A stretch of DNA of 64,000 nt, taken from positions 64,001 to 128,000 of IMG/VR virus record IMGVR_UViG_3300036831_000148; one strand, 5' to 3'. The notes beneath the pieces were generated by a model that was given only the letters and a program-made list of their open reading frames with translations, had not been told where the DNA came from and did not search any database. The position numbers were made by a program, and so were the translations under genes. Shown here one piece after another: positions 1-64,000 of this stretch. The stretch comes from a virus. Position 1 is the stretch's first letter; every line of letters starts with the position of its first letter.

Positions 1-942
1 CCGGGCGGCGAGCGCCTTGCGGGCCTCCAGTGCCTCTCCCTGGGCGGTCACCGGCCCGCCGCAGCACAGCACCTGCAGGTCGGCCAGGCAGCGGACCAGC
101 TCCCGGGTGACGTGCCCGGGGTCCCCGTAGGCGGCGAGCGCGGCGTCCATCGCGGCGTACATGGCGGCGGCGTCGCCGTCGGCGGTGGCCAGCAGCAGGC
201 CGGGGGCGAAGTCGGTCTCCCCGGTCAGCTCCTGCCACGCCTCCAGGCTGTGCACGTCCACGGACGCCACCTGGTCCAGTCGCACCACCGCGTCGCGCAT
301 CGCCCCCTGCGCGGCCTCGGCGATAGCGGCGACCAGGGCCGGCTCGGTGGCCAGTCCCTCCAGCCGGCAGATCTCCGCCAGCCGGCCGGCTACCTGCTCA
401 GTGGTGAGCGGGTCGAACTTGAACGGGCTGGACCGGCTCTGGATGGTGGCCGGGACCGACTTCACCTGAGTGGTGATGAGGATGAACACCGTGCCCGGCG
501 GCGGCTCCTCCAGGATCTTGAGCAGCGCCTCGAACGCGGCAGCGGACAGGCCGTGCGCCTCGTCGATGATGTACACCCGGTAACTGCCGGCGAGGGTGCC
601 GTACTGGGCGCTCTCCCGCACCCGGCGGATCTGCTCCACGTTGCCGTTGCTAGCCGCGTCGATCTCGGTCACGTCCGGGCTGGCGTCGGCGTCGATCGCC
701 CGGCAGGAGGCGCACTGGCCGCACGGCCAGGACCCGGCCGGGCCGGGCGGCGCGGCGCAGTTGAGCGCCTTCGCGACGATCCGCGCCATGGTGGTCTTGC
801 CGCTGCCGTGCTTGCCGTGCAGCAGCAGGCAGCCGGGCACCGTGCCACGGCGGCACATCCGGAACAGCACCGCCACCGACGGCCGCTGCCCCACCACGTC
901 ACCGAACGTGCGCGGCCGGTACTTCAGGGCAAGGTTGCTCAC
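1..942 (-). CDS. dnaX: DNA polymerase III gamma/tau clamp-loader subunit (runs off window edge)
   Basis: Manual translation from GTG at 942: MSNLALKYRPRTFGDVVGQ...LLLHGKHGSGKTTMARIVAKALNC...CGQCASC...EIDAASNGNVEQIR...YIIDEAHGLSAAAFEALLKILEEPP...TIQSR; not listed in the ORF track because it is truncated. Confidence 0.93.
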   Translation of the reverse strand, partial: MSNLALKYRPRTFGDVVGQRPSVAVLFRMCRRGTVPGCLLLHGKHGSGKTTMARIVAKALNCAAPPGPAGSWPCGQCASCRAIDADASPDVTEIDAASNGNVEQIRRVRESAQYGTLAGSYRVYIIDEAHGLSAAAFEALLKILEEPPPGTVFILITTQVKSVPATIQSRSSPFKFDPLTTEQVAGRLAEICRLEGLATEPALVAAIAEAAQGAMRDAVVRLDQVASVDVHSLEAWQELTGETDFAPGLLLATADGDAAAMYAAMDAALAAYGDPGHVTRELVRCLADLQVLCCGGPVTAQGEALEARKALAAR

Positions 943-1187
943 TCGGGCCTCCTGGCGATGGTCGCCCCCAGGAACACCGGGCCGGGACCGGCGCGGGCCT
1001 GAGCGTCAATTGGCAGGCCGGCGGCACACGCCGGCCCTGACTGGCTTATACGGCGGTAGCCGAACTCGCTGCCGCAGTTCGGGCACGCGAGGTAGACCGT
1101 CAGGCCGTCCTGCTCGGGCTCGGCGGGAGCGCCGCACTGCGGGCAGGGGGCGCCCTCGGCGAACTGCGGCTCAGGCAGCTGCGTCAA
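939..1187 (-). CDS. small Zn-ribbon protein
   Basis: CPQC...CPNC pairs; 4-nt GTGA overlap with dnaX. Confidence 0.65.
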   Translation of the reverse strand: MTQLPEPQFAEGAPCPQCGAPAEPEQDGLTVYLACPNCGSEFGYRRISQSGPACAAGLPIDAQARAGPGPVFLGATIARRPE

Positions 1188-4100
1188 CGGGCTGCGCCTG
1201 GTCTAGCGTGTCCGGGCTCGGGTGCCGGGGGAAGCCGGGGCCCGCCCAGTCCTCGTCCTCTTCGGCGGGCTGGCTCGCGGCGGCGCCGAAGGTGTCCCCG
1301 TACCGGTGCGTCATCTTGAAGCCGGGGCTGTCCACAGGCTCTCTCCCCAGGTGTGGGTAACTCGTACCCGGTAATACGCCGGCGGCGCGCAGCCCTGCTG
1401 TTACCAGCCCGGTGGCCTGGTCCGCGCACCGCGGGCACAGGCTGTCCGACCAGGGCACGTCCACCAGGCTGGCGGGCACCGGCCGGCCGCAGCCCTCGCA
1501 GGGCTGCGCGCCTCCGTGGAAGAACTCCTCGCGCAGCGCGGTGTAGCGGGCCGCGTCGATCCACGAGGCCCGCCCGGTGAGCGCCGCGTACGCCTGGTAC
1601 GGGCCGAGCCTGCCGTTGAGGATCATCTTCAGCAGCACCCGGTGCCCGTCGCGGGTCACCCAGAAGTCAGCGACGTGCTCCTTGGCGTCGCCGCGCACGG
1701 CGGTCGCCCCGGTGTAGAAGCTGTCCGCCCGGATCTGAACCGGCACCTCCGCTGCCGCGTCCCACCAGGCGAGGCGGCGGCCCAGCGCCCCCGGGTCGTC
1801 GGCGACCTCCAGTTCCCACAGGCTGGAGGGGCGCGACGGCAGCTTCGCCGAGGGCAGCAGCACCCGGTACAGGCCGGTCCAGCTCAGGTGCGGCTGCAGT
1901 ATCTCCCCCAGCTTCGCCAGGTAGGGGCCGACCGCCTCACTGCCCCGGGTGAGGCCGAACTCCACGTAGTCCCGCCCGGCGCTGCGCTCGCGGTAGCCGG
2001 TGCTGCCGGACGCCAGCCGCACCGCGCGGCTGGCCAGGTCGGGGAAGCCCGGAAAGGACTCCTGCGCCTGGTAGGCGGCCCGGCGGAAGACGTACACCAG
2101 CGACTCGTTGGTGACGAACCGGAGCCCCGGCGGGCGGTCCACCTGCAGACGGACTTTCAGCGCCACGGTGGAGTGGTCAACCGGGCGAACCGGCCGGGCC
2201 TGCAGGTCGCGGTCGGCCGCCTGCACCCGGGCCCGGCGCAGCTCCAGGTCCTCCCGCGTGCACACCCCGCAGGCGTTCCCGCTGCACTGCTGGTCGCAGC
2301 GCGGCACCCACTCCTGGCCGTGGTAGCCGTCGGGGACCTGGCTGTCGTAGGTCTCGGCGCTGGTGCCCTCCAGGAACTCCACCATGTCCCGGTAGGCCCG
2401 CCACATCAGGTCGCGGGACACGCCGGTGTGAATGAACTCCCAGCCGAGCAGGTCGCCGTAGAACCGCTCACCGAAGATGTCGTCGGTGCCGTTGCGGAAG
2501 CCGCGGCGGCGCAGCGCCTCGTCCAGCCGGGCGGGCATGTCCTTGGGGAACCCGCCCCAGGAGGCGGTCCCGTAGTGCTCGATCACGTCGGCGACCGCCT
2601 CGCCCACGTCCCGGCTCGCGCGCTGGCAGACCTGGAAGAACGCCATCTTCTCGGCAGTCGCCTTGGACCCGATCTTCACCCAGATCCGGTGGTTGTCCAT
2701 CAGCTCCCGGAACGCCTCCGACAGCATGTAGTCGGGCGGGGTGACCGCGAACCACTGCAGCGGGGTCTGCGCCTCGATCAGCAGCGGCGTCCAGGAGAAG
2801 ATGATCTGCACCCCGGCGGCGGCCGGGCCGAGCGAGTCGCGGATGTCCGCCAGCCGGCGGCCCAGTTCCACCACCCGCATCACGTCAGCGCGGGACTCGC
2901 CCGGCCAGTTGCTGATGAAGTACAGCTTCACCTTCCGCACCCCGGCCCGGATCGCCCGGGTGACCGCCGCGGCCACGTCGTCGTCGGAGGTGCCCTTGCC
3001 GGCCAGGTCGCGGATCCGCTGGGCGCCGCCTTCCAGCCCGAGCGTGATGGAATCAGTGCCGGACACCTGCAGCAGCAGCGAGAAGTCGCCGTCGCTGAGG
3101 TAGTCGTCGATCCGCATGGACGAGGCGTCCACCCGGTCGGTGACATTCTCCAGCAGCGCCCCAATCAGTTCCTTCTTCCGCCGGTGCATCGGCGGGTCAG
3201 GGGCCACCAGGCTGATCTCGGTGGCGCCCATGTTGCGCCGCCAGGCGGCCGCCCGCTCCACCGTGCGCTCCACCGGCTCCTCCCGCGGCGGCTTAGACAC
3301 CCAGGACAGCCGGCAGAACACGCACCAGCAGTCGCAGCCGCGCATGGCCTCCACGTCCCCCGAGCCCATGCCGGGGTCGGAGAACAGCACCGGCGCGCTG
3401 GTCATCAGGTCCGCGTCCGCCAGGCTGGCGACCCGGCGCGAGCGGCGCTCCAGGGGCATCCCGTCCAGCAGGGGACGGTAGCCGGCGACCGTCTTCGTCT
3501 GCTCGGGCAGCCCGCGGTCCTCGTAGCGGTAGTCCACGGCGGTGAACCGGGGGAAGTACAGGAACCGGAACTCCAGGGCCAGCCGCTGATAGCACCACAC
3601 GCGCCGGGACTGCCAGTCACCGGACTCCCTGAGCTCGCGGACGCGCGCGCAGACGGCGGCGATGCCGGGGTTGCCGGGCTCGTCCTCCGCCTCGCCCAGC
3701 CAGACGCAGTCCACCACCGGAGCCATGAACTCGGGGGCGCACCAGGCCTGCCCGCCGGCCAGGATCATCGGGTAGTCCTCCGGCACCCGGTCCCGCCAGC
3801 GCAGCGGCACCCCGCTCATGGTCAGGTACCGGCAGAAGTTCATGAACAGCACCGTGTAGGAGATGCTGGTGCCGACGATGTCAAAGTCCCGCAGCTGGTG
3901 GCGGGACTCAATCCCGAACACCGGCACCTGCCCTTTAACCAGCAGGTCCAGGTCGCGCATGGTGGCTGGCAGGTACCAGCGATCCGCCAGGGTGTAGGCC
4001 CCGGCCTTGTGAACCGCGTCGTACAGCGCCGGGATGGCCATGTTCCCGGCCGCCTGGCTGTAGTCCCAGGACGCGGCGAGCAGCAGGCGCACCGAGGCCC

Positions 4101-4218
4101 CGTCCCAGGGGCGGCGCGCCGAGTTGGGCTCGGTGCCCAGGTACTGCTGCGGCCCGTCAAAGCGGTGGAGGTTCCCCTCCAGCCACCCGGCGACCGATTC
4201 GGGGCTGCGTCCCGGCAA
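1171..4218 (-). CDS. large radical SAM protein (TIGR03960-like) fused to a TIGR03936/DUF2344-like domain
   Basis: CxxxCxxC (RGCDCWCVFC); N-terminal PQQYLGTEPNS, FDIVGTSISY, GEAED; C-terminal KVRLQVDRPPGLRFVTNESLVYVFRRA resembles the radical-SAM-linked domain. Confidence 0.82.
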   Translation of the reverse strand: MPGRSPESVAGWLEGNLHRFDGPQQYLGTEPNSARRPWDGASVRLLLAASWDYSQAAGNMAIPALYDAVHKAGAYTLADRWYLPATMRDLDLLVKGQVPVFGIESRHQLRDFDIVGTSISYTVLFMNFCRYLTMSGVPLRWRDRVPEDYPMILAGGQAWCAPEFMAPVVDCVWLGEAEDEPGNPGIAAVCARVRELRESGDWQSRRVWCYQRLALEFRFLYFPRFTAVDYRYEDRGLPEQTKTVAGYRPLLDGMPLERRSRRVASLADADLMTSAPVLFSDPGMGSGDVEAMRGCDCWCVFCRLSWVSKPPREEPVERTVERAAAWRRNMGATEISLVAPDPPMHRRKKELIGALLENVTDRVDASSMRIDDYLSDGDFSLLLQVSGTDSITLGLEGGAQRIRDLAGKGTSDDDVAAAVTRAIRAGVRKVKLYFISNWPGESRADVMRVVELGRRLADIRDSLGPAAAGVQIIFSWTPLLIEAQTPLQWFAVTPPDYMLSEAFRELMDNHRIWVKIGSKATAEKMAFFQVCQRASRDVGEAVADVIEHYGTASWGGFPKDMPARLDEALRRRGFRNGTDDIFGERFYGDLLGWEFIHTGVSRDLMWRAYRDMVEFLEGTSAETYDSQVPDGYHGQEWVPRCDQQCSGNACGVCTREDLELRRARVQAADRDLQARPVRPVDHSTVALKVRLQVDRPPGLRFVTNESLVYVFRRAAYQAQESFPGFPDLASRAVRLASGSTGYRERSAGRDYVEFGLTRGSEAVGPYLAKLGEILQPHLSWTGLYRVLLPSAKLPSRPSSLWELEVADDPGALGRRLAWWDAAAEVPVQIRADSFYTGATAVRGDAKEHVADFWVTRDGHRVLLKMILNGRLGPYQAYAALTGRASWIDAARYTALREEFFHGGAQPCEGCGRPVPASLVDVPWSDSLCPRCADQATGLVTAGLRAAGVLPGTSYPHLGREPVDSPGFKMTHRYGDTFGAAASQPAEEDEDWAGPGFPRHPSPDTLDQAQPVDAAA

Positions 4219-4881
4219 CTACTCCGCCTCCCCCTCGAACACCTGCGTGCGGCCGTCCGGACCGCGCGCCAGGCGCACCGTCACGTCGGCGAACTGAACC
4301 AGCGACTTATCGTGGGTAATCATAAACACCTGCACCCCCATCCGGTCGGCCACCTCGCGCAGGAAGGCGCCCAGCCGGTCAATGAAGCTCTCGCTGACGA
4401 ACCGGAACGACTCGTCCAGGAACAGCACCTGGCGGGCCCCCGGGGTCAGCTTCACCATCACCAGCCGCAGCACGAAGCCGACCACCACCACCATGCCGCC
4501 GCCGCGGGCGTCCACCACCGCCGTCTCAAGGACCCGGTCCCCGTAGGGAGACCGGATGACCGGCTCCAGGGTGGCCTGCCCGCCGACCTCGCCGGGCAGC
4601 AGGTGAAACGACAGTTCCTCGCCGAAGATCACCTGCAGGGCGCGCGTCGCCAGGTCCTCGAACATCGCCCTGGCGGCCTCCTGGCGCTCCTCGCCCATGC
4701 TGGTCAGCAGCGCGGCCACCTTCGCGTGCAGGTCAACCGCTGCCTCAAGCCGCTCGATTTCCGCGGCGGCGGCCTTGCCCGCCCTCGCCAGCGCGACCGC
4801 GCGGCCGGCCTCCCGGTCCAGGCGGCGCTGTACCGCCAGGGCCCGGGAGGCCAGGGCGTCAAGGTCTACGGGGCCGCCCAC
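4219..4881 (-). CDS. SbcC/Rad50-like ABC ATPase, C-terminal part
   Basis: coiled coil, signature-like RGGG, Walker B VLFLDESF, H-loop MITHD; no Walker A. Confidence 0.8.
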   Translation of the reverse strand: MGGPVDLDALASRALAVQRRLDREAGRAVALARAGKAAAAEIERLEAAVDLHAKVAALLTSMGEERQEAARAMFEDLATRALQVIFGEELSFHLLPGEVGGQATLEPVIRSPYGDRVLETAVVDARGGGMVVVVGFVLRLVMVKLTPGARQVLFLDESFRFVSESFIDRLGAFLREVADRMGVQVFMITHDKSLVQFADVTVRLARGPDGRTQVFEGEAE

Positions 4882-5018
4882 TGCCAGCCAGCCAGGTCAA
4901 GGTCCGGGCGCTCCTCCAGCCAGTCCAGGAAGTCGGACGGCGTATCGAACGTCACCTTGGCCTTGCCGTCGGTAACGGCGCCCTGCAGCCCGGTTTCGAA
5001 CCTTCCGACAGAGATCAT
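4866..5018 (-). CDS. small hypothetical protein (50 aa)
   Basis: MISVGRFETGLQG...WQWAAP; TGATG coupling to the upstream gene; fills the gap. Confidence 0.5.
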   Translation of the reverse strand: MISVGRFETGLQGAVTDGKAKVTFDTPSDFLDWLEERPDLDLAGWQWAAP

Positions 5019-5608
5019 CAGGCGCGCTTGCCGCCGTGGCGGCGAGGCCGGGTCCGGTTGTAGGCCATCTTGCGGGTGTACTCGGCCTGCAGGTCAATGC
5101 CGTACAGCCCGCAGAGCTGCCGGAGGAACATGATGACCCCGGCCAGTTCCCGGGCCGGGTCCTCGTAGCAGGTCTCCCGGGCGAGCGACACGCGCGCGAT
5201 GGCGCAGTGCAGTGCGTTCATGTTCTCCAGGAAGCCGTCGTCCAGGGCGAATACCCCCTGGTCAGCCTCCACGTAGTCAGTCGTCGGCAAGCCGAACCGG
5301 TCGCTGTCGTCCAGCGCCCGGATGAGGATGTCAGCGAACTCGCTGCCGACGCCCTCCGGCTTGGGGTTCTGAAAGCAGCCGGGGCACCCCTCTACGGTGC
5401 CGTCATCCTCGTGCATGTGCTCCAGGTAGCGCGTGGCGTCAGCCAGGCCGTGCACGCGCCAGGCGTCGCTCGCCTCGGCGACCTCGCTGTGCAGCAGGGC
5501 GAGCGCTGCGGGGAACGTCACCGGGCTATCGTTCCAGCCCATCAACTCGCAGTAGGCGGCCACCTCGGCCTGCATCTCGGCCAGGGGGAGCACTTCCGTT
5601 GTCGTCAT
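5018..5608 (-). CDS. MazG-like nucleotide pyrophosphohydrolase
   Basis: LALLHSEVAEASDAWR, GSEFADILIR, IDLQAEYTRKMAYNRTRPRRHGGK; true start ATG 5608 coupled to the dnaN stop. Confidence 0.82.
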   Translation of the reverse strand: MTTTEVLPLAEMQAEVAAYCELMGWNDSPVTFPAALALLHSEVAEASDAWRVHGLADATRYLEHMHEDDGTVEGCPGCFQNPKPEGVGSEFADILIRALDDSDRFGLPTTDYVEADQGVFALDDGFLENMNALHCAIARVSLARETCYEDPARELAGVIMFLRQLCGLYGIDLQAEYTRKMAYNRTRPRRHGGKRA

Positions 5609-6804
5609 CACTTGTCTCCGTATCCGACCAGGGCGGGCGGCATCTGGGGGATGATCGCGGTGACCCTGGCCTCGTTGTCCTCCAGCAGAAGCGGGGGGTA
5701 GCTCTTGCCCCGCGGGATGCCCACCCGGAACTCGCAGTAGGCGGACGGGTGCGCAGCCAGCGCCGCGTCCAGGTGGCCGGCGTTGACCGCGAGCAGCAGC
5801 CGCTCGCCCTCCCACTTGGCCTGCAGCACCTGCTCGGCGCCGTTGCCGTCGCTGTCGCGCGACAGCACCGTCAGGCGGCCGGGCTCGGCGACCAGGGCGA
5901 CCGCCGAGGTGCTGGCGTCGGCGTTGACCCGCACCCGGTGCAGCGCCCTGGTCAGGTCGGCCTTGTCCACGCCGAGTACCAGCTTGTTGACCGACGCCGG
6001 GCGCAGGAACAGCGCCTCCACGCCGGGGAAGGGGGCACTCGGCTTGGCGGCCGCCAGCGTGACGGTGCCCGCCCGGAACACCGCGTACGAGCCGAAGTCG
6101 GCGACCTCCACGTTCTCCACAGGCACCTTCTCCAGCACCTTCACCAGGTCGGCAAGGGCGAAGCCGGGCACCGACAGCGGCACCGGGAAGCCGGGGACGG
6201 GGGCGCGGGAGAACTGGCTGCTGTCCACCGCGCAGGCGAACATCATGCGGCCCTCGTGGTCAGTGCCCTCGTCGACCACGGCGCTCTCCACCCGGACCTG
6301 CGTGAACGCCGGGCGGCCGGGGTCCTTGCCGACCGCGTGGCGGACGGTCATCAGGCCGGCGAGCAGCGACTCGCGGGGGACCGGCGCAAACCCGGCGCCG
6401 TCCAGGTCGGGCAGGCCGGGCCAGCGCGCCGGGCTAGGGGCGCGCAGCGTCCAGGACGCGCCGCCGGCCAGCACGGTGACCTCGTTGCCGGACACCCGGA
6501 CGGTGACGTCGCCGTCGGGGGCCTCGGCGAGCAGCGCCTTCAGCTTCCGGCCGGAGACGTAGAACCGGCCCTCGCCCTCGGCGCGCACCCCGGGGGTGCT
6601 GGCGAAGACGCTCAGGTGCTGGTCGGTGCCCGCCAGGGTCAGCCCGGCGGGCGTCACGTCCACCTGGAAGCACCCGTGGATGGGCAGCGTGGTGGTGCCG
6701 GGCACGGCCGCCATCGCCCACTCGGCCAGTTGCGCGAACGGCGCCTTCCTGACCGTGAAGCTGCAGGAGCCGTAACCCTGCCATGTTCCTTCGATCTCGC
6801 TCAC
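5608..6804 (-). CDS. dnaN: DNA polymerase III beta sliding clamp
   Basis: 398 aa; TTLPIHGC, LTLAGTD, AVDSSQFS, FPGVEALF, AVNAGHLDAAL, C-terminal AIIPQM; three-domain clamp pattern. Confidence 0.85.
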   Translation of the reverse strand: MSEIEGTWQGYGSCSFTVRKAPFAQLAEWAMAAVPGTTTLPIHGCFQVDVTPAGLTLAGTDQHLSVFASTPGVRAEGEGRFYVSGRKLKALLAEAPDGDVTVRVSGNEVTVLAGGASWTLRAPSPARWPGLPDLDGAGFAPVPRESLLAGLMTVRHAVGKDPGRPAFTQVRVESAVVDEGTDHEGRMMFACAVDSSQFSRAPVPGFPVPLSVPGFALADLVKVLEKVPVENVEVADFGSYAVFRAGTVTLAAAKPSAPFPGVEALFLRPASVNKLVLGVDKADLTRALHRVRVNADASTSAVALVAEPGRLTVLSRDSDGNGAEQVLQAKWEGERLLLAVNAGHLDAALAAHPSAYCEFRVGIPRGKSYPPLLLEDNEARVTAIIPQMPPALVGYGDK

Positions 6805-7052
6805 TGACTGCCTTCCGCTAGGTCAAGCTGGCGGCGGGCCTCTGCCGCCGCCTCCGCTACTTGGTTATCCAGGCTGGCCAGCAGGTCGCGGGCCTCCTCA
6901 GCGGTTCTTACGCCGAACTCCTCAAGCAGGTCGGCGGCGACGGCATCGGCCCTGGCCTGGTCCTGCTGCACCCCCGCAACGGCCTGCGCGTGGCGCGCGC
7001 GGGCGCCCGCCGCGTCCCTGCGCAGTTGCGCGATGACCTCCTCGGCGCTCAC
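6801..7052 (-). CDS. short coiled-coil protein (possible middle piece of the split SbcC)
   Basis: heptad-rich 83 aa, LLEEFGVRTAEEARDLL; operon coupling. Confidence 0.6.
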   Translation of the reverse strand: MSAEEVIAQLRRDAAGARARHAQAVAGVQQDQARADAVAADLLEEFGVRTAEEARDLLASLDNQVAEAAAEARRQLDLAEGSQ

Positions 7053-7496
7053 CTAGTCCGCCCGGACTACTTCGCGCACGCCCATCAGGGCCAGGCCGAG
7101 GTAGTTGAGCCCCTCCGCCTGCGCGCACTGCGAGCACGTGCAGTTGCCCCAGAAGTTGTCGTGCCAGTGGTTGCCCTCCACCAGGAGCTCGCCCCCGGTC
7201 TGGGCCAGGCGCCTCCCCAGGTCCGGGTTCTGGGTGAATTTCATCAGCACGGTCACGAGCATGACCGGCTTCCTCGCCCGGTCCCAGTCGCCGCGCAGTT
7301 CCACGCTCCGGCCGAGCCTCTTGGCCTCGGCCGGGGTCGCCAGGGCCGTGAACCGGGCGCGGACCGCGAGGTCCCGGGTCTTGTACGCCTGGTAGGCGTG
7401 CTCGGCCGACGGGTAGATGACGCCGCCGAGGGTCACCGGGCACAGCCAGAAGTTGGACAGGAACCGGTACTCGCCGTCAAAGCTCTCGATAGCCAT
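7053..7496 (-). CDS. NADAR/YbiA-family hydrolase
   Basis: FLSNFW, YPSAEHAYQAYKT, AKRLGR, KFTQNPDL, LVEGNHWHDNFWG, GLNYLGLALMGVR. Confidence 0.92.
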   Translation of the reverse strand: MAIESFDGEYRFLSNFWLCPVTLGGVIYPSAEHAYQAYKTRDLAVRARFTALATPAEAKRLGRSVELRGDWDRARKPVMLVTVLMKFTQNPDLGRRLAQTGGELLVEGNHWHDNFWGNCTCSQCAQAEGLNYLGLALMGVREVVRAD

Positions 7497-7509
7497 ACCC
7501 GTGATACGC

Positions 7510-8349
7510 CTACTGCGCCGCGCCGACGCGGCCCGGCCGGCTGCCCATCTTGAAGGCCGGGCAGGCGTGCAGCACCGGGCAGCCCCACTGCCCGGTGCAG
7601 TCGCTGCGGTCCTGCTTGGGGGCCAGCTTCCCGGCCCAGATGTCGCGGGCGGTCTTCTCGATCCGGCCGGCCATCTGCCGCACCGCGGCGGCGTCCACCG
7701 TCACCGGGAGCACCCGCTGGGTGCACATCGGCTGGATCAGCCCGGTACGGGCGGGCATCCGGCCGTGCATGCCCATTACCGCCAGGGCGTAGAAGGCGAG
7801 CTGCCCGAGCACCTTGCGGTAGTAGTCCTCGTTACGGGTAGCCTTCAGGTCCCAGACCGCGTAGTCGCCGTTGCCGTCACGGACCAGCAGGTCCATCTCG
7901 CCGATGATGGAAATCATCCGGGGCAGGCCGTCCGGCCCGGTGACCTCCACCGGCACCTCGAACCGGACCGCGGGCTGCCACTCGAACGGCAGGCAGTACA
8001 CCTTCAGGATCTCCTCCAGGCGCACCACCAGCTCCCGGCACATGTCCAGGGTCTCGGCCCGGTCGGTGACCGTCTTCCAGTGCACGAACCCCTCGTCGGA
8101 GTGCTCGGTGCACTCCTTGAAGATGGCGTCGATCTGGGCCCGCATCCAGCCGGCCTCCGGGTCCTCCTGCAGCAGCCAGCGGCGCATCGCGATGTCCACT
8201 GCGGTTCCGTGCACGTACGAGCGGATGTTCTGCGCGGACGGCTTATGACGGCGCATCAGGTCGCCCTTGGCCGGGCACTCGTCGTGCAGTTTCAGCCTTG
8301 ACCAGCTCAGCCTCAGCAGTTCCGGGGGGACCTCCAGCGTGCTGGTCAC
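7510..8349 (-). CDS. PD-(D/E)XK Cas4/RecB-like exonuclease
   Basis: LSWSRLKLHDECP, HGTAVD, GEMDLL...VWDLKAT, QLAFYAL, C-terminal Cys cluster. Confidence 0.8.
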   Translation of the reverse strand: MTSTLEVPPELLRLSWSRLKLHDECPAKGDLMRRHKPSAQNIRSYVHGTAVDIAMRRWLLQEDPEAGWMRAQIDAIFKECTEHSDEGFVHWKTVTDRAETLDMCRELVVRLEEILKVYCLPFEWQPAVRFEVPVEVTGPDGLPRMISIIGEMDLLVRDGNGDYAVWDLKATRNEDYYRKVLGQLAFYALAVMGMHGRMPARTGLIQPMCTQRVLPVTVDAAAVRQMAGRIEKTARDIWAGKLAPKQDRSDCTGQWGCPVLHACPAFKMGSRPGRVGAAQ

Positions 8350-8861
8350 AGCCCTCCGCCCATGCCGTCGGCCGCGCCCCGGCGGAACCGCTCCTCGTCC
8401 TCGGGGTAGCGCGGGTTCACCACGAGGACCGGCACCTCGGCCAGCATCTCGATCTGCCCGGCGGCCTGCGGGTGGTCCTCGTAGTAGAGCAGCATCTCGA
8501 TCCCCCGCTCGCGCAGCTCGCAGATGAAGCGGGCCTTCAGCCGCCCGTTGGGGGCGTTGTCGCCGGGCGGGCGCTGCCGGATGTCGTCAAACGGGATCCG
8601 GTGCAGGTCCAGCCACTGGCGGGTGACCGCCGCAGACGACTCCTCGCTGCCCGAGAAGACGTACACCCGGTGGTGCGGGTAGTGCAGCCGGGCGGCGGCG
8701 ACCGCGCCGGGGAAGGGCGTGTCGCCCATCCGGGCGGCGCAGTACCTGCCCCAGTCCGACGACGGGTCAGACATCGGCGACAGGCCCCAGCGGTGCCGGG
8801 TGTCCGCCAGCGTCGAGTCAAGGTCAAAGCCGACCGCCGTGGTCAGCGCTCCGCGGTCCAT
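8346..8861 (-). CDS. HAD-superfamily phosphatase (PNKP phosphatase-like)
   Basis: FDLDSTLAD, FSG, K, YYEDHP; start ATG 8861 with SD AGGAGGA. Confidence 0.8.
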   Translation of the reverse strand: MDRGALTTAVGFDLDSTLADTRHRWGLSPMSDPSSDWGRYCAARMGDTPFPGAVAAARLHYPHHRVYVFSGSEESSAAVTRQWLDLHRIPFDDIRQRPPGDNAPNGRLKARFICELRERGIEMLLYYEDHPQAAGQIEMLAEVPVLVVNPRYPEDEERFRRGAADGMGGGL

Positions 8862-9838
8862 AATCCTCCTAGCTGGGCCATCAGGTACTCCTCGGCGAGG
8901 GCGGTCACGGCTTCCCCGTGGCCTCCGGCCCGGATGGCGGCGAGCACGCTCTCTACGTTTAGTACGCCCAGCGCCGCGCCGTTCACCCCCGCCAGGAAGG
9001 CGTCCAGGCTGCGCCGGGCGGTGACCTCCCGGGCGTGCTCCCGCAGCCGGAACACCTCGGACGCCGGCTTCGCCTTCAGCGGGATGAACTCGAACGACGA
9101 GGGCGACCCCAGCTCCCACAGCGCGCAGCCGACCTGCCGCTCCAGGTTGTACTCGTCCAGCGAGCCGCGCGACAGCGCCCCGAAGTTGCAGAACCGCAGC
9201 GCCGAGTCGTCGGCGGCGTAGACCCCGTGCGGCTCGTGGATGTGCCCGTACAGCAGGCCGTGGCTGAACGGGCCGTCGTCTATGCCCTGCGCCCACCACC
9301 GCGCCGGGGTGCACTCGGCGCCCGGGTAGCGCGGCTCCCGGCCCGGCGGGTAGACGGGCGCGTGGGTGACCACCAGGGACTGCCCGAACACGCCCTCGCG
9401 GAAGTCCGCGAGGCAGGCGCGCACGCGCTCCTCGCTCCACTCCTGCTGCCAGGGCACCCCGTACAGCGGCAGGTTGTCCTCGGTCCAGCCCTCCAGGCGC
9501 CGCGCGCCCGCCAGGTAGAGCACCCCGAGCGGCTGCCCGGCCTCGATCGACGCGAGGCGGTCGTGGAGGATGTCGTGGTTGCCCGGCACGATGTACAACG
9601 GGCAGGGATAGCCGTGCACCACCCTGATCAGGTCCTGCATCACCCCGTGGTCGGTGCGCGACGGGGCCTTGTGGTGCAGCACGTCGCCCGCCCAGACCAC
9701 GGCGCTCACCTCGCGGGCGGATGCGACCTCGGTCGTCTGCCAGAGCAGGTCCAGCAGGTCAGGCCAGTAAGTCTCGGTGCACGACGACGGCGGCCGACGG
9801 CTGGCGTGGATGTCGCTGACTCCCAGGATCCTCGTCAC
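8843..9838 (-). CDS. SbcD/Mre11-like metallophosphoesterase nuclease
   Basis: SDIH, AGDVLH, PGNHD, THAP, GHIH, NFGALSR. Confidence 0.88.
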   Translation of the reverse strand: MTRILGVSDIHASRRPPSSCTETYWPDLLDLLWQTTEVASAREVSAVVWAGDVLHHKAPSRTDHGVMQDLIRVVHGYPCPLYIVPGNHDILHDRLASIEAGQPLGVLYLAGARRLEGWTEDNLPLYGVPWQQEWSEERVRACLADFREGVFGQSLVVTHAPVYPPGREPRYPGAECTPARWWAQGIDDGPFSHGLLYGHIHEPHGVYAADDSALRFCNFGALSRGSLDEYNLERQVGCALWELGSPSSFEFIPLKAKPASEVFRLREHAREVTARRSLDAFLAGVNGAALGVLNVESVLAAIRAGGHGEAVTALAEEYLMAQLGGLWTAER

Positions 9839-9859
9839 GCCTGTTACTACGGCGGGCGG

Positions 9860-10867
9860 TCAGGTGGTGCTGAACGTCGCCGTCGCCCAGTCCCCGGCGT
9901 GGTGGCCGTCGGCCGCCAGCGCGCGCACCCCGGCGGTGTACTGCGCCTTCCGCGCCAGCGAGCCGCCCTGCCACGTTTCCGGGTTAGCGTCCCTGGCCAC
10001 GTAGCGCGGGTAGGACGTGATGTCCGGCCCGGCCAGGCTCGGGCCGGCCGCGACGGCGATCTCGTACTCCGCCACGGCGGGCATCGGCGCGTAGCCCGGC
10101 CGCTCAGGGGGGGAGCCCCACTCCAGTTTCACGCTGGTGTCGCCGCCCGCGGCGGTCAGCTTCTGCACCGGCAGGTAGGTCCAGTCAGCCGGCAGGGGCT
10201 TAGGGGCCGGGCTCGCCCAGGCTCGCAGCGCCGCCTCGTCGCCGTTGAAGTAGTCCGTGTCCCCGCCGCCCGCCGCGACGTGGCCGTTCTGCCAGAACGT
10301 CCACGACCGCCACGGCGCGGGCGCGATGGGGGCGGACTCGTAGTAGGCGATGAACAGCGGGTAGGCGGCGCACGCGCCGAGCAGCGCCTGCGCCATGAAC
10401 AGGTCGGTGTACAGCACCACCTGGCAGCCCGGCCCGGCGAGGGCCTTCACCTCGTTGAGGAACTCCAGGGCAGCCGGGCCGACCGACTCGGCGGACAGCC
10501 CCGGCACCCAGGCGGGGTGCAGGCCGGTGTGCGAGCGGGCGGAGGACCGGGCGGTGCCGTGCGACTCCATCCCGTCGTCGCCGATGGTGATCTCCACGTC
10601 CGCCACCAGGATGTCCCCGGCCTGCAGGCCGTGCGCCCGTACCGTCTGCATGAAGTGCTGGGCCTGGCCGACCGCCGGCAGGGCCGGGTGGAAGAAGTGG
10701 TAGGCGCCGCGGACCTTGCCGGCGGCCTTCAGGTTCGACCAGTTGGACGCGAACGTCAGGTCGGACCAGGTGGTGCCCTCGGTCGCCTTGGCGAACCCGA
10801 AGGTGTCCCCGCCCCACCCGCCGATCGCCTGGAAGCTGCTGCGGTCCTCGCCGGTGACATTGGTCAT
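9860..10867 (-). CDS. GH25 muramidase (endolysin) with C-terminal beta-sandwich domain
   Basis: DRSSFQ, KATEG, GAYHFF, DVE, VLYT, LFIAYY, WTFWQ, DTDYFNG. Confidence 0.85.
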   Translation of the reverse strand: MTNVTGEDRSSFQAIGGWGGDTFGFAKATEGTTWSDLTFASNWSNLKAAGKVRGAYHFFHPALPAVGQAQHFMQTVRAHGLQAGDILVADVEITIGDDGMESHGTARSSARSHTGLHPAWVPGLSAESVGPAALEFLNEVKALAGPGCQVVLYTDLFMAQALLGACAAYPLFIAYYESAPIAPAPWRSWTFWQNGHVAAGGGDTDYFNGDEAALRAWASPAPKPLPADWTYLPVQKLTAAGGDTSVKLEWGSPPERPGYAPMPAVAEYEIAVAAGPSLAGPDITSYPRYVARDANPETWQGGSLARKAQYTAGVRALAADGHHAGDWATATFSTT

Positions 10868-10884
10868 GAACCCCTAATCGGGGC

Positions 10885-11826
10885 CTAGGCGACCTCGCGC
10901 CCGCAGGTAGGGCACTGGCCTGCGTCGTCAAGGGCCTGGTGCACCCCGGCCAGCGCGGCCCGCTCGTCTGCGGCGGCCCGCTCAGCGGCGGCGGCGTGGC
11001 GGGCGGCACCCGCGCGGGCCTCCTCCAGGGCGCCCGCCAGGCTGCGGAGCCGGGCCGCGCGGCCGGCGAGCAGCTCCAGGTCCTCCAGGGACGGCGGCTC
11101 CCGGCGGGCGGCCTCGGCCCGCGCGGCGGCTGCAGCGGCCTGCGCCGCCTCCAGGCGGGCCCCCAGGGCGCGCAGCCGTGAGGCGGCGGCACTTGCCTCC
11201 TGCGCCCGTGCCAGGGCGCGTGCGGCCCGCTCCGCCGCCTCACGGCGCCCGCCCAGGCCCGCGAACTCCTGGACCTCCGCCAGCAGCGCGTCGTGGCGCT
11301 CGCGGGCGGCAGCCAGGTCGCGGGCCAGTTGCTTGCGGGCCCGGTTCACCTCTGCGGCGGCACCGTAAACCAGCGAGACGTTCGTCAAATCACCGAGCTT
11401 CCGCGCAATCACCGTGCCCGGCTCGGACAGCAGGAACGGCGGGTCGTGCTGTCCGGCGAAGTTCAGGTCCGACAGCGCCAGCAGGCTGGCCACCGGGCCG
11501 GGAACCTTCTTGTCCAGCTTGGTGTACCGCTCCCGGGACCACTGCCCGTCCTCGCCCAGCACGGCGGTGACGTACTCGTTCCGGCCCCGGGACGGCGAGC
11601 GGGTGACCTGGCACGCCCACGCGTCGTTGCCGGTCGCGACCGAGCAGGACGACTCCCCGGCGGTGACGTAGGACGTGCCGCGGGCATTGAACGCCAGCAG
11701 CCGCAGCGCGCGGAACAGTCCGCTCTTGCCGGCCCCGGTGGGCCCGGTAACGACGGTGAGCCTGCCCAGGGGGACGACCGCCCTGGGCAGGCTCTGGAAG
11801 TTGGTAACTTCTACCCGGCTTAGCAC
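10885..11826 (-). CDS. SbcC/Rad50-like ABC ATPase, N-terminal part ending in a Zn hook
   Basis: VTNFQS, Walker A GPTGAGKS, Q-loop FAGQHDPPFLL, coiled coil, terminal CPTCG. Confidence 0.85.
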   Translation of the reverse strand: MLSRVEVTNFQSLPRAVVPLGRLTVVTGPTGAGKSGLFRALRLLAFNARGTSYVTAGESSCSVATGNDAWACQVTRSPSRGRNEYVTAVLGEDGQWSRERYTKLDKKVPGPVASLLALSDLNFAGQHDPPFLLSEPGTVIARKLGDLTNVSLVYGAAAEVNRARKQLARDLAAARERHDALLAEVQEFAGLGGRREAAERAARALARAQEASAAASRLRALGARLEAAQAAAAAARAEAARREPPSLEDLELLAGRAARLRSLAGALEEARAGAARHAAAAERAAADERAALAGVHQALDDAGQCPTCGREVA

Positions 11827-11842
11827 ACCCGGTTATACGGCC

Positions 11843-12181
11843 TCAGCCGTCACCGCTGACGTGCACCGAGTGGCCCTCGCCGTCGCCCCCGTCGTCACCG
11901 CCGAAGAAGCCGTGCGAGGCGTGCGGGTCATCATCTACAGACTTGTAGACGGTGCGCGCGCCCTCGTCGTAGTACCCGCCCACGTGCGCGGTGTGCCACA
12001 CCGAGTAGGGCACCACCTGCGGCTGCGCCTGCCCGGCGGTGCAGAGCTCGTACTTGACGGCGCCGGCCGGGCCGGCCTGCCGCACGCAGGTGATGTTGTC
12101 CTTGGCCACCGACCGGTCGCTGAGCCAGTTGAGGCCGAACAGCAGGCCGATGGCGACAAGGGCCGCGATGAGCTTGGCCAC
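11843..12181 (-). CDS. hypothetical membrane/secreted protein
   Basis: N-terminal hydrophobic helix. Confidence 0.6.
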   Translation of the reverse strand: MAKLIAALVAIGLLFGLNWLSDRSVAKDNITCVRQAGPAGAVKYELCTAGQAQPQVVPYSVWHTAHVGGYYDEGARTVYKSVDDDPHASHGFFGGDDGGDGEGHSVHVSGDG

Positions 12182-12182
12182 G

Positions 12183-13142
12183 TCAGACTCCAGCGGCCGG
12201 GCCGGCCAGGGTCAGCCAGGCCCCGTAGCCCGCGAGGATGAAGACCAGGAACGCCCCCAGCGCGAGCACCACGACGATGCCGGTGCTGTGCACCTCGGTC
12301 ACGATCCCGTTGTCCACCAGGTACCGGACCCGGCGGCGGTACCCGGGCGGCCCGATGACGATCGAGTCCTTGAGGTTGCCCAGGGCCGACAGCGCGCCGG
12401 TGCGCTCACGCAGGATCATGTTGGCCTTGCGCGCGGCGTACAGCCACTGGATCTCGTCCGCCGGCCCCTTGCTCGCGTACTTGGCGAACAACTGGGAGCC
12501 GAGCAGGCCGAGCACGACCAGGGCCAGCTTGCCCGAGCCCGACCACTGGCCGATCTCGTGGCCGAGCATGCCCCACGAGGCTGGCGGGTTGATGCCGCCG
12601 GTCTGCAGGGCGGGGATCTTCCAGATGGCCAGTGCCCCGACGGCGATGCCGGGCAGGGCCGCGGCGAACGCCAGCAGCGGGGTGGCCGCGATGCGGTACC
12701 AGGTGTAGTCCTTGCGCACCTTGGGCGGCCTGGAGGTCAGGAAGGCGACCACCACGCCCGTCGCTACGCCGATGTAGACGTAGCGGATGTCGTGCCGGTC
12801 GGTGACCCACCACAGCGGGGCTGCCTGCCCGTTGTTGACGAAGCCGAAGAAGTTCCAGTGCAGGAGGTTGGCCAGGTGGACCGGCAGCCGGTCCCACCAG
12901 TCGCCCGGCTGGTACGACCCGTAGACCGCCACCGGCTGCCCGTGCTTGGCCTCAGTGAACAACGTGGTCTGGGTGCCGATGTAGTAGCCGGCGTCTGAAG
13001 CCCAGTGGACGATGTGGCCGAGGATGAAGCCCCACACCACGGTCTCCAGGGTGAGCCAGACGGCTTCCCCGCCCTTGGGCCGCCAGGAAACCTGCTCCGG
13101 GGCGAACTCGGCGCCGAGCTCGCGCTCAGAGGTCCCGGTCAC
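12183..13142 (-). CDS. multi-pass membrane protein
   Basis: several hydrophobic helices; coupled to neighbours. Confidence 0.7.
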   Translation of the reverse strand: MTGTSERELGAEFAPEQVSWRPKGGEAVWLTLETVVWGFILGHIVHWASDAGYYIGTQTTLFTEAKHGQPVAVYGSYQPGDWWDRLPVHLANLLHWNFFGFVNNGQAAPLWWVTDRHDIRYVYIGVATGVVVAFLTSRPPKVRKDYTWYRIAATPLLAFAAALPGIAVGALAIWKIPALQTGGINPPASWGMLGHEIGQWSGSGKLALVVLGLLGSQLFAKYASKGPADEIQWLYAARKANMILRERTGALSALGNLKDSIVIGPPGYRRRVRYLVDNGIVTEVHSTGIVVVLALGAFLVFILAGYGAWLTLAGPAAGV

Positions 13143-13561
13143 GCCTGCGCCGCCAGGATGATGCCCGGCATGGTGACGGTGAAGTACTTCACCCGGGCGG
13201 GGTGACCGCCGGACACCAGGTGGCCCTTCTCCGCCGCGCCCAGCAGTTGCGCCTCAACCTGTGGCCGCCTGGAGGCGGGGACGCCGCACTTGGCCATCAG
13301 TGCCTGCCGGCCCGCGTGCGAGCCGATGGCCTTAACAGCGGCGATCTGCCCGGCCGCCGTGACGGTCCCGCACTTGACCGAGACGCGCAGCAGGTCCTTC
13401 TTGGCCTGCTGGGCTGCTGTCGACGTGGCCTCGGCCGACACCCGGGCCGCAGCTGACGCCGCGGGCACGGTGCTCCCGTGCGGGCCGCAGGCGGCAAGCG
13501 CAGCGGCCACGGCGAGCGCCGCGAGCACCAGCCCGAAGGCTCTCCCGATTCGTGATGCCAT
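13139..13561 (-). CDS. putative lipoprotein
   Basis: signal peptide with lipobox LAAC. Confidence 0.65.
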   Translation of the reverse strand: MASRIGRAFGLVLAALAVAAALAACGPHGSTVPAASAAARVSAEATSTAAQQAKKDLLRVSVKCGTVTAAGQIAAVKAIGSHAGRQALMAKCGVPASRRPQVEAQLLGAAEKGHLVSGGHPARVKYFTVTMPGIILAAQA

Positions 13562-13575
13562 TCTTTTCTCCCGTC

Positions 13576-13815
13576 CTAATCACAGAATGGTCCTGCACTT
13601 GCTACGCCTAACCCCGCCTCCGTGCGGAAGCTGTAGCCGGGCCACTGCGCCGTGAACGTGCACCCGCACTCCGGGCACAGTTGCAGCGCCTCTTCCGGGC
13701 CCTCGTCCTCCGGGTCCTCCGGCTCCAGCCAGGTGCCCTCGAACTCGGTGCCGCACCGCCAGCCCGGGCGACCTGGGCAGGCGATGACAGCGGCGAGGAT
13801 TTTGCGCTCGTGCAC
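13576..13815 (-). CDS. small Zn-ribbon protein
   Basis: CP...C and CPECGC; promoter TTGACT-17-TAAGGT directly upstream (leaderless). Confidence 0.6.
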   Translation of the reverse strand: MHERKILAAVIACPGRPGWRCGTEFEGTWLEPEDPEDEGPEEALQLCPECGCTFTAQWPGYSFRTEAGLGVASAGPFCD

Positions 13816-13911
13816 AGGATCACCTTAGCGATTCTCTTTACTAGAGTCAAGACATGGATCGGCGGCCCCCCGGTCGCCATCGCGTCAGGGGGCCGCCGCG
13901 TCTTTCAGGGG

Positions 13912-15105
13912 TCAGGACTCGCCGGCCGGCGGCGTCCAGTCCTCGGGCAGCAGCCGGCGGCAGCCGGCGGGCAGGCTGCCGTCGCACATGCCGCCGCCCT
14001 GGTGGACGATGCCGCCGGCCAGGTCCAGCAGGCTGCGCACGGCGCGCCAGTTGGTGCCGTTCAGGTTGGCGGTCACCGAGGCGGCGTGCGCCACGTCGTA
14101 CATGGACAGGCGGCCAGGAGTGTCCTCCAGGGCCGACAGGATGCGGAACTTCAGGTCCTTGGCCACCGGGTAGTCCCGGAACAACTGGGCCAGCACCGTG
14201 TTGTAGTCCGCGTCCACCCCGGTCCGGGTGAGCACCTGCAGGCCGTTGAACGCCGCCTCCATGCCGTCCAGGCAGTAGTCGGCCGCCTCGGCCGCCCAGC
14301 CGAACACCGCCTCCGGCGTGGAGCCGCGCCGGTTGAAGCCGCCGAGGCTGCGCTCGACGTCGGTCACCCCGGCGGTGGTGGCCAGCCGGAACATGTAGCC
14401 GGACACCACCGTCTGCTTGGCCCCGATCAGCGAGTTGGACACCTCGATGCCGAAGCACCAGGCGTCGTCGTCCTCGCCGGTCCCGGCGATGACCTGCTGC
14501 GCGGCCGGGAACACCACCCGGAAGCTGGTGTGCTCCAGGTCGTGGAAGATCTTGGGGTCCACCTCCGCGCTGTCGGCGACCGCGTGCCCCAGCTTGGCGC
14601 GCACCGCCAGCAGCACCGTGTCCAGCAGGCGCACGTCGCTGAACGGGGTGATGGTGGCCCGGCACTGGGCGACCGCCAGCGGGCACTCGGTGCCGTCGGA
14701 CTCCCCGGCGGGCGCCGGGCCGCGGCCCGGCGTGCCCGACAGCAGCAGCTTCAGCTCCCGCTCGTCCAGGCCCTCCTGCAGCGCGAAGTTGACGCAGGAG
14801 GTGAGCAGGGCGGGCGGGAGGAACTCCTGGTACTTCTTGTTGAGCTTCGCCGTGGAGGCGAGCATCTGGGCGGCCTGTCGGGTGAGCTGGTAGACCTCGC
14901 CCTCCGGGGTGGTCACCCAGGCGGCGCACGGGTCGGTGAGCGATCCGTAGTCCCAGCCCTTGCCGTACTCGGCGGCCAGGCCCGGGTCCCCGGTCCAGAA
15001 CGTCGCGCAGTCCAGCGGGGCCGCGACCTCCAGTTGCCCCCGCGCCTCTTCCACGGTGAGCAGGCCGGCGGCCTTGGCGTCGAACGGAACGTCGGAGTAG
15101 TCCAT
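13912..15105 (-). CDS. DUF932-like phage protein
   Basis: GIEVSNSLIGAKQTVVSGYMFRLATTAG resembles the DUF932 core. Confidence 0.6.
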   Translation of the reverse strand: MDYSDVPFDAKAAGLLTVEEARGQLEVAAPLDCATFWTGDPGLAAEYGKGWDYGSLTDPCAAWVTTPEGEVYQLTRQAAQMLASTAKLNKKYQEFLPPALLTSCVNFALQEGLDERELKLLLSGTPGRGPAPAGESDGTECPLAVAQCRATITPFSDVRLLDTVLLAVRAKLGHAVADSAEVDPKIFHDLEHTSFRVVFPAAQQVIAGTGEDDDAWCFGIEVSNSLIGAKQTVVSGYMFRLATTAGVTDVERSLGGFNRRGSTPEAVFGWAAEAADYCLDGMEAAFNGLQVLTRTGVDADYNTVLAQLFRDYPVAKDLKFRILSALEDTPGRLSMYDVAHAASVTANLNGTNWRAVRSLLDLAGGIVHQGGGMCDGSLPAGCRRLLPEDWTPPAGES

Positions 15106-15113
15106 GGCAGCTA

Positions 15114-16136
15114 CTACGGCTCAGCCGGCGCGGGCGGTTCGGGCGCGGGGACCAGCTTGCGCTCCAGGGCCAGCGCGGTCGCCTCGTTCTCGCGCAGGAA
15201 CGTGACCGCGTTCACCTTGCCCTGGCCGATCTGGTCGCCGTCGTAGGTGTACCAGGCCCCCGACTTGCGGACCAGCCCGGCGTCCACCGCCAGGTCCAGC
15301 AGCTCCCCCTCGCGGGAGATGCCCCGGCCGTACAGCAGGTCGAACTCGGCGGTCTTGAAAGGCGGGCTCAGCTTGTTCTTCACCACCTTCACCCGCGTGC
15401 GGTTGCCGATCGCGTCGGTGCCGTCCTTCAGCGTCTCGATCCGGCGGATGTCCAGCCGGACGGAGGCGTAGAACTTCAGCGCCTTGCCGCCGGTGGTGGT
15501 CTCCGGCGAGCCGAACATCACGCCGACCTTCTCGCGGAGCTGGTTGATGAACACCAGCGTGGTCTTCGTGTCATGGGCGGCGCCGGTGATCTTGCGCAGC
15601 GCCTGGGACATCAGCCGGGCCTGCAGGCCGACGTGGCTGTCGCCCATCTCGCCTTCGATCTCCGCCCTGGGCACCAGGGCGGCCACCGAGTCGATGATGA
15701 TCATCGTCACGTCGCCCGACTTGACCAGCGTGTCAGCGATCTCCAGGGCCTGCTCGCCGGTGTCCGGCTGGGACACCAGCAGGTCGTCGGTGACCACCCC
15801 GAGCGTCGCGGCCCAGTCCGGGTCCAGGGCGTGCTCGGCGTCGATCATCGCGACCGTCCCGCCGGCCCGCTGGGCGCGCCCGGCGGCGGTGAGGGCGATG
15901 GTGGTCTTGCCGGACGACTCCGGCCCGTAGATCTCCACGACCCGGCCGCGCGGCAGGCCCCCGACGCCGAGCGCGAGGTTGACTCCGATGGAGCCGGAGT
16001 CAATGACCTCGATCGGCACCCGCGCCTCGTCGCCCAGGCGCATGATGGCGCCCTTGCCGTACTGCCGCTCGATCTGCGCGAGCGCGGCGTCCAGGCCCTT
16101 CGGCCCCGCCGAAGGCGGTGACCCTACCCTTGGCAC
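15114..16136 (-). CDS. recA: RecA recombinase
   Basis: [69 protein letters not shown]. Confidence 0.98.
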
Positions 16137-16708
16137 CAGTTACCTCCCGGGATGTGCTCCGGCCCGCAGCCGACCTCGGCCAGTTGCTTGCGGATGTCCT
16201 CGAACTCGGTCAGGTGGGCGAGGCGGATGACCGCGCCCGGGGTGTTCAGCAGGTCCCCCGGCCCGAAGCACGGCCAGAGCGACAGCATGTAGTCCGCTGG
16301 CTTGTCCGGGTCAGGCGGGACGTAGTCATCCCCGGTCACCGGGTAGCCCTTCAGGGCCATCACCCGGACTACGCGGGCGTCGTCGGCGTAGGCCCCGCCG
16401 TCCTTGAGGCCGTCACCGACCGCCCGGACCAGCTTGTCCAGGTCCGGCTTGGTGAACGGCCAGTGCGGGCGGCGCTTGGGCGCCGACAGGGGCTTCAGGC
16501 GGGTAAAGGTGACGGCCAGGACGACCGGGCCCTCCATAGGGTCCCGGCCGCCCATGACCGACACGGTCGCCGCGCGGACGTTGGCGCGCCAGTCGTTCTG
16601 GGAGCGCTCGTTGTCCTTCTTCAGCATGGGCCGGCCTGTGCTCTTGCTGATGACGGCCTTGGCGCTGCCCTGGGTGGCGGCGTTCCCGTAAACGACGACC
16701 GTGAGCAC
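16124..16708 (-). CDS. rusA: RusA-like Holliday junction resolvase
   Basis: [26 protein letters not shown]. Confidence 0.88.
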
Positions 16709-16713
16709 GGCGG

Positions 16714-17901
16714 TTAGCTGGCCTCGTCGATGATCTGCTCGAACGTCTTGGCCCCCGGCCTGGGGCCAGCAGCAGCCGGGACAGGCTCCCGGGCCCCGCC
16801 GAACGGGTCGTCCGGCATCTCCGGCGCTCCGGCGCCAGCGGCACTCGCCGGCTGCGCGGGGGCGCCCCCGGCGAACGGGTCGTCCGCGGGGGCGGCAGGC
16901 GGGGCTGCGGCAGGCGCTGCCGCTGGAGCGGCGAACGGGTCGCCCGCGGCATCTGCCGCCTTCTCAGCGCGCTGCGCGGGCGACATGAACTCCTCGCTGC
17001 CTCCCGGGTGCTCGGCCAGCATTTCATCCAGGGTCTTGTCCAGGTCCGGCGCCGCGCCGGACACCGGGCCGGACCCGGTCGGGTCCTGCCGGGCGGTGCC
17101 CCACGTCTCAGCCTGGCGCCAGCGCCGCTCGGCGTCGCTCACGTCGCGGGTCATGTACTCGCGGTCGCCGGGGCCGAACCGGCCGCAGGCGGACTTCATC
17201 TGGTTGTCAGTCGGCCGGTTCGCCTCGTTGGCCCACAGGGCCCCGATCAGGGCGAATACCTGCTGGTCACGGTAGGCGGGGCGCATCGGGGGCTTGAAAG
17301 TCAGCCGCTGGAAGCCGCCGTCCTCGCAGTACAGCACCAAGTCGGCCTGCTTGAGGGAGATCTCGGCGTCCGGCCCGAGGTCAAGCAGCTCCCGGATGGC
17401 GCCCTTGTTCTCCATCAGCGCGTTGTACATCTTCTGGGTGAGCTTGAGGATGAACAGCGCCGCGCCGGGCGGGTCCTGGATCTCGGTGCCCGACCGGCGC
17501 CGGGGGGTGTACTTGATGACCGGCACCGCGAACCGGCGGGACGGCAGCATGTCCCGCGTGCCGCGGGCGGCGGACGCGCAGGCCGGGCAGCGGTCAGGGT
17601 CCAGGCCCTTGCCCGTGCCCTCAATGACGGCGTAGTCGCCGAGGCAGATGCGCTGGCCGACGAAAGTCAGCGCGAAGTCCTGGCCCCAGACAGTGCCGTC
17701 CTTGCGCTTCTTGTCCTCGATGACCGGCGAGCCGTCCTCGTTGATGACGGGAGCACGGATGCTGTGCACGTACTCCCACCAGATCTCGTCCTCGTTGGGG
17801 ATGGTGAACCGGGCGTACTCGCCGGTCTCCAGCTTCATCGCCGGGAACTGCTCCTCGTTGGCGGTGTCCTTGTAGTCGTCGCTCAGCCGCGCCTTTGGCA
17901 T
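16714..17901 (-). CDS. putative single-stranded DNA-binding protein (gp32-like)
   Basis: H...C...CPAC Zn ligands, acidic and Pro/Ala-rich tail with DDPF motifs; next to recA and rusA. Confidence 0.6.
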   Translation of the reverse strand: MPKARLSDDYKDTANEEQFPAMKLETGEYARFTIPNEDEIWWEYVHSIRAPVINEDGSPVIEDKKRKDGTVWGQDFALTFVGQRICLGDYAVIEGTGKGLDPDRCPACASAARGTRDMLPSRRFAVPVIKYTPRRRSGTEIQDPPGAALFILKLTQKMYNALMENKGAIRELLDLGPDAEISLKQADLVLYCEDGGFQRLTFKPPMRPAYRDQQVFALIGALWANEANRPTDNQMKSACGRFGPGDREYMTRDVSDAERRWRQAETWGTARQDPTGSGPVSGAAPDLDKTLDEMLAEHPGGSEEFMSPAQRAEKAADAAGDPFAAPAAAPAAAPPAAPADDPFAGGAPAQPASAAGAGAPEMPDDPFGGAREPVPAAAGPRPGAKTFEQIIDEAS

Positions 17902-17963
17902 CTGGTCTCCTGTTCAGGCTCCGAACTTCCCTGCCTCCTACTACGTCCGGGGCCGCCGCGCCC

Positions 17964-18125
17964 TCAGTGGTCGGAGACGAAGCGGTACGACTGGGTCTCG
18001 GTGTCGAACTCCACCCGGTCCACGTCGTACCACCAGCGCTCTACCGGGTCAGGGAGCTGCACCTTCCCGCGCCCGAACTCGTGCTGCAGGCGCTCCAGCT
18101 CCTCCAGGAGATCGTCGGAGTACAA
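17964..18125 (-). CDS. small hypothetical protein (53 aa)
   Basis: TTG start, MYSDDLLEELERLQHEFGRG...; fills the gap. Confidence 0.5.
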   Translation of the reverse strand: MYSDDLLEELERLQHEFGRGKVQLPDPVERWWYDVDRVEFDTETQSYRFVSDH

Positions 18126-18166
18126 GGCCGTTCCCTTCGCCAGCGGATTTGGCGGAGCGATCGGCG

Positions 18167-18679
18167 TCAGCGCTCCAGGTTCGTCTCCCAGGGCAGGTAG
18201 CGCAGCCGGGCGAGCAGTTCCTCGCGGACGTTGAGCAGGCCGAAGTAGGCGAGGTTCACCAGTTCCTCGGCCTCCTTGACGACCGCCAGGGCGGCCTCGG
18301 CCTGGCGGGCCGCCCGGCGGGCGGGGCTGCCCTGGGTGCGCGCCACCACCTCGCGGTCCCGGACGCTCTCGTACTCCCGGCGCATCGCCTGGCCCGACGT
18401 CTTCACCAGGGCCGCGTCGTAGGCGTCGTCGGCCTCCTCGCCGCGCCTGGCGGCTACCCGGGCAGCCATGCGGCGCCGGCGGATCATCTCAGCCCGCAGC
18501 GGCTCGGCCAGGTCCAGCCGGGCGCGCACGTCCAGCAAGGCCGCGTGCACCGCCGTGGGGTCGGCGTCGGCGGGGGGCAGGCCGACCGCGCGCAGCATGC
18601 CGATCTTCTCCACCAGCTCTCCGCACGAGGCGGCAACCGCCTCCTCGTGGCTGGTCAGGCCGTCGTCCCCGGCAGTCAC
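18167..18679 (-). CDS. coiled-coil hypothetical protein
   Basis: helical 170-aa ORF coupled to its neighbour. Confidence 0.6.
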   Translation of the reverse strand: MTAGDDGLTSHEEAVAASCGELVEKIGMLRAVGLPPADADPTAVHAALLDVRARLDLAEPLRAEMIRRRRMAARVAARRGEEADDAYDAALVKTSGQAMRREYESVRDREVVARTQGSPARRAARQAEAALAVVKEAEELVNLAYFGLLNVREELLARLRYLPWETNLER

Positions 18680-18990
18680 TCCGGCGCCGGGGGCGGCGCG
18701 TACTTGGCGAGCACGAGGTCCCGCTCGGCGCGGTGCTCGCGGACCTTGATCATGTGGCCCTGGCGGGCCGCGCTGTCCTCCGGCTCGCGCATTCCCCGGG
18801 AATGGTGCACGAAGGCCATTCCGTCGTTGTCCAGGGCCTTGTAGACATCCTGGGTGGTCATCCGGCTCGCTACTGCCACCGGGTCTTCCACCCCGCGCTC
18901 CGCCAGCATGCGCAGCAGGTCAACCTCCTGCGCCGTGACGTCAAAGCGCACCTTGCCGTAGTCCTCAGACCAGCCGTTGTTAACTTCCAT
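18676..18990 (-). CDS. hypothetical protein
   Basis: leaderless start behind the GTAGTAAC motif. Confidence 0.6.
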   Translation of the reverse strand: MEVNNGWSEDYGKVRFDVTAQEVDLLRMLAERGVEDPVAVASRMTTQDVYKALDNDGMAFVHHSRGMREPEDSAARQGHMIKVREHRAERDLVLAKYAPPPAPE

Positions 18991-18998
18991 GCCCGTTA

Positions 18999-21497
18999 CT
19001 ACACCGCAAGCCCGTCAAGCAGGCGCGCGGCGCCCTCCGCGTCCTGGTCCCAGCGGACCCGGGCCGGCATCCCGGCTGCCAGGGACGCCTGTCCCTCGTC
19101 CTGCGGGGTGAGCCCGCAGGTGAACCCGGCCTCGATCGAGCTGCCGTCCGGCATCCGGATCTCCACCGGGTTCTCGCCTGGCAGCGACTTCAGGAACCCG
19201 GCGAGCTGCAGCACCTGCTCGCGCGCCGGCGAGGCAGGGAGGAAGATCACCACGCGGCGCGGCGGGCCTGCGTCCCACTTGCGGGCCGGGGGCTCCAGGA
19301 CGGGCGGGGCAGGCTCCTGCAGCGGCGGCTCGGCCGGCTTCGGCTCAGGCTCGGGGAGGTCGGAGGTGAGGCAGATTTCCCCGTCTTCGAGCACCGTAAT
19401 CTCCTTGACGCTCCCCCACGACCGGCCGATGTGCCAGTCCGCCACCATCGGGGGCCAGGGAACGCCCGGCCCCTTCACCTCGTAGACCACGGCAGGCGCC
19501 AGCGCGGCGATGACCTCCTGGGGCGTCACGTCGCCCCGCACCTCGAATTCAAGCGCGTCGTGCACGTTCATAATCAGCCGGACCCGGTCCGACAGCCCGG
19601 CCCTATCCAGCGCGCGCAGCGCCCGGACCATGGCCATCTTCACGTACTCGCCGGTAGCCGGGCCCTGGATTACCGCGTTGCCCGCTGTCCGCTCACCAGC
19701 TGCCTGCACCCGGCGGGACGGGTTGTCAAACTCCCAGATCCGCACCTTGCGGCCGAACTTGGTAATGACGTACCCGTCGCGGCGGGCCTGGCGGATGACC
19801 GAGCGGGAGTACGGCTTCAGTTGCGGGTAGGCGGCGTGGTAGGCGGTGAACAGCGCCTCCGCCGCCTCCACGGGGATGCCCAGTTGCTGGGCCATGCCGC
19901 CGGCGGTCTGGCCGTAAACGGTGGCGAAGTTCATCCGCTTTCCGGTGTCCTTGCGCTGCGCCTTCGTCACCTGGGACATCGCGATGCCGAGCATCAGCGA
20001 CGCGGTCAGCTTGTGCACGTCCTCGCCGCGGGCGAACGCCTCCACCAGCGCGGTCACGCCAGCCTCGGCGGCGGTCACCCTCAGTTCGATCTGGCTGTAG
20101 TCGAACCCGAGGATGTAGTACCCGTGCTGGTCAGGCTCCAGCGGGCCGGCGTACCCGGCTTCCTGCAGCACCAGCGCCCACCACGGGAGGGTGCCCGGCC
20201 CGGTGGCCACCAGGGCGTCACGGAAGTTGAAGTCAAACCGCTCGCCGCTGCGCAGCTCGTAGTGGTACTCGCCGGGGGACTGCTGGTAGTTGGGGGCCTC
20301 GCAGGAGAACCGGCCCGCGATGGTGCCGTGCTGCAGCAGGGACGGGTGCGCGCGGCCATCGGCTGCCCAGGAGTACTTGCCCTCGTAGATGTCCAGGAAC
20401 TTCAGCCGCAGGTCGTGCAGCCGCTTCCAGGACAGGTACTTCTTGACCTCCGGGTACTTGGCGGCCAACTGGGGCAGCGCCCGCTTGGCGTCCACGCTGG
20501 GAGCGCCGGACTCGGTATGGTGCATCACCGGCATACCGCACTGGACGTAGAGCAGGTCAGCCAGTTGCTTGGAGGAGTTGAAGTTGAAACCGGACGCCAG
20601 CCGCGCCCCGGCGAGGGCCTCGAAGTCCTCGATCACCTCGGCGAGCAGCTTCTCGGCGAACTCGCGGATCTCCGCCGACTTGGCCCGCAGCAGGTTCCAG
20701 TCGTAGCAGATGCCGGTGTCCGCCATCTCGCACACGATGGGCAGGACCTGCATCTCCAGCTTGTAGATGAACGTGTTCCGCACTTTCGGCCAGCGGTACA
20801 GGTGGTGCCGCAGCGCCTCCACCGCGTCCTCGCACATGTAGGCGCAGACCTCGGGGTCAGCCGGGTCGAACACGTTGAACCGGACGGAGTTCATCTCCTT
20901 CTCCGTCGGCGGGCGGCCGATGACGACCGTCAGCAGGTCAGCGAGCGAGCGCATCTGGTAGCCGAAATTCGCCAGCGTCGCCGCCTTCAGGCCGTGGCTC
21001 TTGTTCTCGCCCTCGGCGAACGACTCCAGCAGCGTGCAGGACCGCACCGGGAAGTAGCCGCGGGCGGCCACCACCGCTGCCCCGAGCAGCGGGTGGTCGT
21101 GCAGGTTGCGCAGGAAGAACCGCGACAGCCAGCGGAGCTCGGCGACCGCGCCGTGCGCCACTCCCAGCGGCAGCCCGTCGTCGTCAGTAGCGTGCAGCAT
21201 CTGCCAGAACAAGGCGGCTGCCGCCTTGTTGTCCACGTTGGGGGCCGAGTCAAAGGCCAGCGGCACCGCGCGCGCCCAGTTGAGGCTGTTGGTGAACTGG
21301 AAACTGACCACCATGTTGGCCTCGGCCCGCAGCGACATGCCCTCGCGGGATTCCCCGTGGTAGCCGGTTTCCACGTCAAAGCCGAAGGGCTTCCTCTCGG
21401 CGATGACCGCCTTAACCCGGTCCTCAAGCTCGGCCAGGTCGGTGAGCAGCGCGCTGCTCGGCATCACCCGGGCCGGAGACTCCGCCACGGCGGTCAC
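18999..21497 (-). CDS. polA: family A DNA polymerase with 3'-5' exonuclease and a DnaE-like C-terminal domain
   Basis: ExoI FDVETG; motif A GFDYSQIELR; motif B KRMNFATVYG; motif C VHDALEFE; likely start GTG 21497 overlapping the upstream stop. Confidence 0.92.
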   Translation of the reverse strand: MTAVAESPARVMPSSALLTDLAELEDRVKAVIAERKPFGFDVETGYHGESREGMSLRAEANMVVSFQFTNSLNWARAVPLAFDSAPNVDNKAAAALFWQMLHATDDDGLPLGVAHGAVAELRWLSRFFLRNLHDHPLLGAAVVAARGYFPVRSCTLLESFAEGENKSHGLKAATLANFGYQMRSLADLLTVVIGRPPTEKEMNSVRFNVFDPADPEVCAYMCEDAVEALRHHLYRWPKVRNTFIYKLEMQVLPIVCEMADTGICYDWNLLRAKSAEIREFAEKLLAEVIEDFEALAGARLASGFNFNSSKQLADLLYVQCGMPVMHHTESGAPSVDAKRALPQLAAKYPEVKKYLSWKRLHDLRLKFLDIYEGKYSWAADGRAHPSLLQHGTIAGRFSCEAPNYQQSPGEYHYELRSGERFDFNFRDALVATGPGTLPWWALVLQEAGYAGPLEPDQHGYYILGFDYSQIELRVTAAEAGVTALVEAFARGEDVHKLTASLMLGIAMSQVTKAQRKDTGKRMNFATVYGQTAGGMAQQLGIPVEAAEALFTAYHAAYPQLKPYSRSVIRQARRDGYVITKFGRKVRIWEFDNPSRRVQAAGERTAGNAVIQGPATGEYVKMAMVRALRALDRAGLSDRVRLIMNVHDALEFEVRGDVTPQEVIAALAPAVVYEVKGPGVPWPPMVADWHIGRSWGSVKEITVLEDGEICLTSDLPEPEPKPAEPPLQEPAPPVLEPPARKWDAGPPRRVVIFLPASPAREQVLQLAGFLKSLPGENPVEIRMPDGSSIEAGFTCGLTPQDEGQASLAAGMPARVRWDQDAEGAARLLDGLAV

Positions 21498-21718
21498 AGC
21501 CCGGCCTCGCACAGCCTGCAGGTGGTCGCTGTCGCCATCTTCTCCTCCTCGAAAAGGCACCCGCACAACTGGCACCACCAGGTACTGGCCCGGCGGGCCC
21601 GCTCCGCGCACTCGCGCCCGTACAGCAGGCCGCCTACCTCCGTGCACGCCGACCGGCGGCGCAGGTGGCGGCAGCCGAAGCAGCGGACCCAGACCGGCGG
21701 CAGCGCTCGCATCGTCAT
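21494..21718 (-). CDS. small Cys-rich Zn-finger protein
   Basis: several CxxC pairs. Confidence 0.5.
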   Translation of the reverse strand: MTMRALPPVWVRCFGCRHLRRRSACTEVGGLLYGRECAERARRASTWWCQLCGCLFEEEKMATATTCRLCEAGL

Positions 21719-21722
21719 ACGG

Positions 21723-21911
21723 TCACTCCGGAAGGGCGATGTCCCGGTCGGCCAGGCGGCGGCGCACCTGGCCGAACTGCACAGGCGTGACTACGTCTAG
21801 CAGCGCGGCGACCACCTCCAGGAGGCCGTCCCGCTCGCGGGTCGCCTCGTCCAGTTCCATCTGGACGCTTCGCGCGTGCACCCGGATCGCCTCGCATTCC
21901 TCGCAGTCCAT
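21723..21911 (-). CDS. small hypothetical protein
   Basis: 62-aa ORF with SD GGGGA. Confidence 0.5.
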   Translation of the reverse strand: MDCEECEAIRVHARSVQMELDEATRERDGLLEVVAALLDVVTPVQFGQVRRRLADRDIALPE

Positions 21912-21943
21912 GTCCCCAGGGGTTCCCGTATCCTGTTACGCCG

Positions 21944-22882
21944 CTACCACAGCGCCGCCAGGCTTTCGGCCACCCCGGCGGACGCCCCGGCCCGCCAGGC
22001 GGCGTCCGCGGCGGCGAGCAGGGCACGGCAGCGGCGCACCCGGTCGGGCCCGTAACGGGCCAGGTGCGGGATAACCCGGTTGGCGGCGAACCGCTCCGCC
22101 TTCAGCCAGGAGGCCGCCTCTCTGGGGGTCAGCCCCTGGCGCGTGCCGTCGGCGACCAGTTCGACCGCGGCCAGCCGGGACGACAGCAGGCCGATGACCA
22201 TCCCCAGGTCGCCGCGAGCAAGCGCGCGGGCGGCAGCGGCGGCGCCCGCGCGGTCCCCGGCCATCAGCCGGTCGGTGAAGTCACCGCCCGGATCAGGCGG
22301 GCAGACGACCGCCAGCGAGGCGGGCTGCGGGTCCAGGCCGGCGAGGCGGGCCTGCTCGCACGCCAGCCAGGCCCCGCTCAGCCCGCCGCCGCGCGTCAGC
22401 ACCTCGTAGGCGAGGTTCAGCGAGACCCCCGGCCACCAGGAGGCCACCAGGGCAGTCTGGTCCTCCAGGGACGACGGCGCGCAGCACCGGACAAGCTGCC
22501 CGGACCGCGACGACTGCAGCGCCGCCAGGTGCGGGGCAAGCTGCCCGTCGTCGCGCGCGAAGTCGTCGTCGCCGGAGACGAACGTCACGTAGGCGGTGTC
22601 CAGCTCTCCGGCCGTGGCGAGCAGCGTGACGTTCCCGGTGGCCTTCAGCCGCTCGGCCCCGTACACCGTCACCCGGCGCCCGCCCGGCGGCGGGACCGAC
22701 AGCAGCAGGTTCCACACGTCCCGCTCGGGCACCTCTCCGGCGAACAAGGCCGAGCACTGGTCCGGCGGCGCGCCCGCCCGGTGCTCGGCCACCACCTCGC
22801 GGGCCAGGACGTGCTCGGCACCGCAGACCCACGTGAGCGGCCGGACAGTCTTCTTGCGGGACCACTGCAGGTAAGTTGCCAA
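21944..22882 (-). CDS. putative clamp-loader delta (HolA-like) subunit
   Basis: N-terminal LTWVCGAEHVLAREVV like HolA; about 310 aa with a helical C-terminus; context of dnaX, dnaN and a holB-like gene. Confidence 0.55.
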   Translation of the reverse strand: MATYLQWSRKKTVRPLTWVCGAEHVLAREVVAEHRAGAPPDQCSALFAGEVPERDVWNLLLSVPPPGGRRVTVYGAERLKATGNVTLLATAGELDTAYVTFVSGDDDFARDDGQLAPHLAALQSSRSGQLVRCCAPSSLEDQTALVASWWPGVSLNLAYEVLTRGGGLSGAWLACEQARLAGLDPQPASLAVVCPPDPGGDFTDRLMAGDRAGAAAAARALARGDLGMVIGLLSSRLAAVELVADGTRQGLTPREAASWLKAERFAANRVIPHLARYGPDRVRRCRALLAAADAAWRAGASAGVAESLAALW

Positions 22883-23122
22883 GACGGGCCAGCCATTCCG
22901 CCACAGCCTCCACCAGGTCCGACGACGGGGGGACGGAGCCGCAGTCGCTCCACTTGACGAACCCCAGCCGGATCCTGGCTACCTGGGCGGTGCCGTTCAG
23001 CTTCACCACGGCCCAGCCGTTGTGCTCGCCGGCCTCCGTCCAGGCGGCTTCTTCCTCTGCCTCGGTAGCTCGTTCGTAAGAGACCGTCAGGCCGAGGGGG
23101 ATGGTCGCGTTGTCCATGCCCT

Positions 23123-23599
23123 CTACTGCGTCCGGCGGATCGTTCCCGTCTGCCGGGCGAGGTCGCGGATCATCGCCGGGGTGTACCGGCCGCCCTCGGC
23201 GAGCTGCATCAGCCGGGTCGCCGGGCCCGCCTGCGCGAGCTCGGCGGCGATCAGCCGCTCGAACCCCAGCCGGGTCATCACCGCCCACCGGGGCCCGTTC
23301 GGGCCGGTCGCCTGCGCGATGGCGTCAATCAGGTGGTTGATCCTGGAGTGCACCAGGTAGAACGGGTCGGGCGAGGCCCCCTGCGCGGCAAGCTCGGCGA
23401 ACTTGGCCTGGTTCGCGGCCACCAAGTCCTCGAACTGCTGCCCGAGCACCTCCAGGGAGGGAGCCACCGCAGGCGGGGCCGAAGGACCCCGGCTAGGGGG
23501 CGGCGGCACGGCCTGGCGGGGACCCGGCGCAGGGGGCAGAGGGCCGTCGCCGTTGTGGACGCGGTGCGTCTTGCGGTGGTCGCCGTTTTCCTGGCTCAC
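23123..23599 (-). CDS. hypothetical protein
   Basis: SD GAGGAG; plausible 158-aa ORF. Confidence 0.6.
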   Translation of the reverse strand: MSQENGDHRKTHRVHNGDGPLPPAPGPRQAVPPPPSRGPSAPPAVAPSLEVLGQQFEDLVAANQAKFAELAAQGASPDPFYLVHSRINHLIDAIAQATGPNGPRWAVMTRLGFERLIAAELAQAGPATRLMQLAEGGRYTPAMIRDLARQTGTIRRTQ

Positions 23600-23671
23600 G
23601 AGGGCTCCTCACGTTCGGGAAGTTGCCCTCCTCCAATCGCCAGCCCGGATAATCTCCCCCCGGCAGCGCAA

Positions 23672-24331
23672 TCACCCCGCAGGGAAGGCCCGCTCCAGCG
23701 CCACCACCGGTGCCAGTTTCGCGCCCGGCCAGCGGCTCAGCCCCTCAAGCACGCGCAGGGCCTGCTCGGGGGTGACACCGGGCGCGAACCCGGGGGAGAA
23801 GTCCTCCCAGCGCCCGGAGGCTGCCTCCGCAGCCCAGGCGGTCAGCACCGTAACCTGGGCCGGGGTCCAGCCGCGGACCGCCTGCACGAGCAGCGCGGCG
23901 CTGCCCGACTGGGCAGCCTTCAGCGCGGTGGCCACGGCGGTCTTGTCCGCCGCGCCGGCGATCTCCGCCTCCTGGGCGGCGCCCAGTACCAGCAGGCGGC
24001 ACCGGGACATGACGGTCGGCAACAGCGCCCGCTCGGCGGCGAGCACGAACCGGCAGCCCGGCGGAGGCTCCTCCAGGGTCTTCAGCAGCGTGTTCTGCAC
24101 CTGCGCGCCCGCCTTAGCCATGTTCAGCGCGTAAACCCGCACCTGCCCGCCGGGAACCGTCCAGGCGCCGTCCCGGATCTCCCGGGCGGCTGCCGCGTTC
24201 AGTTCGTACCGGTACGTCCAGTTCAGGTCACCGCAGGCTTCCAGCAGAACGACGCCCGCTCCCCGGCCGAGCAGCAGCAGGGTGGGGGGCAGTTCGCGCG
24301 CGAGCGCCTCGCGCGCCTGCTCAGGCGTCAT
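23672..24331 (-). CDS. clamp-loader delta' (HolB-like) subunit
   Basis: QNTLLKTLEEPP and LLPTVMSRC with a degenerate Walker A. Confidence 0.75.
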   Translation of the reverse strand: MTPEQAREALARELPPTLLLLGRGAGVVLLEACGDLNWTYRYELNAAAAREIRDGAWTVPGGQVRVYALNMAKAGAQVQNTLLKTLEEPPPGCRFVLAAERALLPTVMSRCRLLVLGAAQEAEIAGAADKTAVATALKAAQSGSAALLVQAVRGWTPAQVTVLTAWAAEAASGRWEDFSPGFAPGVTPEQALRVLEGLSRWPGAKLAPVVALERAFPAG

Positions 24332-24521
24332 CCTTCATCTCCTCGTCACGCACCGGCCAGAACTTCCAGTACCCGCCGCGCGTGCGCCCGGAGTGCCAGT
24401 CAGCGGCCGGGGTATCCCGCTTCCAGTGACCAGCATTGTCCTCGCACCGGGCAGTTGACCGCAGCGACGGCTGCGCGCCGCACCTCGGCTGAGAGGGGCT
24501 GTTGTCCACGGCAAGTTTCAC
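24321..24521 (-). CDS. small hypothetical protein
   Basis: GTG start overlapping the upstream stop. Confidence 0.45.
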   Translation of the reverse strand: MKLAVDNSPSQPRCGAQPSLRSTARCEDNAGHWKRDTPAADWHSGRTRGGYWKFWPVRDEEMKDDA

Positions 24522-25603
24522 GGAGCCACCAGCAGGAACGCCGCCTCGCGGACCGCCTCCAGGTCGGCGGGGCTGACCCCGGGTAGTTTCGCCAGGCCAC
24601 CCAGGGCCTCCTCGAACGCGCGCCACGGGCCGGTCTCCGTCAGGTCCGGCGGGGAGATGGGCTCGGCCTCCAGGCCGTCCAGCAACCGCTCCAGGCCGAA
24701 GATCAGGGCCGCCTTCACCTTGCCGAAGTGCCCGCCCTCGTAGTGGCCGCCCTTGGCCGCGCGGGTCTTCGGGTAGTCACGCATTACCTGCGCGGCGAAG
24801 TCCAGGTACCACTGCCTGCCCGCGGCGGCAAGCGGGTGCCCGGTGTCGGCGAAGGCGGGCAGTACCCGGTTGCCGCGCGAGTCGCGCAGTGCCTTCACCG
24901 CCTCGCGCACCTGCAGGGCGGTAAGCAGCATGCCGCCCAGCTCGAAGCACGCCGGGGGCGGCGCGGGCAGCGGCCTCGGAGCGGTTACCGCGCCGAGCAG
25001 GCCGCGGAGTTCCGCCATCCAGGCCTCGGCCGCTTCCGGGGTGACCTTGAACCTGGCCCGGACCGCCGCCGCGGTCACCGGCTTGCCGGCGCCGTAGCGG
25101 TCGGCGAGCGCGTCAAACAGCGGGAGCACCGGCGCGCGGCCGGGCGGCTCCGGCAGCCGGCGGGAGATCGCGGCGCGCAGCCGCTCCAGGGCCTCGTCGT
25201 CGGCCAGCGACGGATACTGGTCGCTGACGGACGTCATCGCGTCAATAGCCGGGCTCAGGCCGTCCTGGCCCGCCCCCGCGTCAAGCAGCAGCGGCTCGCG
25301 CGCGCTCCGGGCGGCTACCTCGCGCAGCCCCCGGCAGTAGACCGGGACCTGGCCGAGGATGAACGCCTTGAACGAGACCGGCGCGCGCGTGTAGTCGCTG
25401 ACGTGAGCCGGGTTGTACAGGGCGATGACGTCGCGCTTGATGAACTGGCCCAGGATGTACTGGACCCCGTCCTCCACGTCCTGGGGCCTGGCCCCGGGCC
25501 CTAGCCCGCGCCACACCACCCTCTTGATGTCCGGGTAGTAAACCCGGGCAAGCTCGTCGTAGTCGGCAGGGACAGCAGAGACAGCTGAACTCGGAGACGC
25601 CAC
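24518..25603 (-). CDS. sigma70-region-2-like protein (putative phage sigma/transcription factor)
   Basis: YDELARVYYPDIKRVV...DVEDGVQYIL...YNP...SFKAFI resembles sigma region 2. Confidence 0.55.
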   Translation of the reverse strand: MASPSSAVSAVPADYDELARVYYPDIKRVVWRGLGPGARPQDVEDGVQYILGQFIKRDVIALYNPAHVSDYTRAPVSFKAFILGQVPVYCRGLREVAARSAREPLLLDAGAGQDGLSPAIDAMTSVSDQYPSLADDEALERLRAAISRRLPEPPGRAPVLPLFDALADRYGAGKPVTAAAVRARFKVTPEAAEAWMAELRGLLGAVTAPRPLPAPPPACFELGGMLLTALQVREAVKALRDSRGNRVLPAFADTGHPLAAAGRQWYLDFAAQVMRDYPKTRAAKGGHYEGGHFGKVKAALIFGLERLLDGLEAEPISPPDLTETGPWRAFEEALGGLAKLPGVSPADLEAVREAAFLLVAP

Positions 25604-25685
25604 ACAGAACTCCCCAACAGAACCTCACCAGTAGGTTGAGGTTAGCCCTGTGCTTTACTCCCGTCAAGTTAACCGGGAGTAAGGC

Positions 25686-26006
25686 CTACCAGACAGCCTG
25701 GTACTCGCGCCGGGCCCGCTCCACGGCCGGCTCGCCGACCGCGATGCGCGAGCCGGGGACATCCAGGGCGCCGTCCGCGCTGGTCTCCACCAGCACGACG
25801 CCGCGCCGGCCCAGGTTGGTGGACAGCAGCGACTTGTAGGCGCACCCGGCAGGCAGCTCGAACGCGCCGCGGGTGAACGTGACGACGGCGGGCACCACCT
25901 CGCCGCCCCTGAGACCGTCGGCGGCGGCGGTGCCGGTCAGTTCCTCGGCCACCCGCCACTTCCGCCCGCCGCCGAACAACTCGTCCCACGCGCGGGTGGT
26001 CGCCAT
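25686..26006 (-). CDS. hypothetical protein
   Basis: TGATG coupling. Confidence 0.55.
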   Translation of the reverse strand: MATTRAWDELFGGGRKWRVAEELTGTAAADGLRGGEVVPAVVTFTRGAFELPAGCAYKSLLSTNLGRRGVVLVETSADGALDVPGSRIAVGEPAVERARREYQAVW

Positions 26007-26275
26007 CAGTCCTCCAGGGGGTCGCGCACCGTGAAGCGGTCCTCCGATGCCTGCCTGCGGAACTGGGTATCGGCGACCCGGCGCGCCAGGTCCTGCTGCC
26101 GCTCAGCCGGGCGCTCCTGCTCGCGCCAGCGCTCGTACTCGGCGGCGGCGTCCAGCGCGGAACCCGGGTCGGACCGGTACAGCGCGGCCCACTTCTCGCA
26201 GGCCAGCAAGTGAATGACCATGGCCGCCAGCTCGCCGGACTCCTGGCACCCGGCGCAGCGGCCCTGCGCCCTCAC
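26006..26275 (-). CDS. hypothetical Zn-binding protein
   Basis: CAGC...H...C; start uncertain. Confidence 0.45.
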   Translation of the reverse strand: MRAQGRCAGCQESGELAAMVIHLLACEKWAALYRSDPGSALDAAAEYERWREQERPAERQQDLARRVADTQFRRQASEDRFTVRDPLED

Positions 26276-26324
26276 GGGGCCTGGCCCGCGCGACAGTGCC
26301 CGCTGCTCTTGCTCACGTCTTTTC

Positions 26325-26528
26325 CTACGCCCGGCTGAGCAGCTCCGAGAGGAGCGCGGGCACTGACCGGCGGACCTTCTCCCGGTCGACGTGCTTGCAC
26401 AGCCCGTCTGCACGTGCAGCGTGACGGCAGCCGGGGCAGGTGCACGACCAGCTCCCGTCCGGGTACCGGGAGACCCGGTACTCCAGGCCCGGCTCGCTGT
26501 CGGAGGGGACCATGACCTCGGCCACCAT
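26325..26528 (-). CDS. SWIM zinc-finger protein
   Basis: YRVS...WSCTCPG...CKH. Confidence 0.7.
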   Translation of the reverse strand: MVAEVMVPSDSEPGLEYRVSRYPDGSWSCTCPGCRHAARADGLCKHVDREKVRRSVPALLSELLSRA

Positions 26529-26572
26529 GCCGGAGACACGGCGGCCGGGGGGCTCGGCGGAAACGGAAACCC

Positions 26573-26860
26573 TCACGTGACGGGATCCGGCGCGGCCGGA
26601 AACGCCCCGGTCAGCATCGGGGACGGGCCAGTCGAGTAAGCCACCGGGCCGCCCGGCGTCCCGCTGAGGTGGCCGGGGACGCCGGGCATGACCACGGTGA
26701 CGGAGGTCGGCCGGGCGGCCCGCTGCTCGGCGACCGCGTGCACCGCGTCCCGGGTCAGCCCGGCCATCTCCTGGTCCGGCCAGTGCTTGATCATCGCGGT
26801 AAACATCGGCGCGCGCGGGTCCAGGGGCCACGGCACGCTCTTGTCCAGGGGATCCACCAT
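26573..26860 (-). CDS. hypothetical protein
   Basis: 95-aa ORF in the gene run. Confidence 0.5.
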   Translation of the reverse strand: MVDPLDKSVPWPLDPRAPMFTAMIKHWPDQEMAGLTRDAVHAVAEQRAARPTSVTVVMPGVPGHLSGTPGGPVAYSTGPSPMLTGAFPAAPDPVT

Positions 26861-26875
26861 GGAATCACCCTACGG

Positions 26876-27262
26876 TCAGGCCTCGGCAGCCGGCGCGGGC
26901 TCCGCTTCCCGGGCCTCAGCCTCCTGCCGCTCCAGGTCCGCCATCAGGGCGGCCGTCTGGCCCTGGGGGATGTCCAGGCCGGTGTGCTCGCAGTACAGCA
27001 AGACCGACGGGCTCGCGCCGGCCGCGTCCGCTGCCTGGCGGCACTCCTCGCACTGCAGACGGCGCATCCGGGCCACCTCGATGTTCTGCACCACGTAGGC
27101 TGCGGGGCGCACACCCGACCCGGGGATCATGTGGATGCTAGCGAACTTCCACTCCTCCAGGGCCATCTGGAAGATGCGCTGCCGCGACACGCGCAGCAGC
27201 ACCCCCGCCCGCGGCAGGCTGGACCATCCGAGCAGGACGGGAATCTGTTCCTTGGTCTTCAC
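26876..27262 (-). CDS. putative HTH DNA-binding protein
   Basis: SLPRAGVLLRVSRQRIFQMA excisionase-type HTH; SD AAGGAGA. Confidence 0.6.
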   Translation of the reverse strand: MKTKEQIPVLLGWSSLPRAGVLLRVSRQRIFQMALEEWKFASIHMIPGSGVRPAAYVVQNIEVARMRRLQCEECRQAADAAGASPSVLLYCEHTGLDIPQGQTAALMADLERQEAEAREAEPAPAAEA

Positions 27263-27346
27263 GGTCTTCTCCTTATCCCGCCAGGGCGGGCCGTTTCCTG
27301 TTTCCCTCCTATAAGCTTAACCCGAGTCAAGTTTATTCCGCTAGTG

Positions 27347-27868
27347 TCAGAACGCCCGGCTCATGATCTTCTTGCACTTCTCCAGCCACAGGGTGCACTG
27401 CTCCTCCGTGCGTACCAGGCGCAGCAGGCCAAGCAGGAACGCCAGCCGGCGGGAAACCTGGTCGTCGTACTGCCGGGTAGCCCAGTCCGGGCAGTTGGCC
27501 GCGCACCAGGTGCGCAGCGCGGCGGCCAGGTCGTCAAGCGCGGGCTCGGGCTCGCGGGCCGCCTGGTCCCACAGGTGGGCATAGCCCGGCGGCGCGTAGC
27601 CGACTTTCTTCAGCGCCCGGATGGCGGCCGACTCGCGGTCCATGTCCCAGACCTCGGCCAGCAGGGTGACGGCGCTGAACCGCCTCCGCTCGGCGTAGCA
27701 GTACGCGTGCCCGTCGTAGACGCGCATCGCCCCGCCCTCGCCGCAGGCCGGGCACCGGGCACGCAGCCCGCGGTCGCGCGAGTCAGCGCCCAGCCCGGCC
27801 CACTGCGCGGCCCGGGAGAAGGGCACCCGCTCGTTGGCGATGGCGGCCAGTGGCCGCGGGCCGCCCAC
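27347..27868 (-). CDS. stand-alone primase zinc-binding-domain-like protein
   Basis: RCPAC...AMRVY...YCYA...SAVTLLAEVWDMDRESAAIRAL; directly downstream of dnaB. Confidence 0.6.
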   Translation of the reverse strand: MGGPRPLAAIANERVPFSRAAQWAGLGADSRDRGLRARCPACGEGGAMRVYDGHAYCYAERRRFSAVTLLAEVWDMDRESAAIRALKKVGYAPPGYAHLWDQAAREPEPALDDLAAALRTWCAANCPDWATRQYDDQVSRRLAFLLGLLRLVRTEEQCTLWLEKCKKIMSRAF

Positions 27869-27869
27869 G

Positions 27870-29315
27870 CTATCCGTCCAGGCCGAGGTAGTCCCCGCCC
27901 GCCTCGTCCCGGTCAGTGAAGCAACTGGTGGCGAAGTCGGCGGTCAGCGGGAACCGCTTGCCGCGCGGCCCGTCGCGGTTCTTCAGCACCGTCACCTCCA
28001 GGGGGGTGCGGCGCCCGAAAGAGCGGTCCTCGTCGGCATTGGACAGCGCCAGCACCACGCCCGGCGTCCGGCTGGCCTCGTCGGTGGCCGACAGGTCGTC
28101 CAGGGAGAAGCCGCCGCTCACCTTCATCTGCTTGCGTCCCTCCCGGCTGGACTGCCACGGGGTGATGAGGGGGACGCCGCGCCCGTCCATGAACGTCTGC
28201 GCCCAGCGGTGGGCCGCCTTGATGATCCCGGCGAGCGTCTCGTACTCGCGCGCGTCGCGCCCGGCCCGCTCCGGGCTGAACAACTGCAGGTAATCGACGA
28301 CGACCAGGTCCGGCGGCACCGACCGGGCGATGGCGGCGGCGCGCGCGGCCATCACCGACACCGTGCACCGCTGCGGCATCTGCACCACGTTGAGCTGCCC
28401 GTAAGGGCCGTTCTTCAGGTCGGCGAGCACGGCGACCAGGGCGCTCTCCTCGCCCTCGGTGAGCCGCCCGCCGCGGATGGCGGCGCTGTTGATGCCCTCG
28501 GGCAGGCCGAACTTCGGCAGCCTGGAGTGCCGGGCGGCGATCTTCACGCGCAGCGCGGAGCGGAGCTGCTCGGTGGTGAACACCAGGACGTTGCGGCCTT
28601 CCATCACCGCGTTATGCCAGGCGGTCTGCACGCACAGGGACGACTTGCCCGCCGTGGTGCCGGCCATGACCACGGCCATCTCCCCGTCGCCCAGCCCGCC
28701 GTCCAGGTAGTCGTCCAGGGACTTGAGGCCGAACTGGATGCCGGGGACCTTGCCGGACACCCGCAGTTGCTTAGCCGCCACGTAGGCGGCCAGGATGTCG
28801 TCGCCCTCGCCGGTGACGTTGCCGCCGGGGCTGTCGGAGGCGCCGCCGGCCCGCTCGGCGTCGGCGAAGGACGCCAGCACGTACTCGCGCGCGTCGGCGT
28901 GCCCGGACAGCACCCGGCCGTCGTCCAGCCGGACCTCGTCGCGCATGATCTGCATCCCGGTAGCCAGCGCGTCCCCGGTCGCCCGGTCGGCGGCCAGGTC
29001 GCGGAGCTGGTCAACCGAGTGCCTGAACTCGTGCGGCTCAGGAGCCAGCGCGGCCATGGCGTCGTACGCCTCCCCGTACATCAGGGAGGTCCCCGGCCGC
29101 TTGCCGCGCAGCAGGTCGCTGAGCGCCTTGCGGCTCATGATCCCGCCGTACTGGTCCATGTACCAGACAAGCAGCAGGAACAGCTTGCGCTGCACCGGGT
29201 CGGTGAAGTGCTCCTCCTCCAGGCGGGCTGACGCGTACTCCAGGGCCTTCACCGACCCGGTGCCCGCCACCACGGCGGACAGGACGGTCCTCGCGTGCGC
29301 TACCGCGTCGGCCAT
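27870..29315 (-). CDS. dnaB: DnaB-like replicative helicase
   Basis: AGTTAGKSS, FTTEQ, VVVDYLQL, PWQSSR, VLKNRDGP. Confidence 0.88.
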   Translation of the reverse strand: MADAVAHARTVLSAVVAGTGSVKALEYASARLEEEHFTDPVQRKLFLLLVWYMDQYGGIMSRKALSDLLRGKRPGTSLMYGEAYDAMAALAPEPHEFRHSVDQLRDLAADRATGDALATGMQIMRDEVRLDDGRVLSGHADAREYVLASFADAERAGGASDSPGGNVTGEGDDILAAYVAAKQLRVSGKVPGIQFGLKSLDDYLDGGLGDGEMAVVMAGTTAGKSSLCVQTAWHNAVMEGRNVLVFTTEQLRSALRVKIAARHSRLPKFGLPEGINSAAIRGGRLTEGEESALVAVLADLKNGPYGQLNVVQMPQRCTVSVMAARAAAIARSVPPDLVVVDYLQLFSPERAGRDAREYETLAGIIKAAHRWAQTFMDGRGVPLITPWQSSREGRKQMKVSGGFSLDDLSATDEASRTPGVVLALSNADEDRSFGRRTPLEVTVLKNRDGPRGKRFPLTADFATSCFTDRDEAGGDYLGLDG

Positions 29316-30820
29316 CAGGCAGCCTCGTCCCGCTCGGCTGCCAGGCGGCTGAGGATGACGTGCATGCCGTAGAGCGCCTGCTGAGGGACCACCCCGTTGC
29401 CGAGCAGCTTCAGCTTCGCGCTGCGCGACAGGCGGGGCACGCCGGTGACGTGCCCCTCGGGCAGGCCCATCATCCACTCCACGAACACCGGGGACAGGGT
29501 GCGGTTCCCGCTGCGGCCGACGGCCAGCGGGTACGGGGCCGCGCGGCCGAACACCCGCTGCCAGCGCCGCACCGCCGCCGCGTACTTCCCCCAGTCAACC
29601 TCCGGCTCGGCGGCGACCGAGATCGCCAGGCCGGGCAGCAGGAGCTCGCCGCCGCGCTCGCCGCCCCGGCTGTGGTGCCCGCCGACGCCGTCGGAGGCTG
29701 AGGGCGAGGGCAGCAGGTCGTCCACCACCCCGTCCAGCAGCGGCCCGGTCAGGCTCTCCCTGCGCCGGTGGGTGGCGTTCGGGGTGGGCAGCAGGTCTTC
29801 TTCCGGCAGGTTCTCCACCTCGTCGGCCAGGGTCGGCCCGTGCCCGCCGGCCCGGCGCTTGTCCGGGTGCTGGCTGCCGCCGTTCACCGCCAACTGGGCG
29901 GTGGGCGTCTTCAGCAGGGAGATCGCCTCCACCAGGGTCCCGCCTTCGCGGCCCTTGGCGTCAGTGACCAGCCCGGCGTTACTGCCGAGGGTGGCCGACG
30001 GGGTGGGCAGCAGGCCAGCGACCGCGGCGGGCAGGTCATTGTCGCCCTCGGTGCGCTCGCGGCCGGACGGGCGCGGCTCCCGGTCCCCGGGGTTCCCGTC
30101 GCCCTTGAAGTCGGTGGCGCCCGGAGTGGGCAGCAGCGCGCCCAGCAGGGTCGGGTTGCCGCGCACGTACACGGTGCTGGCCCGGTCCCCGTCGGCGGCC
30201 ACCGGCGTCGGCAGCAGGCCGGCGACCGCCGGGCCCAGGTCGTCGCCGTGCCTGCCGTTCAGGGTGGACGGCGACGGGGCCGTGGTAGAGCTGCCGCCGC
30301 TCACCCGCGGGGTGGGCAGCAGTTCACGGGGAACCTGGCCGCTGGCGAGCTCCAGCGCCTGCTCCAGGCCGAGGCCGCTAGCCGCGCCGCGGGGGGTGCG
30401 TCCGTAGCGCTCGGCGTTGGCCCCGGTCAGCGCGGCGCGCGAGTTCCGGTTGCCGCCTCCGACCCGCGGCGTGGGCAGCAGCCCGTCTTCAGCGTCCTGC
30501 AGTGTCTGCGCGACCACGGCGAGACTGGAGATGGTGTAGCGCGGCCCGCCCGGCAGGGCGGCGCGCATCGCCAGGTGCCCTTCCGGGCTCTTGCCGTCGT
30601 CATGCGCGCACGGCGTGGGCGGCAACTGGCCAGGCGAGGATGAAGACCCGCTCCCGCCGGTGGCACCCGCCGATGTCGGCTGCGGAAACAACTTGCCACT
30701 CCGCATCGAACCCGAGGTCGGAAAGGTCGCCGAGAACGGCACCAAGTGCCCGCAGAGGCCGAGCTGTGGAGTCTCCCACACACACCTCGCAGGGTTCCAC
30801 ACCGCTATGAGCCCTAGCAC
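29315..30820 (-). CDS. C5-cytosine methyltransferase, C-terminal subunit with tandem LLPTP repeats
   Basis: terminal EWMMGLPEGHVT...KLLGNGVVPQQA (motifs IX/X); about 9-10 (L)LPTP repeats; start uncertain. Confidence 0.75.
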   Translation of the reverse strand: MLGLIAVWNPARCVWETPQLGLCGHLVPFSATFPTSGSMRSGKLFPQPTSAGATGGSGSSSSPGQLPPTPCAHDDGKSPEGHLAMRAALPGGPRYTISSLAVVAQTLQDAEDGLLPTPRVGGGNRNSRAALTGANAERYGRTPRGAASGLGLEQALELASGQVPRELLPTPRVSGGSSTTAPSPSTLNGRHGDDLGPAVAGLLPTPVAADGDRASTVYVRGNPTLLGALLPTPGATDFKGDGNPGDREPRPSGRERTEGDNDLPAAVAGLLPTPSATLGSNAGLVTDAKGREGGTLVEAISLLKTPTAQLAVNGGSQHPDKRRAGGHGPTLADEVENLPEEDLLPTPNATHRRRESLTGPLLDGVVDDLLPSPSASDGVGGHHSRGGERGGELLLPGLAISVAAEPEVDWGKYAAAVRRWQRVFGRAAPYPLAVGRSGNRTLSPVFVEWMMGLPEGHVTGVPRLSRSAKLKLLGNGVVPQQALYGMHVILSRLAAERDEAA

Positions 30821-31175
30821 TGAACAGACCCCTCACGTTCTCGATCACGACCAGGTCAGGATGCAGGATGCCGATCGCCCTGGCCATGTGGTACCAGGCG
30901 CCGCTGCGGTTGCCCGGAAGCAGCCCGCCGCGCATCCCGGACACTGATACGTCCTGGCAGGGAAACCCGCCCGCCAGGATGCTGACCGGCGGGACCTGCG
31001 TCCAGTCCACCTTGCCGATGTCTCCCAGGTTGGGCACGCCCGGGTAGCGGGCGGCGAGCACGGCGGAGGCGTCCGGGTCGTTGTCGGCGACCCAGGCGAC
31101 CTCGGCGCCGAACATCGCGCAGACCGCCGCGTCCAGGCCGCCGTAGCCGCTGCAGACGCTGCCAACGGTGGTCAC
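30600..31175 (-). CDS. C5-cytosine methyltransferase, N-terminal catalytic subunit
   Basis: SVCSGYGG (I), GGFPCQD (IV), IENV (VI), HRRERVF (VIII). Confidence 0.9.
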   Translation of the reverse strand: MTTVGSVCSGYGGLDAAVCAMFGAEVAWVADNDPDASAVLAARYPGVPNLGDIGKVDWTQVPPVSILAGGFPCQDVSVSGMRGGLLPGNRSGAWYHMARAIGILHPDLVVIENVRGLFSARAHSGVEPCEVCVGDSTARPLRALGAVLGDLSDLGFDAEWQVVSAADIGGCHRRERVFILAWPVAAHAVRA

Positions 31176-31178
31176 CGG

Positions 31179-31739
31179 CTACTCCGGCAGGCGGAAGGCC
31201 CGGACGCGCGAGCCGGGGGAAAACGGGACCTGGTTGCCGGCCACGCCGGTAAGGATGACTCTCATGCCCGTTGCTACGTCCGGGACGCCGGCGACCGCCT
31301 CGCGGGCGGTCACCGTCTCCGGGGGGCAGGCCACCCGGCCGACGTCCACCACCATGTCGCCCGGCCTCACGGCCTCTACCGGGCAGGTGGTCCAGGACCG
31401 CCCGTGGTGATCGATCGAGATGCGCGGGCGGCGGAACGGCGGCGGAATCACCCTGCGCGTGGCGGGCATGCTCGGCAGGCTGTCTCCGCTGAACGTGGTC
31501 CGCCGGGCCGCCTCCGCCTTGCTGATGGGCACCAGGTCCTCGGCGTGCAGCGGCTGCGCGGCAACTGCGGTCTGCCGGTCCACCTGCTCCAGGGCCGCGT
31601 CCGACATGAACGCCTCCACCGGGGGCACGTCTTTCAGCTTCCCCTCCCGGTAGGCGTCTACGTCACGCCCGAGGCTGTCGGGTATCTCCAGCATGTGCGC
31701 CGGCCTGTCCGCCATGAACCCTCCCGTGGTCGGGTCCAC
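31179..31739 (-). CDS. hypothetical protein
   Basis: ORF in the gene run; start may be 31715. Confidence 0.55.
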   Translation of the reverse strand: MDPTTGGFMADRPAHMLEIPDSLGRDVDAYREGKLKDVPPVEAFMSDAALEQVDRQTAVAAQPLHAEDLVPISKAEAARRTTFSGDSLPSMPATRRVIPPPFRRPRISIDHHGRSWTTCPVEAVRPGDMVVDVGRVACPPETVTAREAVAGVPDVATGMRVILTGVAGNQVPFSPGSRVRAFRLPE

Positions 31740-32079
31740 GATCGGTGGCGACGACGCAGCGGCCCCGCGCGGTGCGGACGACCAGCCCGCACCCGGAGCA
31801 CACCCCTTTCTTCCAAATCCATGCGAACTGGCCGGCCGGCGAGACGAACTTACCGCCGGACGCCGGCTCCACGCGGACCTCCGGGCTGGGCTCGTACACC
31901 TCGCGCAGCGAGATCCCTACCGAGGCCCCGCCCGCGGCCCGGCACTCGTGCCGGACCACCCGCCAGAACGGCAGCGCCAGCATGCCGGGCGGGTCCTGCT
32001 CGTTGAGCGCGTCCAGCGCCGCCTGCCGGGCGCCGCGGTACTGGCGCCCGGCCTGCCGCTCAGCAGGAGACAGCGGCAT
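31663..32079 (-). CDS. hypothetical protein
   Basis: TGATG coupling; CSGC. Confidence 0.5.
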   Translation of the reverse strand: MPLSPAERQAGRQYRGARQAALDALNEQDPPGMLALPFWRVVRHECRAAGGASVGISLREVYEPSPEVRVEPASGGKFVSPAGQFAWIWKKGVCSGCGLVVRTARGRCVVATDRGPDHGRVHGGQAGAHAGDTRQPRA

Positions 32080-32369
32080 CAGTTGAGGTAATCCCCGCTG
32101 CGCGGCTGCGGCCAGGTTGCGGCAAGCTGGTCAAACGGCCCCTCGTCCTCGCTGTCCGTCTCCCCGGACAGCACCACCACCTGGGCGTCCGCGCCGGCCC
32201 CGTCCTCACAGTGCGGAGCGATCTCGGCCGCGACGTACTCCTCAGCCCCCGCCCGGTCCAGCCAGACCAGCGGCGAGCCGGGCCCGCCCTCGCTGTACCG
32301 GGTGGCCAGTTCGTACTTCAGCGGGCTAGCGTCAACCAGCACCTCTACCGCGTACAGGGTGTACCTCAT
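32079..32369 (-). CDS. hypothetical protein
   Basis: ATGA overlap with the sigma gene. Confidence 0.55.
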   Translation of the reverse strand: MRYTLYAVEVLVDASPLKYELATRYSEGGPGSPLVWLDRAGAEEYVAAEIAPHCEDGAGADAQVVVLSGETDSEDEGPFDQLAATWPQPRSGDYLN

Positions 32370-33058
32370 GCGACCGCCTTCATCATCGCGCCGTGAATCT
32401 CCAGGATCGCCTCCCGGTGCAGCCGGGAGGCCTCGTCCTCTGTTACGCCCGCGAGGGCCGCCGCCTCCGGAAAGGGCAGGCCGTGGTAATAGCGGAGCGC
32501 CAGGATCACCCGGGACCGCTCCGGCAGCCGGGTCACCGTGCCCGACAGGGCCAGCAGCACCTCGCCGACCACCGCCTGGCCCTCCACGTCGTCCTCGCCC
32601 GCCACGTCGTGCGGCTCGGCGTCAATCGACACCGGCCGCGCGGCCACCGCCGCGTTGGTCTCGCGCACCTCGGCCAGCGTCATCCCGGTCGCCCTCGCCA
32701 GCTCGGCGTCAGACAGGCCGCGGTCCTGGCCGGCGTCCCGCAGCGCCTTCGCCCGGGTCCGGGCGCTGCGGGTTACCCAGTCCTGGGCGCGCAGGTGGTC
32801 CAGCATCGCGCCGCGCATCCGGCGCAGCGCGTACGCCCGGAAGTACTCGAACCGGGCCGGGTCGTGCCCTTTCTGCGCGCAGTACACCGGCCAGCGCGCG
32901 GCGGCGGCCGCCAGGCCGGACAGCGCCAGCGACTCCAGCTCGTCTATCTCCAGGGCGTGCGGCGCGCGCTGCCACACCCGGTACGCCTCCGGGCGGGCGG
33001 ACGGCACGATCTCGGCGGTGAGCTCGGCGACCCGCGCCCGGACAGCAGCGTCATCCAT
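32366..33058 (-). CDS. FliA/WhiG-family RNA polymerase sigma factor
   Basis: YALRRMRGAMLDHLRAQDWVTRSAR; region 4 LPERSRVILALRYYHGLPFPEAAALAGVTEDEASRLH; start ATG 33058. Confidence 0.88.
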   Translation of the reverse strand: MDDAAVRARVAELTAEIVPSARPEAYRVWQRAPHALEIDELESLALSGLAAAAARWPVYCAQKGHDPARFEYFRAYALRRMRGAMLDHLRAQDWVTRSARTRAKALRDAGQDRGLSDAELARATGMTLAEVRETNAAVAARPVSIDAEPHDVAGEDDVEGQAVVGEVLLALSGTVTRLPERSRVILALRYYHGLPFPEAAALAGVTEDEASRLHREAILEIHGAMMKAVA

Positions 33059-33215
33059 TGTCCTGCTCGACTTCCCGCCGGGCGGGGGCGATGACGGTGC
33101 CGATTTCGGCGCGGGGGATGCCGCAGTGGTCGGCGAGCTGCTCGTCTGTCCAGTCCCGGTGAACCCGGAGCGCCTTCTTGGCAGCCAGGAACCACTCAAC
33201 TCGTGTAGAGGCCAT
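33051..33215 (-). CDS. small HTH-like protein
   Basis: WTDEQLADHCGIPRAEI. Confidence 0.45.
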   Translation of the reverse strand: MASTRVEWFLAAKKALRVHRDWTDEQLADHCGIPRAEIGTVIAPARREVEQDNG

Positions 33216-33331
33216 GCCGCGCGAATCGTCACGCACCACCAGACGCGGTAACAGCCCGGCGGTGACGGTCACAATCAGGGAACGGCCAGGCTATCCCTCA
33301 CGCGAGGGAAAGACCGTCTCAGGCGCTACGG

Positions 33332-34075
33332 TCAGGCCCAGTACGTGTAGAGCACCGGGCGGAGCTGGCGCCACACCCCGGCGTGCGTGAACAGGCCCAG
33401 GTACTCGGCCACGTCACGGACCTCCAGGGGTACCCGCTGCACGACGCGGGCCTGCGCCTCGGCGTACGTCTTGTACGGGGTGAACAGGGGCGCGGCCTTG
33501 GTCAGCACCCGCTCGGCTTCCTCCGGGTCCGCCCCCTGGTCGGCCAGGCCGTTGCGCAGCCGGGCCCACTGCACCGCCTGGTGCGGCAGGTTTTCCCCGG
33601 TCTCGGCGTCCATGTACACGCCGTTGTACGGGTGGATGCCGTTGCGCAGCGGCAGCACCCAGGCCCTGTCGCCCATCAAGGTACCGGTCATGTTGGTCTC
33701 GGCCGCGTAGTCGATGGAGTCGTCCGTGCGCGACCAGTCGGGCAGGGTGAACGGCCGGATGACCAGCACCGTGGGCAGTCCGCCCTCGGTGTCGTAGGTC
33801 ACCGACTCCCAGACTCCCTTGCCGCCGAGCCGGCCCAGGGTCGCGGGGTCGCGCAGCATCGCGTGGTCCAGCGAGAACCACTGCTCAAGGCCGGGCAGGC
33901 GCCGGTCGGCGACCCTCTTGGCCAGCCAGGGCAGGTACTCGCGGCCGGTGCGCCCGTCGTGCCCGAACGGCTCGGCCTCCCAGTTGACGCGCGGGTCCGC
34001 GTGCCCCCAGCCGTCCTTGCCGGGCAGCAGGTCGGTGAGCGCCCAGCCAATTACCTTGTGCAGTCGGAGTCCCAT
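33332..34075 (-). CDS. hypothetical protein
   Basis: 247 aa behind a palindrome/-35 promoter. Confidence 0.7.
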   Translation of the reverse strand: MGLRLHKVIGWALTDLLPGKDGWGHADPRVNWEAEPFGHDGRTGREYLPWLAKRVADRRLPGLEQWFSLDHAMLRDPATLGRLGGKGVWESVTYDTEGGLPTVLVIRPFTLPDWSRTDDSIDYAAETNMTGTLMGDRAWVLPLRNGIHPYNGVYMDAETGENLPHQAVQWARLRNGLADQGADPEEAERVLTKAAPLFTPYKTYAEAQARVVQRVPLEVRDVAEYLGLFTHAGVWRQLRPVLYTYWA

Positions 34076-34105
34076 GAGGGCATCCTAGCATCCTCTTGAC
34101 CAGAG

Positions 34106-35806
34106 TCAAGCGGCGATGCGCCCGTACGCCAGCATCCGCACCTGCTGCGCCGGGGACACCCCGGCGGTGAACAGCGCCTGCTCCTCGTCCCACACCGCCG
34201 CCGAGATCCCGGCCTCGCGGCGCAGCAGCGGCAGGTAGGCGTCCTCCTGGGTGCCGCGGGCCAGCGCGTGCAGGATGTAGACGGTCGGGAACGGGCTGCC
34301 CTGGCGGGCGACCCGGCCGATGAGCTGCTCCATCCGGGCCGGGTTCAAGATGGTGTCCACCGCCAGCAGGTAGCGCGCCGCCTGCAGGTTGAGCGAGGCC
34401 TCGATCGTGGTGGTGCCCACCAGCACCCGGCAACTGGGGTCGTAGCGGAACCGGTCCAGCCGGCGCGCCCGCTCTTTCTTGTCGGTCTCCGCCGACCACA
34501 TGAGCGTGCCGCCGATGCCCGCCGCCTTCAGCCGGGCCGCCAGGGCGGCCACGTTCGGCTTGAAGTAGACGAAGATGACCGCCTTCTCACCGGACAGGTC
34601 GCCGGTGAGCAGGTTCATCACCCAGTCCAGCTTCACCGACACGTCCGCGCCCGGTCCCTCGTCCACCGCCGCCAGGCCCGAGCAGATCTGCGAGCCGAGG
34701 GTGAACGCGGCGCCCGCCGCGGCCCGGCCGACCTCCTCGCCCTGCTTGAGCAGCCGGCGCACGGTGCCTGCCCGCAGCTCGTCGTACCGCTTGCGCTGGG
34801 CGGGCAGCAGGTCCATGAACACCGGGCTGTACTGGATGGCAGGCATGGTCACGTCGCCGCCCAGGTCCTCCGCCCGGCGGCGCAGCACCAGCGGCCGGAT
34901 GGCGTCGCGGAACTCCCTCAGCAGCCGCGGGTCGGAGGTGATGCCGGAGTCCACCTGGACGACCTTGGACACCCGGGTCCGGCCGGTCTTGTCCCAGGGC
35001 GCGGCGGCGACGATCTCCTTGCGCGTCTGGGTGACGTAGCGCGAGCGAACCCGCTCCAGGGAGCCGAGCCGGTCCCGGCCGCCGACCGGCTGCAGGAAGC
35101 CCCAGAGCTCAGTCAGCCGCTTCTGGACCGGGGTGGCGTGCAGCCCGATCACCCGCGAGCACTGGCCGGCGAGCCGGTTGACCGCGTAGGAGGCCTCGGT
35201 CTCCGGGTTGCGCAGCGGGTCGATGTCGTCGTACACCAGGATGCCGACCGGGAACTGCAGCAGTTCCTCCACGTCGCCCTCGCGCCGCCTCTTGCCCTTG
35301 CCCGCGCCGGACAGGGTGCGGTCGGAGATGACCGCGACCTCCCAGTTGCTCATGTAGCCGCGGGTGCGCTGGGCGGGCGTGCCGTCGGCCACGTAGACGT
35401 TCACCCCGCGCAGCAGGCGGCGCAGCTCGCCCGCCCACGGGTCGTGCACCGCCGGGGCCCGGCAGACGATCACCGCCCGGTTGCCCAGGCCGAGCTCCCC
35501 GTGCTCCTTGCACATGGCCAGCACCGAGATCACCTGGGCGGTCTTGCCCGAGCCGGTCGCGTCCGACAGCAGGCCGGGCGGTCCCATGTACATCCACGCG
35601 GCGCCCACCCGCTGGTGGCGGCGCAGCACGATGCCGCAGTCGCGGCACAGCACCGGGCTCACCAGGTCCGGCGCGTGCCGCCGGCAGGGGCCGGAGTTGA
35701 AGTACTTCAGGTCCGGCCAGTCCAGGATGTCGGGCAGGGCGCGGATCTGGTCAGCCACCCGGCGTCGGGCGGCACGGCTCATGAGGGCAGCATCGGGAAG
35801 GGCCAC
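34106..35806 (-). CDS. SNF2-family helicase/ATPase
   Basis: LRRHQRVG, DATGSGKT, LHATP, LRRRAEDL, ASLNLQAA, NPARMEQLIGRVARQG. Confidence 0.85.
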   Translation of the reverse strand: MALPDAALMSRAARRRVADQIRALPDILDWPDLKYFNSGPCRRHAPDLVSPVLCRDCGIVLRRHQRVGAAWMYMGPPGLLSDATGSGKTAQVISVLAMCKEHGELGLGNRAVIVCRAPAVHDPWAGELRRLLRGVNVYVADGTPAQRTRGYMSNWEVAVISDRTLSGAGKGKRRREGDVEELLQFPVGILVYDDIDPLRNPETEASYAVNRLAGQCSRVIGLHATPVQKRLTELWGFLQPVGGRDRLGSLERVRSRYVTQTRKEIVAAAPWDKTGRTRVSKVVQVDSGITSDPRLLREFRDAIRPLVLRRRAEDLGGDVTMPAIQYSPVFMDLLPAQRKRYDELRAGTVRRLLKQGEEVGRAAAGAAFTLGSQICSGLAAVDEGPGADVSVKLDWVMNLLTGDLSGEKAVIFVYFKPNVAALAARLKAAGIGGTLMWSAETDKKERARRLDRFRYDPSCRVLVGTTTIEASLNLQAARYLLAVDTILNPARMEQLIGRVARQGSPFPTVYILHALARGTQEDAYLPLLRREAGISAAVWDEEQALFTAGVSPAQQVRMLAYGRIAA

Positions 35807-35814
35807 CCCCGTTA

Positions 35815-36132
35815 CTACGCCCGCCCGCGCGCCATGAACTCCCGGTGCAGCCGCTCGATCAGGTCCCGGTGCGGGCGCGCCCCGCGCAGGTCAGGGTGGT
35901 GGTGCCGGCACAGCCTGAACGTGCCCCCGGCTGCCGGGTAGCGGCCGTAGCGCAGGCAGCGCCACGAGTCATGGCAGGTGTGGGCCGCGTACCAGGCCAG
36001 GGCGGCCGCCAGGGCGGCCGACAGGAACGAGCCGGAAACCCCGCTCCAGAAGTCGTAGGGCACCCACCTGCCGTACGGGGCGCCGTAGTCGGCCCCAAAG
36101 AAGTGCACCAGCCAGTGCCAGAGGATCAACAC
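35815..36132 (-). CDS. small membrane protein
   Basis: YDFWSGVSGS plus a hydrophobic helix and C/H motifs. Confidence 0.6.
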   Translation of the reverse strand: MLILWHWLVHFFGADYGAPYGRWVPYDFWSGVSGSFLSAALAAALAWYAAHTCHDSWRCLRYGRYPAAGGTFRLCRHHHPDLRGARPHRDLIERLHREFMARGRA

Positions 36133-36145
36133 GCCCGTGCGATCG

Positions 36146-36574
36146 TCACCCGGTGAGGAGGCCGGCGCCGATGCACAGCCCGGCCGCGGCGACGGTGATG
36201 CCGTAGGACAGCGCCCAGGCCTGCCAGCCGGGCGTCTCCCTTATCACAGCAACGACAGAGCACAGGGCGAGGGTGGCCAGGCCACTCGCAAGGAGAGCAG
36301 CGCGTCCTGACGCAACTGCGAACGGAAGCGCCACAAGGACTGATCCCGCGGTGGTGGCGAGTCCGCAAACCGCGGCCCCGCTGACACCGTCGCCAGGATC
36401 GGACTGGTAGCGGCCCGAAGCCATGCCCGGAAACGCGGCCAGGCCCCCGGACAGCCCCGCCAGCCACACGGCCAGGTGAGGCTGGTGCGCGATGTACAGG
36501 GCCAGGGAAAGGCCGATGCCGGTGGTGGTGCCGTCGGCGAGGCCCATGATGGCAGCTGCACGCGGAATCCTCAC
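36146..36574 (-). CDS. VIT1/CCC1-like membrane protein
   Basis: AIMGLADG...LAGLSGGLAAFPGMASGRYQS resembles the VIT family N-terminus. Confidence 0.65.
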   Translation of the reverse strand: MRIPRAAAIMGLADGTTTGIGLSLALYIAHQPHLAVWLAGLSGGLAAFPGMASGRYQSDPGDGVSGAAVCGLATTAGSVLVALPFAVASGRAALLASGLATLALCSVVAVIRETPGWQAWALSYGITVAAAGLCIGAGLLTG

Positions 36575-36849
36575 ACCGAGGTCTTGAACTTGCCCTCTAC
36601 CCAGGCCAGCAGCTTGGCCAGCTCGGCGTCCACGTCGGCGACCACCTCCGGGCCGTACTTCTCCGCCAGGGCGGCCATCTCGGCGCGGTAGTTCCCCAGC
36701 GTGGTCACCAGGGCGGACTCGGCTACCTTGGCGTCGGCGAGCAGCTTGCGGGCCTCGGCGAGGGCCGCGGCGTCAAGCTCGCCCGCCCTGGCCTCCGCCT
36801 CGCGGAAGACCTTCTCAGCTGCCTGCTCCAGGTCGTTGATCAGGGACAT
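36571..36849 (-). CDS. hypothetical helical protein
   Basis: SD GAGGAGG. Confidence 0.6.
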   Translation of the reverse strand: MSLINDLEQAAEKVFREAEARAGELDAAALAEARKLLADAKVAESALVTTLGNYRAEMAALAEKYGPEVVADVDAELAKLLAWVEGKFKTSV

Positions 36850-36882
36850 GACGCCGCCTCCTCAGTTCAGGTGGGATATCGG

Positions 36883-37605
36883 CTAGGCGGCGTCGCTGTC
36901 CCATACCTGGACGCCGGCGCCCCAGTCGCCGGCGGCGGCCACCTCGGCGGCGGCGCCGGCGTCGGTGAAGCCCTCCCCGGCCCGCACGTGGTTGACCGGG
37001 CGGGTGAACCGCCCCGCGGCGGCGGGCGCCGACACCGCGCGGAGGCCGGGCGCGGCGAACCGGCACGCGCCGGTTCCGCACGCGGTCCGGGCCGAGCACG
37101 TGAACATGCCCTGCGCGGCCCCGCAGGCGGCCACCGCGCGCCCCACGGCGGCGCGGACGGACGACCGGACCCCGGCGGCGTACGCCCGCTCACGCAGGCT
37201 CACCGCGTCCCGGGCGATGGCGGCGGCGTACCTCTCGTCCTCGCCGAACGCGCCGAGGGCGTCCTCCAGGTCCTGCGCCCGGGCGACCGCAAGCGCGAGG
37301 GCGACCGCGTGCAGGAACGCGTCCTTGGTGAGGTGCCGCCCGGCGGCGCCGGCCCGGCCGGTCTTGGGCATGGCCCTGGCGGCCGCCATGTACGGCGCGG
37401 CGGCGGCGAAGTAATCACACCCGGCCAGGGGATTACCCGCGGCGCGCAGCACCGGCATGATGGCCGACGTCCGGCTGGCCGCCAGCACCTGGGCGGCGCG
37501 CAGCGCCTCGGCGTAGGCGACCGCCAGCCCGCCGACGGTGACCGGGCGGGACGCGAGGGAGGGCCAGGGCCTGGCCAGATTGGCAAGGAGGTGATCGTAA
37601 GGCAC
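36883..37605 (-). CDS. Ala-rich hypothetical protein
   Basis: 240-aa ORF with GC3-rich codon use. Confidence 0.5.
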   Translation of the reverse strand: MPYDHLLANLARPWPSLASRPVTVGGLAVAYAEALRAAQVLAASRTSAIMPVLRAAGNPLAGCDYFAAAAPYMAAARAMPKTGRAGAAGRHLTKDAFLHAVALALAVARAQDLEDALGAFGEDERYAAAIARDAVSLRERAYAAGVRSSVRAAVGRAVAACGAAQGMFTCSARTACGTGACRFAAPGLRAVSAPAAAGRFTRPVNHVRAGEGFTDAGAAAEVAAAGDWGAGVQVWDSDAA

Positions 37606-37947
37606 ACTGGACTCGCATGCAGTAAACGGCGCGCCGGGTGCGGTGGCGCTTGCGCTGACATGATAGGGACCCTGCCCGTTCCCCGGCCAGCCTCACCAGT
37701 CGGCCACGCCGGGCAGGGTCCCTTTCCGTCTCACCCGGGCCCCGGTCCGGCGCGGCGGGAAAACGCCGCGAGGCCAGCCTGCGCCCGGCGTGAACGGGGA
37801 CGGCTGACCTCACGTGTGCCTCCTCAGTGAGAGGCACGGGCCGAGGGGCCTGTCCCTCCCGCCGGCGTGCCGGGTGCGGAACTGGGGCCTCTCGGGCTCT
37901 GCCGTGAGGTTAGGCCCAACCTCTGGTGATCGTCAATATCACTGCGG

Positions 37948-38550
37948 TCACGCGGCGCGGCGGCGCGCCCGGCTGCGGCCCGGGCGGGCGGCGCGGCGGC
38001 GCGCCCGGCTGCGGGCGCTCCTGGGGTGCTCGAACCGCCCGCGGGCGCGCGGCGGCACAGGGGAGCGGCCAGGTGCGCGGTCACGCTGCGGCCCGGACGG
38101 GCGCTCGCGGCTCGCCCGGCGCGGGCGCGGCAACCGCTCCCAGCCGCCGCGCGACCGGCTCCACGTCCACCGGCCGGCGGCCCGGCCGATGCCGCGCGCC
38201 ACCGCGATGTTCCGGCTGCGCCGCGCGTGCAGCCTTACCCGGTGCAGCACGTGGGCGCGGAGCTCGCGGGCGAGCTGCCGCTGCACGTGCAGGGACCTGG
38301 CCTCGCGCAGCCGGCGCAGCAGGTCCATGCCCTCCGGCCCGAGCCGCACCCGCTGCCCGAGCGTGGCCCGGCTGCGGTCGGGGTGCTCGTGGCCGGGGAA
38401 CAGCGCCGCGTGCAGCGTGTCCACCTGCGCCAGCAGCACCGAGGCCCGGTGGTAGCTGGGCCGGCGGTGCAGCATGGTGCGCACCACGTGCCGGGCCTCG
38501 CGCGGCAGCCGCCCGTAGGCGGGAAGGCCGTCCCTCCCGAAGGTCGCCAT
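37948..38550 (-). CDS. Arg-rich hypothetical protein
   Basis: SD AGAGGAGA; 27-bp direct repeat (37952-37978, 37988-38014) encodes the RSRARRRAA tail. Confidence 0.55.
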   Translation of the reverse strand: MATFGRDGLPAYGRLPREARHVVRTMLHRRPSYHRASVLLAQVDTLHAALFPGHEHPDRSRATLGQRVRLGPEGMDLLRRLREARSLHVQRQLARELRAHVLHRVRLHARRSRNIAVARGIGRAAGRWTWSRSRGGWERLPRPRRASRERPSGPQRDRAPGRSPVPPRARGRFEHPRSARSRARRRAARPGRSRARRRAA

Positions 38551-38565
38551 GTTTCTCTCCTCTGC

Positions 38566-40266
38566 TCAGCTTTCCCGGGCCGCGATGACGACCGGGCTGT
38601 AGTCGGCGCGGTTCCAGACCATGCGGGTGACGACCTCGACCGACTTGCGGTTGCGCTGCACCAGCAGCACGTGCCCGTCGGGCAGCATCCGGATGCGGTC
38701 GGTGGAGAAGGTCTTCTCCGGCGCCCACACCTTGCGGGAGCCCTCGCGCCGCCAGGACTCGTACTCGCCGCACATCCTGGAGAACCGCTCCAGGTCGGCG
38801 TCCTCGGTGAACCCGCCGCCGATGACCTTGGTGGTGAACATGGTGAGGATCACCGGCGCGGCCTTCTCGCCCCAGCAGTCGGGCACCTGCGCGGCCGACT
38901 GCAAGCCCACCATGGCGGTTATGTTGTACCCGGCGGTAACCGCCAGCCAGCGCTTCAGGTTGATCCGGGCGGTGGTGGCCGCCTCGTCCAGGGCCAGGGT
39001 CATCGGGATGCGCAGCCGCCCGCCGCTGACCTCGGCGAGGTGCCGGGCCTGCTCCAGGTACTCCTCGGCGAACGCGGAGAAGTACGGGGTGAGCGAGCCG
39101 TGCGGGCGCTCGGACCCGATCAGGTACACGGTGCCGGTGCCGGCCCGCAGGAAGTCCGCGATGTCCAGGCCGTGCTCGCCCCGGTCCGGGTCCGGGCAGG
39201 CGACCGCCGCCAGGTCGGGGTCGTCCAGCCAGGCGAGGGCCGACTCGGCGGAGGTGACCGCCGACATGACCGACTCCTCGTCCTGGGTGAGCAGGTCCTC
39301 CAGGGCCGCCGCCCAGTCGGGGGCCGCGCGGGCGCGGCGCAGGCCCTTGGCGAACTGCTCGTCGTCCGGGCGGCGGCACCAGGCGCGCACGTCCAGGACG
39401 TTGCCGTCCTGCAGGGCGGCGGCGTGCAGCGCCTTCGCCAGCAGTTGCATGCCGCGCTGCTCGTGCCAGGCGTCCTTGCCGCTCTCGTCGCGCGGCGCGG
39501 CGTGCATCAGCGCGCCCGCCCGGCGCAGGGCGATCCTGGGGCTCTCGCAGTCCGCCACCGGGTCCCAGCGGAAGTTAGTGCCCGGCCCGTAGCCGTCGGC
39601 GTCCAGCACCAGCACCTCGCCCAGCTTCTCGCGGGCGGAGGCCGTGTGCCGGTACTGGTCAGCGCGGGAGCTGGTGGCCAGCGCGGCCCCCGGCGCGTCC
39701 TGCAGCCAGGAGGAGATCAGGCCGGTCTTCACCGTCTGCGGTGGGGCGAAGACGCAGACGGTCTCGCCGCGCCCCACCGCCACCGCCTGGCGCGGCCGGT
39801 GCGCGGTGACGCCGACCTGGACGTACGCCTGCGCGGGCGGCAGGTCGGGGGCGAGCCGGCGCATCTTCTTCTGCGCGGCCTGCGGCGACAGGGTGACCCG
39901 CACCTCCCACGGGGTGGCCTCGCCCTGGTACTTGCGGCGCCTGCGGCGCGCGGCGGCGCCGCCCCGGAAGTGCCACGTCCAGCCCTCGGCGACCCGGCTG
40001 GCACCGTGCATCGCGCACGCGCCCGCCGGGAACAGCAGCAGGGACTGCGGCAGGCCCAGCGCCAGCAGGGCGAGGGCGAGCACCGCCAGCACCGCGCCGT
40101 ACGCGCCCCCGCAGCGCACGGCGGCGGCGCTGAAGTCGGCCAGCCAGTTCTGCAGGGCCGGGTTGCGGACGGCGGGCTGCCGCCGGGCCGGCCCCTGCTC
40201 CGCCAGGTCGCCGTCGTCCTCCAGGCCGGAGACCGCGGTCATCCGGCGGACCAGGCTGCCGCTCAC
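38566..40266 (-). CDS. VirD4/TraG-like type IV coupling protein
   Basis: N-terminal TM helices, VFAPPQTVKTG, ATSSRAD, RWDPV, LALDEAAT, GLQSAAQV, IRMLPDGHVLL. Confidence 0.8.
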   Translation of the reverse strand: MSGSLVRRMTAVSGLEDDGDLAEQGPARRQPAVRNPALQNWLADFSAAAVRCGGAYGAVLAVLALALLALGLPQSLLLFPAGACAMHGASRVAEGWTWHFRGGAAARRRRRKYQGEATPWEVRVTLSPQAAQKKMRRLAPDLPPAQAYVQVGVTAHRPRQAVAVGRGETVCVFAPPQTVKTGLISSWLQDAPGAALATSSRADQYRHTASAREKLGEVLVLDADGYGPGTNFRWDPVADCESPRIALRRAGALMHAAPRDESGKDAWHEQRGMQLLAKALHAAALQDGNVLDVRAWCRRPDDEQFAKGLRRARAAPDWAAALEDLLTQDEESVMSAVTSAESALAWLDDPDLAAVACPDPDRGEHGLDIADFLRAGTGTVYLIGSERPHGSLTPYFSAFAEEYLEQARHLAEVSGGRLRIPMTLALDEAATTARINLKRWLAVTAGYNITAMVGLQSAAQVPDCWGEKAAPVILTMFTTKVIGGGFTEDADLERFSRMCGEYESWRREGSRKVWAPEKTFSTDRIRMLPDGHVLLVQRNRKSVEVVTRMVWNRADYSPVVIAARES

Positions 40267-40418
40267 CGGGCCCTGCCCGCCCGGGACCGGCGGTGCCGCT
40301 GGTCCCCGTCCCACCGCTCGGCGCGGGCGCGGCGGCGCTGGCGCAGGAGCCGCTGCTGGCGGTCCCTGTCGCCGGCGGCGCGCTGCTGCCCGTCGCGGTT
40401 GCCTGCCCGGTTGTCCAT
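40263..40418 (-). CDS. small Arg-rich protein
   Basis: ATG 40418 behind a promoter; stop overlaps the GTG of the coupling protein. Confidence 0.4.
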   Translation of the reverse strand: MDNRAGNRDGQQRAAGDRDRQQRLLRQRRRARAERWDGDQRHRRSRAGRAR

Positions 40419-40483
40419 GACTGCGCCCCTCTGCTGACTCGGTTGCCTCTTAACCCGAGTCTAGAGAGGTTGCTTGACTCTTG

Positions 40484-40930
40484 TCAAGTCGTGGCGAGCG
40501 AGGTTACCTCACGACCGAACACGGCCCACCATGACTCCATCTCCGCCTGCTGCGGGTGGCCGGGCACCGCCGGGTACAGGCGCGCCCACTCCAGGGCCCC
40601 GTCGCACTCCCCGGCGACCAGCAGGGCGTGCTCACCGCCGGGAGAGGACTCCGGGTGGTACTCGGCCAGGCCCACCGGGTCGCCGTACTGCCGGCGGAGC
40701 CGCCGCCACAAGCCGGGGGCGCCGGCGGTCGCCCAGTCCGGGCCACCTCGCCGGGTGACGGCGGCGAAGAACCCGTCCTCCGCCGCCCAGGCCCGCAGCC
40801 GTACCTCGCCGGACTCGCACCCGGGGGCGGTCACCGGGCGGTCGCAGTGGTCCAGCACCAGGTCGCCGAGCGCGGGCAGCCACAGCCGCCGGCCCAGCGG
40901 CGCGCGGCGCGGCAGGGGATCACCGGTCAC
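40484..40930 (-). CDS. hypothetical protein
   Basis: ORF in the gene run. Confidence 0.5.
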   Translation of the reverse strand: MTGDPLPRRAPLGRRLWLPALGDLVLDHCDRPVTAPGCESGEVRLRAWAAEDGFFAAVTRRGGPDWATAGAPGLWRRLRRQYGDPVGLAEYHPESSPGGEHALLVAGECDGALEWARLYPAVPGHPQQAEMESWWAVFGREVTSLATT

Positions 40931-41252
40931 GGGCGGCGCCCCGGCGCAGCTCGTAGTGGTACACCTTGCCGTTCTCCGCCCACTGCCCGTACTGGGCGTA
41001 GGCGTCGGCGGCGCAGTAGTGCCAGTCCACCACCCGGGAGATCCCGCGCCGGACGCGGACCGTCGCCGGCTCCCCGCAGGCCTTCATCGCCTGGGCGGCG
41101 CGCAGCCGGCAGGTGCGCGGCTCGGCGCCCGGCTCCGGGTCAGGTACCACGCTCCACTGGGAGTCGCTCTCCACTGCCGCCCAGTGCTGGCCAGCAGGGG
41201 CCTCTCCCGCTGGCGCCGGCCGGGTGAACGTGCCCGCGGCCTCGTTGCTCAC
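40920..41252 (-). CDS. hypothetical protein
   Basis: SD AGGAGG, promoter upstream. Confidence 0.6.
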   Translation of the reverse strand: MSNEAAGTFTRPAPAGEAPAGQHWAAVESDSQWSVVPDPEPGAEPRTCRLRAAQAMKACGEPATVRVRRGISRVVDWHYCAADAYAQYGQWAENGKVYHYELRRGAARDR

Positions 41253-41302
41253 ATGTGCCTCCTGTTGCTTAACTGAAGTCTAGGAACAGCGGCTACCCTG
41301 CG

Positions 41303-41629
41303 TCAAGCCGCGCGGTGCCGCTCCACCTCCGCCAGTTTCACCCGGTCCAGCGGCTTCTCGCACCGCGGGCAGCGCAGCGCCCCCCGGGAGTCGTCCCACC
41401 ACAGCCCGCACGTCCCGCAGTGCAGCAGGACGTAGACGACCCGGGCCGCCTCGCGGCGGCGGACCGCCTCGGCCTCGGCGCAGAGGTAGGCGGCGCGGGT
41501 CACGGCATGGCTGTGGGCGCAGGCCCAGGTGACCGCGCCCTTCTCGCTCTTGCGCAGCACCCCGGCGAACGCGGCCGTGCCCGGCTTCAGGCGCCGGTAG
41601 CCGACGTAGTACTCCCCGACAGCGGCCAT
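41303..41629 (-). CDS. hypothetical Zn-ribbon protein
   Basis: CAHSH, CGTC, CPRC. Confidence 0.6.
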   Translation of the reverse strand: MAAVGEYYVGYRRLKPGTAAFAGVLRKSEKGAVTWACAHSHAVTRAAYLCAEAEAVRRREAARVVYVLLHCGTCGLWWDDSRGALRCPRCEKPLDRVKLAEVERHRAA

Positions 41630-41958
41630 CAGTTCATCCTTGCCGGGTCCACCGCAGCCTGGAAGCCGCGGTCAGCCGGCGTCAACCCGGTCATCCTGGC
41701 CTGCCGGCTGACCACGCCACCACGCGCCCAGAAGCCGTCGCGGTCGCTGCCCTGCCGGTCGCCGCCGGTATGGTCAACACGAACCAGCATGGTCCCCGGG
41801 CCGGGCAGCGCCGAGCCCTCCGGCCAGGTGACCGGCACCCGCCGCCACTCGTACAGGCCCTGGAAGTCGCTGTAGGCGTACTCGCCGGCAGGCAAGCGAG
41901 CGTACACCTTGCCGGTTCCGCAGGGGTCCTCGAACCGCAGGAACATGCCGTCAGGCAC
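41629..41958 (-). CDS. hypothetical protein
   Basis: coupled ORF. Confidence 0.5.
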   Translation of the reverse strand: MPDGMFLRFEDPCGTGKVYARLPAGEYAYSDFQGLYEWRRVPVTWPEGSALPGPGTMLVRVDHTGGDRQGSDRDGFWARGGVVSRQARMTGLTPADRGFQAAVDPARMN

Positions 41959-42274
41959 GGCCGCCGCCCTCCAGGAACGCCGCGAACTGCTCGCGCAACC
42001 CGGGCTCCAGGTCCAGTACGTCTTCCAGCAGGCTCTTGCCGCCGGCTCCCGGCAGCTTCACCGACATCATCAGGCCCAGCCACGCCGACCAGGCCCTGGC
42101 CAGGGACTTGCGGCTCTCCAGCGAAGCCTCCTGGCGGCCCAGCCGGTGCGCCTCCGCCGCCAGTTCCCTCGCGCGGGCGGCAGCGCGGTCGCGCGAGGGG
42201 CCGGCCGGGGCGCCGGCGATGACCAGGCGCTCCAGGTCCCCGGCCACCGACGCCAGGGTGCGCGGCGCGGTCAC
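41951..42274 (-). CDS. hypothetical protein
   Basis: coupled ORF. Confidence 0.55.
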   Translation of the reverse strand: MTAPRTLASVAGDLERLVIAGAPAGPSRDRAAARARELAAEAHRLGRQEASLESRKSLARAWSAWLGLMMSVKLPGAGGKSLLEDVLDLEPGLREQFAAFLEGGGRA

Positions 42275-42897
42275 CGGCGGTTCAGCCGGTAAGCCCGGCC
42301 GGGCAGGTTCAGCCGGGCCCCGGCGGTGTCGCTGGCGAGCAGCACCTTGTCCTGCCGCGCCACCTTGCGGGCGGCGGCCGCGGCGAGGTCACAGGCCGGG
42401 CACCAGCCCAGGTCCGCCGTGCCCTTCTCGTACCACGTCCCGCAGCGCGCGCAGGGCACGAAGGCCGACCCCGGGATCCGCGCCCGGATCTCCTGCGAGC
42501 GCGCGGCGAGCAGGCAGGGCCCGCACGCGCACCGCCCGCCGGGGCCGGTGACAAGGACGTGCACCGCGTGCCCGGACTGCGGGTCCAGTTCCTCCGTCAG
42601 GTGAGGGGCGGGGAGCGTGACGGGCGGGGCCAGGGGCACGCGGCCGACCCGTCCGGACACCCGGAACTCGAAACTGACAGCGCCGCGCGGCGCCCTCACG
42701 GCGCGCTCCGCCCGCCGGGCCGCCGTCACCTGCTCCTGGCGGCGCCGGAGCACCCCGAGCAGGTGACGGCGCTGGCCTGCGGACAGGAACGGCAGCAGCA
42801 CGAGCAGGTGAGCCTCGCGCAGCCGGGCGCGGAACACCCAGGGCGGGCACAGCCAGAGCAGGACGAACACGGCGACCAGCCAGAGCAGCGCCAGCAC
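42271..42897 (-). CDS. hypothetical membrane-anchored Cys-rich protein
   Basis: hydrophobic N-terminus; CxxC pairs. Confidence 0.5.
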   Translation of the reverse strand: MLALLWLVAVFVLLWLCPPWVFRARLREAHLLVLLPFLSAGQRRHLLGVLRRRQEQVTAARRAERAVRAPRGAVSFEFRVSGRVGRVPLAPPVTLPAPHLTEELDPQSGHAVHVLVTGPGGRCACGPCLLAARSQEIRARIPGSAFVPCARCGTWYEKGTADLGWCPACDLAAAAARKVARQDKVLLASDTAGARLNLPGRAYRLNRR

Positions 42898-42899
42898 GG

Positions 42900-43169
42900 C
42901 TACCAGTCCTCCAGGCCGGCGAGCAGCGCGATGACCCGCTCCAGGGCCTCGGCGTCCTCGTGCCCCCGGTCGGTGCCGTCTTCCTTGAGGCTGACCAGGA
43001 AGTCCCGGGCCGCCTCGGCCGGGGACCGCGCGGGCGGCGCCGCGCCAGGCGGGCCGTTCAGCAGGTCACCGATCGTCTTCGCCGTGAATCCCCGGCGCGG
43101 CCGGAAGTCCGGGTCGCCGTAGCGCCGCTCCGGCTGGCGCCGGCCCTTCGGCCCCATGTGGTCCATCAT
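42900..43169 (-). CDS. hypothetical protein
   Basis: preceded by the conserved leader GCGAGAGGCAGGCA. Confidence 0.6.
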   Translation of the reverse strand: MMDHMGPKGRRQPERRYGDPDFRPRRGFTAKTIGDLLNGPPGAAPPARSPAEAARDFLVSLKEDGTDRGHEDAEALERVIALLAGLEDW

Positions 43170-43263
43170 CGTGCCTGCCTCTCGCAAAGACTCCCGGGGA
43201 AAAGCTACTGCCCCGCTCCTGCCTCCAGGGTAGCGGGGTAGTTGACTTGAGTCAAGTAAAGGA

Positions 43264-43500
43264 TCAGGAAGGCGCGGGGGCGCACGCCTGGTAGGCGGCG
43301 GCGGTCACCAGGTCGGGGTCGCCCCCGGCGGCCCGCAGCTCCTCCGCCAGCCGAGCGGCGAGGGCGACCGCCCCGGCGAAGGAGAAGCCGGGCATCTCCG
43401 CGCCCATCGCCAGCACCTCGTCGTCAAGGCCGCCGCGGTAGGCGGTCAGCCCGGCCAGGGCGGCCAGCAGCCCGTCGGCCGGGGTGGGGGGTGGCGTCAC
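43264..43500 (-). CDS. hypothetical protein
   Basis: SD AGGAGGG. Confidence 0.5.
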   Translation of the reverse strand: MTPPPTPADGLLAALAGLTAYRGGLDDEVLAMGAEMPGFSFAGAVALAARLAEELRAAGGDPDLVTAAAYQACAPAPS

Positions 43501-43642
43501 GTGGTCCCTCCTGCCGTCTCCCCGCCCGGATTCACTTTACCGAAGTAGCCGGGAGTCCCTGACGTGCGGTTTCCCGGAGATTCACCCCTGCGCAAAGACA
43601 AGCACTTCATACGCCTGAGCCAGAATTGGTCTAGACCGGGCC

Positions 43643-43924
43643 TCACGCGGGCCCCTCCCCTCGCAGGATCTGGTCCCACGCGGTGCCGGGCACCTCGCTG
43701 CCGGGGACCAGCACGAAGCCCGCGTCGATCTTGGCAAGGGTGCCCATGAGCTGGCGGACGACCGCCTCACGGCCCGCTGAACTGGGGGAACCCCCGGAGG
43801 AGAGCTTCTCGGCGACCGCCTCGCGCAGCCACTCGGCCATGGAGAGGCCCGCCGACTCGGCTGCCTTGCGCACCTCGTCGCGCACTCCCGGCCCCAGCCT
43901 CAGCAGGACCTCGCTCCCCTCCAT
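43643..43924 (-). CDS. ribbon-helix-helix DNA-binding protein
   Basis: VLLRLGPGVRDEVRKAAESAGLSMAEWLREAV. Confidence 0.7.
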   Translation of the reverse strand: MEGSEVLLRLGPGVRDEVRKAAESAGLSMAEWLREAVAEKLSSGGSPSSAGREAVVRQLMGTLAKIDAGFVLVPGSEVPGTAWDQILRGEGPA

Positions 43925-43929
43925 GAGGG

Positions 43930-43994
43930 GATGATAGCACTAATGATAGCTATCACAAGTGATATCTGATATCGCCAAACGATATCACTATAGC
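43930..43994. promoter_or_regulatory. AT-rich cluster of TGATA(G/T)C / GATATCA boxes upstream of the RHH gene
   Basis: atgatagcactaatgatagctatcacaagtgatatctgatatcgccaaacgatatcactatagc. Confidence 0.6.
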
Positions 43995-44106
43995 TCTGTG
44001 TCACCGGGCGACCACGAAGCGGGGTCAGTCCAGGGCCACCAGGACCCGTCAGCGTCCCCTCCGGGCTCCAGGCCGGCGAGCAGCCCTCCCGGGTCCTGCG
44101 GCGTAA

Positions 44107-44532
44107 TCACCCCTCCCCCGGTCCTGAGCCGGGCTCCGGGGGCAGGCCGACGATCCCGTAAAGCTCCCGGAACCAGGCCTCCACGGCCGAAGGGTCAAGA
44201 TCCGCGCCCGACCGCGCGATTCCCGCGAGCGCCTCGTAATCAGCCTGGCCGTACGGCCCGGCGCCGGCAGGGGCACCGTGATGCGGGTAGGACGGGGTCA
44301 TCACCGCCGGCTCGTGCCCGGTCGCGCACGCGAACGGCCCCCGGCGGGCCGGAGAGGGGCTGTAGAGCGACCCGCAGGCCGGGCACTGGTAAGTGACCGG
44401 CTCGTTCCGGGTGAAGTCGCGGCAGGCCCCGCAGTACCCGTCCAGCGCGTCGTCCGGGTGGTGCGAGGTGCGCCCGCAGCGCGGGCAGGTGAAGTACGGG
44501 GCGGCGAACTCGGCGGGCCCGGGGATTCTCAC
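44107..44532 (-). CDS. Cys-rich hypothetical protein
   Basis: FTCPRCGRTSHHPDD...YCGAC, CPAC. Confidence 0.6.
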   Translation of the reverse strand: MRIPGPAEFAAPYFTCPRCGRTSHHPDDALDGYCGACRDFTRNEPVTYQCPACGSLYSPSPARRGPFACATGHEPAVMTPSYPHHGAPAGAGPYGQADYEALAGIARSGADLDPSAVEAWFRELYGIVGLPPEPGSGPGEG

Positions 44533-44718
44533 GGCTCAAGGCTAGGCGCCGGCCTGGCGGGCGTTCGCGGGCTGCCAGGCCGGCGCCCCCTACCCTGTCC
44601 GGCTGGCCGCCCGCGGCAAGGGAGGCGTAGCGCCGCCTCCCCCGGCAGGCGGCCAGCCGGGCGCTCCCGGGCGGGCGCCACTGCGAGATGCCACCCGCCC
44701 GGTCACTGCGGCACGAGG

Positions 44719-45093
44719 CTAGCCGGCCTCCGGGCGGGACCGCAGGTACTCGGCCGCACCGGGCGGGGGAAGCGCCCGGATCCGGTAGTAGCGCAGCCCC
44801 TCCGCCGAGGTGGCCGCCTCGTACCTGACCCCGGAGGCGTCCGCCGAGAAAAAGCCGGCCTCGTCGTAGAGCACCGGGAACGCCGGGCCGGGCAGTTCCG
44901 CGCCGTCGCGGCACGGGGCGCAGCGGAAGTCCTCGCCGTCCGCCTGGCGCAGGCAGGGCACCCCGCCGCAGCGGCACTGGCAGGCGAGCCGGGGGTCCGT
45001 CGCGAAGGTCCCGCCGCAGGCCGGGTCCGAGTGAGTGAAGCAGCACACCCGCCATATTCTGCCCGCCCGGGCGGGAAAACGGGCGTTTTTCAC
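44719..45093 (-). CDS. Cys-rich hypothetical protein
   Basis: ORF track; start uncertain. Confidence 0.4.
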   Translation of the reverse strand: MKNARFPARAGRIWRVCCFTHSDPACGGTFATDPRLACQCRCGGVPCLRQADGEDFRCAPCRDGAELPGPAFPVLYDEAGFFSADASGVRYEAATSAEGLRYYRIRALPPPGAAEYLRSRPEAG

Positions 45094-45131
45094 GGAGAGT
45101 AGCTGTGCTGGTTTACCCGGCGGGTGGCGAG

Positions 45132-45638
45132 TTATACAGAGAGTCGCGAATAGGGCCAGTGCGGGCCCTTACGCCGGTTGCAGCGCCAGCAGGCCGGCCG
45201 CTGGTTTGACGGCCAGTTAGCGCCTCCGCGCGCCAGCGGCTTCACGTGATCAAACAAATTAGCAGCTCCGCTGCACATCCAGCACCGGCCGCCGTAGTAC
45301 GCCCAGCGCGCAGCCAGTTGCGACGCCGTGGCACTGCCTGCCGCCCTGGCTACCTTCTCGCGCCGGTTCCGGTCCAGTTCTTTCCACGTCAGCCGCGTTC
45401 GGGGAACCTTAGCAGGAGGCAGACGGCACGCAGGGCACAGTTTCCGGAGCGAGAGGGGCAACGCTGTGCCGCACTCCCAGCACAGCCCGCTGGCGATGCG
45501 CCCGGCCAGGACGTCGACCGGCACGTGGCTGAATGTCCGCATACTCCTGCTACGCCCGAGGAACGGGACTCCGAAGTTATATTCTGCCTGGGCAGTGACG
45601 GGACCCGGGATATATTTTTCCGGCAACGGGGCGGGCAC
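45132..45638 (-). CDS. HNH endonuclease
   Basis: CWMC...DHVKPLARGGANWPSNQRPACWRCNRRKG. Confidence 0.88.
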   Translation of the reverse strand: MPAPLPEKYIPGPVTAQAEYNFGVPFLGRSRSMRTFSHVPVDVLAGRIASGLCWECGTALPLSLRKLCPACRLPPAKVPRTRLTWKELDRNRREKVARAAGSATASQLAARWAYYGGRCWMCSGAANLFDHVKPLARGGANWPSNQRPACWRCNRRKGPHWPYSRLSV

Positions 45639-45750
45639 GCACTAAGCCGGCGCGGAGGCGAGCCTCTGAGCTACCCGGATGGGACCCGGACGACGCAACC
45701 CCCTTCGACCCGAAACGGACAGCATGTCCTTTCGGGCCTTGGGGCTTCTC

Positions 45751-45876
45751 TCAGTCTTCCTCGGACTCGCTCGCGCCGAACACGGCGGGCAGCACGCAGG
45801 ACAGCAGGGTGACAGTCCCGAACGCCCATGCCGGCCACCACAGTCGCGCGGCCTCAATTACGTATGCGAAGAACAT
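45751..45876 (-). CDS. small membrane protein (41 aa)
   Basis: MFFAYVIEAARLWWPAWAFGTVTLLSCVLPAVFG...; behind promoter and conserved leader. Confidence 0.55.
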   Translation of the reverse strand: MFFAYVIEAARLWWPAWAFGTVTLLSCVLPAVFGASESEED

Positions 45877-45961
45877 CTCTGCCTGCCTCTCGGTTGGTTG
45901 CCTAGGGCAAGCCTACTGGCATGGCTTGACCAGAGTCAAGCACTAACCGTAGACTGGCCTT

Positions 45962-46216
45962 ATGGCAACCATGAGTGCAGGGCGCAAGCGGGCACTAGCC
46001 GCGCGGTCCTACCGGCTGACCGACTCGCAAGCAGACTAGATAGCGGACATCCTGCGGCTAGCCGCTGACCCTGAGAGCGGCGTCATTGACACCACGTCTG
46101 GCGGGGGGTGGCGCGGCGAGGCCGCTGCCGAACTGCGCGCGTTCCTCCGCCGGACCGCAGGCTCAGTTACCGCGCAACGTGAGGGCGGCCCGGCCGTGCT
46201 GGCCGAAGGGCCCTAG
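45962..46216 (+). pseudogene. 84-codon ORF interrupted by an in-frame TAG at 46037-46039
   Basis: promoter TTGACC-18-TAGACT immediately upstream; frame continues protein-like to TAG 46214; followed by a terminator. Confidence 0.45.
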
Positions 46217-46250
46217 CCGCAGCTGCCCGCCAGCTCTTGCCAGAGCTGGC

Positions 46251-46284
46251 AATAGCCCGCCAGGTCGCGACCTGGCGGGCTATT
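46251..46284. terminator. bidirectional hairpin between convergent genes
   Basis: aatagcccgccaggtc-gc-gacctggcgggctatt. Confidence 0.7.
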
Positions 46285-46293
46285 GGTGCTGGC

Positions 46294-46557
46294 CTAGCGC
46301 GAGCTCCTGCCGCGGCGAGGCCTCGCCGCGCGCTGGGGTGCCACGTAGGGGCGCTCACGGCGCCGCTGGGCGACCGTGGGACGCGACGCCATGGCGTCAA
46401 GCATCTGCGCCGTGCGGGCCTCGCTACGGCCGCCGTTCAGCCGTGAGCGGTGCCATACAGCCTCGCGCCGCATCTCGTCCGGGGTCATGCGCAAAGCCGT
46501 GCCGTACGCCACTGCGGCGCGCCGGCCCGCGTCCCTCTGCTGCCTGGTGAGTGCCAT
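46294..46557 (-). CDS. hypothetical early protein
   Basis: conserved leader and promoter upstream. Confidence 0.6.
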   Translation of the reverse strand: MALTRQQRDAGRRAAVAYGTALRMTPDEMRREAVWHRSRLNGGRSEARTAQMLDAMASRPTVAQRRRERPYVAPQRAARPRRGRSSR

Positions 46558-46620
46558 GGGTGCCTGCCTCTCGTTTGCTTGACTCCAGTCTAGCTCATTG
46601 GCTTGACCACAGACAAGCAA

Positions 46621-46649
46621 CTAGCCCGGAACCTTGGGTTCCGGGCTAG
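46621..46649 (-). terminator. hairpin terminator
   Basis: ctagcccggaacc-ttg-ggttccgggctag. Confidence 0.65.
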
Positions 46650-46661
46650 CGGGGGAGAGGC

Positions 46662-47087
46662 CTAGCGGCCGGTGAACCCCTCCGCGATGCGCTTGTCCGT
46701 CAGGACAAAGCGCACGATGTCAGCATGAGGGCCGAACATGCGGGCAAGCGTGCCGCAGTCCCCCTGCTCGTCAATGACCTCCCAGAGAACTTGCTGGGTC
46801 TTGACACGGTCAGCCTCGCTGAACTCGCGGGTGTCCGGCGCGCGCCCGGTAGCAGCTTCAAGATCGGCGCTCTCGCGCATGGGGTCTACCTCGTAAGCCG
46901 AGATCTTAAGGTCTGCGGCCGCAATGAGGCCCAGAGGGTTAATGATGCCCTCCGCCACGCGCGCCGCGCTTTCCTTGCTGAGAATGCCCTGGACACGGGA
47001 GTCTAGGTAAAAGGTGGGGACACTGCGGCTACCGTCAAAACCGCCATCGTGCGTAATGACCTGAGTGTGAATCGCGTACGTGGTCAC
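46662..47087 (-). CDS. hypothetical early protein
   Basis: conserved leader and promoter upstream. Confidence 0.7.
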   Translation of the reverse strand: MTTYAIHTQVITHDGGFDGSRSVPTFYLDSRVQGILSKESAARVAEGIINPLGLIAAADLKISAYEVDPMRESADLEAATGRAPDTREFSEADRVKTQQVLWEVIDEQGDCGTLARMFGPHADIVRFVLTDKRIAEGFTGR

Positions 47088-47156
47088 TGAGTGCCTGCCT
47101 CTCGGTTGGTTGCCTGGGGCAAGCTTACCCGTAAGGCTTGACTAGAGTCAAGACTA

Positions 47157-47191
47157 CTAGCCCGGGAACCTTCCTGCCGTTCCCGGGCTAG
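47157..47191 (-). terminator. hairpin terminator
   Basis: ctagcccgggaac...gttcccgggctag. Confidence 0.65.
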
Positions 47192-47206
47192 CGCGCGAGG
47201 CCGCGC

Positions 47207-47704
47207 CTAGTAGCGGCGTCCCCTGTTTTTCAGGTTAAGCAGCACCGTGAGCGCACCGCGCAGAGAGTGAGTCTCAGCGTAGATACCGCCGGTCAGCCGG
47301 TAAACCTCATACGGCTTGGCGTCCTCGTCTTCCGGCATGACATCGGAGGCCGGCCTGTTGTCGGCGCGCGCGTCGGTCACGTAGCCGAGAGGCTTGCGCG
47401 CGCGGGGGGTAGACAGCGTGTCCTCCCGGGTAACCGGGTAGACAGACCAGTCTGCCATAGCGGGCATTGAGACCTCCCCGTACGGGACTGCCTCAGCGTA
47501 GTCGCCGCGCGCGCCGCCGTAGACAGTGGTCACGAGGTAGCCGGCGGGCCGCCAGTAGACACGTGCCCTGGGCGCGGTCACCATGCCCTCTTGAACGGCT
47601 CTCTCCAGCCATTCAGCGGCAGCGTTCACCGTGTAAGAGTGCTGGCCTGTCAGCAGTTCCATAGCGCCGCCCCGGTCAAGCAGCGGCGTAGCGGTGGGAG
47701 TCAT
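47207..47704 (-). CDS. hypothetical early protein
   Basis: leader GAAAAGGCAGGCA. Confidence 0.7.
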   Translation of the reverse strand: MTPTATPLLDRGGAMELLTGQHSYTVNAAAEWLERAVQEGMVTAPRARVYWRPAGYLVTTVYGGARGDYAEAVPYGEVSMPAMADWSVYPVTREDTLSTPRARKPLGYVTDARADNRPASDVMPEDEDAKPYEVYRLTGGIYAETHSLRGALTVLLNLKNRGRRY

Positions 47705-47719
47705 CGGGTGCCTGCCTTT

Positions 47720-47890
47720 TCAGAAGTTGTCGGTGGCGAGGAACAAGCCGGATCCCGCGTCCCACCAGATCAGGCACACGGTGCCGTCCCGGTCGGTGGC
47801 TTGCATGCTGTCCGCGTCGCCGGCGCGCATCTCGTCAAGGTCAGCCTGCGCAAGCCCGGGGAACGCTTCCCGCATCTCGTCTGAGGTCAT
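47720..47890 (-). CDS. small hypothetical protein (56 aa), leaderless
   Basis: TTGACT-17-TACAGT-6 nt-ATG; MTSDEMREAFPGL... Confidence 0.6.
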   Translation of the reverse strand: MTSDEMREAFPGLAQADLDEMRAGDADSMQATDRDGTVCLIWWDAGSGLFLATDNF

Positions 47891-47976
47891 GCCCTCACTG
47901 TACAGATGTACTTGACTAGAGTCAAGGCTAGAGATTATCCTGCAGGTACATCAAACCGGAAGGCAGGCAAGCCAGG

Positions 47977-48366
47977 ATGAACAAGCCGCTGGTCAGGACT
48001 AACGGGGCATACGCGCGGGTCACCCGCGCCGGCGCAGTACAGCTAAACCCCCCTAACGCCTACTGGGAGCCGGGCAGTGAGAGCCTGCTCGCTGAGTCGC
48101 ACGGCGCGGCCTCCGTTATTACCCACCTCGTCATGGCGGGCCGCCTCACCGTGAACGAGCTAGCCGGCGAGTTCCTGCGGCTAGTGGAGGCTGACGTTGC
48201 GGCCGGCTACGTGGGGTGGGACATGCCTGACCTGCAGTACCTGTGCGACAACACCGACGCCAACAGTTACGGGCTGGAGATACTCGGCTGTGACATGTCG
48301 GACGAGGGCATGGAACTTTGGAACAACGTTTACGAGCGTGTTGACGAGCTCCTGACAGGCCGCTAG
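47977..48366 (+). CDS. hypothetical early protein (plus strand)
   Basis: TTGACT-18-TATCCT promoter and leader CCGGAAGGCAGGCA on the + strand. Confidence 0.75.
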   Translation: MNKPLVRTNGAYARVTRAGAVQLNPPNAYWEPGSESLLAESHGAASVITHLVMAGRLTVNELAGEFLRLVEADVAAGYVGWDMPDLQYLCDNTDANSYGLEILGCDMSDEGMELWNNVYERVDELLTGR

Positions 48367-48381
48367 CTCGCGTTTCCGCAC

Positions 48382-48423
48382 GCCTGCTAGCCCGCCAGGT
48401 CTCGACCTGGCGGGCTAGCAGGC
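48382..48423. terminator. bidirectional hairpin
   Basis: gcctgctagcccgccaggtc-tc-gacctggcgggctagcaggc. Confidence 0.7.
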
Positions 48424-48594
48424 GTGCCGCGGCAGCCCTCGCGGGAGAGCTGGCGGCCAGCTGAGGGAGAGTTCCCAGTACGGATCTTCCCGGCCTGGGG
48501 CATCACCGGGCAGGCTCATTACCGCTACCGGCGCTTACGCGCGCTGGCCCCCCTGGAGGCTGCCTCCAGGGGGGCGCAGTGCCGGCGAGGCCGG

Positions 48595-48927
48595 CTAGCT
48601 CGCGTAAACCCACCTGACCACTAGGTCAGAGTCACGGTCCGCCGCGTACGCGTCATCGGCGATCTTCTGGGCGGGGGCGCTGCGGGTGAACAGGTGAAGG
48701 GCCTTGCCCGCCGCGTAGTCGCTGGCCTTAGCCTGCGGGACGTAGCGGAACACGCCGTACAGGCCGGTTTCCGTGTAGAACGTCCCTCCGCAGTAGGCGC
48801 AGCGCTTGCGCTTCGGCCGGCCCTCGCCGCTGGTGTGGCTTCCGCTGACGCTGAGGCTTGACGCGCAGTAGTACCGCGTCGCGCGGCCGGCGGGGACCTT
48901 AGCCGGGCTGGTCTGCTGACTGGTCAT
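48595..48927 (-). CDS. hypothetical protein
   Basis: CAYCG. Confidence 0.6.
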   Translation of the reverse strand: MTSQQTSPAKVPAGRATRYYCASSLSVSGSHTSGEGRPKRKRCAYCGGTFYTETGLYGVFRYVPQAKASDYAAGKALHLFTRSAPAQKIADDAYAADRDSDLVVRWVYAS

Positions 48928-48936
48928 GGGGTGCCC

Positions 48937-49527
48937 TCACATCCTGGTAACGGTGAAGCCGGGGACCATGGTCACGTCCGCCGGCTTGCGGGTGTAGGTA
49001 CCCGGGACGCGGTAAGAGCGGCCGGCGGCGGGCATCTCGCGCAGGCACCCGACAGGCCGCGCGCTGGCCGCGCTGGTGTACAGGTAGAACAGTTCGGCGC
49101 CGGCGCCGCACACGGAACGCGTGACCGCAACGGCCGTGATGTCATGGGCGGGCACGGCCTCGCGCGGCGCGCTGCACTCGGATTCGCTGCAGCCCGCGTG
49201 CGGGTGCCAGTCTCCCGGGCCGGCGCCGCACGGGTCATCGCGCGTGCTGCGGCAGTAGTAGTAGCCGACGCGGGCCTGGGAGCAGTGGTTGGCGCGGACG
49301 CGGTCCCTCTCGGCCTCGCTGCGGTCATTCAGTTCAGTGAAACGGACGCCGGCCTCCGCGCAGCGCTCGCGGTAGGCGTAGGCCTCAGCCTCGCTGAGCA
49401 CGCGCTCAGCCTCGCGGCGGTAAGCGCTGGTCTCCCGCCATGCGGCCCCGTGCCGGTCACGGTCAAGCGCCGCGCGGCCGGCCGCCATCATCTCAGGGTC
49501 AAACTCGGGATAGTAAGCGTCAGTCAC
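48937..49527 (-). CDS. Cys-rich hypothetical protein
   Basis: ORF in the cassette. Confidence 0.6.
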   Translation of the reverse strand: MTDAYYPEFDPEMMAAGRAALDRDRHGAAWRETSAYRREAERVLSEAEAYAYRERCAEAGVRFTELNDRSEAERDRVRANHCSQARVGYYYCRSTRDDPCGAGPGDWHPHAGCSESECSAPREAVPAHDITAVAVTRSVCGAGAELFYLYTSAASARPVGCLREMPAAGRSYRVPGTYTRKPADVTMVPGFTVTRM

Positions 49528-49538
49528 GGCCGGGCCTC

Positions 49539-49754
49539 TCAGAATCCCATGAGCGCGTCAAGTACCGCGCTGTCCAGGGCAGGGGCCTCGATACCGCCGC
49601 GCGCGTAGGCTGCCGCGGCAGCCCGCACGTGCGGGAAGCGGTCCAGCATGTGGGCCGCCATCTGCGCCGTCTCGTCGTAGCCGAATTCGGCAGGGTCCCC
49701 CTTGACGCGGTCTATGGCGTCTGCCGTGTGCGCTAGCTGTATCGAGTCGTACAT
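49539..49754 (-). CDS. hypothetical early protein
   Basis: leader and promoter upstream. Confidence 0.65.
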   Translation of the reverse strand: MYDSIQLAHTADAIDRVKGDPAEFGYDETAQMAAHMLDRFPHVRAAAAAYARGGIEAPALDSAVLDALMGF

Positions 49755-49764
49755 GGTGCCTGCC

Positions 49765-49819
49765 CCTCTCGGTTGCCTGTGGCCCTACTGTACAGGGTCA
49801 GCTTGACTAGAGTCAAGAG
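49765..49819 (-). repeat. 55-bp promoter/leader block identical to 50746-50800, near-identical copy at about 51071-51120
   Basis: cctctcggttgcctgtggccctactgtacagggtcagcttgactagagtcaagag at both sites. Confidence 0.85.
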
Positions 49820-49840
49820 GCTAGGCAGGAGAGGGGACAG

Positions 49841-49880
49841 AAAAACCGGGCGCGTTCATCTTTCATCAAACGCGCCCGGT
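49841..49880 (-). terminator. Rho-independent terminator
   Basis: accgggcgcgtt...aacgcgcccggt followed by TTTTT on the minus strand. Confidence 0.7.
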
Positions 49881-49908
49881 CTCCCGGTATCCAGTTGTCA
49901 CAGCATAG

Positions 49909-50133
49909 CTAGGCAGGGGGCAGGCCGGCCAGGGCCTCGCTCACCTGCCACGCGGGCAAGCGCAGGCCGCCAGCGTCGGCGAGCGCCGTAGCCGTCTCGC
50001 GGTCGGGCGCGTACACGGCCGCCGTGTCAAACAGCCAGCACCGCAGCCCGGCCGCGCCGCCGTAGCCGGGCAGGCAGCCCGGCGCGCGGAAGCGGAACAC
50101 GGCGCGGCCGGGCTCGCGAAAGTCCACGTCCAC
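49909..50133 (-). CDS. hypothetical protein
   Basis: TAGTG coupling. Confidence 0.5.
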   Translation of the reverse strand: MDVDFREPGRAVFRFRAPGCLPGYGGAAGLRCWLFDTAAVYAPDRETATALADAGGLRLPAWQVSEALAGLPPA

Positions 50134-50735
50134 TAGAACCCCAGGGCGGTACCGTAAGCGCGGTCAGCCTCGCTGACCAGGCGTGCCGCGTGGTCAATGG
50201 CGCGGGCAAGGCCCCGCGCCGCTAGCCGCAGGTCGGTACGGACCGTGTAGAAGTCCACCAGCCTGCGCGGGTACTGCTCAGGCTCAGCAGTGAAGGGGAG
50301 GCCGCTGCCGCCGGGAACGTCCATGCCGGCCGCGCGCAGCCGCGCGTAAAAGTTCTTTGACTCGTCATGCGTGCGGGTCACGTAGTGGATTTCGTGCCCC
50401 ATGATGACGTGCCCGGTCGCAATGCGGTCAAGCAGCATGGACACGCCGGCCGGGCAGCCCTCGCCGCGCGCCATCTCCCGCAGCGTCTCGCGGGTCCCGT
50501 AGGGAACGAACTGGGCGGGCTGGTCACTGTGGGGAACCGCCCACTTGCACGCTTCGGTAATGCACTGGTGGCCGGCGCCACGGTGCCCCATGAGGCAAAG
50601 GTGGTAGCCCTCTTCGCACACGTAGACCTCATGGCCGGCGTAGGTGACGCCGGCCAGCTCCCACGGCGCGCCGCACGGGTCAAGCTGGGGGGTGACCGCG
50701 GCGCTGGTCCGCTGGTCAAGGATGATGATCGTCAC
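50133..50735 (-). CDS. hypothetical early protein
   Basis: leader and promoter upstream. Confidence 0.7.
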   Translation of the reverse strand: MTIIILDQRTSAAVTPQLDPCGAPWELAGVTYAGHEVYVCEEGYHLCLMGHRGAGHQCITEACKWAVPHSDQPAQFVPYGTRETLREMARGEGCPAGVSMLLDRIATGHVIMGHEIHYVTRTHDESKNFYARLRAAGMDVPGGSGLPFTAEPEQYPRRLVDFYTVRTDLRLAARGLARAIDHAARLVSEADRAYGTALGF

Positions 50736-50801
50736 TTGCTGCCTGCCTCTCGGTTGCCTGTGGCCCTACTGTACAGGGTCAGCTTGACTAGAGTCAAGAG
50801 A

Positions 50802-51053
50802 CTAGCAGGCGCTCGCGTGCTCGCACCGCGTGCCGCCGTGCCCCAGGTCAGCCGCGTACCAGCGGACCAGCGGCCAGCCCTCCGGGTGTACCAGCACGTC
50901 CGTCCGGTAAGTCGCGAACGAGAAACCCTGCTCGCGCGCGGCGGCATCCAGCCTGTCCGCGTAACCGGGTACCTCGGTGTCCGGAATGGTGAGCTCTGCC
51001 TGCTCTATGGCGCCAGGGCTCTCTGTCGTCCATGCGTACGTCCGGAGTTTCAC
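50802..51053 (-). CDS. hypothetical early protein
   Basis: leader and promoter upstream. Confidence 0.65.
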   Translation of the reverse strand: MKLRTYAWTTESPGAIEQAELTIPDTEVPGYADRLDAAAREQGFSFATYRTDVLVHPEGWPLVRWYAADLGHGGTRCEHASAC

Positions 51054-51171
51054 GGGGTGCCTGCCTCTCGCTCGGTTGCCTGCCCCTACAGTACAGGGTC
51101 AGCTTGACTAGAGTCAAGAGTACAGCGCCGCTCGCGCCGGCGGGGAGGCTAGCGCGAGCGGCGCTGCATTA

Positions 51172-52509
51172 TCACACGCGCGGTACTCCGAGCCTGGCGA
51201 GGTAATCCGGTACGGGAACAGGGTCGCCAGGAACGCCGGCCCGTACCCCGGCGGGAGCCGGGGCAGGATCCGGGGCACTCGGGCGCGCGGTGCCCGGCCT
51301 GACCCCGTAAACCCGGTCTGAGCCGTCAGGGTGGGCGTAGCGGGCTACGTGCACGGCTTCCCGGTCGGGAAGGGCTCGCCAGGTCAGCACCGCGCCGGCG
51401 TCCGCTGCGGCAGCGGCGCGTGCATCCTCGCGCGTGGCGAACTCCCCGGGAAGGTAGATGTTCGCGTCCGGGCAGCGGTCACGGCGTACCAGGCAGAGAA
51501 CCGCGAACGGCCCGGGGTCGCTGTCGGCCGGCGGGGCGGCCGTGCCCGCGGTCAGGGCGAGCACGGGCCGCGAGCGCTGCAGTTCCGCCGTGCCGGCGAG
51601 CTCAGCGGCCGCAATGCGGGCGCTGCGGGCGCTGGCCGAAGCCACGAACTCAGCGTGGGCAGCCACCCCCAGGCCCGTTATGACGTACCGCTGAGGTTCC
51701 GCGCCGCTGCCGTTGGCCTTTTCCTGCAGGATGACCCGTACCCGCTCGTCTTCCGGGCTGAGGTCAACGCGCAGCACCACGCGCAGCGAGTCAAGCACCG
51801 CCGGCGAGCCGGCCACCTTCCCGTCCTTGGTGAAGTGGTGCAAGATCACGAACGCGATGTCAGCGGCTCGCGCGAACTCGGCCAGCTCGACCATGACGCG
51901 CCTGGCCCGCTGCCGGTAGTCAATCGAGTAGCCGTCAGACAGCAGCGCGGACAGCGAGTCAGCTACCACCATGCCGACGCGCGGGGTTCCCTGCTCGTCG
52001 GCCTCGCGGTTCATCATGCTGACAACCTGGGCGATGCGCGGGCAGTCAGCTGGGATGGTGACCAGCCCGCCGTCTAGCCAGCGCGAGAGGTTATGGACGA
52101 GGTGAATAGCGCCGTCCGGGCCTTCGCCAGCCAGCTCAGGCTCTAGGCCGAACTCGGCTACCGCGCGCGCGATGGCGGCGCGCAGCCGCGGCGCCAGGTC
52201 CTCGTAGGCGTCATCCTCGCCAGGGCCGGTGATCCACAGCACGCGGACGGGCTCGCGCCGCTCCTCCTGGTCGTCGCCGGGGAACGGGAGGCCGAGAACC
52301 AGCCGCGCGGCCACGGCCGCCGTGAGGAAGCCCTTGCCCGTGCCGCCTTTCGCGGCGATGACAACGGGTGACCCTACCGGGATGTAGCCGCGCCACCACC
52401 AGCGCCGCTCAATAACCGGGTAGCTCCCGAAACCAGGGGCGACGCGCCCGGATCCGGGAACTGGGCTAGGTGCGGGCTGCACCTCAGCCAGCACGTCAGT
52501 TAGCGACAT
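51172..52509 (-). CDS. AAA_25 / RepA-like P-loop ATPase (helicase-like)
   Basis: WWWRGYIP, IAAKGGTGKG, VVADSL, ILHHFTK, AGS, EKANG; start ATG 52509 after the leader. Confidence 0.75.
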   Translation of the reverse strand: MSLTDVLAEVQPAPSPVPGSGRVAPGFGSYPVIERRWWWRGYIPVGSPVVIAAKGGTGKGFLTAAVAARLVLGLPFPGDDQEERREPVRVLWITGPGEDDAYEDLAPRLRAAIARAVAEFGLEPELAGEGPDGAIHLVHNLSRWLDGGLVTIPADCPRIAQVVSMMNREADEQGTPRVGMVVADSLSALLSDGYSIDYRQRARRVMVELAEFARAADIAFVILHHFTKDGKVAGSPAVLDSLRVVLRVDLSPEDERVRVILQEKANGSGAEPQRYVITGLGVAAHAEFVASASARSARIAAAELAGTAELQRSRPVLALTAGTAAPPADSDPGPFAVLCLVRRDRCPDANIYLPGEFATREDARAAAAADAGAVLTWRALPDREAVHVARYAHPDGSDRVYGVRPGTARPSAPDPAPAPAGVRAGVPGDPVPVPDYLARLGVPRV

Positions 52510-52626
52510 AAGCGCCTGCCTTTCATCGGTTGCTCTACCTGCGATGATATAGCAGGGCTTGACTTGAGTCAAGACAAGCAGCAGCCCGCCAGGCCACCCG
52601 GGGGGCCTGGCGGGCTGGTCAGGGGG

Positions 52627-53094
52627 TTAGCGGGGCTGAGCCTCGCGCATGCGCCAGTAGTCGAATACCACGCGGTCGCGGACGTTCGGGTTAAGCGTGT
52701 GCACCGTGCGAACGCCGTACGCGCCGTCCTGGGTGACCAGCGCCAGCGTGTACTGAGCGTTACTCATGGCCGCGGTCATCAGGACCGGCTGCAGCGCGTA
52801 GAACCCGCCCGGCCCCATCCCGTCGCGCGGGTCACCGCTCAGGAACTCGCCGTGCGACTCGGCGGCGTACCCGTACAGGACCCGCGTCGTACCCCACGTG
52901 CCCGCGTCCGGAAGGTCGTTCTCCAGGGTCAGGCCGCGCTCCGTCATCCAGCGGTCAAGGCCGGCCCGCGTCTCGAACGCGGTGTGGGACATTGACCCGT
53001 TGCTGACTATGAACCAGTAAGGGCCGTGCCGCTCGTGCTGCTCGGCCGTCAGCGAGGTAACTTGCAGCTTGTCAAAAACCTGCCGGTAAACCAT
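52627..53094 (-). CDS. hypothetical early protein
   Basis: leader and promoter upstream. Confidence 0.7.
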   Translation of the reverse strand: MVYRQVFDKLQVTSLTAEQHERHGPYWFIVSNGSMSHTAFETRAGLDRWMTERGLTLENDLPDAGTWGTTRVLYGYAAESHGEFLSGDPRDGMGPGGFYALQPVLMTAAMSNAQYTLALVTQDGAYGVRTVHTLNPNVRDRVVFDYWRMREAQPR

Positions 53095-53161
53095 GGGTGC
53101 CTGCCCTTCGGTTGGTTGCCTGGGGCCAGTTTACCGGCAGATCTTGACTAGAGTCAAGAGA

Positions 53162-53506
53162 TTACCTGGCGGGCCTGGTGAACTCCCCGCAGGTCTGGCA
53201 CCACCCGGCCTGGTACTTGGCGCACAACTCACAGGCCGCGCTGCCGCACCCGTCCGAGCTGTGGTAAACGTGCGAGTCGAACGTCTCGGTTACCGGGTCA
53301 AAGTCGCCGAATGTAGAAGTGCTGAGGATGTTGAAGCACACCGGGCAGGAGGTTTCCGCCATGCGCTGGCAGTCACCGCACCCGGGGAACCGGGCGAAGT
53401 TCTCCGCGCAGTGCATCACGTTGACCGTTGCCGAGTGCCGGCCGTCCGCTGTCGGCTTGTCCGCAGCGCGCGGGAGCCGGTAGGCGTAGCTCCTGGGCCC
53501 GCTCAT
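53162..53506 (-). CDS. Cys-rich hypothetical protein
   Basis: several CxxC; ATGA coupling. Confidence 0.6.
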   Translation of the reverse strand: MSGPRSYAYRLPRAADKPTADGRHSATVNVMHCAENFARFPGCGDCQRMAETSCPVCFNILSTSTFGDFDPVTETFDSHVYHSSDGCGSAACELCAKYQAGWCQTCGEFTRPAR

Positions 53507-53736
53507 GCCCCCGCCGCCTGCCCGGCCGCAACCGCCTCGTAACGCTCGGTATCGTGGTCAAAGGTCAGCAGGTGACCGGGCGCGGCCAGGTCCGGCCCCT
53601 TGGTCATGTGCACCGCGCCGACGTCACGAGCCCAGCTCATGAGCCTGCGCGCGCGGGTGTTGGAGACCAGCGTGCCCGCGGGCGACTGGCCGGAGGTGAG
53701 CCAGCTAAACGCCTGGTCGTGAGTCATCGGGTCCAT
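53503..53736 (-). CDS. hypothetical early protein
   Basis: leader and promoter upstream. Confidence 0.65.
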   Translation of the reverse strand: MDPMTHDQAFSWLTSGQSPAGTLVSNTRARRLMSWARDVGAVHMTKGPDLAAPGHLLTFDHDTERYEAVAAGQAAGA

Positions 53737-53806
53737 GTGCCTGCCCCTCGTTGGTTGCCTGCGCCCATCTTACCGGCAAGGCTTGACTAGAGTCAAGGTA
53801 CAGGCT

Positions 53807-54082
53807 CTAGCGCACCGCCACAGACAGCCGGGGGAGGCCACTAATCCAGTTCTCTAGCGCCTGGTCGCGGCGCCGCTGCTGCGCTGCCGTCAGCCTGGAG
53901 GCCGGGTCGTACCAGATGCCGCGCCCGGCCGTGTAGCGCGTCTCCAGGCTGCTCGCGGCGAGGGTGACGGTACCGTCGTCGTTTACCGCCACGTCGGCCC
54001 ACAGGGGCACGAACCTGCGCCACCACTCAGCGGGGCGCGGGAAGGCGGGCGCGTCGATCTTGCCCTGGTCAATGACGATCAT
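53807..54082 (-). CDS. hypothetical protein
   Basis: ATGA coupling. Confidence 0.55.
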   Translation of the reverse strand: MIVIDQGKIDAPAFPRPAEWWRRFVPLWADVAVNDDGTVTLAASSLETRYTAGRGIWYDPASRLTAAQQRRRDQALENWISGLPRLSVAVR

Positions 54083-54354
54083 GATTCCTCGCTGCCGGTA
54101 AACCGGAAGTCCACGCCGGCGCACAGGCCGGACGCCGCGCTGTTGTCGGCGAAGGTGACGGAGTAGCGGGTCCACGGATTCGAGCCGTGCGACTCGACTC
54201 TGGTCACGACGCCTTTAAGGCCCGCAGGGATCGGGAGAAGGTACCTGGCGTAGTCAGGATCCCCCCAGCCGGGGAAGTCAGCGGACCGGCGGCGGTGCCG
54301 CGCGCCGAGCGCAGACACCGGCCGCCCCTTGTCGCCGTCGTGAACGTTGCTCAC
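54079..54354 (-). CDS. hypothetical SH3-like protein
   Basis: IPAGLKGVVTRV...YSVTF. Confidence 0.55.
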   Translation of the reverse strand: MSNVHDGDKGRPVSALGARHRRRSADFPGWGDPDYARYLLPIPAGLKGVVTRVESHGSNPWTRYSVTFADNSAASGLCAGVDFRFTGSEES

Positions 54355-54833
54355 GCGGTAGCCTCGCCGCGCTCGTGGTCAGGCCAGATCCAGTTATAGC
54401 CGCCGCTGCCGAACTCCGGGCCACCGAACGGCGTGCCGTTGCGGTCAAGCCGGGGAGGCAGGTAGCGGCGCGTGCCGCCCGCCAGGGCGAACAGCCAGCC
54501 GGACATGTCGTACGGGTAGCTGTCCACCACGCCGACGCGCGCGGCTATGGCCGCGGTCAGGTGCGGCTCGGGGCAGTGGCACCCGTTGATGACGTGGCAG
54601 AAACTCGCGTGGCTGCCGGTGATGCTGGCCGCCGCCTGCTCGCGCGAGGTGAAGCCGCTGCCCCACTCGCCGCACAGCAGGCACTCGGCGCAGTACGCCA
54701 TGTCAGGGTGCCTGCTGTGCCAGGTGCGGTAGCGCGCGGTGCGCTGCTCGCGGAGGGCCCTGTCAAACTTCACGAACCCGGGCACGTACGCCAGGCGCAC
54801 GGGCCGGGCCGCGGCGGTCGGGGTGATGGTCAT
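54351..54833 (-). CDS. hypothetical early protein
   Basis: leader GCGAAAGGCAGGCAGCCATG. Confidence 0.7.
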   Translation of the reverse strand: MTITPTAAARPVRLAYVPGFVKFDRALREQRTARYRTWHSRHPDMAYCAECLLCGEWGSGFTSREQAAASITGSHASFCHVINGCHCPEPHLTAAIAARVGVVDSYPYDMSGWLFALAGGTRRYLPPRLDRNGTPFGGPEFGSGGYNWIWPDHERGEATA

Positions 54834-54914
54834 GGCTGCCTGCCTTTCGCGGTCAGGCGGGGGGCCTTACGGCCACCCCGCGTGACTCCACTATAAGGCT
54901 TGTCTTGACTTGAG

Positions 54915-55172
54915 TCAAGATGATGACGACAGCACTTCCCGGCCCGCTCCGGTCAGCTCAAGCGCGTACGGCCCGGCAACAGTCCCCGGGCTCACCAGCC
55001 CGGCCGCGATGGCACGGTCAACCGAACGGTAACCGAACTGCAGGCCGCACTGCAGGCCTGTCTCCGGGTGCGGCGCCACGTGGCGGGCCGGCCCGATCTT
55101 CGCGCACCCCGGGTTAGCCGCCACGTAGGCGAGCACCTCGCGCATCCGGGGGCCGACGCGGGGCGCTCTCAT
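54915..55172 (-). CDS. small winged-helix-like protein
   Basis: VLAYVAANPG...YRSVDRAIAAGLV...LELTGAGREVL. Confidence 0.55.
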   Translation of the reverse strand: MRAPRVGPRMREVLAYVAANPGCAKIGPARHVAPHPETGLQCGLQFGYRSVDRAIAAGLVSPGTVAGPYALELTGAGREVLSSSS

Positions 55173-55672
55173 GACACAGCCTGAAGGGTAGCCGCGAGCT
55201 CGACCCAGCGCAGTTGGTAGCCCGTGCGCCAGTGCCGCGAGCGGCGCCGGGAGATCATGTCATCGCTGGTGGTCAGTTCGCCGGCCACCCAGTCCGCATC
55301 GCACTGCGCGATGCCGGCGGCGGCCTGCTCGGCCTCGGCCTGCGTGCCCGGGGTACGGCGGCCGAGGTTGAACGTAGGCGTGCTGAACGGCGCGAGGGCG
55401 GGCCGGAAGCTGCCGCAGCCGGCGCAGCCGGGCGCGAGGCAGGTACCGCCCTCGCCGTGGTCCACGCCGCGGTGCGCGCACGCGCACAGCATCCGCAGCC
55501 GGATCACCGCGAAGCGGATGCGCCCGAACTCCTCCGGGCGAGCCGGGCGGACGCACCCGCCGAGCAGTTCGGCCAGGTTCTCGTCTGTCGGCTGCTGGCC
55601 GTCGCGCGCGTCCACGATGAACTTAACCCCGTAGCGCTCCCAGCGCCGGGCGAGTGCTTTCTCTGATGCCAC
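55169..55672 (-). CDS. hypothetical early protein
   Basis: leader and promoter upstream. Confidence 0.65.
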   Translation of the reverse strand: MASEKALARRWERYGVKFIVDARDGQQPTDENLAELLGGCVRPARPEEFGRIRFAVIRLRMLCACAHRGVDHGEGGTCLAPGCAGCGSFRPALAPFSTPTFNLGRRTPGTQAEAEQAAAGIAQCDADWVAGELTTSDDMISRRRSRHWRTGYQLRWVELAATLQAVS

Positions 55673-55784
55673 GGTGTCCTGCCTTCCGGTCGGCTGCCTG
55701 TCCCCTGATCATATGCTCTGACTTGACTAGAGTCAAGATAAACGCCAAGGCCCCCGGGGTGACCCCGGGGGCCTTGCGCTGCGG

Positions 55785-55964
55785 CTAGAACGCGTAGGCA
55801 CGCAGGCCCTGGCGGCTGCCACGGCGCTCGCGGCGGGTGTAGCTCACCTTGACCAGGCCGCGCCGTCCGTGGTTCCAGCGGTGCGCCCTGTGGAGCCGGC
55901 TGAACGCCTCTACCTCGGTGGCGGTCTTGCAGGGGCGGTTGTGCATCTTCTCAACATCGTTCAC
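55785..55964 (-). CDS. small basic early protein (59 aa)
   Basis: manual translation MNDVEKMHNRPCKTATEVEAFSR...; leader GCGAAGGGCAGGCAACC. Confidence 0.55.
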   Translation of the reverse strand: MNDVEKMHNRPCKTATEVEAFSRLHRAHRWNHGRRGLVKVSYTRRERRGSRQGLRAYAF

Positions 55965-56034
55965 GGGTTGCCTGCCCTTCGCTGTGGTGTTGTACCTTCA
56001 TCGTAGTGCAGAGCTTGACTGGAGTCAAGACATA

Positions 56035-56068
56035 GGACAGCCCCCGGAAGATCTTCCGGGGGCTGTCC
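56035..56068 (-). terminator. hairpin terminator
   Basis: ggacagcccccggaagatcttccgggggctgtcc. Confidence 0.7.
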
Positions 56069-56078
56069 TGCCGGGGGG

Positions 56079-56486
56079 TCAGAGGCCGGCTACGAGGTAC
56101 TCGGCGAGGTCGGCCAGGGTGACCGGCTCAAGGTTCCGCCGGACGATCCGCCAGTAGCGCCCTTCGTCCCCGCCCAAGTCAGCGGCGTTGACCTTGTCGC
56201 CCTTGTCCGCGAGCACGACCAGGATCTTGCCGGCCATCCTGCCGACCTTGGGGCGGACGAACTCACCGGGGGAGTAGTAGCGGTACGTCTCCGGCGCGGG
56301 CTGGGCCTGCGCGGTGCCCCCGCCAGCCTCGCCGGTGACCGGGAGCACGAACTCCTTGGCCGCCTTCAGTTGCCGCCCGTTCTGCTCCAGGCCGTAAGAG
56401 ACCCTGTTGACCTTGGCCACGGTCCACGTGCCCGGCCATTTGTCGCTGTCCACCCGGACCTTGTCGCCTACCTTGAACTCTTCCAT
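56079..56486 (-). CDS. tandem SH3/KOW-like protein
   Basis: FKVGDKVRV...; YSPGEFVRP... Confidence 0.65.
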   Translation of the reverse strand: MEEFKVGDKVRVDSDKWPGTWTVAKVNRVSYGLEQNGRQLKAAKEFVLPVTGEAGGGTAQAQPAPETYRYYSPGEFVRPKVGRMAGKILVVLADKGDKVNAADLGGDEGRYWRIVRRNLEPVTLADLAEYLVAGL

Positions 56487-56591
56487 CTTCCTGCCTCTCG
56501 CTTGACTGCCTGTAGCCCTACTGTAGTGCAAGGCTTGACTAGAGTCAAGACACGAAACGGGCCACCTGCGCAGGTGGCCCGTTTCTGGCGG

Positions 56592-57170
56592 CTAGCTGGT
56601 GCGCCTGAGCATCTCAGCGGTAAGCGCGTCCTGCATGTGCTGCAGGTCCGCCGTCGCGCGCTCGTTCCCCTGCGCCCCCGCCAGGCGAAGCTGCTGGTCG
56701 GCCAGGTCCTGACGGCGCCGGATCTCGGCCGTGCTCAGCGTCTTGAACAGTTCGGCTGCCTCGCGGCCTGTCTCGCCTGTCCAGTGCTGCCCGCCGACGA
56801 ACGCGGACCCGTCGCGGATGACCTTGAACCGCTCGGTAAGGACGCGCTCCAGTTGCGCGAACCCGCGGGCCACGTCAGTGGCCTTGTGGCCGTGGAACTC
56901 GTTAACCCGGCCGAACACGCCGGGGTCCAGGCGCGTGCCGTCCTCAACCCCGTGCCAGCTCAGCAGGTAGGTGTCCGGCGCGACCAGGCCAGCGTCGAAT
57001 TTCACGGTCAGCTTCAGCCCGTGCGGGCCAGCCAGGTCAACCGACGTGCACCGGGTACCCGGCTCCTCCAGTTTGTGCGAGGCGGTCAGCCCGTACCAGG
57101 TAGCCAGGGCGGCCACCCGGGCGGCCATGGCCGCCCGGTCAGCCTTGCGCCGCGCGCTCAGCTCAGGCAT
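56592..57170 (-). CDS. hypothetical protein
   Basis: coupled ORF. Confidence 0.65.
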   Translation of the reverse strand: MPELSARRKADRAAMAARVAALATWYGLTASHKLEEPGTRCTSVDLAGPHGLKLTVKFDAGLVAPDTYLLSWHGVEDGTRLDPGVFGRVNEFHGHKATDVARGFAQLERVLTERFKVIRDGSAFVGGQHWTGETGREAAELFKTLSTAEIRRRQDLADQQLRLAGAQGNERATADLQHMQDALTAEMLRRTS

Positions 57171-57831
57171 CCCCGTAGCTCCGGGCCGTCACGAGGCCGA
57201 GCAGGTAGGGCCCGGCCGGCTCCTCGACCGGCTCGACCCACTTGCCGGATGCCCCCGGCTCGTAATGCCCCTTCTCCAGCACCTTGACCACCTCGGCCTG
57301 AATGGTGGCAGTCACGTGGCCGGTAGCCGCGCTCCGGCGGAACAGCACCCGGACGGAGCCGAAGCGGTGGCCCTCCGGCAGCCGCTCGCCGGCCAAGTCT
57401 GACAGCCATTCGAGTTCTTCCGCCTTGATGCCGGCGTGCCCGCCGTCAGCCAGGGCGAACATGGCCCACAACTGGCCGTTGTCGTCACGGTCGAACATCG
57501 GGCACCCGGCGACCCGCGCCCGGATGCCGAGGTCCCCGCCGGCCTGGCGGGCCATGAAGTCCGCGAGGTTGGGGATAACCGGCTCGCCGTTGTTGTCCCC
57601 CCTGGCGCGGCGGACGCCGGCGTTGTCCGCCTCGTACGCGCCGGGCTCGTCGGCCGGGAGGTTGTAGGAGGCCAGCAGGGCCGCCACGCGGCTCGCGCGG
57701 ACCGCCCAGTAGCGGTTCGTCGCCCACCACTCGCCCTCGAACTTGTTGACGGCGAGCGGCGCGGGGCCGTGCTTGAGGGAGAACCGGCCGGTAACCATCT
57801 TCCTGGCCGCGGTCGCGGGGTTGGGTGCCAT
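57163..57831 (-). CDS. hypothetical early protein
   Basis: leader and promoter upstream. Confidence 0.7.
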   Translation of the reverse strand: MAPNPATAARKMVTGRFSLKHGPAPLAVNKFEGEWWATNRYWAVRASRVAALLASYNLPADEPGAYEADNAGVRRARGDNNGEPVIPNLADFMARQAGGDLGIRARVAGCPMFDRDDNGQLWAMFALADGGHAGIKAEELEWLSDLAGERLPEGHRFGSVRVLFRRSAATGHVTATIQAEVVKVLEKGHYEPGASGKWVEPVEEPAGPYLLGLVTARSYGDA

Positions 57832-57894
57832 CTGGGTGCCTGCCCTTCGGTTGACTGCTTGCAAGCCCTACTCTAATGCAGAGCTTGACTAGAG

Positions 57895-58146
57895 TCAAGC
57901 GCGAGGGCGGGACGGCTGCATGTTCAGCACCGTGTCCGCCGTCTGGTGACCAGCTGCGCCGAGCAACTGCAGGGACACGTTCAGCACGGCCGCCAGGCAG
58001 GTACGGCAGATGTTGCGGACCCGCATCGACCCGTCCGGGGTGAACAGCGGGACCGGCAGCGAGGGGGCGTCCCCGTCGCCGCACAGCGCGCACGCGGTCT
58101 CCACCAGCGGGAGAACCTGCGTGTCGCCGCCCCTGCTCACGGCCAT
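57895..58146 (-). CDS. small Zn-finger protein
   Basis: CALC...ICRTC. Confidence 0.55.
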   Translation of the reverse strand: MAVSRGGDTQVLPLVETACALCGDGDAPSLPVPLFTPDGSMRVRNICRTCLAAVLNVSLQLLGAAGHQTADTVLNMQPSRPRA

Positions 58147-58448
58147 CCCCCCCAGCTAGTCTCGATGCCGAGCGCCGCAGCGCCCGCCAGCAGGATGTCA
58201 GACCTGGCGCGGCTGCGCGCGGGAAGGTCCAGGTAGGCGAACAGGCGGCCGATCGCCGCCAGCAGGCGCACCAGGCCGGACAAGTGCACCGCGTCGCGCT
58301 CGGGCTGGTCGGACATCACCCAGTCGGCCACGCTGGTACGCGACGCGCGGCGCAGCAGCACGGCGAACGCTATCCGGTCCTCAGTCTGCCGGTAATGCTC
58401 GGGCCGCGCGCGCCGCAGCTCGCCGAGCAGGTCATCGTTGGCTGTCAC
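58137..58448 (-). CDS. hypothetical protein
   Basis: SD AAGGA. Confidence 0.55.
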   Translation of the reverse strand: MTANDDLLGELRRARPEHYRQTEDRIAFAVLLRRASRTSVADWVMSDQPERDAVHLSGLVRLLAAIGRLFAYLDLPARSRARSDILLAGAAALGIETSWGGWP

Positions 58449-58474
58449 GATCCTTGTCTCCCGCTTTGAAACCG

Positions 58475-58511
58475 GTAAAGAGCGGGGGCAGTTACTGCCC
58501 CCGCTCTTTAC
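58475..58511. terminator. perfect 17-bp hairpin
   Basis: gtaaagagcgggggcag-tta-ctgcccccgctctttac. Confidence 0.6.
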
Positions 58512-58549
58512 TACTACGTCCGGCGGTCACCGCACAGGCGCTCCGGCCA

Positions 58550-59629
58550 TCACCCCGCATCATCCTGAGCAGGGACAACCCAGTGGCCGGCGCTGTAGGT
58601 CACGCCAGCCTCCGCCGGGCCGCCGTCGTGCACCCGCTTGACGATGTTCGCCGCGCGCATGCGGCTGTAGCCACGGGCTGCAAGCCATTCCACGGCCTCG
58701 CGCCGGTCAAGCTGGCCGCGCGCGCGGCGGGCCTCGGCCGGGTGACGGCGCGCGTCGCGGTCGGCTTCGGCCTCAGCCTCGGCCGCGACGCGGTGCGCGG
58801 TGGCCAGTTCCTCGGCCAGTCCGGGCGCGCTGACCGCGACGCGCGCCGTCACCCGGCCGTGGAACGTGGTGAGCTCAAGCACCACGGTCAGCGAGGCGTC
58901 CACCGCGACCCAGAGCCTGGGGCCGACCTGACAGCGGTAGACATCGGCTGCGATGCGCTCCGACAAGTCAGGCTCCGTAGCCTCCGGGCCGGCGCCCAGC
59001 GCGTCGCCCAGCGCGGTCAGGGCCTCCGCTACCTTCAGGTCGCCGGCGGCGCGCGGGTACCTGAGAGCAAGGCGCTCGCGCGCCTGCCGGAGGCAGAGCC
59101 GGGCCTGTCCGCTGGCGAGCCCGGCCTCGCGCCGGTCAAGCTCAGCCTGCGCGCAGGCTGTAGCGGACTGCGGCCCGGGGTGCGCGTGCGAGCAGGACCA
59201 GGAGAATTTCTGGCCGCCCGCGAACCGGTACCAGGCGGGCTCGTCGGAGATGATCCCGATGTAACTGCAGTCCCCGGAGGGGGACAGTGCCCATGTCGCG
59301 TGCCCGGTTACCGGGCCCGCCTGCGTCGTGTCCTCGGTCACCGGGTCCGGGGTTACCTCGGTCACCAGGGACGCGGGCCCGGCTGCGCCGGCTACCAGTT
59401 CCTCGCCGGCGCCGAGGAACTGGTAGCCGGTAAAGATCCGGTTCGGGTAACTGTCCAGCCGGATGTACCAGCCGTCAGCGTGCTCCTCAGTGTAGAGAAT
59501 GACGCCAGTGTGCTCCGCTGTCAGCTCGCGCTCGCCTGTCGTGGGCGCGATGTAGCGCCGCACCGTCACCCGGTCCCCGGGGCGGGGCACGTAGGCCCCG
59601 CTCCCGGCCTGCTCCTGCGTACTGGTCAC
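58550..59629 (-). CDS. hypothetical multidomain protein
   Basis: 359 aa, GTGA coupling. Confidence 0.65.
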   Translation of the reverse strand: MTSTQEQAGSGAYVPRPGDRVTVRRYIAPTTGERELTAEHTGVILYTEEHADGWYIRLDSYPNRIFTGYQFLGAGEELVAGAAGPASLVTEVTPDPVTEDTTQAGPVTGHATWALSPSGDCSYIGIISDEPAWYRFAGGQKFSWSCSHAHPGPQSATACAQAELDRREAGLASGQARLCLRQARERLALRYPRAAGDLKVAEALTALGDALGAGPEATEPDLSERIAADVYRCQVGPRLWVAVDASLTVVLELTTFHGRVTARVAVSAPGLAEELATAHRVAAEAEAEADRDARRHPAEARRARGQLDRREAVEWLAARGYSRMRAANIVKRVHDGGPAEAGVTYSAGHWVVPAQDDAG

Positions 59630-59862
59630 CGCTTTGCCTGCACCTTCGCCAGGATGTCCTCGGCCAGCATCTCGGCCGTGGCCAAGTCAAAGGTAATGCG
59701 CTCGTTCGGCCACTTGGTGGCATCGACCACCAGGGTCAGTTCGTTGTCGTAGTCGTTCTCCACGCCGACCTTGAGGCCGGTCTGCCCGTCCTCGCCCAGG
59801 AAGTCCGCCATGTCTGACAGGCGGGTGCCGCCCTCGGTGGTCATGCTCTCGGTTACCCGCAT
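59626..59862 (-). CDS. hypothetical early protein
   Basis: leader and promoter upstream. Confidence 0.65.
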   Translation of the reverse strand: MRVTESMTTEGGTRLSDMADFLGEDGQTGLKVGVENDYDNELTLVVDATKWPNERITFDLATAEMLAEDILAKVQAKR

Positions 59863-59919
59863 CGGGTGCCTGCCCTTCGCTCGGCTGCTTTATACTGCCA
59901 GCGTAGTGTATGGCTTGAC

Positions 59920-60114
59920 TCAAGTCAAGGTAAGAACCGGCCTCTTCCACAGGACTACGTCTACCGGCCAGAGGGCGACGTGGAACCAGCAGAGGTCGTT
60001 GTTGAAGTTGGCGCACCACCAGTACCCGAATGGCCGGTGCCGGTCGATCGAGAACGCGAACTGCCCAACCTCAACCTCAACCGCGAACACCGCCCCCATC
60101 CACTTAAACCTCAT
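59920..60114 (-). CDS. small Trp-rich early protein
   Basis: leader and promoter upstream. Confidence 0.55.
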   Translation of the reverse strand: MRFKWMGAVFAVEVEVGQFAFSIDRHRPFGYWWCANFNNDLCWFHVALWPVDVVLWKRPVLTLT

Positions 60115-60228
60115 GTGCCTGCCCTTCGCTCGGTTGCTGATAGCTCTACTGTAGTGCATGGCTTGACTAGAGTCAAGACATACGGCAGCCCCGCGCCGGG
60201 GAATCGGGCGCGGGGCTGGCTGAGGGGG

Positions 60229-60678
60229 CTAGGCGAACGTGACGGTCATCGTGTAGCGGCCGGCGGCCCGGTCGTAGCGGACCACGCCGGTGATGCCGTG
60301 GAGGGCCTCGAACTCGGCGAACTCGCTGCTCCCGAACTGGGCGAGCACCGCGTTGGACTCCCGGGGGGTCATCCCGACGCGCGGACCCCGCAGGAAGGAG
60401 AGAACGTCAATGCGGGTGAGGTCGGGGAAAGTCTCCTCAGCCGGGGACGGGCGGTTCCAGCCGCCGACGCGCTCCATGAACTCGGCGATGTGCTTGCAGA
60501 TGGTGACAGCGGGGACGCCGTCGACCGTGATCACCCAGCCCTTGCGGTTGATGAAGTCGGGGCATTCGCAGGACGGGAGCGTGACCTGGTAGGCGCGCGC
60601 GCCGTCCCTGGCGCTGCGCACCAGGCCCGCGGTCGGGTAGACGGTCATGTCGTAGGTCTTGGCGGTGCTGGAAGGCAT
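60229..60678 (-). CDS. SWIM zinc-finger protein
   Basis: YQVTLPSCECPDF...CKHI. Confidence 0.75.
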   Translation of the reverse strand: MPSSTAKTYDMTVYPTAGLVRSARDGARAYQVTLPSCECPDFINRKGWVITVDGVPAVTICKHIAEFMERVGGWNRPSPAEETFPDLTRIDVLSFLRGPRVGMTPRESNAVLAQFGSSEFAEFEALHGITGVVRYDRAAGRYTMTVTFA

Positions 60679-60865
60679 GTGCCTGCCTCTCGGTTGGCTG
60701 CTGTACCTCCATTGTAGTGCACTGCTTGACTACAGTCAAGACATCTGCCCAGGGAAAGAACAAGGGACCGGAGCACGGGGGCTACTCCGGTCCCTTGAGG
60801 GGGATGACCAGCCGGCGATCTTGGGGAGGTCACGTCGGCGCTTCACGTCTATTATCACACCGCTG

Positions 60866-61183
60866 TCAAGCGGGCGGCCCCGGGCCAGAGCTCCCGCCGG
60901 GCGGGGCGGACGGCCCGGCGTCATCCCTGACGCGGTGGCGGCCCGCCGGGCGGCCGCTCGCCCGGGGGGGCTCCCCGTGCACCGGCACCTCGTTCACCCG
61001 GACCGCGACCTTCACCGCCTCAGCGGGGTCTACCACGACCACCAGCACGTCGCCGTAGGTGTAGACGTACACCCGGGAGCCGCCCAGCTCCACGTACGGG
61101 TGCGGCTCGCCGTCGGCGGGGTGGAACACCGCTGACCGGGACGCCGTGCGGTCATCCTCGCTGAGCTGCTCTAGAACCGGCAT
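60866..61183 (-). CDS. hypothetical protein
   Basis: ATG 61183 behind a palindrome promoter. Confidence 0.55.
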   Translation of the reverse strand: MPVLEQLSEDDRTASRSAVFHPADGEPHPYVELGGSRVYVYTYGDVLVVVVDPAEAVKVAVRVNEVPVHGEPPRASGRPAGRHRVRDDAGPSAPPGGSSGPGPPA

Positions 61184-61271
61184 GCGCGCGCCCTTCGCTC
61201 TGGGTCTGACGGAACTTGTTCGGACTTGTTGCCGAACACCATAGTGAAGCGTCTTGACGCTAGTCAAGATC

Positions 61272-61734
61272 CTAGTACTGGCCGAAGAGGTAGGTCTCTC
61301 CCCGGACCGTACCGTCCGGCCGCGTGCGGTTCGCGTTGGCGATGATGTGCCCGTGCTCGGCCCACCAGGCGGCCAGCCGCACGTGCTCCTGCACGTCCCA
61401 CGCGCGCATCGAGGCGACAGCCCGCCGGACATCGGCCGGGAGCCGGTCCGGGGCCGGCGGGACCTGCTCGCGCTTCCACTGCCGGATCCGGGCCGCGCCC
61501 ACCACGAGCGGCTCGCCGCGGTGATGAACGATGCTGCGGGAACCGGTGTAGGAGGGCGCGCCGGGGGCAGCGCCGACCCCACTCCACCCGGTCCGCCAGG
61601 TAGGTGCACGGCGCGCCCCTGGCTGCCTGGCAGCGCGGGCACCTGACCTCCCGCGCGTCGGCGCCGGAGACCGGGCCGCTTGCGCGGTCGTATGTCAGCG
61701 GTGGCCCGACCGGGCCGGTCCTGGTCACCCTCAC
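61272..61734 (-). pseudogene. Zn-finger protein with an apparent frameshift near 61580
   Basis: VRCPRCQAARGAPC in one frame; protein-like C-terminus (ARIRQWKREQ...) in another. Confidence 0.4.
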
Positions 61735-62117
61735 CGCGTCTCCAGCCAGCAGGCAGGCCACCAGCTCTCGTAGCCGTCGTCCAGCAGCACGTGCACGCTC
61801 GCGCCGTCGGTGCTGATGAACCAGGGCACCAGGTCGCCGTCCGGCAACCAGCACGCGTGGCGCTCCGGCACGCCCGGCGTGACGATGCCGTGCTGGCCGA
61901 GCCGCCAGTGAACCGGCGTGCCGAGCCACACCGGCGCGCCGGGCGGGAACTTCGCCTCCAGGCCCGGCAGCAGGTCGCGGGTGAACGCGTCATCGATGCC
62001 AAGCTCCGCCGGCAGGGTGACGTGCGCCATCTCCGCGGCGCCGGCCTCGCCGTACCCGCCTGACGTGTGCTCGCGGCCCCCGATCAGGGTGATGACCGCC
62101 CATGTCCCGCCGTTCAT
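61731..62117 (-). CDS. hypothetical protein
   Basis: TGATG coupling. Confidence 0.6.
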   Translation of the reverse strand: MNGGTWAVITLIGGREHTSGGYGEAGAAEMAHVTLPAELGIDDAFTRDLLPGLEAKFPPGAPVWLGTPVHWRLGQHGIVTPGVPERHACWLPDGDLVPWFISTDGASVHVLLDDGYESWWPACWLETR

Positions 62118-62554
62118 CAGGGCTCCTCCGCAGGGATCGGGTCGCAGACCTCGCACGAGCGCGACGGGCACCAGTCCGCAGACCTGGTGCAGTCCAGGCA
62201 GCCGTCCGGGTAGCGCTCGCGGTGCGCGGCCTCGCCTGCGGCCCGCCAGTCATCCCCGGCTGCCAGGTCGGGGCGCGCCTCCGTCCAGAGGGCGTGCGCC
62301 TCTTCCACGTCGGTGCGGAACCAGGTGATCCCGAACATTGCGACATGACTCACCCAGCCGGCCCGCACGCTCTGGTAAGCGGAGTCACTGTGGTCGTACC
62401 CGAGGGACGAGATGTCAGCCGGGTCCACCCCGGCCGAGGTGCACACCGCCGCGCGGAGGTCTGCTACCGAGGTCTCAAAGTTGGCCCGCTCTACCGGGTC
62501 ATCCGGACGGGCGCAGCCGGCGAGCGCGATGAACGTGACGCTGGCCGCGCTCAC
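62117..62554 (-). CDS. hypothetical protein
   Basis: GTGA coupling; C-terminal Cys cluster. Confidence 0.6.
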   Translation of the reverse strand: MSAASVTFIALAGCARPDDPVERANFETSVADLRAAVCTSAGVDPADISSLGYDHSDSAYQSVRAGWVSHVAMFGITWFRTDVEEAHALWTEARPDLAAGDDWRAAGEAAHRERYPDGCLDCTRSADWCPSRSCEVCDPIPAEEP

Positions 62555-62901
62555 TTCGCCGGCTTCCCGTCATCCAGCACGCACGTGGCCTCGTAGTCGT
62601 CCCACCGGCTCAGGAGCTCGGCCACGGGCACGGGGCCGTCCTCAGACTCGCGCTGCACGTAGGCGAAGAACGCCCCGCCGATCTGGGCGAGCGAGGCGGC
62701 CAGCGCGGTCAGCGCCGGCATGACGTCGTACGCGCCGTCCTCACCCTGGCTCAGGTGAGGGGACACCCGCTCCAGGTAAGGCAGCAGGACGTCTGCCGCC
62801 GAGCCGGCGGGCCCTTCGGCCTCGGAGAACTCGATTGCCTGGCGCACCAGCGCCATCGCGGCGAGCAGGGCCTCGTCCTGCGCCGGGTTTTGACCGTTCA
62901 T
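62551..62901 (-). CDS. hypothetical early protein
   Basis: leader and promoter upstream. Confidence 0.7.
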   Translation of the reverse strand: MNGQNPAQDEALLAAMALVRQAIEFSEAEGPAGSAADVLLPYLERVSPHLSQGEDGAYDVMPALTALAASLAQIGGAFFAYVQRESEDGPVPVAELLSRWDDYEATCVLDDGKPAK

Positions 62902-62963
62902 GCTTTGCCTGCCTCTCGGTTGCCTGTGCGCCCAGCCTACCGGCTTCGCTTGACTTGTGTCAA

Positions 62964-63775
62964 GAAAAAGGTGAGGCCCCCCGTGTGCGAAAGGCAGGCA
63001 ACCAATCCACGGGGGGCCTCGCCGCAGAGGGGACGCGCTCCGCGCCGGGCTACTCGGCTAAGTGGGCAGATCTGGCGCGCCGGGAGACGCCTCGCCCGGC
63101 GGGTTCCCCTCGCCGGCGCAGCAGGCCCGAAGGCCTGCCACGATCTTCAGTTGTCCCTGCAGCCCGCCTAAGCGGGGTAAGACGGGCTGCAGAGCCTTGC
63201 GCCCGGGTGCCTGGCCCGGGGAGCCTGTTCAGTTTTCGCAGCGGCCGGGCGCAGGACCAGTCCGGGGCCGGAACCGCCCGGCCGCCACTTCGACCCATCT
63301 GAGGGTGCACCTCGGTAGCCCGGGGTCGCGGCGGGCTACCACTCAGCTAGTCCCCGGGCCAGGTGTTTCGCTGGTCCGTAGCGGTGTCGGCGCGCCGGCC
63401 GTATTTGGTCTCAGCGCCCCTCACGCGTTCGCCAGGTACTTGACCTGGCCCGGGAAGCTAGAGGACAACGGCCATCGGTTTCCAACCCCGGCCCGCGGAG
63501 ACGCCAGGCGGCGAGCCTGACGCGGCGGAAGGCCCTGGCCTAGCAGGGTCCCGCTGCCCTCAAGTCACTGTTCAGTTACCCGCCAGGGGCGGTATCGCTA
63601 GCGAGTCCGGCAAGCCGGGTTCTGCCGCGCTGTACCCCTCCCTGACGGGAGTCTTAGTGAGCGAGGCCCTGGGCGGAGGGGGCTGCGGCCTGCTCTGTGG
63701 CCGGTGTGCTGCCTTTCGGGCGCTCCTGGCCGGTCCCTCTCTTGCCTGCTCGCTGGCCTTCCGGCCTCGCTCACA
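62964..63775 (-). ncRNA. large (~810 nt) structured non-coding RNA, family unknown
   Basis: promoter TTGACA(63810)-18-TAGCCT; no credible ORF; many helices including a C(UUCG)G tetraloop at 63121-63138 in minus sense; 3' hairpin plus U-tract at 63020-62965. Confidence 0.72.
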
Positions 63776-64000
63776 ACTACAGGCTAAAGGCTGGCCTTTA
63801 CTCCTGTCAAGAGAATCAGCGGGGATTCTTCCGGTCCGCCAGCAGCCGCAGCGCGGGCACCGGCCCGGTCACCCTCTCCTGGGTTCCCCGCTCGCGCTGC
63901 CATGCCTGCGCAAGGCCGATGCGGGCGCGCCAGGCGAGCTGGGAGACGGCGGCCGGGCTCAGGCCCCACTCAGTTGCCAGGCTGGTCACCGGGAAGCCCT

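What the first reader, a model, noticed from the sequence alone, without database searches (positions are those of the whole stretch)
62964..63020. Phage ncRNA 3' loop is an orthogonal anti-Shine-Dalgarno complementary to the leader of 21 phage genes
Seen: the terminal hairpin of the large RNA (stem 62973-62985 / 63008-63020) has a 22-nt loop, in minus sense 5'-GAUUGGUUGCCUGCCUUUCGCA-3'. It is complementary to CG-RRR-GGCAGGCA found just before 21 start codons. Examples: 54833 GCGAAAGGCAGGCAGCCA (18 nt, one G-U), 55964 GCGAAGGGCAGGCAACC (17 nt, one G-U), 43169 UGCGAGAGGCAGGCA. The three leader positions facing the loop's UUU vary only between A and G (AGA, AAG, AAA, GAA, AGG), i.e. always Watson-Crick or wobble. 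The upstream leader half AGGCAACC(AA) also matches the loop's UUGGUUGCCU. Established: actinobacterial 16S rRNA ends ...GAUCACCUCCUUUCU. The loop carries CCU-G-CCUUUC, the anti-SD with one inserted G, and the leaders carry GAAAGG-C-AGG, the SD with one inserted C. Inference: one phage RNA addresses a whole gene class through a private SD/anti-SD code, either shutting off early translation by occluding the ribosome-binding site or acting as an adaptor that recruits ribosomes to phage mRNAs. Purine-only variation could partly reflect normal SD selection, but that does not explain conservation of CAGGCA in the spacer. I know of no described system like this.
Basis: partly seen in the sequence, partly recalled or inferred. 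Interest (0 to 1): 0.95.

Follow-up and report, generated by a model that had tools for sequence, protein, structure and literature searches.

The report
Phage RNA targeting its early genes
A family of large soil-bacterium viruses carries a non-coding RNA whose end hairpin matches a short sequence tag placed just before the start of about twenty early genes, which probably lets one RNA switch off that whole gene class and may explain similar tags in mycobacterial viruses that have been unexplained since 2011.

Summary
In this 146-kb actinophage the loop at 62986-63007 is the only inverted copy of a motif lying 1-7 nt before about 22 promoter-proximal early start codons. It ends an ~810-nt gene-free unit that has its own promoter. 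Fifteen related phages keep the hairpin in the same place. Stems change in compensating pairs, the UGCCU(G/A)CC core is fixed, and the next loop base tracks each phage's leaders (C with G in 8 genomes, U with A in 3, at least two origins). The 'anti-SD with an inserted G' is not conserved; the fixed part is an apical UGCCU loop matching AGGCA in the spacer. Leaders keep an ordinary SD. Many middle and late genes look leaderless. Best reading (0.6): a trans-acting antisense RNA that blocks early translation. The tag is of the start-associated sequence (SAS) kind. In cluster K1 mycobacteriophages the single inverted SAS is also a hairpin loop, located where late transcription starts. Against: one distant relative keeps the tag but lacks the loop, and neither transcript nor function is shown. 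Earlier scan notes saw this only on this genome.

The parts
62960..63774 (-). Candidate non-coding RNA of about 810 nt: a chain of self-contained hairpin domains separated by A/C-rich linkers
   Evidence: Fold z = -4.9. No Rfam match. A gene-free gap of about 330-900 nt follows the sigma gene in every relative. Modules are shuffled between relatives. Transcription not shown.
63781..63810 (-). SigA-type promoter of the RNA (TTGACA, 18 nt, TAGCCT); predicted start near 63774
   Evidence: A promoter of the same type and direction heads the gap in the relatives.
63350..63460 (-). Conserved core domain: two invariant strands around a variable arm
   Evidence: Alignment of 15 copies, with two covarying pairs. 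Absent in L010 and L096; present in G005, which lacks the anti-leader loop.
62970..63023 (-). 3' terminal hairpin: terminator-type lower stem with an enlarged loop, followed by a U-rich tail (62960-62969)
   Evidence: Stems of 12-17 bp in 16 phages; 9 of 14 consensus pairs show two-sided changes. Internal G-U versus A-C is 7:1 in favour of this strand. Other phage terminators share the stem type but have 3-8-nt loops.
62986..63007 (-). Anti-leader loop: apical UGCCU at 63000-62996, invariant core 63000-62993, weak upper stem GGU/GCC
   Evidence: By far the best accessible site in the RNA for pairing with leaders (-18.9 versus next -8.8 kcal/mol).
43172..62918 (-). About 19 minus-strand early leaders with the tag GGCAGGCA (up to 1 mismatch). 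Cores begin at 43172, 45880, 46561, 47092, 49757, 50740, 51058, 52513, 53098, 53738, 54837, 55680, 55969, 56488, 57837, 59867, 60116, 60680, 62906. Nearly all lie about 25-45 nt behind their own promoter with a palindromic TTGAC-n4-GTCAA element over the -35 box.
   Evidence: Three more lie beyond the window (genome 134862, 136912, 137278).
47957..47969 (+). Plus-strand leader tag in front of a plus-strand gene (start 47977) with its own promoter at 47912
   Evidence: Shows that the tag follows gene direction.
63816..64000 (-). 3' end of a 186-aa ECF-type sigma factor gene, directly upstream of the RNA in all close relatives
   Evidence: PF04542, PF08281; about 68 homologs at 57-70% identity, several on ~150-kb contigs.

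Best explanation
The RNA is a phage-encoded trans-acting antisense repressor of early translation. Shown: early genes have host-type promoters and short, partly open leaders with a normal SD (GARRGG) followed by the tag CAGGCA, and the RNA has a promoter of the same family and ends in a hairpin with an exposed UGCCU loop. Inferred: the RNA is made from the start of infection and accumulates because it is stable. UGCCU first pairs with AGGCA in a leader, the weak upper stem opens, and a 9-18-bp duplex covers the SD and spacer up to a few bases from the start codon. This blocks 30S loading and probably speeds decay. Many middle and late genes appear to be leaderless, probably transcribed by the neighbouring phage sigma, and lack the tag, so they escape. 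The result is a delayed, class-wide shut-off or damping of early proteins. The tag is probably older than the loop and may also serve another purpose.
For: Loop conserved at the same place in 16 of 16 close relatives with readable DNA, while stems change in compensating pairs. Leader position -1 tracks the loop: loop C with 0-11% A in 8 genomes, loop U with 59-100% A in 3. The U/A state needs at least two origins on the sigma tree. Loops prefer their own phage's leaders in a cross matrix (permutation p = 0.0008, not corrected for kinship). Predicted loop duplex is -20 to -31 kcal/mol against -10 to -12 for the 16S end. 21 genes have promoter plus tag and 170 have neither; mean duplex -26.5 versus -16.6. 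The adjacent leader is not preferred. 17 of 31 CGATTA-type elements lie exactly 13 nt before a start codon, also in G005. In G005, which lacks the loop, the tag position that would face a loop G is relaxed (C 41% versus 84%). The extended tag is rare in two actinomycete genomes (0 and 2 hits versus 7 and 9 for the control). Independent parallel in K1 mycobacteriophages. Precedent for chaperone-free loop pairing in actinobacteria (PMC6486639).
Against: G005 keeps 17-19 tagged leaders and the core domain but has no anti-leader loop. K2 and K3 mycobacteriophages keep SAS without the loop in the parts read, and cluster EF AnnaSerena has no inverted SAS in 8000-56707. In 3 of 14 genomes the base after the core does not pair with most leaders. 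The cross-matrix signal rests mainly on four genomes. Part of the core's conservation (GCC) can be explained by the internal stem. The RNA's promoter is of the early family, so timing would depend on accumulation, which is untested. Repression versus activation cannot be read from sequence.
Confidence: 0.6

Rival explanations
1. The tag is a protein-binding or translation-optimising element, or a DNA site. The loop is a conserved protein-binding hairpin or a relic of an inverted leader, and it does not regulate leaders by pairing.
For: The tag persists without the loop in G005. SAS persists without a loop in K2, K3 and EF phages. The apical loop and upper stem are structurally conserved, and L010 turns a U-G into U-A at the cost of one leader pair. 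Many leaders carry a second upstream AGGCA or AAGCA (105 of 179), as tandem protein sites would.
Against: Does not explain why the loop is the exact complement, nor the covariation at -1, which lies outside the upper stem in most homologs, nor the separate case in K1 phages with an unrelated sequence.
Confidence: 0.15
2. Pairing is real but positive: the RNA stabilises early mRNAs or acts as an adaptor that brings ribosomes to tagged leaders.
For: The 8-bp core sits mostly 1-5 nt before the start codon (mode 4), about where an SD helix lies. One invariant strand of the core domain matches 16S rRNA positions 93-107 at 13-14 of 15 bases (shuffle p <= 0.005, but chosen after the fact).
Against: Leaders already have a usable SD and are not locked in structure (mean unpaired probability 0.54). 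The anti-SD-like part of the loop is not conserved. The core domain is missing in L010 and L096, which keep the loop, and present in G005, which lacks it. A duplex over the SD competes with 16S pairing (established sRNA mechanism).
Confidence: 0.1
3. The loop acts in cis: on the next gene's leader in read-through transcripts, or on leader-like stretches in the RNA's own 5' domain (a pseudoknot or switch).
For: The adjacent leader is the best match in L012, L017 and L018 and second in L096 and L010. The 5' domain holds two leader-like stretches that can pair at -18 to -20 kcal/mol.
Against: The adjacent leader ranks in the lower half in most genomes (mean rank 0.59), and the next gene has its own promoter right after the hairpin. 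Leader-like stretches are absent from the RNA in L007, L012, L017, L094 and L096. Covariation is with the genome-wide leader set.
Confidence: 0.08
4. The RNA defends against competing related phages by silencing their early leaders, or dampens toxic early genes in a carrier state, rather than timing its own lytic cycle.
For: Loops pair nearly as well with relatives' leaders. The promoters carry a palindromic operator-like element.
Against: Loops track their own phage's leaders. No tyrosine integrase or serine recombinase domain was found. The molecular mechanism would be the same antisense pairing.
Confidence: 0.07

Closest known systems
Start-associated sequences (SAS/ESAS) of cluster K mycobacteriophages and cluster EF Microbacterium phages (PMC3203893, PMC7302621, PMC11373665, PMC12699233)
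   Same: [quoted passage not shown] In K1 phages that copy is the 10-nt loop of a long hairpin, between Adephagia genes 92 and 93, where RNA-seq places the start of late transcription.
   Different: Unrelated sequence and unrelated phages. Here the antisense copy ends a stand-alone modular RNA under an early-type promoter and covaries with the leaders; in K6 the loop changed while SAS did not. The papers leave SAS function unknown and propose no antisense partner.
6C sRNA of Mycobacterium and other high-GC Gram-positive bacteria (PMC6486639)
   Same: Hairpin loops rich in C pair with many mRNAs without an RNA chaperone, in actinobacteria.
   Different: 6C is host-encoded, short, and hits diverse G-rich sites; here the targets carry one standard tag and are the phage's own early class. 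No Rfam match to 6C.
Loop-initiated antisense RNAs (CopA/CopT, ColE1 RNAI; S. aureus RNAIII and RsaE) - from my own knowledge
   Same: Small apical loop as seed on a bulged upper stem that can open into a longer duplex; RBS occlusion.
   Different: The plasmid RNAs are cis-encoded with a single target; RNAIII and RsaE are host regulators with unrelated targets.
Large phage and bacterial ncRNAs GOLLD, ROOL, OLE (PMC12286853)
   Same: Several hundred nucleotides, structured, found in phages.
   Different: No Rfam match; here length varies from about 330 to 1300 nt by gain and loss of whole modules, unlike one conserved ornate fold.
T4 RegA and RegB control of early mRNAs (review PMC3014915 listed; details from my own knowledge)
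   Same: Class-wide shut-off of early translation through the ribosome-binding region.
   Different: Those use proteins (a repressor and a nuclease), not a pairing RNA.

Membership tests
SAS-type leader motif (the tags) | Asymmetric conserved motif a few bases before start codons, in one orientation relative to genes | tested here: met
SAS-type leader motif (the tags) | Conservation beyond what 16S pairing needs | tested here: met
   CAGGCA 84-96% per position in 197 leaders; 16S end checked
SAS-type leader motif (the tags) | Restricted to non-structural genes after intergenic gaps, with an upstream promoter plus inverted repeat | tested here: met
Cluster K SAS proper | The published 13-bp consensus within 2 mismatches | tested here: not met
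   The tag here is a different sequence; it works like SAS but is not that motif
Trans-acting base-pairing sRNA | Separate transcription unit with promoter and terminator-like end, no conserved ORF | tested here: met
   Predicted from sequence only; no gene called in the gap in relatives, apart from an inserted small gene ahead of the RNA in L089
Trans-acting base-pairing sRNA | Conserved accessible seed complementary to unlinked targets, with covariation | tested here: met
   covariation is limited to one position and about two origins
Trans-acting base-pairing sRNA | The RNA is expressed | not testable with these tools
Trans-acting base-pairing sRNA | Pairing-dependent change in target expression | not testable with these tools
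   Needs reporters with compensatory mutations
Orthogonal anti-SD / ribosome adaptor | Anti-SD-like sequence conserved in the loop | tested here: not met
   Only UGCCU(G/A)CC is fixed; CCUUUC is query-specific
Orthogonal anti-SD / ribosome adaptor | Target leaders cannot use the host anti-SD | tested here: not met
   Mean aSD duplex -10 to -12 kcal/mol
Orthogonal anti-SD / ribosome adaptor | RNA binds ribosomes | not testable with these tools
   Only a post hoc 16S resemblance in the core domain
Rfam families (6C, GOLLD, ROOL, OLE, 6S/Ms1 and others) | Covariance-model score at the gathering threshold | tested here: not met

The most novel reading that the evidence does not exclude
The RNA is a ribosome-binding adaptor: its core domain imitates part of the 16S rRNA 5' domain and its loop supplies a private anti-SD helix, so that tagged phage mRNAs are translated through a phage-owned code even when host anti-SD function is impaired.
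Probability: 0.07. Interest if true: 0.97.

Novelty: new variant of a known kind. Interest (0 to 1): 0.82.

Why it matters
Phages are thought to end early gene expression with proteins (repressors, anti-sigmas, nucleases). Here the genome suggests that one RNA addresses 20-30 mRNAs through a standard tag that co-evolves with it, while late genes escape by being leaderless. The same layout appears in cultured K1 mycobacteriophages, where the SAS motif has been unexplained since 2011 and was still called unknown in 2024-2025. There the lone inverted SAS turns out to be a hairpin loop at the start of late transcription. That turns an old open question into a simple test in M. smegmatis. A short tag plus a hairpin RNA would also be a compact tool for switching off gene sets in actinobacteria without a chaperone.

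Tried and rejected
Rfam at gathering and E-value thresholds: nothing credible. BLASTN of the RNA against cultured phages: nothing. Exact loop search and DNA-polymerase search in viral contigs: nothing; relatives were reached through the adjacent sigma factor. No prophage-like copy in genome contigs; host class Actinomycetes is inferred only from sigma homologs and GC content. Plus-strand decoy reading (loop shows the tag itself): rejected, because no plus-strand promoter faces it, promoters point the other way in relatives, and G-U versus A-C is 7:1; whole-RNA folding energy did not separate the strands. Cis-only model: not supported overall. 'Anti-SD with an inserted G': not conserved. Covariation in cluster K: DarthP's loop differs while its SAS does not, so none shown. 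Inverted SAS in TM4, Pixie and AnnaSerena: not found in the stretches read. Covariance-model search of G005 for the hairpin: no loop-bearing hit; G007 is incomplete and lacks the locus. ProQ-C-like and PapZ-C domains near the locus are patchy, so not obligate partners. P0076 and P0111 proved to be host genes. No complex or structure prediction was run, since no protein claim is made.

Full report
Setting. The window lies in a 146,268-bp, 71% GC virus record with overlapping ends. It encodes a PolA-type polymerase, helicases, portal, terminase, major head and tail proteins. No tyrosine integrase or serine recombinase domain was found. The nearest cultured polymerase is 33% identical. Host-side homologs of its sigma factor are all actinobacterial.

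Observation. The pattern occurs 23 times at up to one mismatch against 2.35 expected. About 20 leaders in the window and 22 in the genome carry it. It follows gene direction, including one plus-strand gene at 47977, and lies mostly 1-5 nt before the start codon. Nearly every tagged gene is the first gene behind its own SigA-type promoter, whose -35 box lies in a palindrome. With my rough gene calls, 21 genes have promoter and tag, 8 promoter only, 10 a loose tag only and 170 neither. Mean duplex energy with the loop is -26.5 for promoter-led genes and -16.6 for the rest. The copy at 62988-63000 is the only exact one that is not before a start codon.

The RNA. On the minus strand a promoter at 63810-63781 opens an ~810-nt interval with no convincing ORF, folding at z = -4.9 and ending in the hairpin and a U-rich tail. 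Rfam has no match. Directly upstream is an ECF-type sigma gene with about 68 close homologs, several on ~150-kb contigs. In every close relative read, a promoter-led, gene-free gap of about 330-900 nt follows. These RNAs are chains of self-contained hairpin domains split by A/C-rich linkers; near-identical phages differ by whole modules. Two parts recur: a core domain with two invariant strands and two covarying pairs, and the terminal hairpin.

The terminal hairpin. In 16 phages the stem is 12-17 bp with differing sequence; 9 of 14 consensus pairs show changes on both sides. Internal wobbles favour the sigma-sense strand 7:1. The loop always holds UGCCU(G/A)CC. It folds into a weak 3-6-bp upper stem with a 4-6-nt apical loop (U)GCCU, the complement of AGGCA, the best-conserved part of the tag. 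This is the build of loop-initiated antisense RNAs (my own knowledge). Other terminators of the phage share the stem type but have short loops. Allowing for accessibility, the loop is by far the best site in the RNA for the leaders.

Covariation. The loop base after the core faces leader position -1. It is C in 8 genomes whose leaders have 0-11% A there, U in 3 whose leaders have 59-100% A, and non-pairing for most leaders in 3. On the sigma tree the U/A state needs at least two origins. L010 matches GAGA with UCUC at four positions. A cross matrix of 14 loops against 14 leader sets favours cognate pairs (p = 0.0008 by permutation, kinship not corrected, driven by four genomes). The adjacent gene's leader is not preferred overall. 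This is real but modest evidence.

What does not hold. The CCUUUC stretch that made the loop look like an anti-SD with one extra G is not conserved. The leaders pair normally with the actinobacterial 16S end, which I confirmed in four genomes, so purine-only variation needs no second explanation. Leaders are partly open, so activation by unfolding is unlikely.

Why shut-off fits. A second element (CGATTA, CGTAGTA and variants) lies exactly 13 nt before start codons in 17 of 31 coding-strand cases, including the portal gene; the same holds in G005. These look like promoters of leaderless middle and late mRNAs, probably read by the phage sigma (inference). An RNA covering SD and spacer of tagged leaders would spare them. 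The extended tag is rare in two actinomycete genomes, so the target set looks phage-specific.

Counter-example. G005 (150,822 bp) has related promoters, 17-19 leaders ending in AGGCA and a ~1,300-nt RNA with the core domain, but no anti-leader loop by pattern, energy scan or covariance model. The tag therefore has a reason to exist without the loop. Its middle position is relaxed there (C 41%, A 41%, versus C 84%), as expected if the loop adds a constraint; this rests on one genome.

Known systems. [quoted passage not shown] I checked that copy. In Angelica it is exactly the 10-nt loop of a long hairpin in a region folding at z = -5.6. The region is found in 140 records. The loop is kept in six K1 phages with stem changes, altered by one base in two K6 phages, and replaced in K3; TM4 shows none in the part read. 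In Adephagia it lies between genes 92 and 93, where late transcription appears to start (PMC11373665). That paper and a 2025 survey still give no role for SAS. The K loop also resembles a generic anti-SD and does not covary with SAS in DarthP, and cluster EF AnnaSerena showed no inverted copy, so the parallel is suggestive, not general. The closest mechanism is 6C sRNA (PMC6486639). Terminator loops acting in regulation are described in E. coli, there probably without pairing (PMC11979758). My paper searches found no phage RNA that targets its own early class through a shared tag; the library is incomplete.

Verdict. A real, conserved feature and a new RNA family. It most likely works as a trans-acting antisense repressor of early translation (0.6). 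It is not shown to be expressed or functional. The orthogonal-ribosome reading is unlikely (about 0.07-0.1).

Noticed in passing
L154:33560-33680 (Angelica 58559-58679); L157:601-740 (Adephagia): The lone inverted SAS of K1 mycobacteriophages is the loop of a conserved hairpin at the start of late transcription. The stretch is annotated as a hypothetical gene in some records and as intergenic in others.
   Followed up: partly
window 63420-63436 and 63371-63382 (minus): One invariant strand of the RNA core domain matches 16S rRNA positions 93-107 at 13-14 of 15 bases; the other has an 8-of-9 match at position 320, which is not significant alone. Possible ribosomal-protein site or decoy; chosen after the fact.
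   Followed up: partly
genome-wide, e.g. window 10880, 9851, 15118, 11839, 7508; genome 45714, 41416, 36799: CGATTA/CGTAGTA/CGTATAA-type elements exactly 13 nt before start codons of middle and late genes: probable phage-sigma promoters of leaderless mRNAs, also in G005.
   Followed up: partly
about 35 promoters, window 13850-62963 and beyond: A palindromic element overlaps the -35 box of nearly all SigA-type promoters. Variants ending GTAAAG mark the RNA's promoter and some untagged promoters; G005 has GTCAGG. The binding protein was not identified.
   Followed up: no
L003:10573-11130, L004:3858-4800, L005:3558-4120, L006:666-1430: Phages with an identical sigma protein differ in the RNA by insertion and exchange of whole hairpin modules at A/C-rich linkers, like a cassette array. 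The linkers could be processing sites.
   Followed up: partly
window 63735-63755 and 63705-63725 (minus): Two leader-like stretches in the RNA's 5' domain could pair with its own loop. L003-L006 carry a full tag inside the RNA.
   Followed up: partly
genome 134525-134842 and 133326-133619 (minus): Two Phage_ProQ_C_like (PF24203) genes lie near the RNA, one of them tag-led. Some relatives also carry this family or PapZ_C nearby, but patchily.
   Followed up: partly
window 38566-40266 (minus): A TraD/TraG-like coupling-protein domain gene (PF12696, PF10412) in a phage genome.
   Followed up: no
L001:4430-4741 (genome 128430-128741, minus): PadR-family regulator just upstream of the sigma gene.
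   Followed up: no
L146:14940-14970 (G005 about 34940-34970): A short hairpin whose two arms are the anti-tag and the tag, at the end of the G005 early region.
   Followed up: no
window 45926 and 45939; 47912 and 47925: Back-to-back promoters share one palindrome and point in opposite directions.
   Followed up: no

What the first reader, a model, noticed from the sequence alone, without database searches (positions are those of the whole stretch)
62964..63811. ~810-nt highly structured non-coding RNA with its own promoter and terminator
Seen: an otherwise gene-dense element leaves about 850 bp without a credible ORF, bounded by TTGACA-18-TAGCCT and a hairpin plus U5. Helices: 63763-63774 with 63657-63668 (12 bp closing a 5' domain), 63314-63322 with 63332-63340, 63241-63251 with 63275-63285, 63157-63166 with 63183-63192, and GCAGGCC-UUCG-GGCCUGC (63121-63138), whose UUCG loop supports the minus-strand orientation. 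AACUGAA occurs three times (63146, 63228, 63571), twice as AACUGAACAG. It lacks RNase P (GAGGAAAGUCC) and tmRNA tRNA-like end signatures. Established: phages carry giant ornate RNAs such as GOLLD and ROOL. Inference: a new class or a distant member of those.
Basis: partly seen in the sequence, partly recalled or inferred. Interest (0 to 1): 0.8.

Follow-up and report, generated by a model that had tools for sequence, protein, structure and literature searches.

The report
Large modular phage RNA, anti-leader loop
An uncultured 146-kb high-GC soil phage carries a real, about 810-base folded non-coding RNA gene of no described family, whose last hairpin loop mirrors the ribosome-binding leader shared by about 21 of the phage's early genes, so one RNA probably controls their translation together.

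Summary
Window 62964-63774 (minus strand) has no codon periodicity, in a genome where genes show it strongly. It starts at a phage early-type promoter (TTGACA-18-TAGCCT) and ends in a 13-bp hairpin plus U5. It folds better than shuffles (z -3.7); coding neighbours give 0 and -1.5. Rfam 15 gives nothing, so a GOLLD/ROOL/OLE relationship is unsupported.

Homologous single-copy non-coding regions occur in three sister ~150-kb phages and about seven metagenome contigs. They are mosaics of hairpin modules separated by an AACUNMANA linker word found almost nowhere else in these genomes.

All copies share a rod-like core with two invariant strands (16 and 17 nt) and a covarying closing helix.

In one clade, including this window, the terminal hairpin has covarying stems and a conserved 22-nt loop complementary to the leader and Shine-Dalgarno region of 21 early genes (mean -28.5 kcal/mol; shuffled loops -15.6 +/- 2.0).

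Best reading: a new family of trans-acting antisense RNA that regulates the early regulon, plus a core of unknown, probably protein-binding, role. Expression and binding are untested.

Earlier reports of this scan reached the anti-leader reading on sister genomes. New here: the universal core, a clade without the loop, and a parallel anti-SAS hairpin in Cluster K mycobacteriophages.

The parts
63805..63810 (-). -35 hexamer TTGACA of the RNA's promoter, 5 nt after the stop codon of the sigma-factor gene
   Evidence: Sequence. Same family as about 25 early-cassette promoters, TTGACnnnAGTCAAG with an 18-nt spacer and TAnnnT.
63781..63786 (-). -10 hexamer TAGCCT, 18-nt spacer
   Evidence: The other cassettes use TAGGCT, TACAGT or TAAACT at the same spacing.
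62964..63774 (-). Predicted transcript, about 810 nt. The 5' end is inferred from the promoter and the 3' end from the hairpin plus U5.
   Evidence: No codon periodicity. MFE z -3.66. Homologues exist. No Rfam family matches.
63657..63774 (-). 5' domain closed by a 12-bp helix (63774-63763 with 63668-63657). It contains two leader-like words (CAGGCAAGAGAGGGA and CGAAAGGCAG).
   Evidence: MFE. 84% identical to L002 over 156 nt, with two separate 1-nt indels that break any reading frame.
63568..63577 (-). Linker word 1, AACUGAACAG
   Evidence: three of the six genome-wide AACUNMANA words lie in this RNA. The sister phages show the same pattern.
63461..63561 (-). Module C, a long branched hairpin shared with L003 and absent from L002
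   Evidence: Two-sequence RNAalifold shows kept pairs with double changes and conserved G-U pairs.
63353..63454 (-). Universal core. P1 is 63454-63443 with 63364-63353. The invariant 5' strand CCUGGCGAACGCGUGA is 63436-63421. P4 is a variable hairpin. The invariant 3' strand ACACCGCUACGGACCAG is 63387-63371.
   Evidence: Model R1 finds one copy in each of four phage genomes and in all metagenome homologues. P1 covaries: 7 pairs have changes on both sides, and 0 of 500 shuffles reach the observed score. P2 and P3 never vary.
63240..63342 (-). Module E, with helices 63340-63332/63322-63314 and about 63285-63275/63251-63241. Shared with L002 and L003.
   Evidence: G-C to A-U and C-G to A-U double changes keep both helices.
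63225..63234 (-). Linker word 2, AACUGAACAG
63157..63192 (-). 10-bp hairpin CUGCAGCCCG / CGGGCUGCAG
63143..63152 (-). Linker word 3, AACUGAAGAU
63121..63138 (-). GCAGGCC-UUCG-GGCCUGC hairpin
63024..63032 (-). Conserved C-rich word (CCCCUCU; CUCCCCCUC in relatives) just before the terminal hairpin
62973..63020 (-). Terminal hairpin: 13-bp stem (63020-63008 with 62985-62973) and a 22-nt loop (63007-62986) that carries the anti-leader word UUGGUUGCCUGCCUUUCG (63005-62988)
   Evidence: The stems differ in six homologues but stay fully paired, while the loop word is conserved. Loop-leader duplexes average -28.5 kcal/mol, against -15.6 +/- 2.0 for shuffled loops.
62964..62970 (-). U-tract CUUUUUC after the hairpin
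   Evidence: The U-tract is weak or missing in several homologues.
62899..62963 (-). Next early cassette: promoter TTGACA at 62963-62958, leader CAGGCAACCGAGAGGCAGGCAAAGC, ATG at 62901. This is one of the 21 predicted targets.

Best explanation
This is a phage-encoded, roughly 810-nt modular structured RNA of a family not described before.

Shown by computation:
- It is non-coding, single-copy and conserved in synteny in a lineage of ~150-kb high-GC soil phages.
- It is built of hairpin modules joined by a family-specific linker word.
- Every copy carries a rod-shaped core with two invariant strands.

Inferred mechanism:
- It is transcribed by host RNA polymerase from an early-type promoter and accumulates as a stable RNA.
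- The 22-nt loop of its terminal hairpin pairs with 13-18 nt of the shared leader (CAGGCAACC...GAGAGGCAGGCA) of about 21 early mRNAs. This covers the Shine-Dalgarno sequence and the spacer before the start codon.
- That pairing lets one RNA set, and most likely shut down, translation of the whole early cassette regulon.
- The invariant core, present even in the clade that lacks the loop, most likely binds a protein. It is the ancestral function of the family; the anti-leader hairpin is an added module.
For: Non-coding status:
- Flat GC phase, also in L002 and L003.
- 1-nt indels between homologues.
- No clear phase bias of substitutions in three of four blocks, against 36/32/66 in the sigma-gene control.

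Family:
- Sister loci lie behind the sigma gene. L009 and metagenome contigs were reached through the invariant 17-mer.
- There is one copy per genome.

Structure:
- z -3.66 against 0.04 and -1.54 for coding controls.
- Core P1 covaries: 7 double-change pairs, 95% of cells paired against 29-44% when partners are slid, and 0 of 500 shuffles reach the score.
- 14 double-change pairs between the window and L003.
- Conserved G-U pairs fix the strand.

Loop:
- Stems of six terminal hairpins differ yet stay perfectly paired, while the loop word CGGUUGCCUGCC is kept.
- Mean loop-leader duplex is -28.5 kcal/mol over 21 leaders in G000. Shuffled loops give -15.6 +/- 2.0 and the best of 200 reaches -21.3. 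G001 gives the same picture; in G002 the best single shuffle (-27.5) slightly exceeds the observed mean (-26.5).
- This is the only sense-strand copy of the anti-leader word displayed in a hairpin loop.
- The window's loop has U where relatives have C. Its leaders are mixed AGG (12) and GGG (8), whereas G001 and G002 are almost all GGG. U can pair with both A and G.

Linker word: more than 100-fold enriched in the RNA in all four genomes.
Against: - No transcript, end-mapping or binding data exist. No RNA run holds the sequence, and the host is unknown.
- Clade B (L009, L049, L035, L076) has the core but no anti-leader hairpin and no terminator, although G003 has similar leaders. The loop therefore cannot be the family's universal function.
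- The RNA comes from the same promoter type as its proposed targets, so the timing logic is inferred only.
- The loop-versus-leader U/C difference is a single evolutionary event.
- Leader conservation could serve a DNA-binding protein instead.
- The covariation counts rest on about 10 sequences and on a model-fitted alignment.
Confidence: 0.55

Rival explanations
1. The RNA binds RNA polymerase or a sigma factor, either as a put-like or EAR-like processive antiterminator acting in cis or as a 6S/Ms1-like decoy. On this view the invariant core is the polymerase-binding element and the anti-leader loop is secondary.
For: The gene sits directly behind a phage sigma-factor gene in three of four genomes. 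It lies upstream of about 20 cassettes separated by hairpins. In clade B the RNA runs into the next genes with no terminator. The paired bases of the core are invariant, which suggests sequence-specific recognition.
Against: There is no similarity to 6S or any other Rfam model. The core lies 290-690 nt from the promoter, at a variable distance. In G003 the upstream gene is not a sigma factor. Each cassette has its own promoter, so read-through is not needed.
Confidence: 0.15
2. It is a long cis-acting leader. The core would be a ligand- or protein-sensing element, riboswitch-like, that controls the genes downstream.
For: In L076, L069 and L065 the core lies about 100 nt before a start codon. 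In L009 and L049 the non-coding stretch continues into the next gene without a promoter or terminator. Strands that are invariant while the closing and apical helices vary are typical of aptamers.
Against: In clade A a strong hairpin and a fresh promoter separate the RNA from the next gene. The downstream genes differ between homologues: a 116-aa protein here, a 137/138-aa family in L002 and L003, and an RF-1-domain protein in L009. No expression platform is evident.
Confidence: 0.12
3. It is a DNA-level element, such as a replication origin or an array of protein-binding sites, and not an RNA. The linker words would be iterons and the anti-leader word an inverted operator.
For: A repeated 10-nt word is confined to the region. 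The leader contains a direct CAGGCA repeat that could be an operator, and the loop word is its inverted copy about 70 bp from the next leader.
Against: Compensatory changes and conserved G-U pairs only make sense in RNA of the minus strand. The anti-leader word always sits in the loop of a covarying hairpin. There is no AT-rich stretch and genes on both sides run the same way. A promoter and a terminator bracket the region.
Confidence: 0.05
4. It is a very distant member of GOLLD, ROOL or another known ornate large RNA.
For: Only its size, its phage origin and its many hairpins.
Against: cmscan with permissive filters lists nine matches at E 0.67 to 9.7, all far below gathering scores. None is GOLLD, ROOL, OLE, raiA, HEARO, an intron, RNase P, tmRNA, 6S or a Y RNA. 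No tRNA genes are nearby.
Confidence: 0.03

Closest known systems
Staphylococcus aureus RNAIII (PMC2837412)
   Same: Both are large multi-hairpin regulatory RNAs. In RNAIII, conserved C-rich hairpin loops, including those of the 3' domain, pair with the ribosome-binding sites of several mRNAs and block the 30S subunit. Here a C/U-rich loop of the 3' terminal hairpin is complementary to the ribosome-binding leaders of 21 mRNAs.
   Different: There is no sequence or Rfam relationship. This RNA is phage-encoded and has no embedded peptide gene. The targets share one near-identical leader because they are cassettes of one phage. The predicted duplexes of 13-18 bp are longer than a loop-loop kiss. 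It also has an invariant core and a linker word that RNAIII lacks. Function here is only predicted.
Start-associated sequences (SAS) and extended SAS of Cluster K mycobacteriophages (PMC3203893, PMC11373665)
   Same: In both, a conserved word lies a few nt before the start codons of 13-19 non-structural genes. Many are preceded by a promoter with an inverted repeat. Here the equivalents are the leader GAGAGGCAGGCA and the palindromic TTGACTCTAGTCAA promoter. K1 phages have one inverted SAS copy. I find it in the apical loop of a covarying hairpin in a structured non-coding gap (z -8.2), where late transcription is reported to start.
   Different: The words are unrelated and the phages are unrelated; tblastn of the two proteins I tried finds nothing in cultured phages. 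SAS function is still called unknown in 2024. The exact anti-SAS loop is confined to K1-type phages. It is degenerate in Ekdilam and Shandong1 and absent in ShedlockHolmes, although all keep the SAS.
GOLLD and ROOL (large ornate phage-associated RNAs in Rfam)
   Same: Size class of 600-800 nt, phage-borne, many helices, function unknown.
   Different: No model match at any threshold tried. Not next to tRNA genes. High-GC actinophage lineage. Mosaic module order differs between close relatives.
T4 RegB endoribonuclease (from my own knowledge, not checked here)
   Same: Both are phage devices that could switch off early genes as a class by attacking their Shine-Dalgarno regions.
   Different: RegB is a protein nuclease. 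Here the proposed agent is an antisense RNA loop.

Membership tests
GOLLD / ROOL / OLE / raiA / HEARO (Rfam large RNAs) | Score against the family's covariance model | tested here: not met
   No hit at gathering score in the whole window. With E up to 10 on 62700-64000, none of these families is listed.
GOLLD / ROOL | Frequent position next to tRNA genes | tested here: not met
   No tRNA in the 64-kb window. The flanking genes encode a sigma factor and a 116-aa protein.
RNase P RNA, tmRNA, 6S RNA, Y/YrlA RNA, group I/II introns | Covariance-model match; tRNA-like end for tmRNA | tested here: not met
Independent ncRNA gene | No protein-coding signal | tested here: met
   GC-phase spread is 0.02-0.15, against 0.3-0.5 in genes. 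Frame-breaking indels occur between homologues.
Independent ncRNA gene | Own promoter and terminator | tested here: met
   The promoter matches the phage's early family. A hairpin plus U5 is present. This is a consensus match only. The U-tract is poor in several homologues and absent in clade B.
Independent ncRNA gene | Conserved secondary structure with covariation | tested here: met
   and terminal hairpin stems. The sample is small (about 10 sequences).
Independent ncRNA gene | A detectable transcript | not testable with these tools
   The only run that holds the sequence is a soil DNA metagenome.
Trans-acting antisense regulator of ribosome-binding sites (RNAIII-like mode) | An exposed conserved loop complementary to target ribosome-binding sites, beyond chance | tested here: met
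   -28.5 against -15.6 +/- 2.0 kcal/mol, and 0 of 200 shuffles reach it in G000. The loop is conserved while the stem covaries.
Trans-acting antisense regulator of ribosome-binding sites (RNAIII-like mode) | Physical pairing and an effect on translation | not testable with these tools
   Needs gel shift, toeprint and reporter assays.
SAS/ESAS-type leader system | A conserved word a few nt before start codons of many non-structural genes, often behind a promoter with an inverted repeat | tested here: met
   21 leaders lie behind palindromic promoters in G000; G001-G003 are similar. The word itself is unrelated to GGGATAGGAGCCC.

The most novel reading that the evidence does not exclude
Two claims together. 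First, actinophages that run their early genes as many small promoter-leader cassettes also encode one structured RNA that displays the antisense of that leader in a hairpin loop. They use it as a master switch on translation of the whole gene class. Second, this family's invariant core is a new RNA motif that recruits a host or phage protein such as a ribosome component, RNA polymerase or a nuclease. If so, the same logic would explain the start-associated sequences of Cluster K mycobacteriophages, whose role has been unexplained since 2011. In K1 phages the single inverted SAS sits in the loop of a covarying hairpin.
Probability: 0.35. Interest if true: 0.85.

Novelty: new variant of a known kind. 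Interest (0 to 1): 0.75.

Why it matters
No large regulatory RNA of actinophages turned up in my two literature searches or in Rfam.

This one offers a simple, testable design: about 21 genes share one leader, and one RNA carries its antisense in an exposed loop. If it works as predicted, it would be an RNA-based way for a phage to retire or tune a whole early gene class.

The mosaic build, with hairpin modules swapped at a fixed linker word, is unusual for a structured RNA. So is the core, whose paired bases never vary.

The parallel in Cluster K mycobacteriophages, where an anti-SAS word sits in a hairpin loop, moves the idea to cultured phages. Those phages grow on M. smegmatis, can be engineered by BRED, and already have RNA-seq data. 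The unexplained SAS question therefore becomes directly testable.

Tried and rejected
- **Rfam:** gathering and permissive scans found nothing relevant.
- **Cultured phages:** blastn with the RNA and tblastn with the sigma factor and the 145-aa neighbour gave no match.
- **The 116-aa neighbour in IMG/VR:** no relatives.
- **More IMG/VR scans:** the second invariant 16-mer and a gapped core pattern returned only the same four phages plus chance hits in coding DNA.
- **Model R1 on four actinobacterial genomes and 151 Actinomycetes genomes:** one weak hit (E 0.0037 per genome). It lies inside the 3' end of a 445-aa ORF, so I read it as chance.
- **RNA expression:** no RNA holder is listed; the only run is the soil DNA metagenome that may be the source.
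- **Core as a 16S rRNA mimic or antisense:**
  - The 5' strand is 14/15 identical to 16S nt ~94-108, but blastn-short gives E 0.1-0.6 and the 16S structure there is different.
  - The 3' strand can pair with 16S around nt 651-666, but 13% of shuffles do as well.
  - The loop and the linker word show no better-than-shuffle pairing with 16S.
- **A conserved trans target of the core strands inside the four phage genomes:** none found.
- **Anti-leader hairpin elsewhere in G003:** none on the sense strand.
- **Intramolecular pairing of the loop with the 5' domain:** CGAAAGGCAG pairs with CUGCCUUUCG in the window, but L002 does not keep it, so I do not claim it.
- **Protein-coding reading:** rejected. 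One block, window against L003, has a mild phase imbalance of 24/16/34. It has no ORF and no GC3 signal.
- **Trans-covariation in Cluster K:** Ekdilam and Shandong1 have changed loops but unchanged SAS words, so there is no such support.

Full report
**What the window is**

The window is bases 64001-128000 of a 146,268-bp virus record with 71% G+C, 97% complete by CheckV. The only run that holds it is a soil DNA metagenome.

**The observation**

- Between the stop codon of a sigma-factor gene (TGA at 63818-63816; Sigma70_r2 and r4 domains) and the ATG of a 116-aa gene (62901), about 900 bases lack the codon-phase G+C pattern. Every gene around them shows it: the spread is 0.02-0.15 here against 0.3-0.5 in genes.
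- The sense strand has no ORF of 30 aa or more across 63345-63600.
- The promoter TTGACA-18-TAGCCT (63810-63781) is real. It belongs to a family, TTGACnnnAGTCAAG with an 18-nt spacer and TAnnnT, found about 25 times on the same strand, each copy in front of a small gene.
- The 3' end is a 13-bp G+C-rich hairpin with a 22-nt loop, followed by CUUUUUC. Directly after it comes the next cassette promoter.
- The region folds better than dinucleotide shuffles: z -3.66 on the sense strand and -2.96 on the antisense strand. Two coding neighbours of equal length give 0.04 and -1.54.

**Relatives**

- The sigma-factor protein led to two sister phages of 151-152 kb, L002 (G001) and L003 (G002). The stretch behind the sigma gene is again non-coding there and shares blocks of 73-97% identity with the window.
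- An invariant 17-mer then found a fourth phage, L009 (G003), where the non-coding stretch is about 1.4 kb. It also found metagenome contigs L067, L045, L047 (same as L032), L043, L035, L049 and L076 (same as L069, close to L065).
- I found no relative in 50,697 cultured-phage records.

**Anatomy**

- The homologues are mosaics.
  - The window and L002 share the 5' domain.
  - The window and L003 share a long hairpin before the core.
  - All three share a module after the core.
  - L045, L047 and L043 carry other modules.
- Module borders coincide with the word (A/U)(A/C)AACUNMANAG. In each of the four genomes 2-3 copies lie in the RNA, out of 6-8 on both strands of about 150 kb. That is more than 100-fold enrichment.
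- Every copy holds a rod-like core (window 63454-63353):
  - a closing helix P1;
  - the strand CCUGGCGAACGCGUGAG;
  - a hairpin P4 that varies from a 2-bp stem with a GCGA loop to about 70 nt;
  - the strand CAACACCGCUACGGACCAG.
- A covariance model of the core finds exactly one copy per phage genome.
- In the alignment of 10 distinct sequences, P1 has 7 pairs with changes on both sides. 95% of cells are paired, against 29-44% when partners are slid, and no shuffle of 500 reaches the score. This alignment is fitted to the model and the sample is small.
- P2 and P3 never vary, not even in their paired bases. That points to sequence-specific recognition and not to mere helix formation.
- Between the window and L003, 14 predicted pairs keep pairing through double changes. 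Several G-U pairs are conserved, which fixes the minus strand as the RNA strand.

**The terminal hairpin**

- In clade A (window, L002, L003, L067, L047, L043) the last hairpin has stems of 11-16 bp. The stems differ in sequence but are fully paired in each copy. The loop keeps CGGUUGCCUGCC(C/U)U.
- This word is the reverse complement of the leader that precedes the start codons of the early cassettes, CAGGCAACC(AA)CCGAGAGGCAGGCAC-ATG.
- Predicted duplexes with 21 leaders of this phage span 13-18 bp and average -28.5 kcal/mol. Shuffled loops give -15.6 +/- 2.0, with a best of -21.3 among 200. Random genomic 35-mers give -15.8 +/- 3.8. G001 behaves alike; in G002 the best single shuffle (-27.5) slightly exceeds the observed mean of -26.5.
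- The pairing covers the Shine-Dalgarno purines and the spacer up to the start codon.
- The window's loop reads CCUUUCG where the others read CCCUGCC. Its leaders are mixed: 12 with AGGCAGG and 8 with GGGCAGG. Those of G001 and G002 are nearly all GGG. U pairs with both A and G. This fits the model but is one event.
- In each of G000-G002 the RNA's terminal hairpin is the only sense-strand hairpin that displays the word. The other matches are mostly the antisense strands of the leaders themselves.

**What does not fit a pure anti-leader story**

Clade B (L009, L049, L035, L076) has the core, the linker words and a promoter. It has no anti-leader hairpin and no terminator, and the non-coding stretch runs into the next gene. 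In L009 that gene encodes an RF-1-domain protein. G003 nevertheless has related leaders, CAGGGCAGGCA. The core therefore carries the family's common function, and the anti-leader hairpin is a module of one clade.

**Mechanism**

- I commit to a trans-acting antisense regulator of the early cassette regulon for this window's RNA, at a probability of about 0.55. The core is probably a protein-binding platform.
- Rivals:
  - a polymerase- or sigma-binding or antitermination RNA (0.15). Its position behind the sigma gene and the read-through in clade B speak for it;
  - a cis-acting leader with a sensing core (0.12);
  - a DNA element (0.05);
  - a distant GOLLD or ROOL relative (0.03).
- I tested whether the core mimics or pairs with 16S rRNA. 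Neither is above chance.

**Comparison with known systems**

- Functionally the closest is S. aureus RNAIII, whose C-rich hairpin loops bind ribosome-binding sites of several mRNAs. It is not a relative.
- The promoter-plus-leader cassettes resemble the ESAS/SAS motifs of Cluster K mycobacteriophages. Their role is still called unknown.
- Following that lead, I looked at Adephagia.
  - Its single inverted SAS copy lies on the transcribed strand, in the 10-nt apical loop of a long hairpin.
  - The hairpin sits in the 432-nt non-coding gap between genes 92 and 93. That gap folds with z -8.15.
  - Late transcription is reported to start between these two genes.
- The hairpin is kept with compensatory stem changes in Curiosium, Peanam, Amelie, Ekdilam and Shandong1. 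The region matches in 142 Cluster K records.
- The exact anti-SAS loop is limited to K1-type phages. It has drifted in Ekdilam and Shandong1 and is absent in ShedlockHolmes, while all keep the SAS. This is a lead, not proof.

**Earlier work in this scan**

First-stage notes on this window, and follow-up reports on sister genomes, reached the anti-leader reading and named RNAIII and SAS as comparisons. My analysis agrees with them. It adds the universal core and its model, the clade without the loop, the linker-word statistics, the negative searches in actinobacterial genomes, the rejected rRNA ideas, and the Cluster K hairpin.

**Verdict**

This is a real feature and a new RNA family. The mode of action is probably of a known kind, but it is aimed at a whole leader-sharing gene class. 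Interest 0.75.

Noticed in passing
L160:38660-38715 (Mycobacterium phage Adephagia JF704105, record about 58,660-58,715): The single inverted start-associated sequence of this Cluster K1 phage sits in the apical loop of a long hairpin. The hairpin lies in the 432-nt non-coding gap between genes 92 and 93, which folds with z -8.15. Its stem covaries in five other Cluster K phages. The loop is an exact anti-SAS only in K1-type phages.
   Followed up: partly
L160:38600-38660 and relatives (alignment A7 columns 1-60): Just upstream of the anti-SAS hairpin, Cluster K phages keep CACAACUGUGCCCAAAAC followed by a 17-bp covarying hairpin. The ACAACUG word resembles this family's linker word. That may be coincidence.
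   Followed up: no
L009:2171-2932 (G003): In the clade-B phage, the gene directly after the non-coding RNA region encodes a 253-aa protein with an RF-1 domain and a GGQ motif (Pfam E 4e-15).
   Followed up: no
window 45000-64000 and genome 104000-137400, minus strand: About 25 early cassettes each have a palindromic promoter, TTGACTCTAGTCAAG, that reads as a -35 box on both strands. Each has an 18-nt spacer, a TAnnnT box and the leader CAGGCAACC..GAGAGGCAGGCA before the start codon. Many are preceded by strong hairpins.
   Followed up: partly
L003:4590-4775: In sister phage G002, a 46-aa ORF with strong codon periodicity and its own cassette leader replaces the 5' domain. It lies between the promoter and the rest of the non-coding RNA region.
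   Followed up: no
window 63422-63436 (minus strand): The invariant core strand UGGCGAACGCGUGAG is 14/15 identical to the universally conserved 16S rRNA stretch UGGCGAACGGGUGAG (nt ~94-108 of a Streptomyces 16S). I judged this to be chance: E is 0.1-0.6 and the secondary structure is different.
   Followed up: yes
L076, L069, L065 (metagenome contigs): Three contigs break at almost the same point just 5' of the core. After the linker word following the core they continue into a different gene than L049 does. The linker word looks like a recombination or assembly break point between variants.
   Followed up: no
L001:2981-3370 (genome 128430-128819, minus strand): A PadR-family regulator gene lies just upstream of the sigma-factor gene, in the same promoter-less run of genes that ends at the RNA's promoter.
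   Followed up: no
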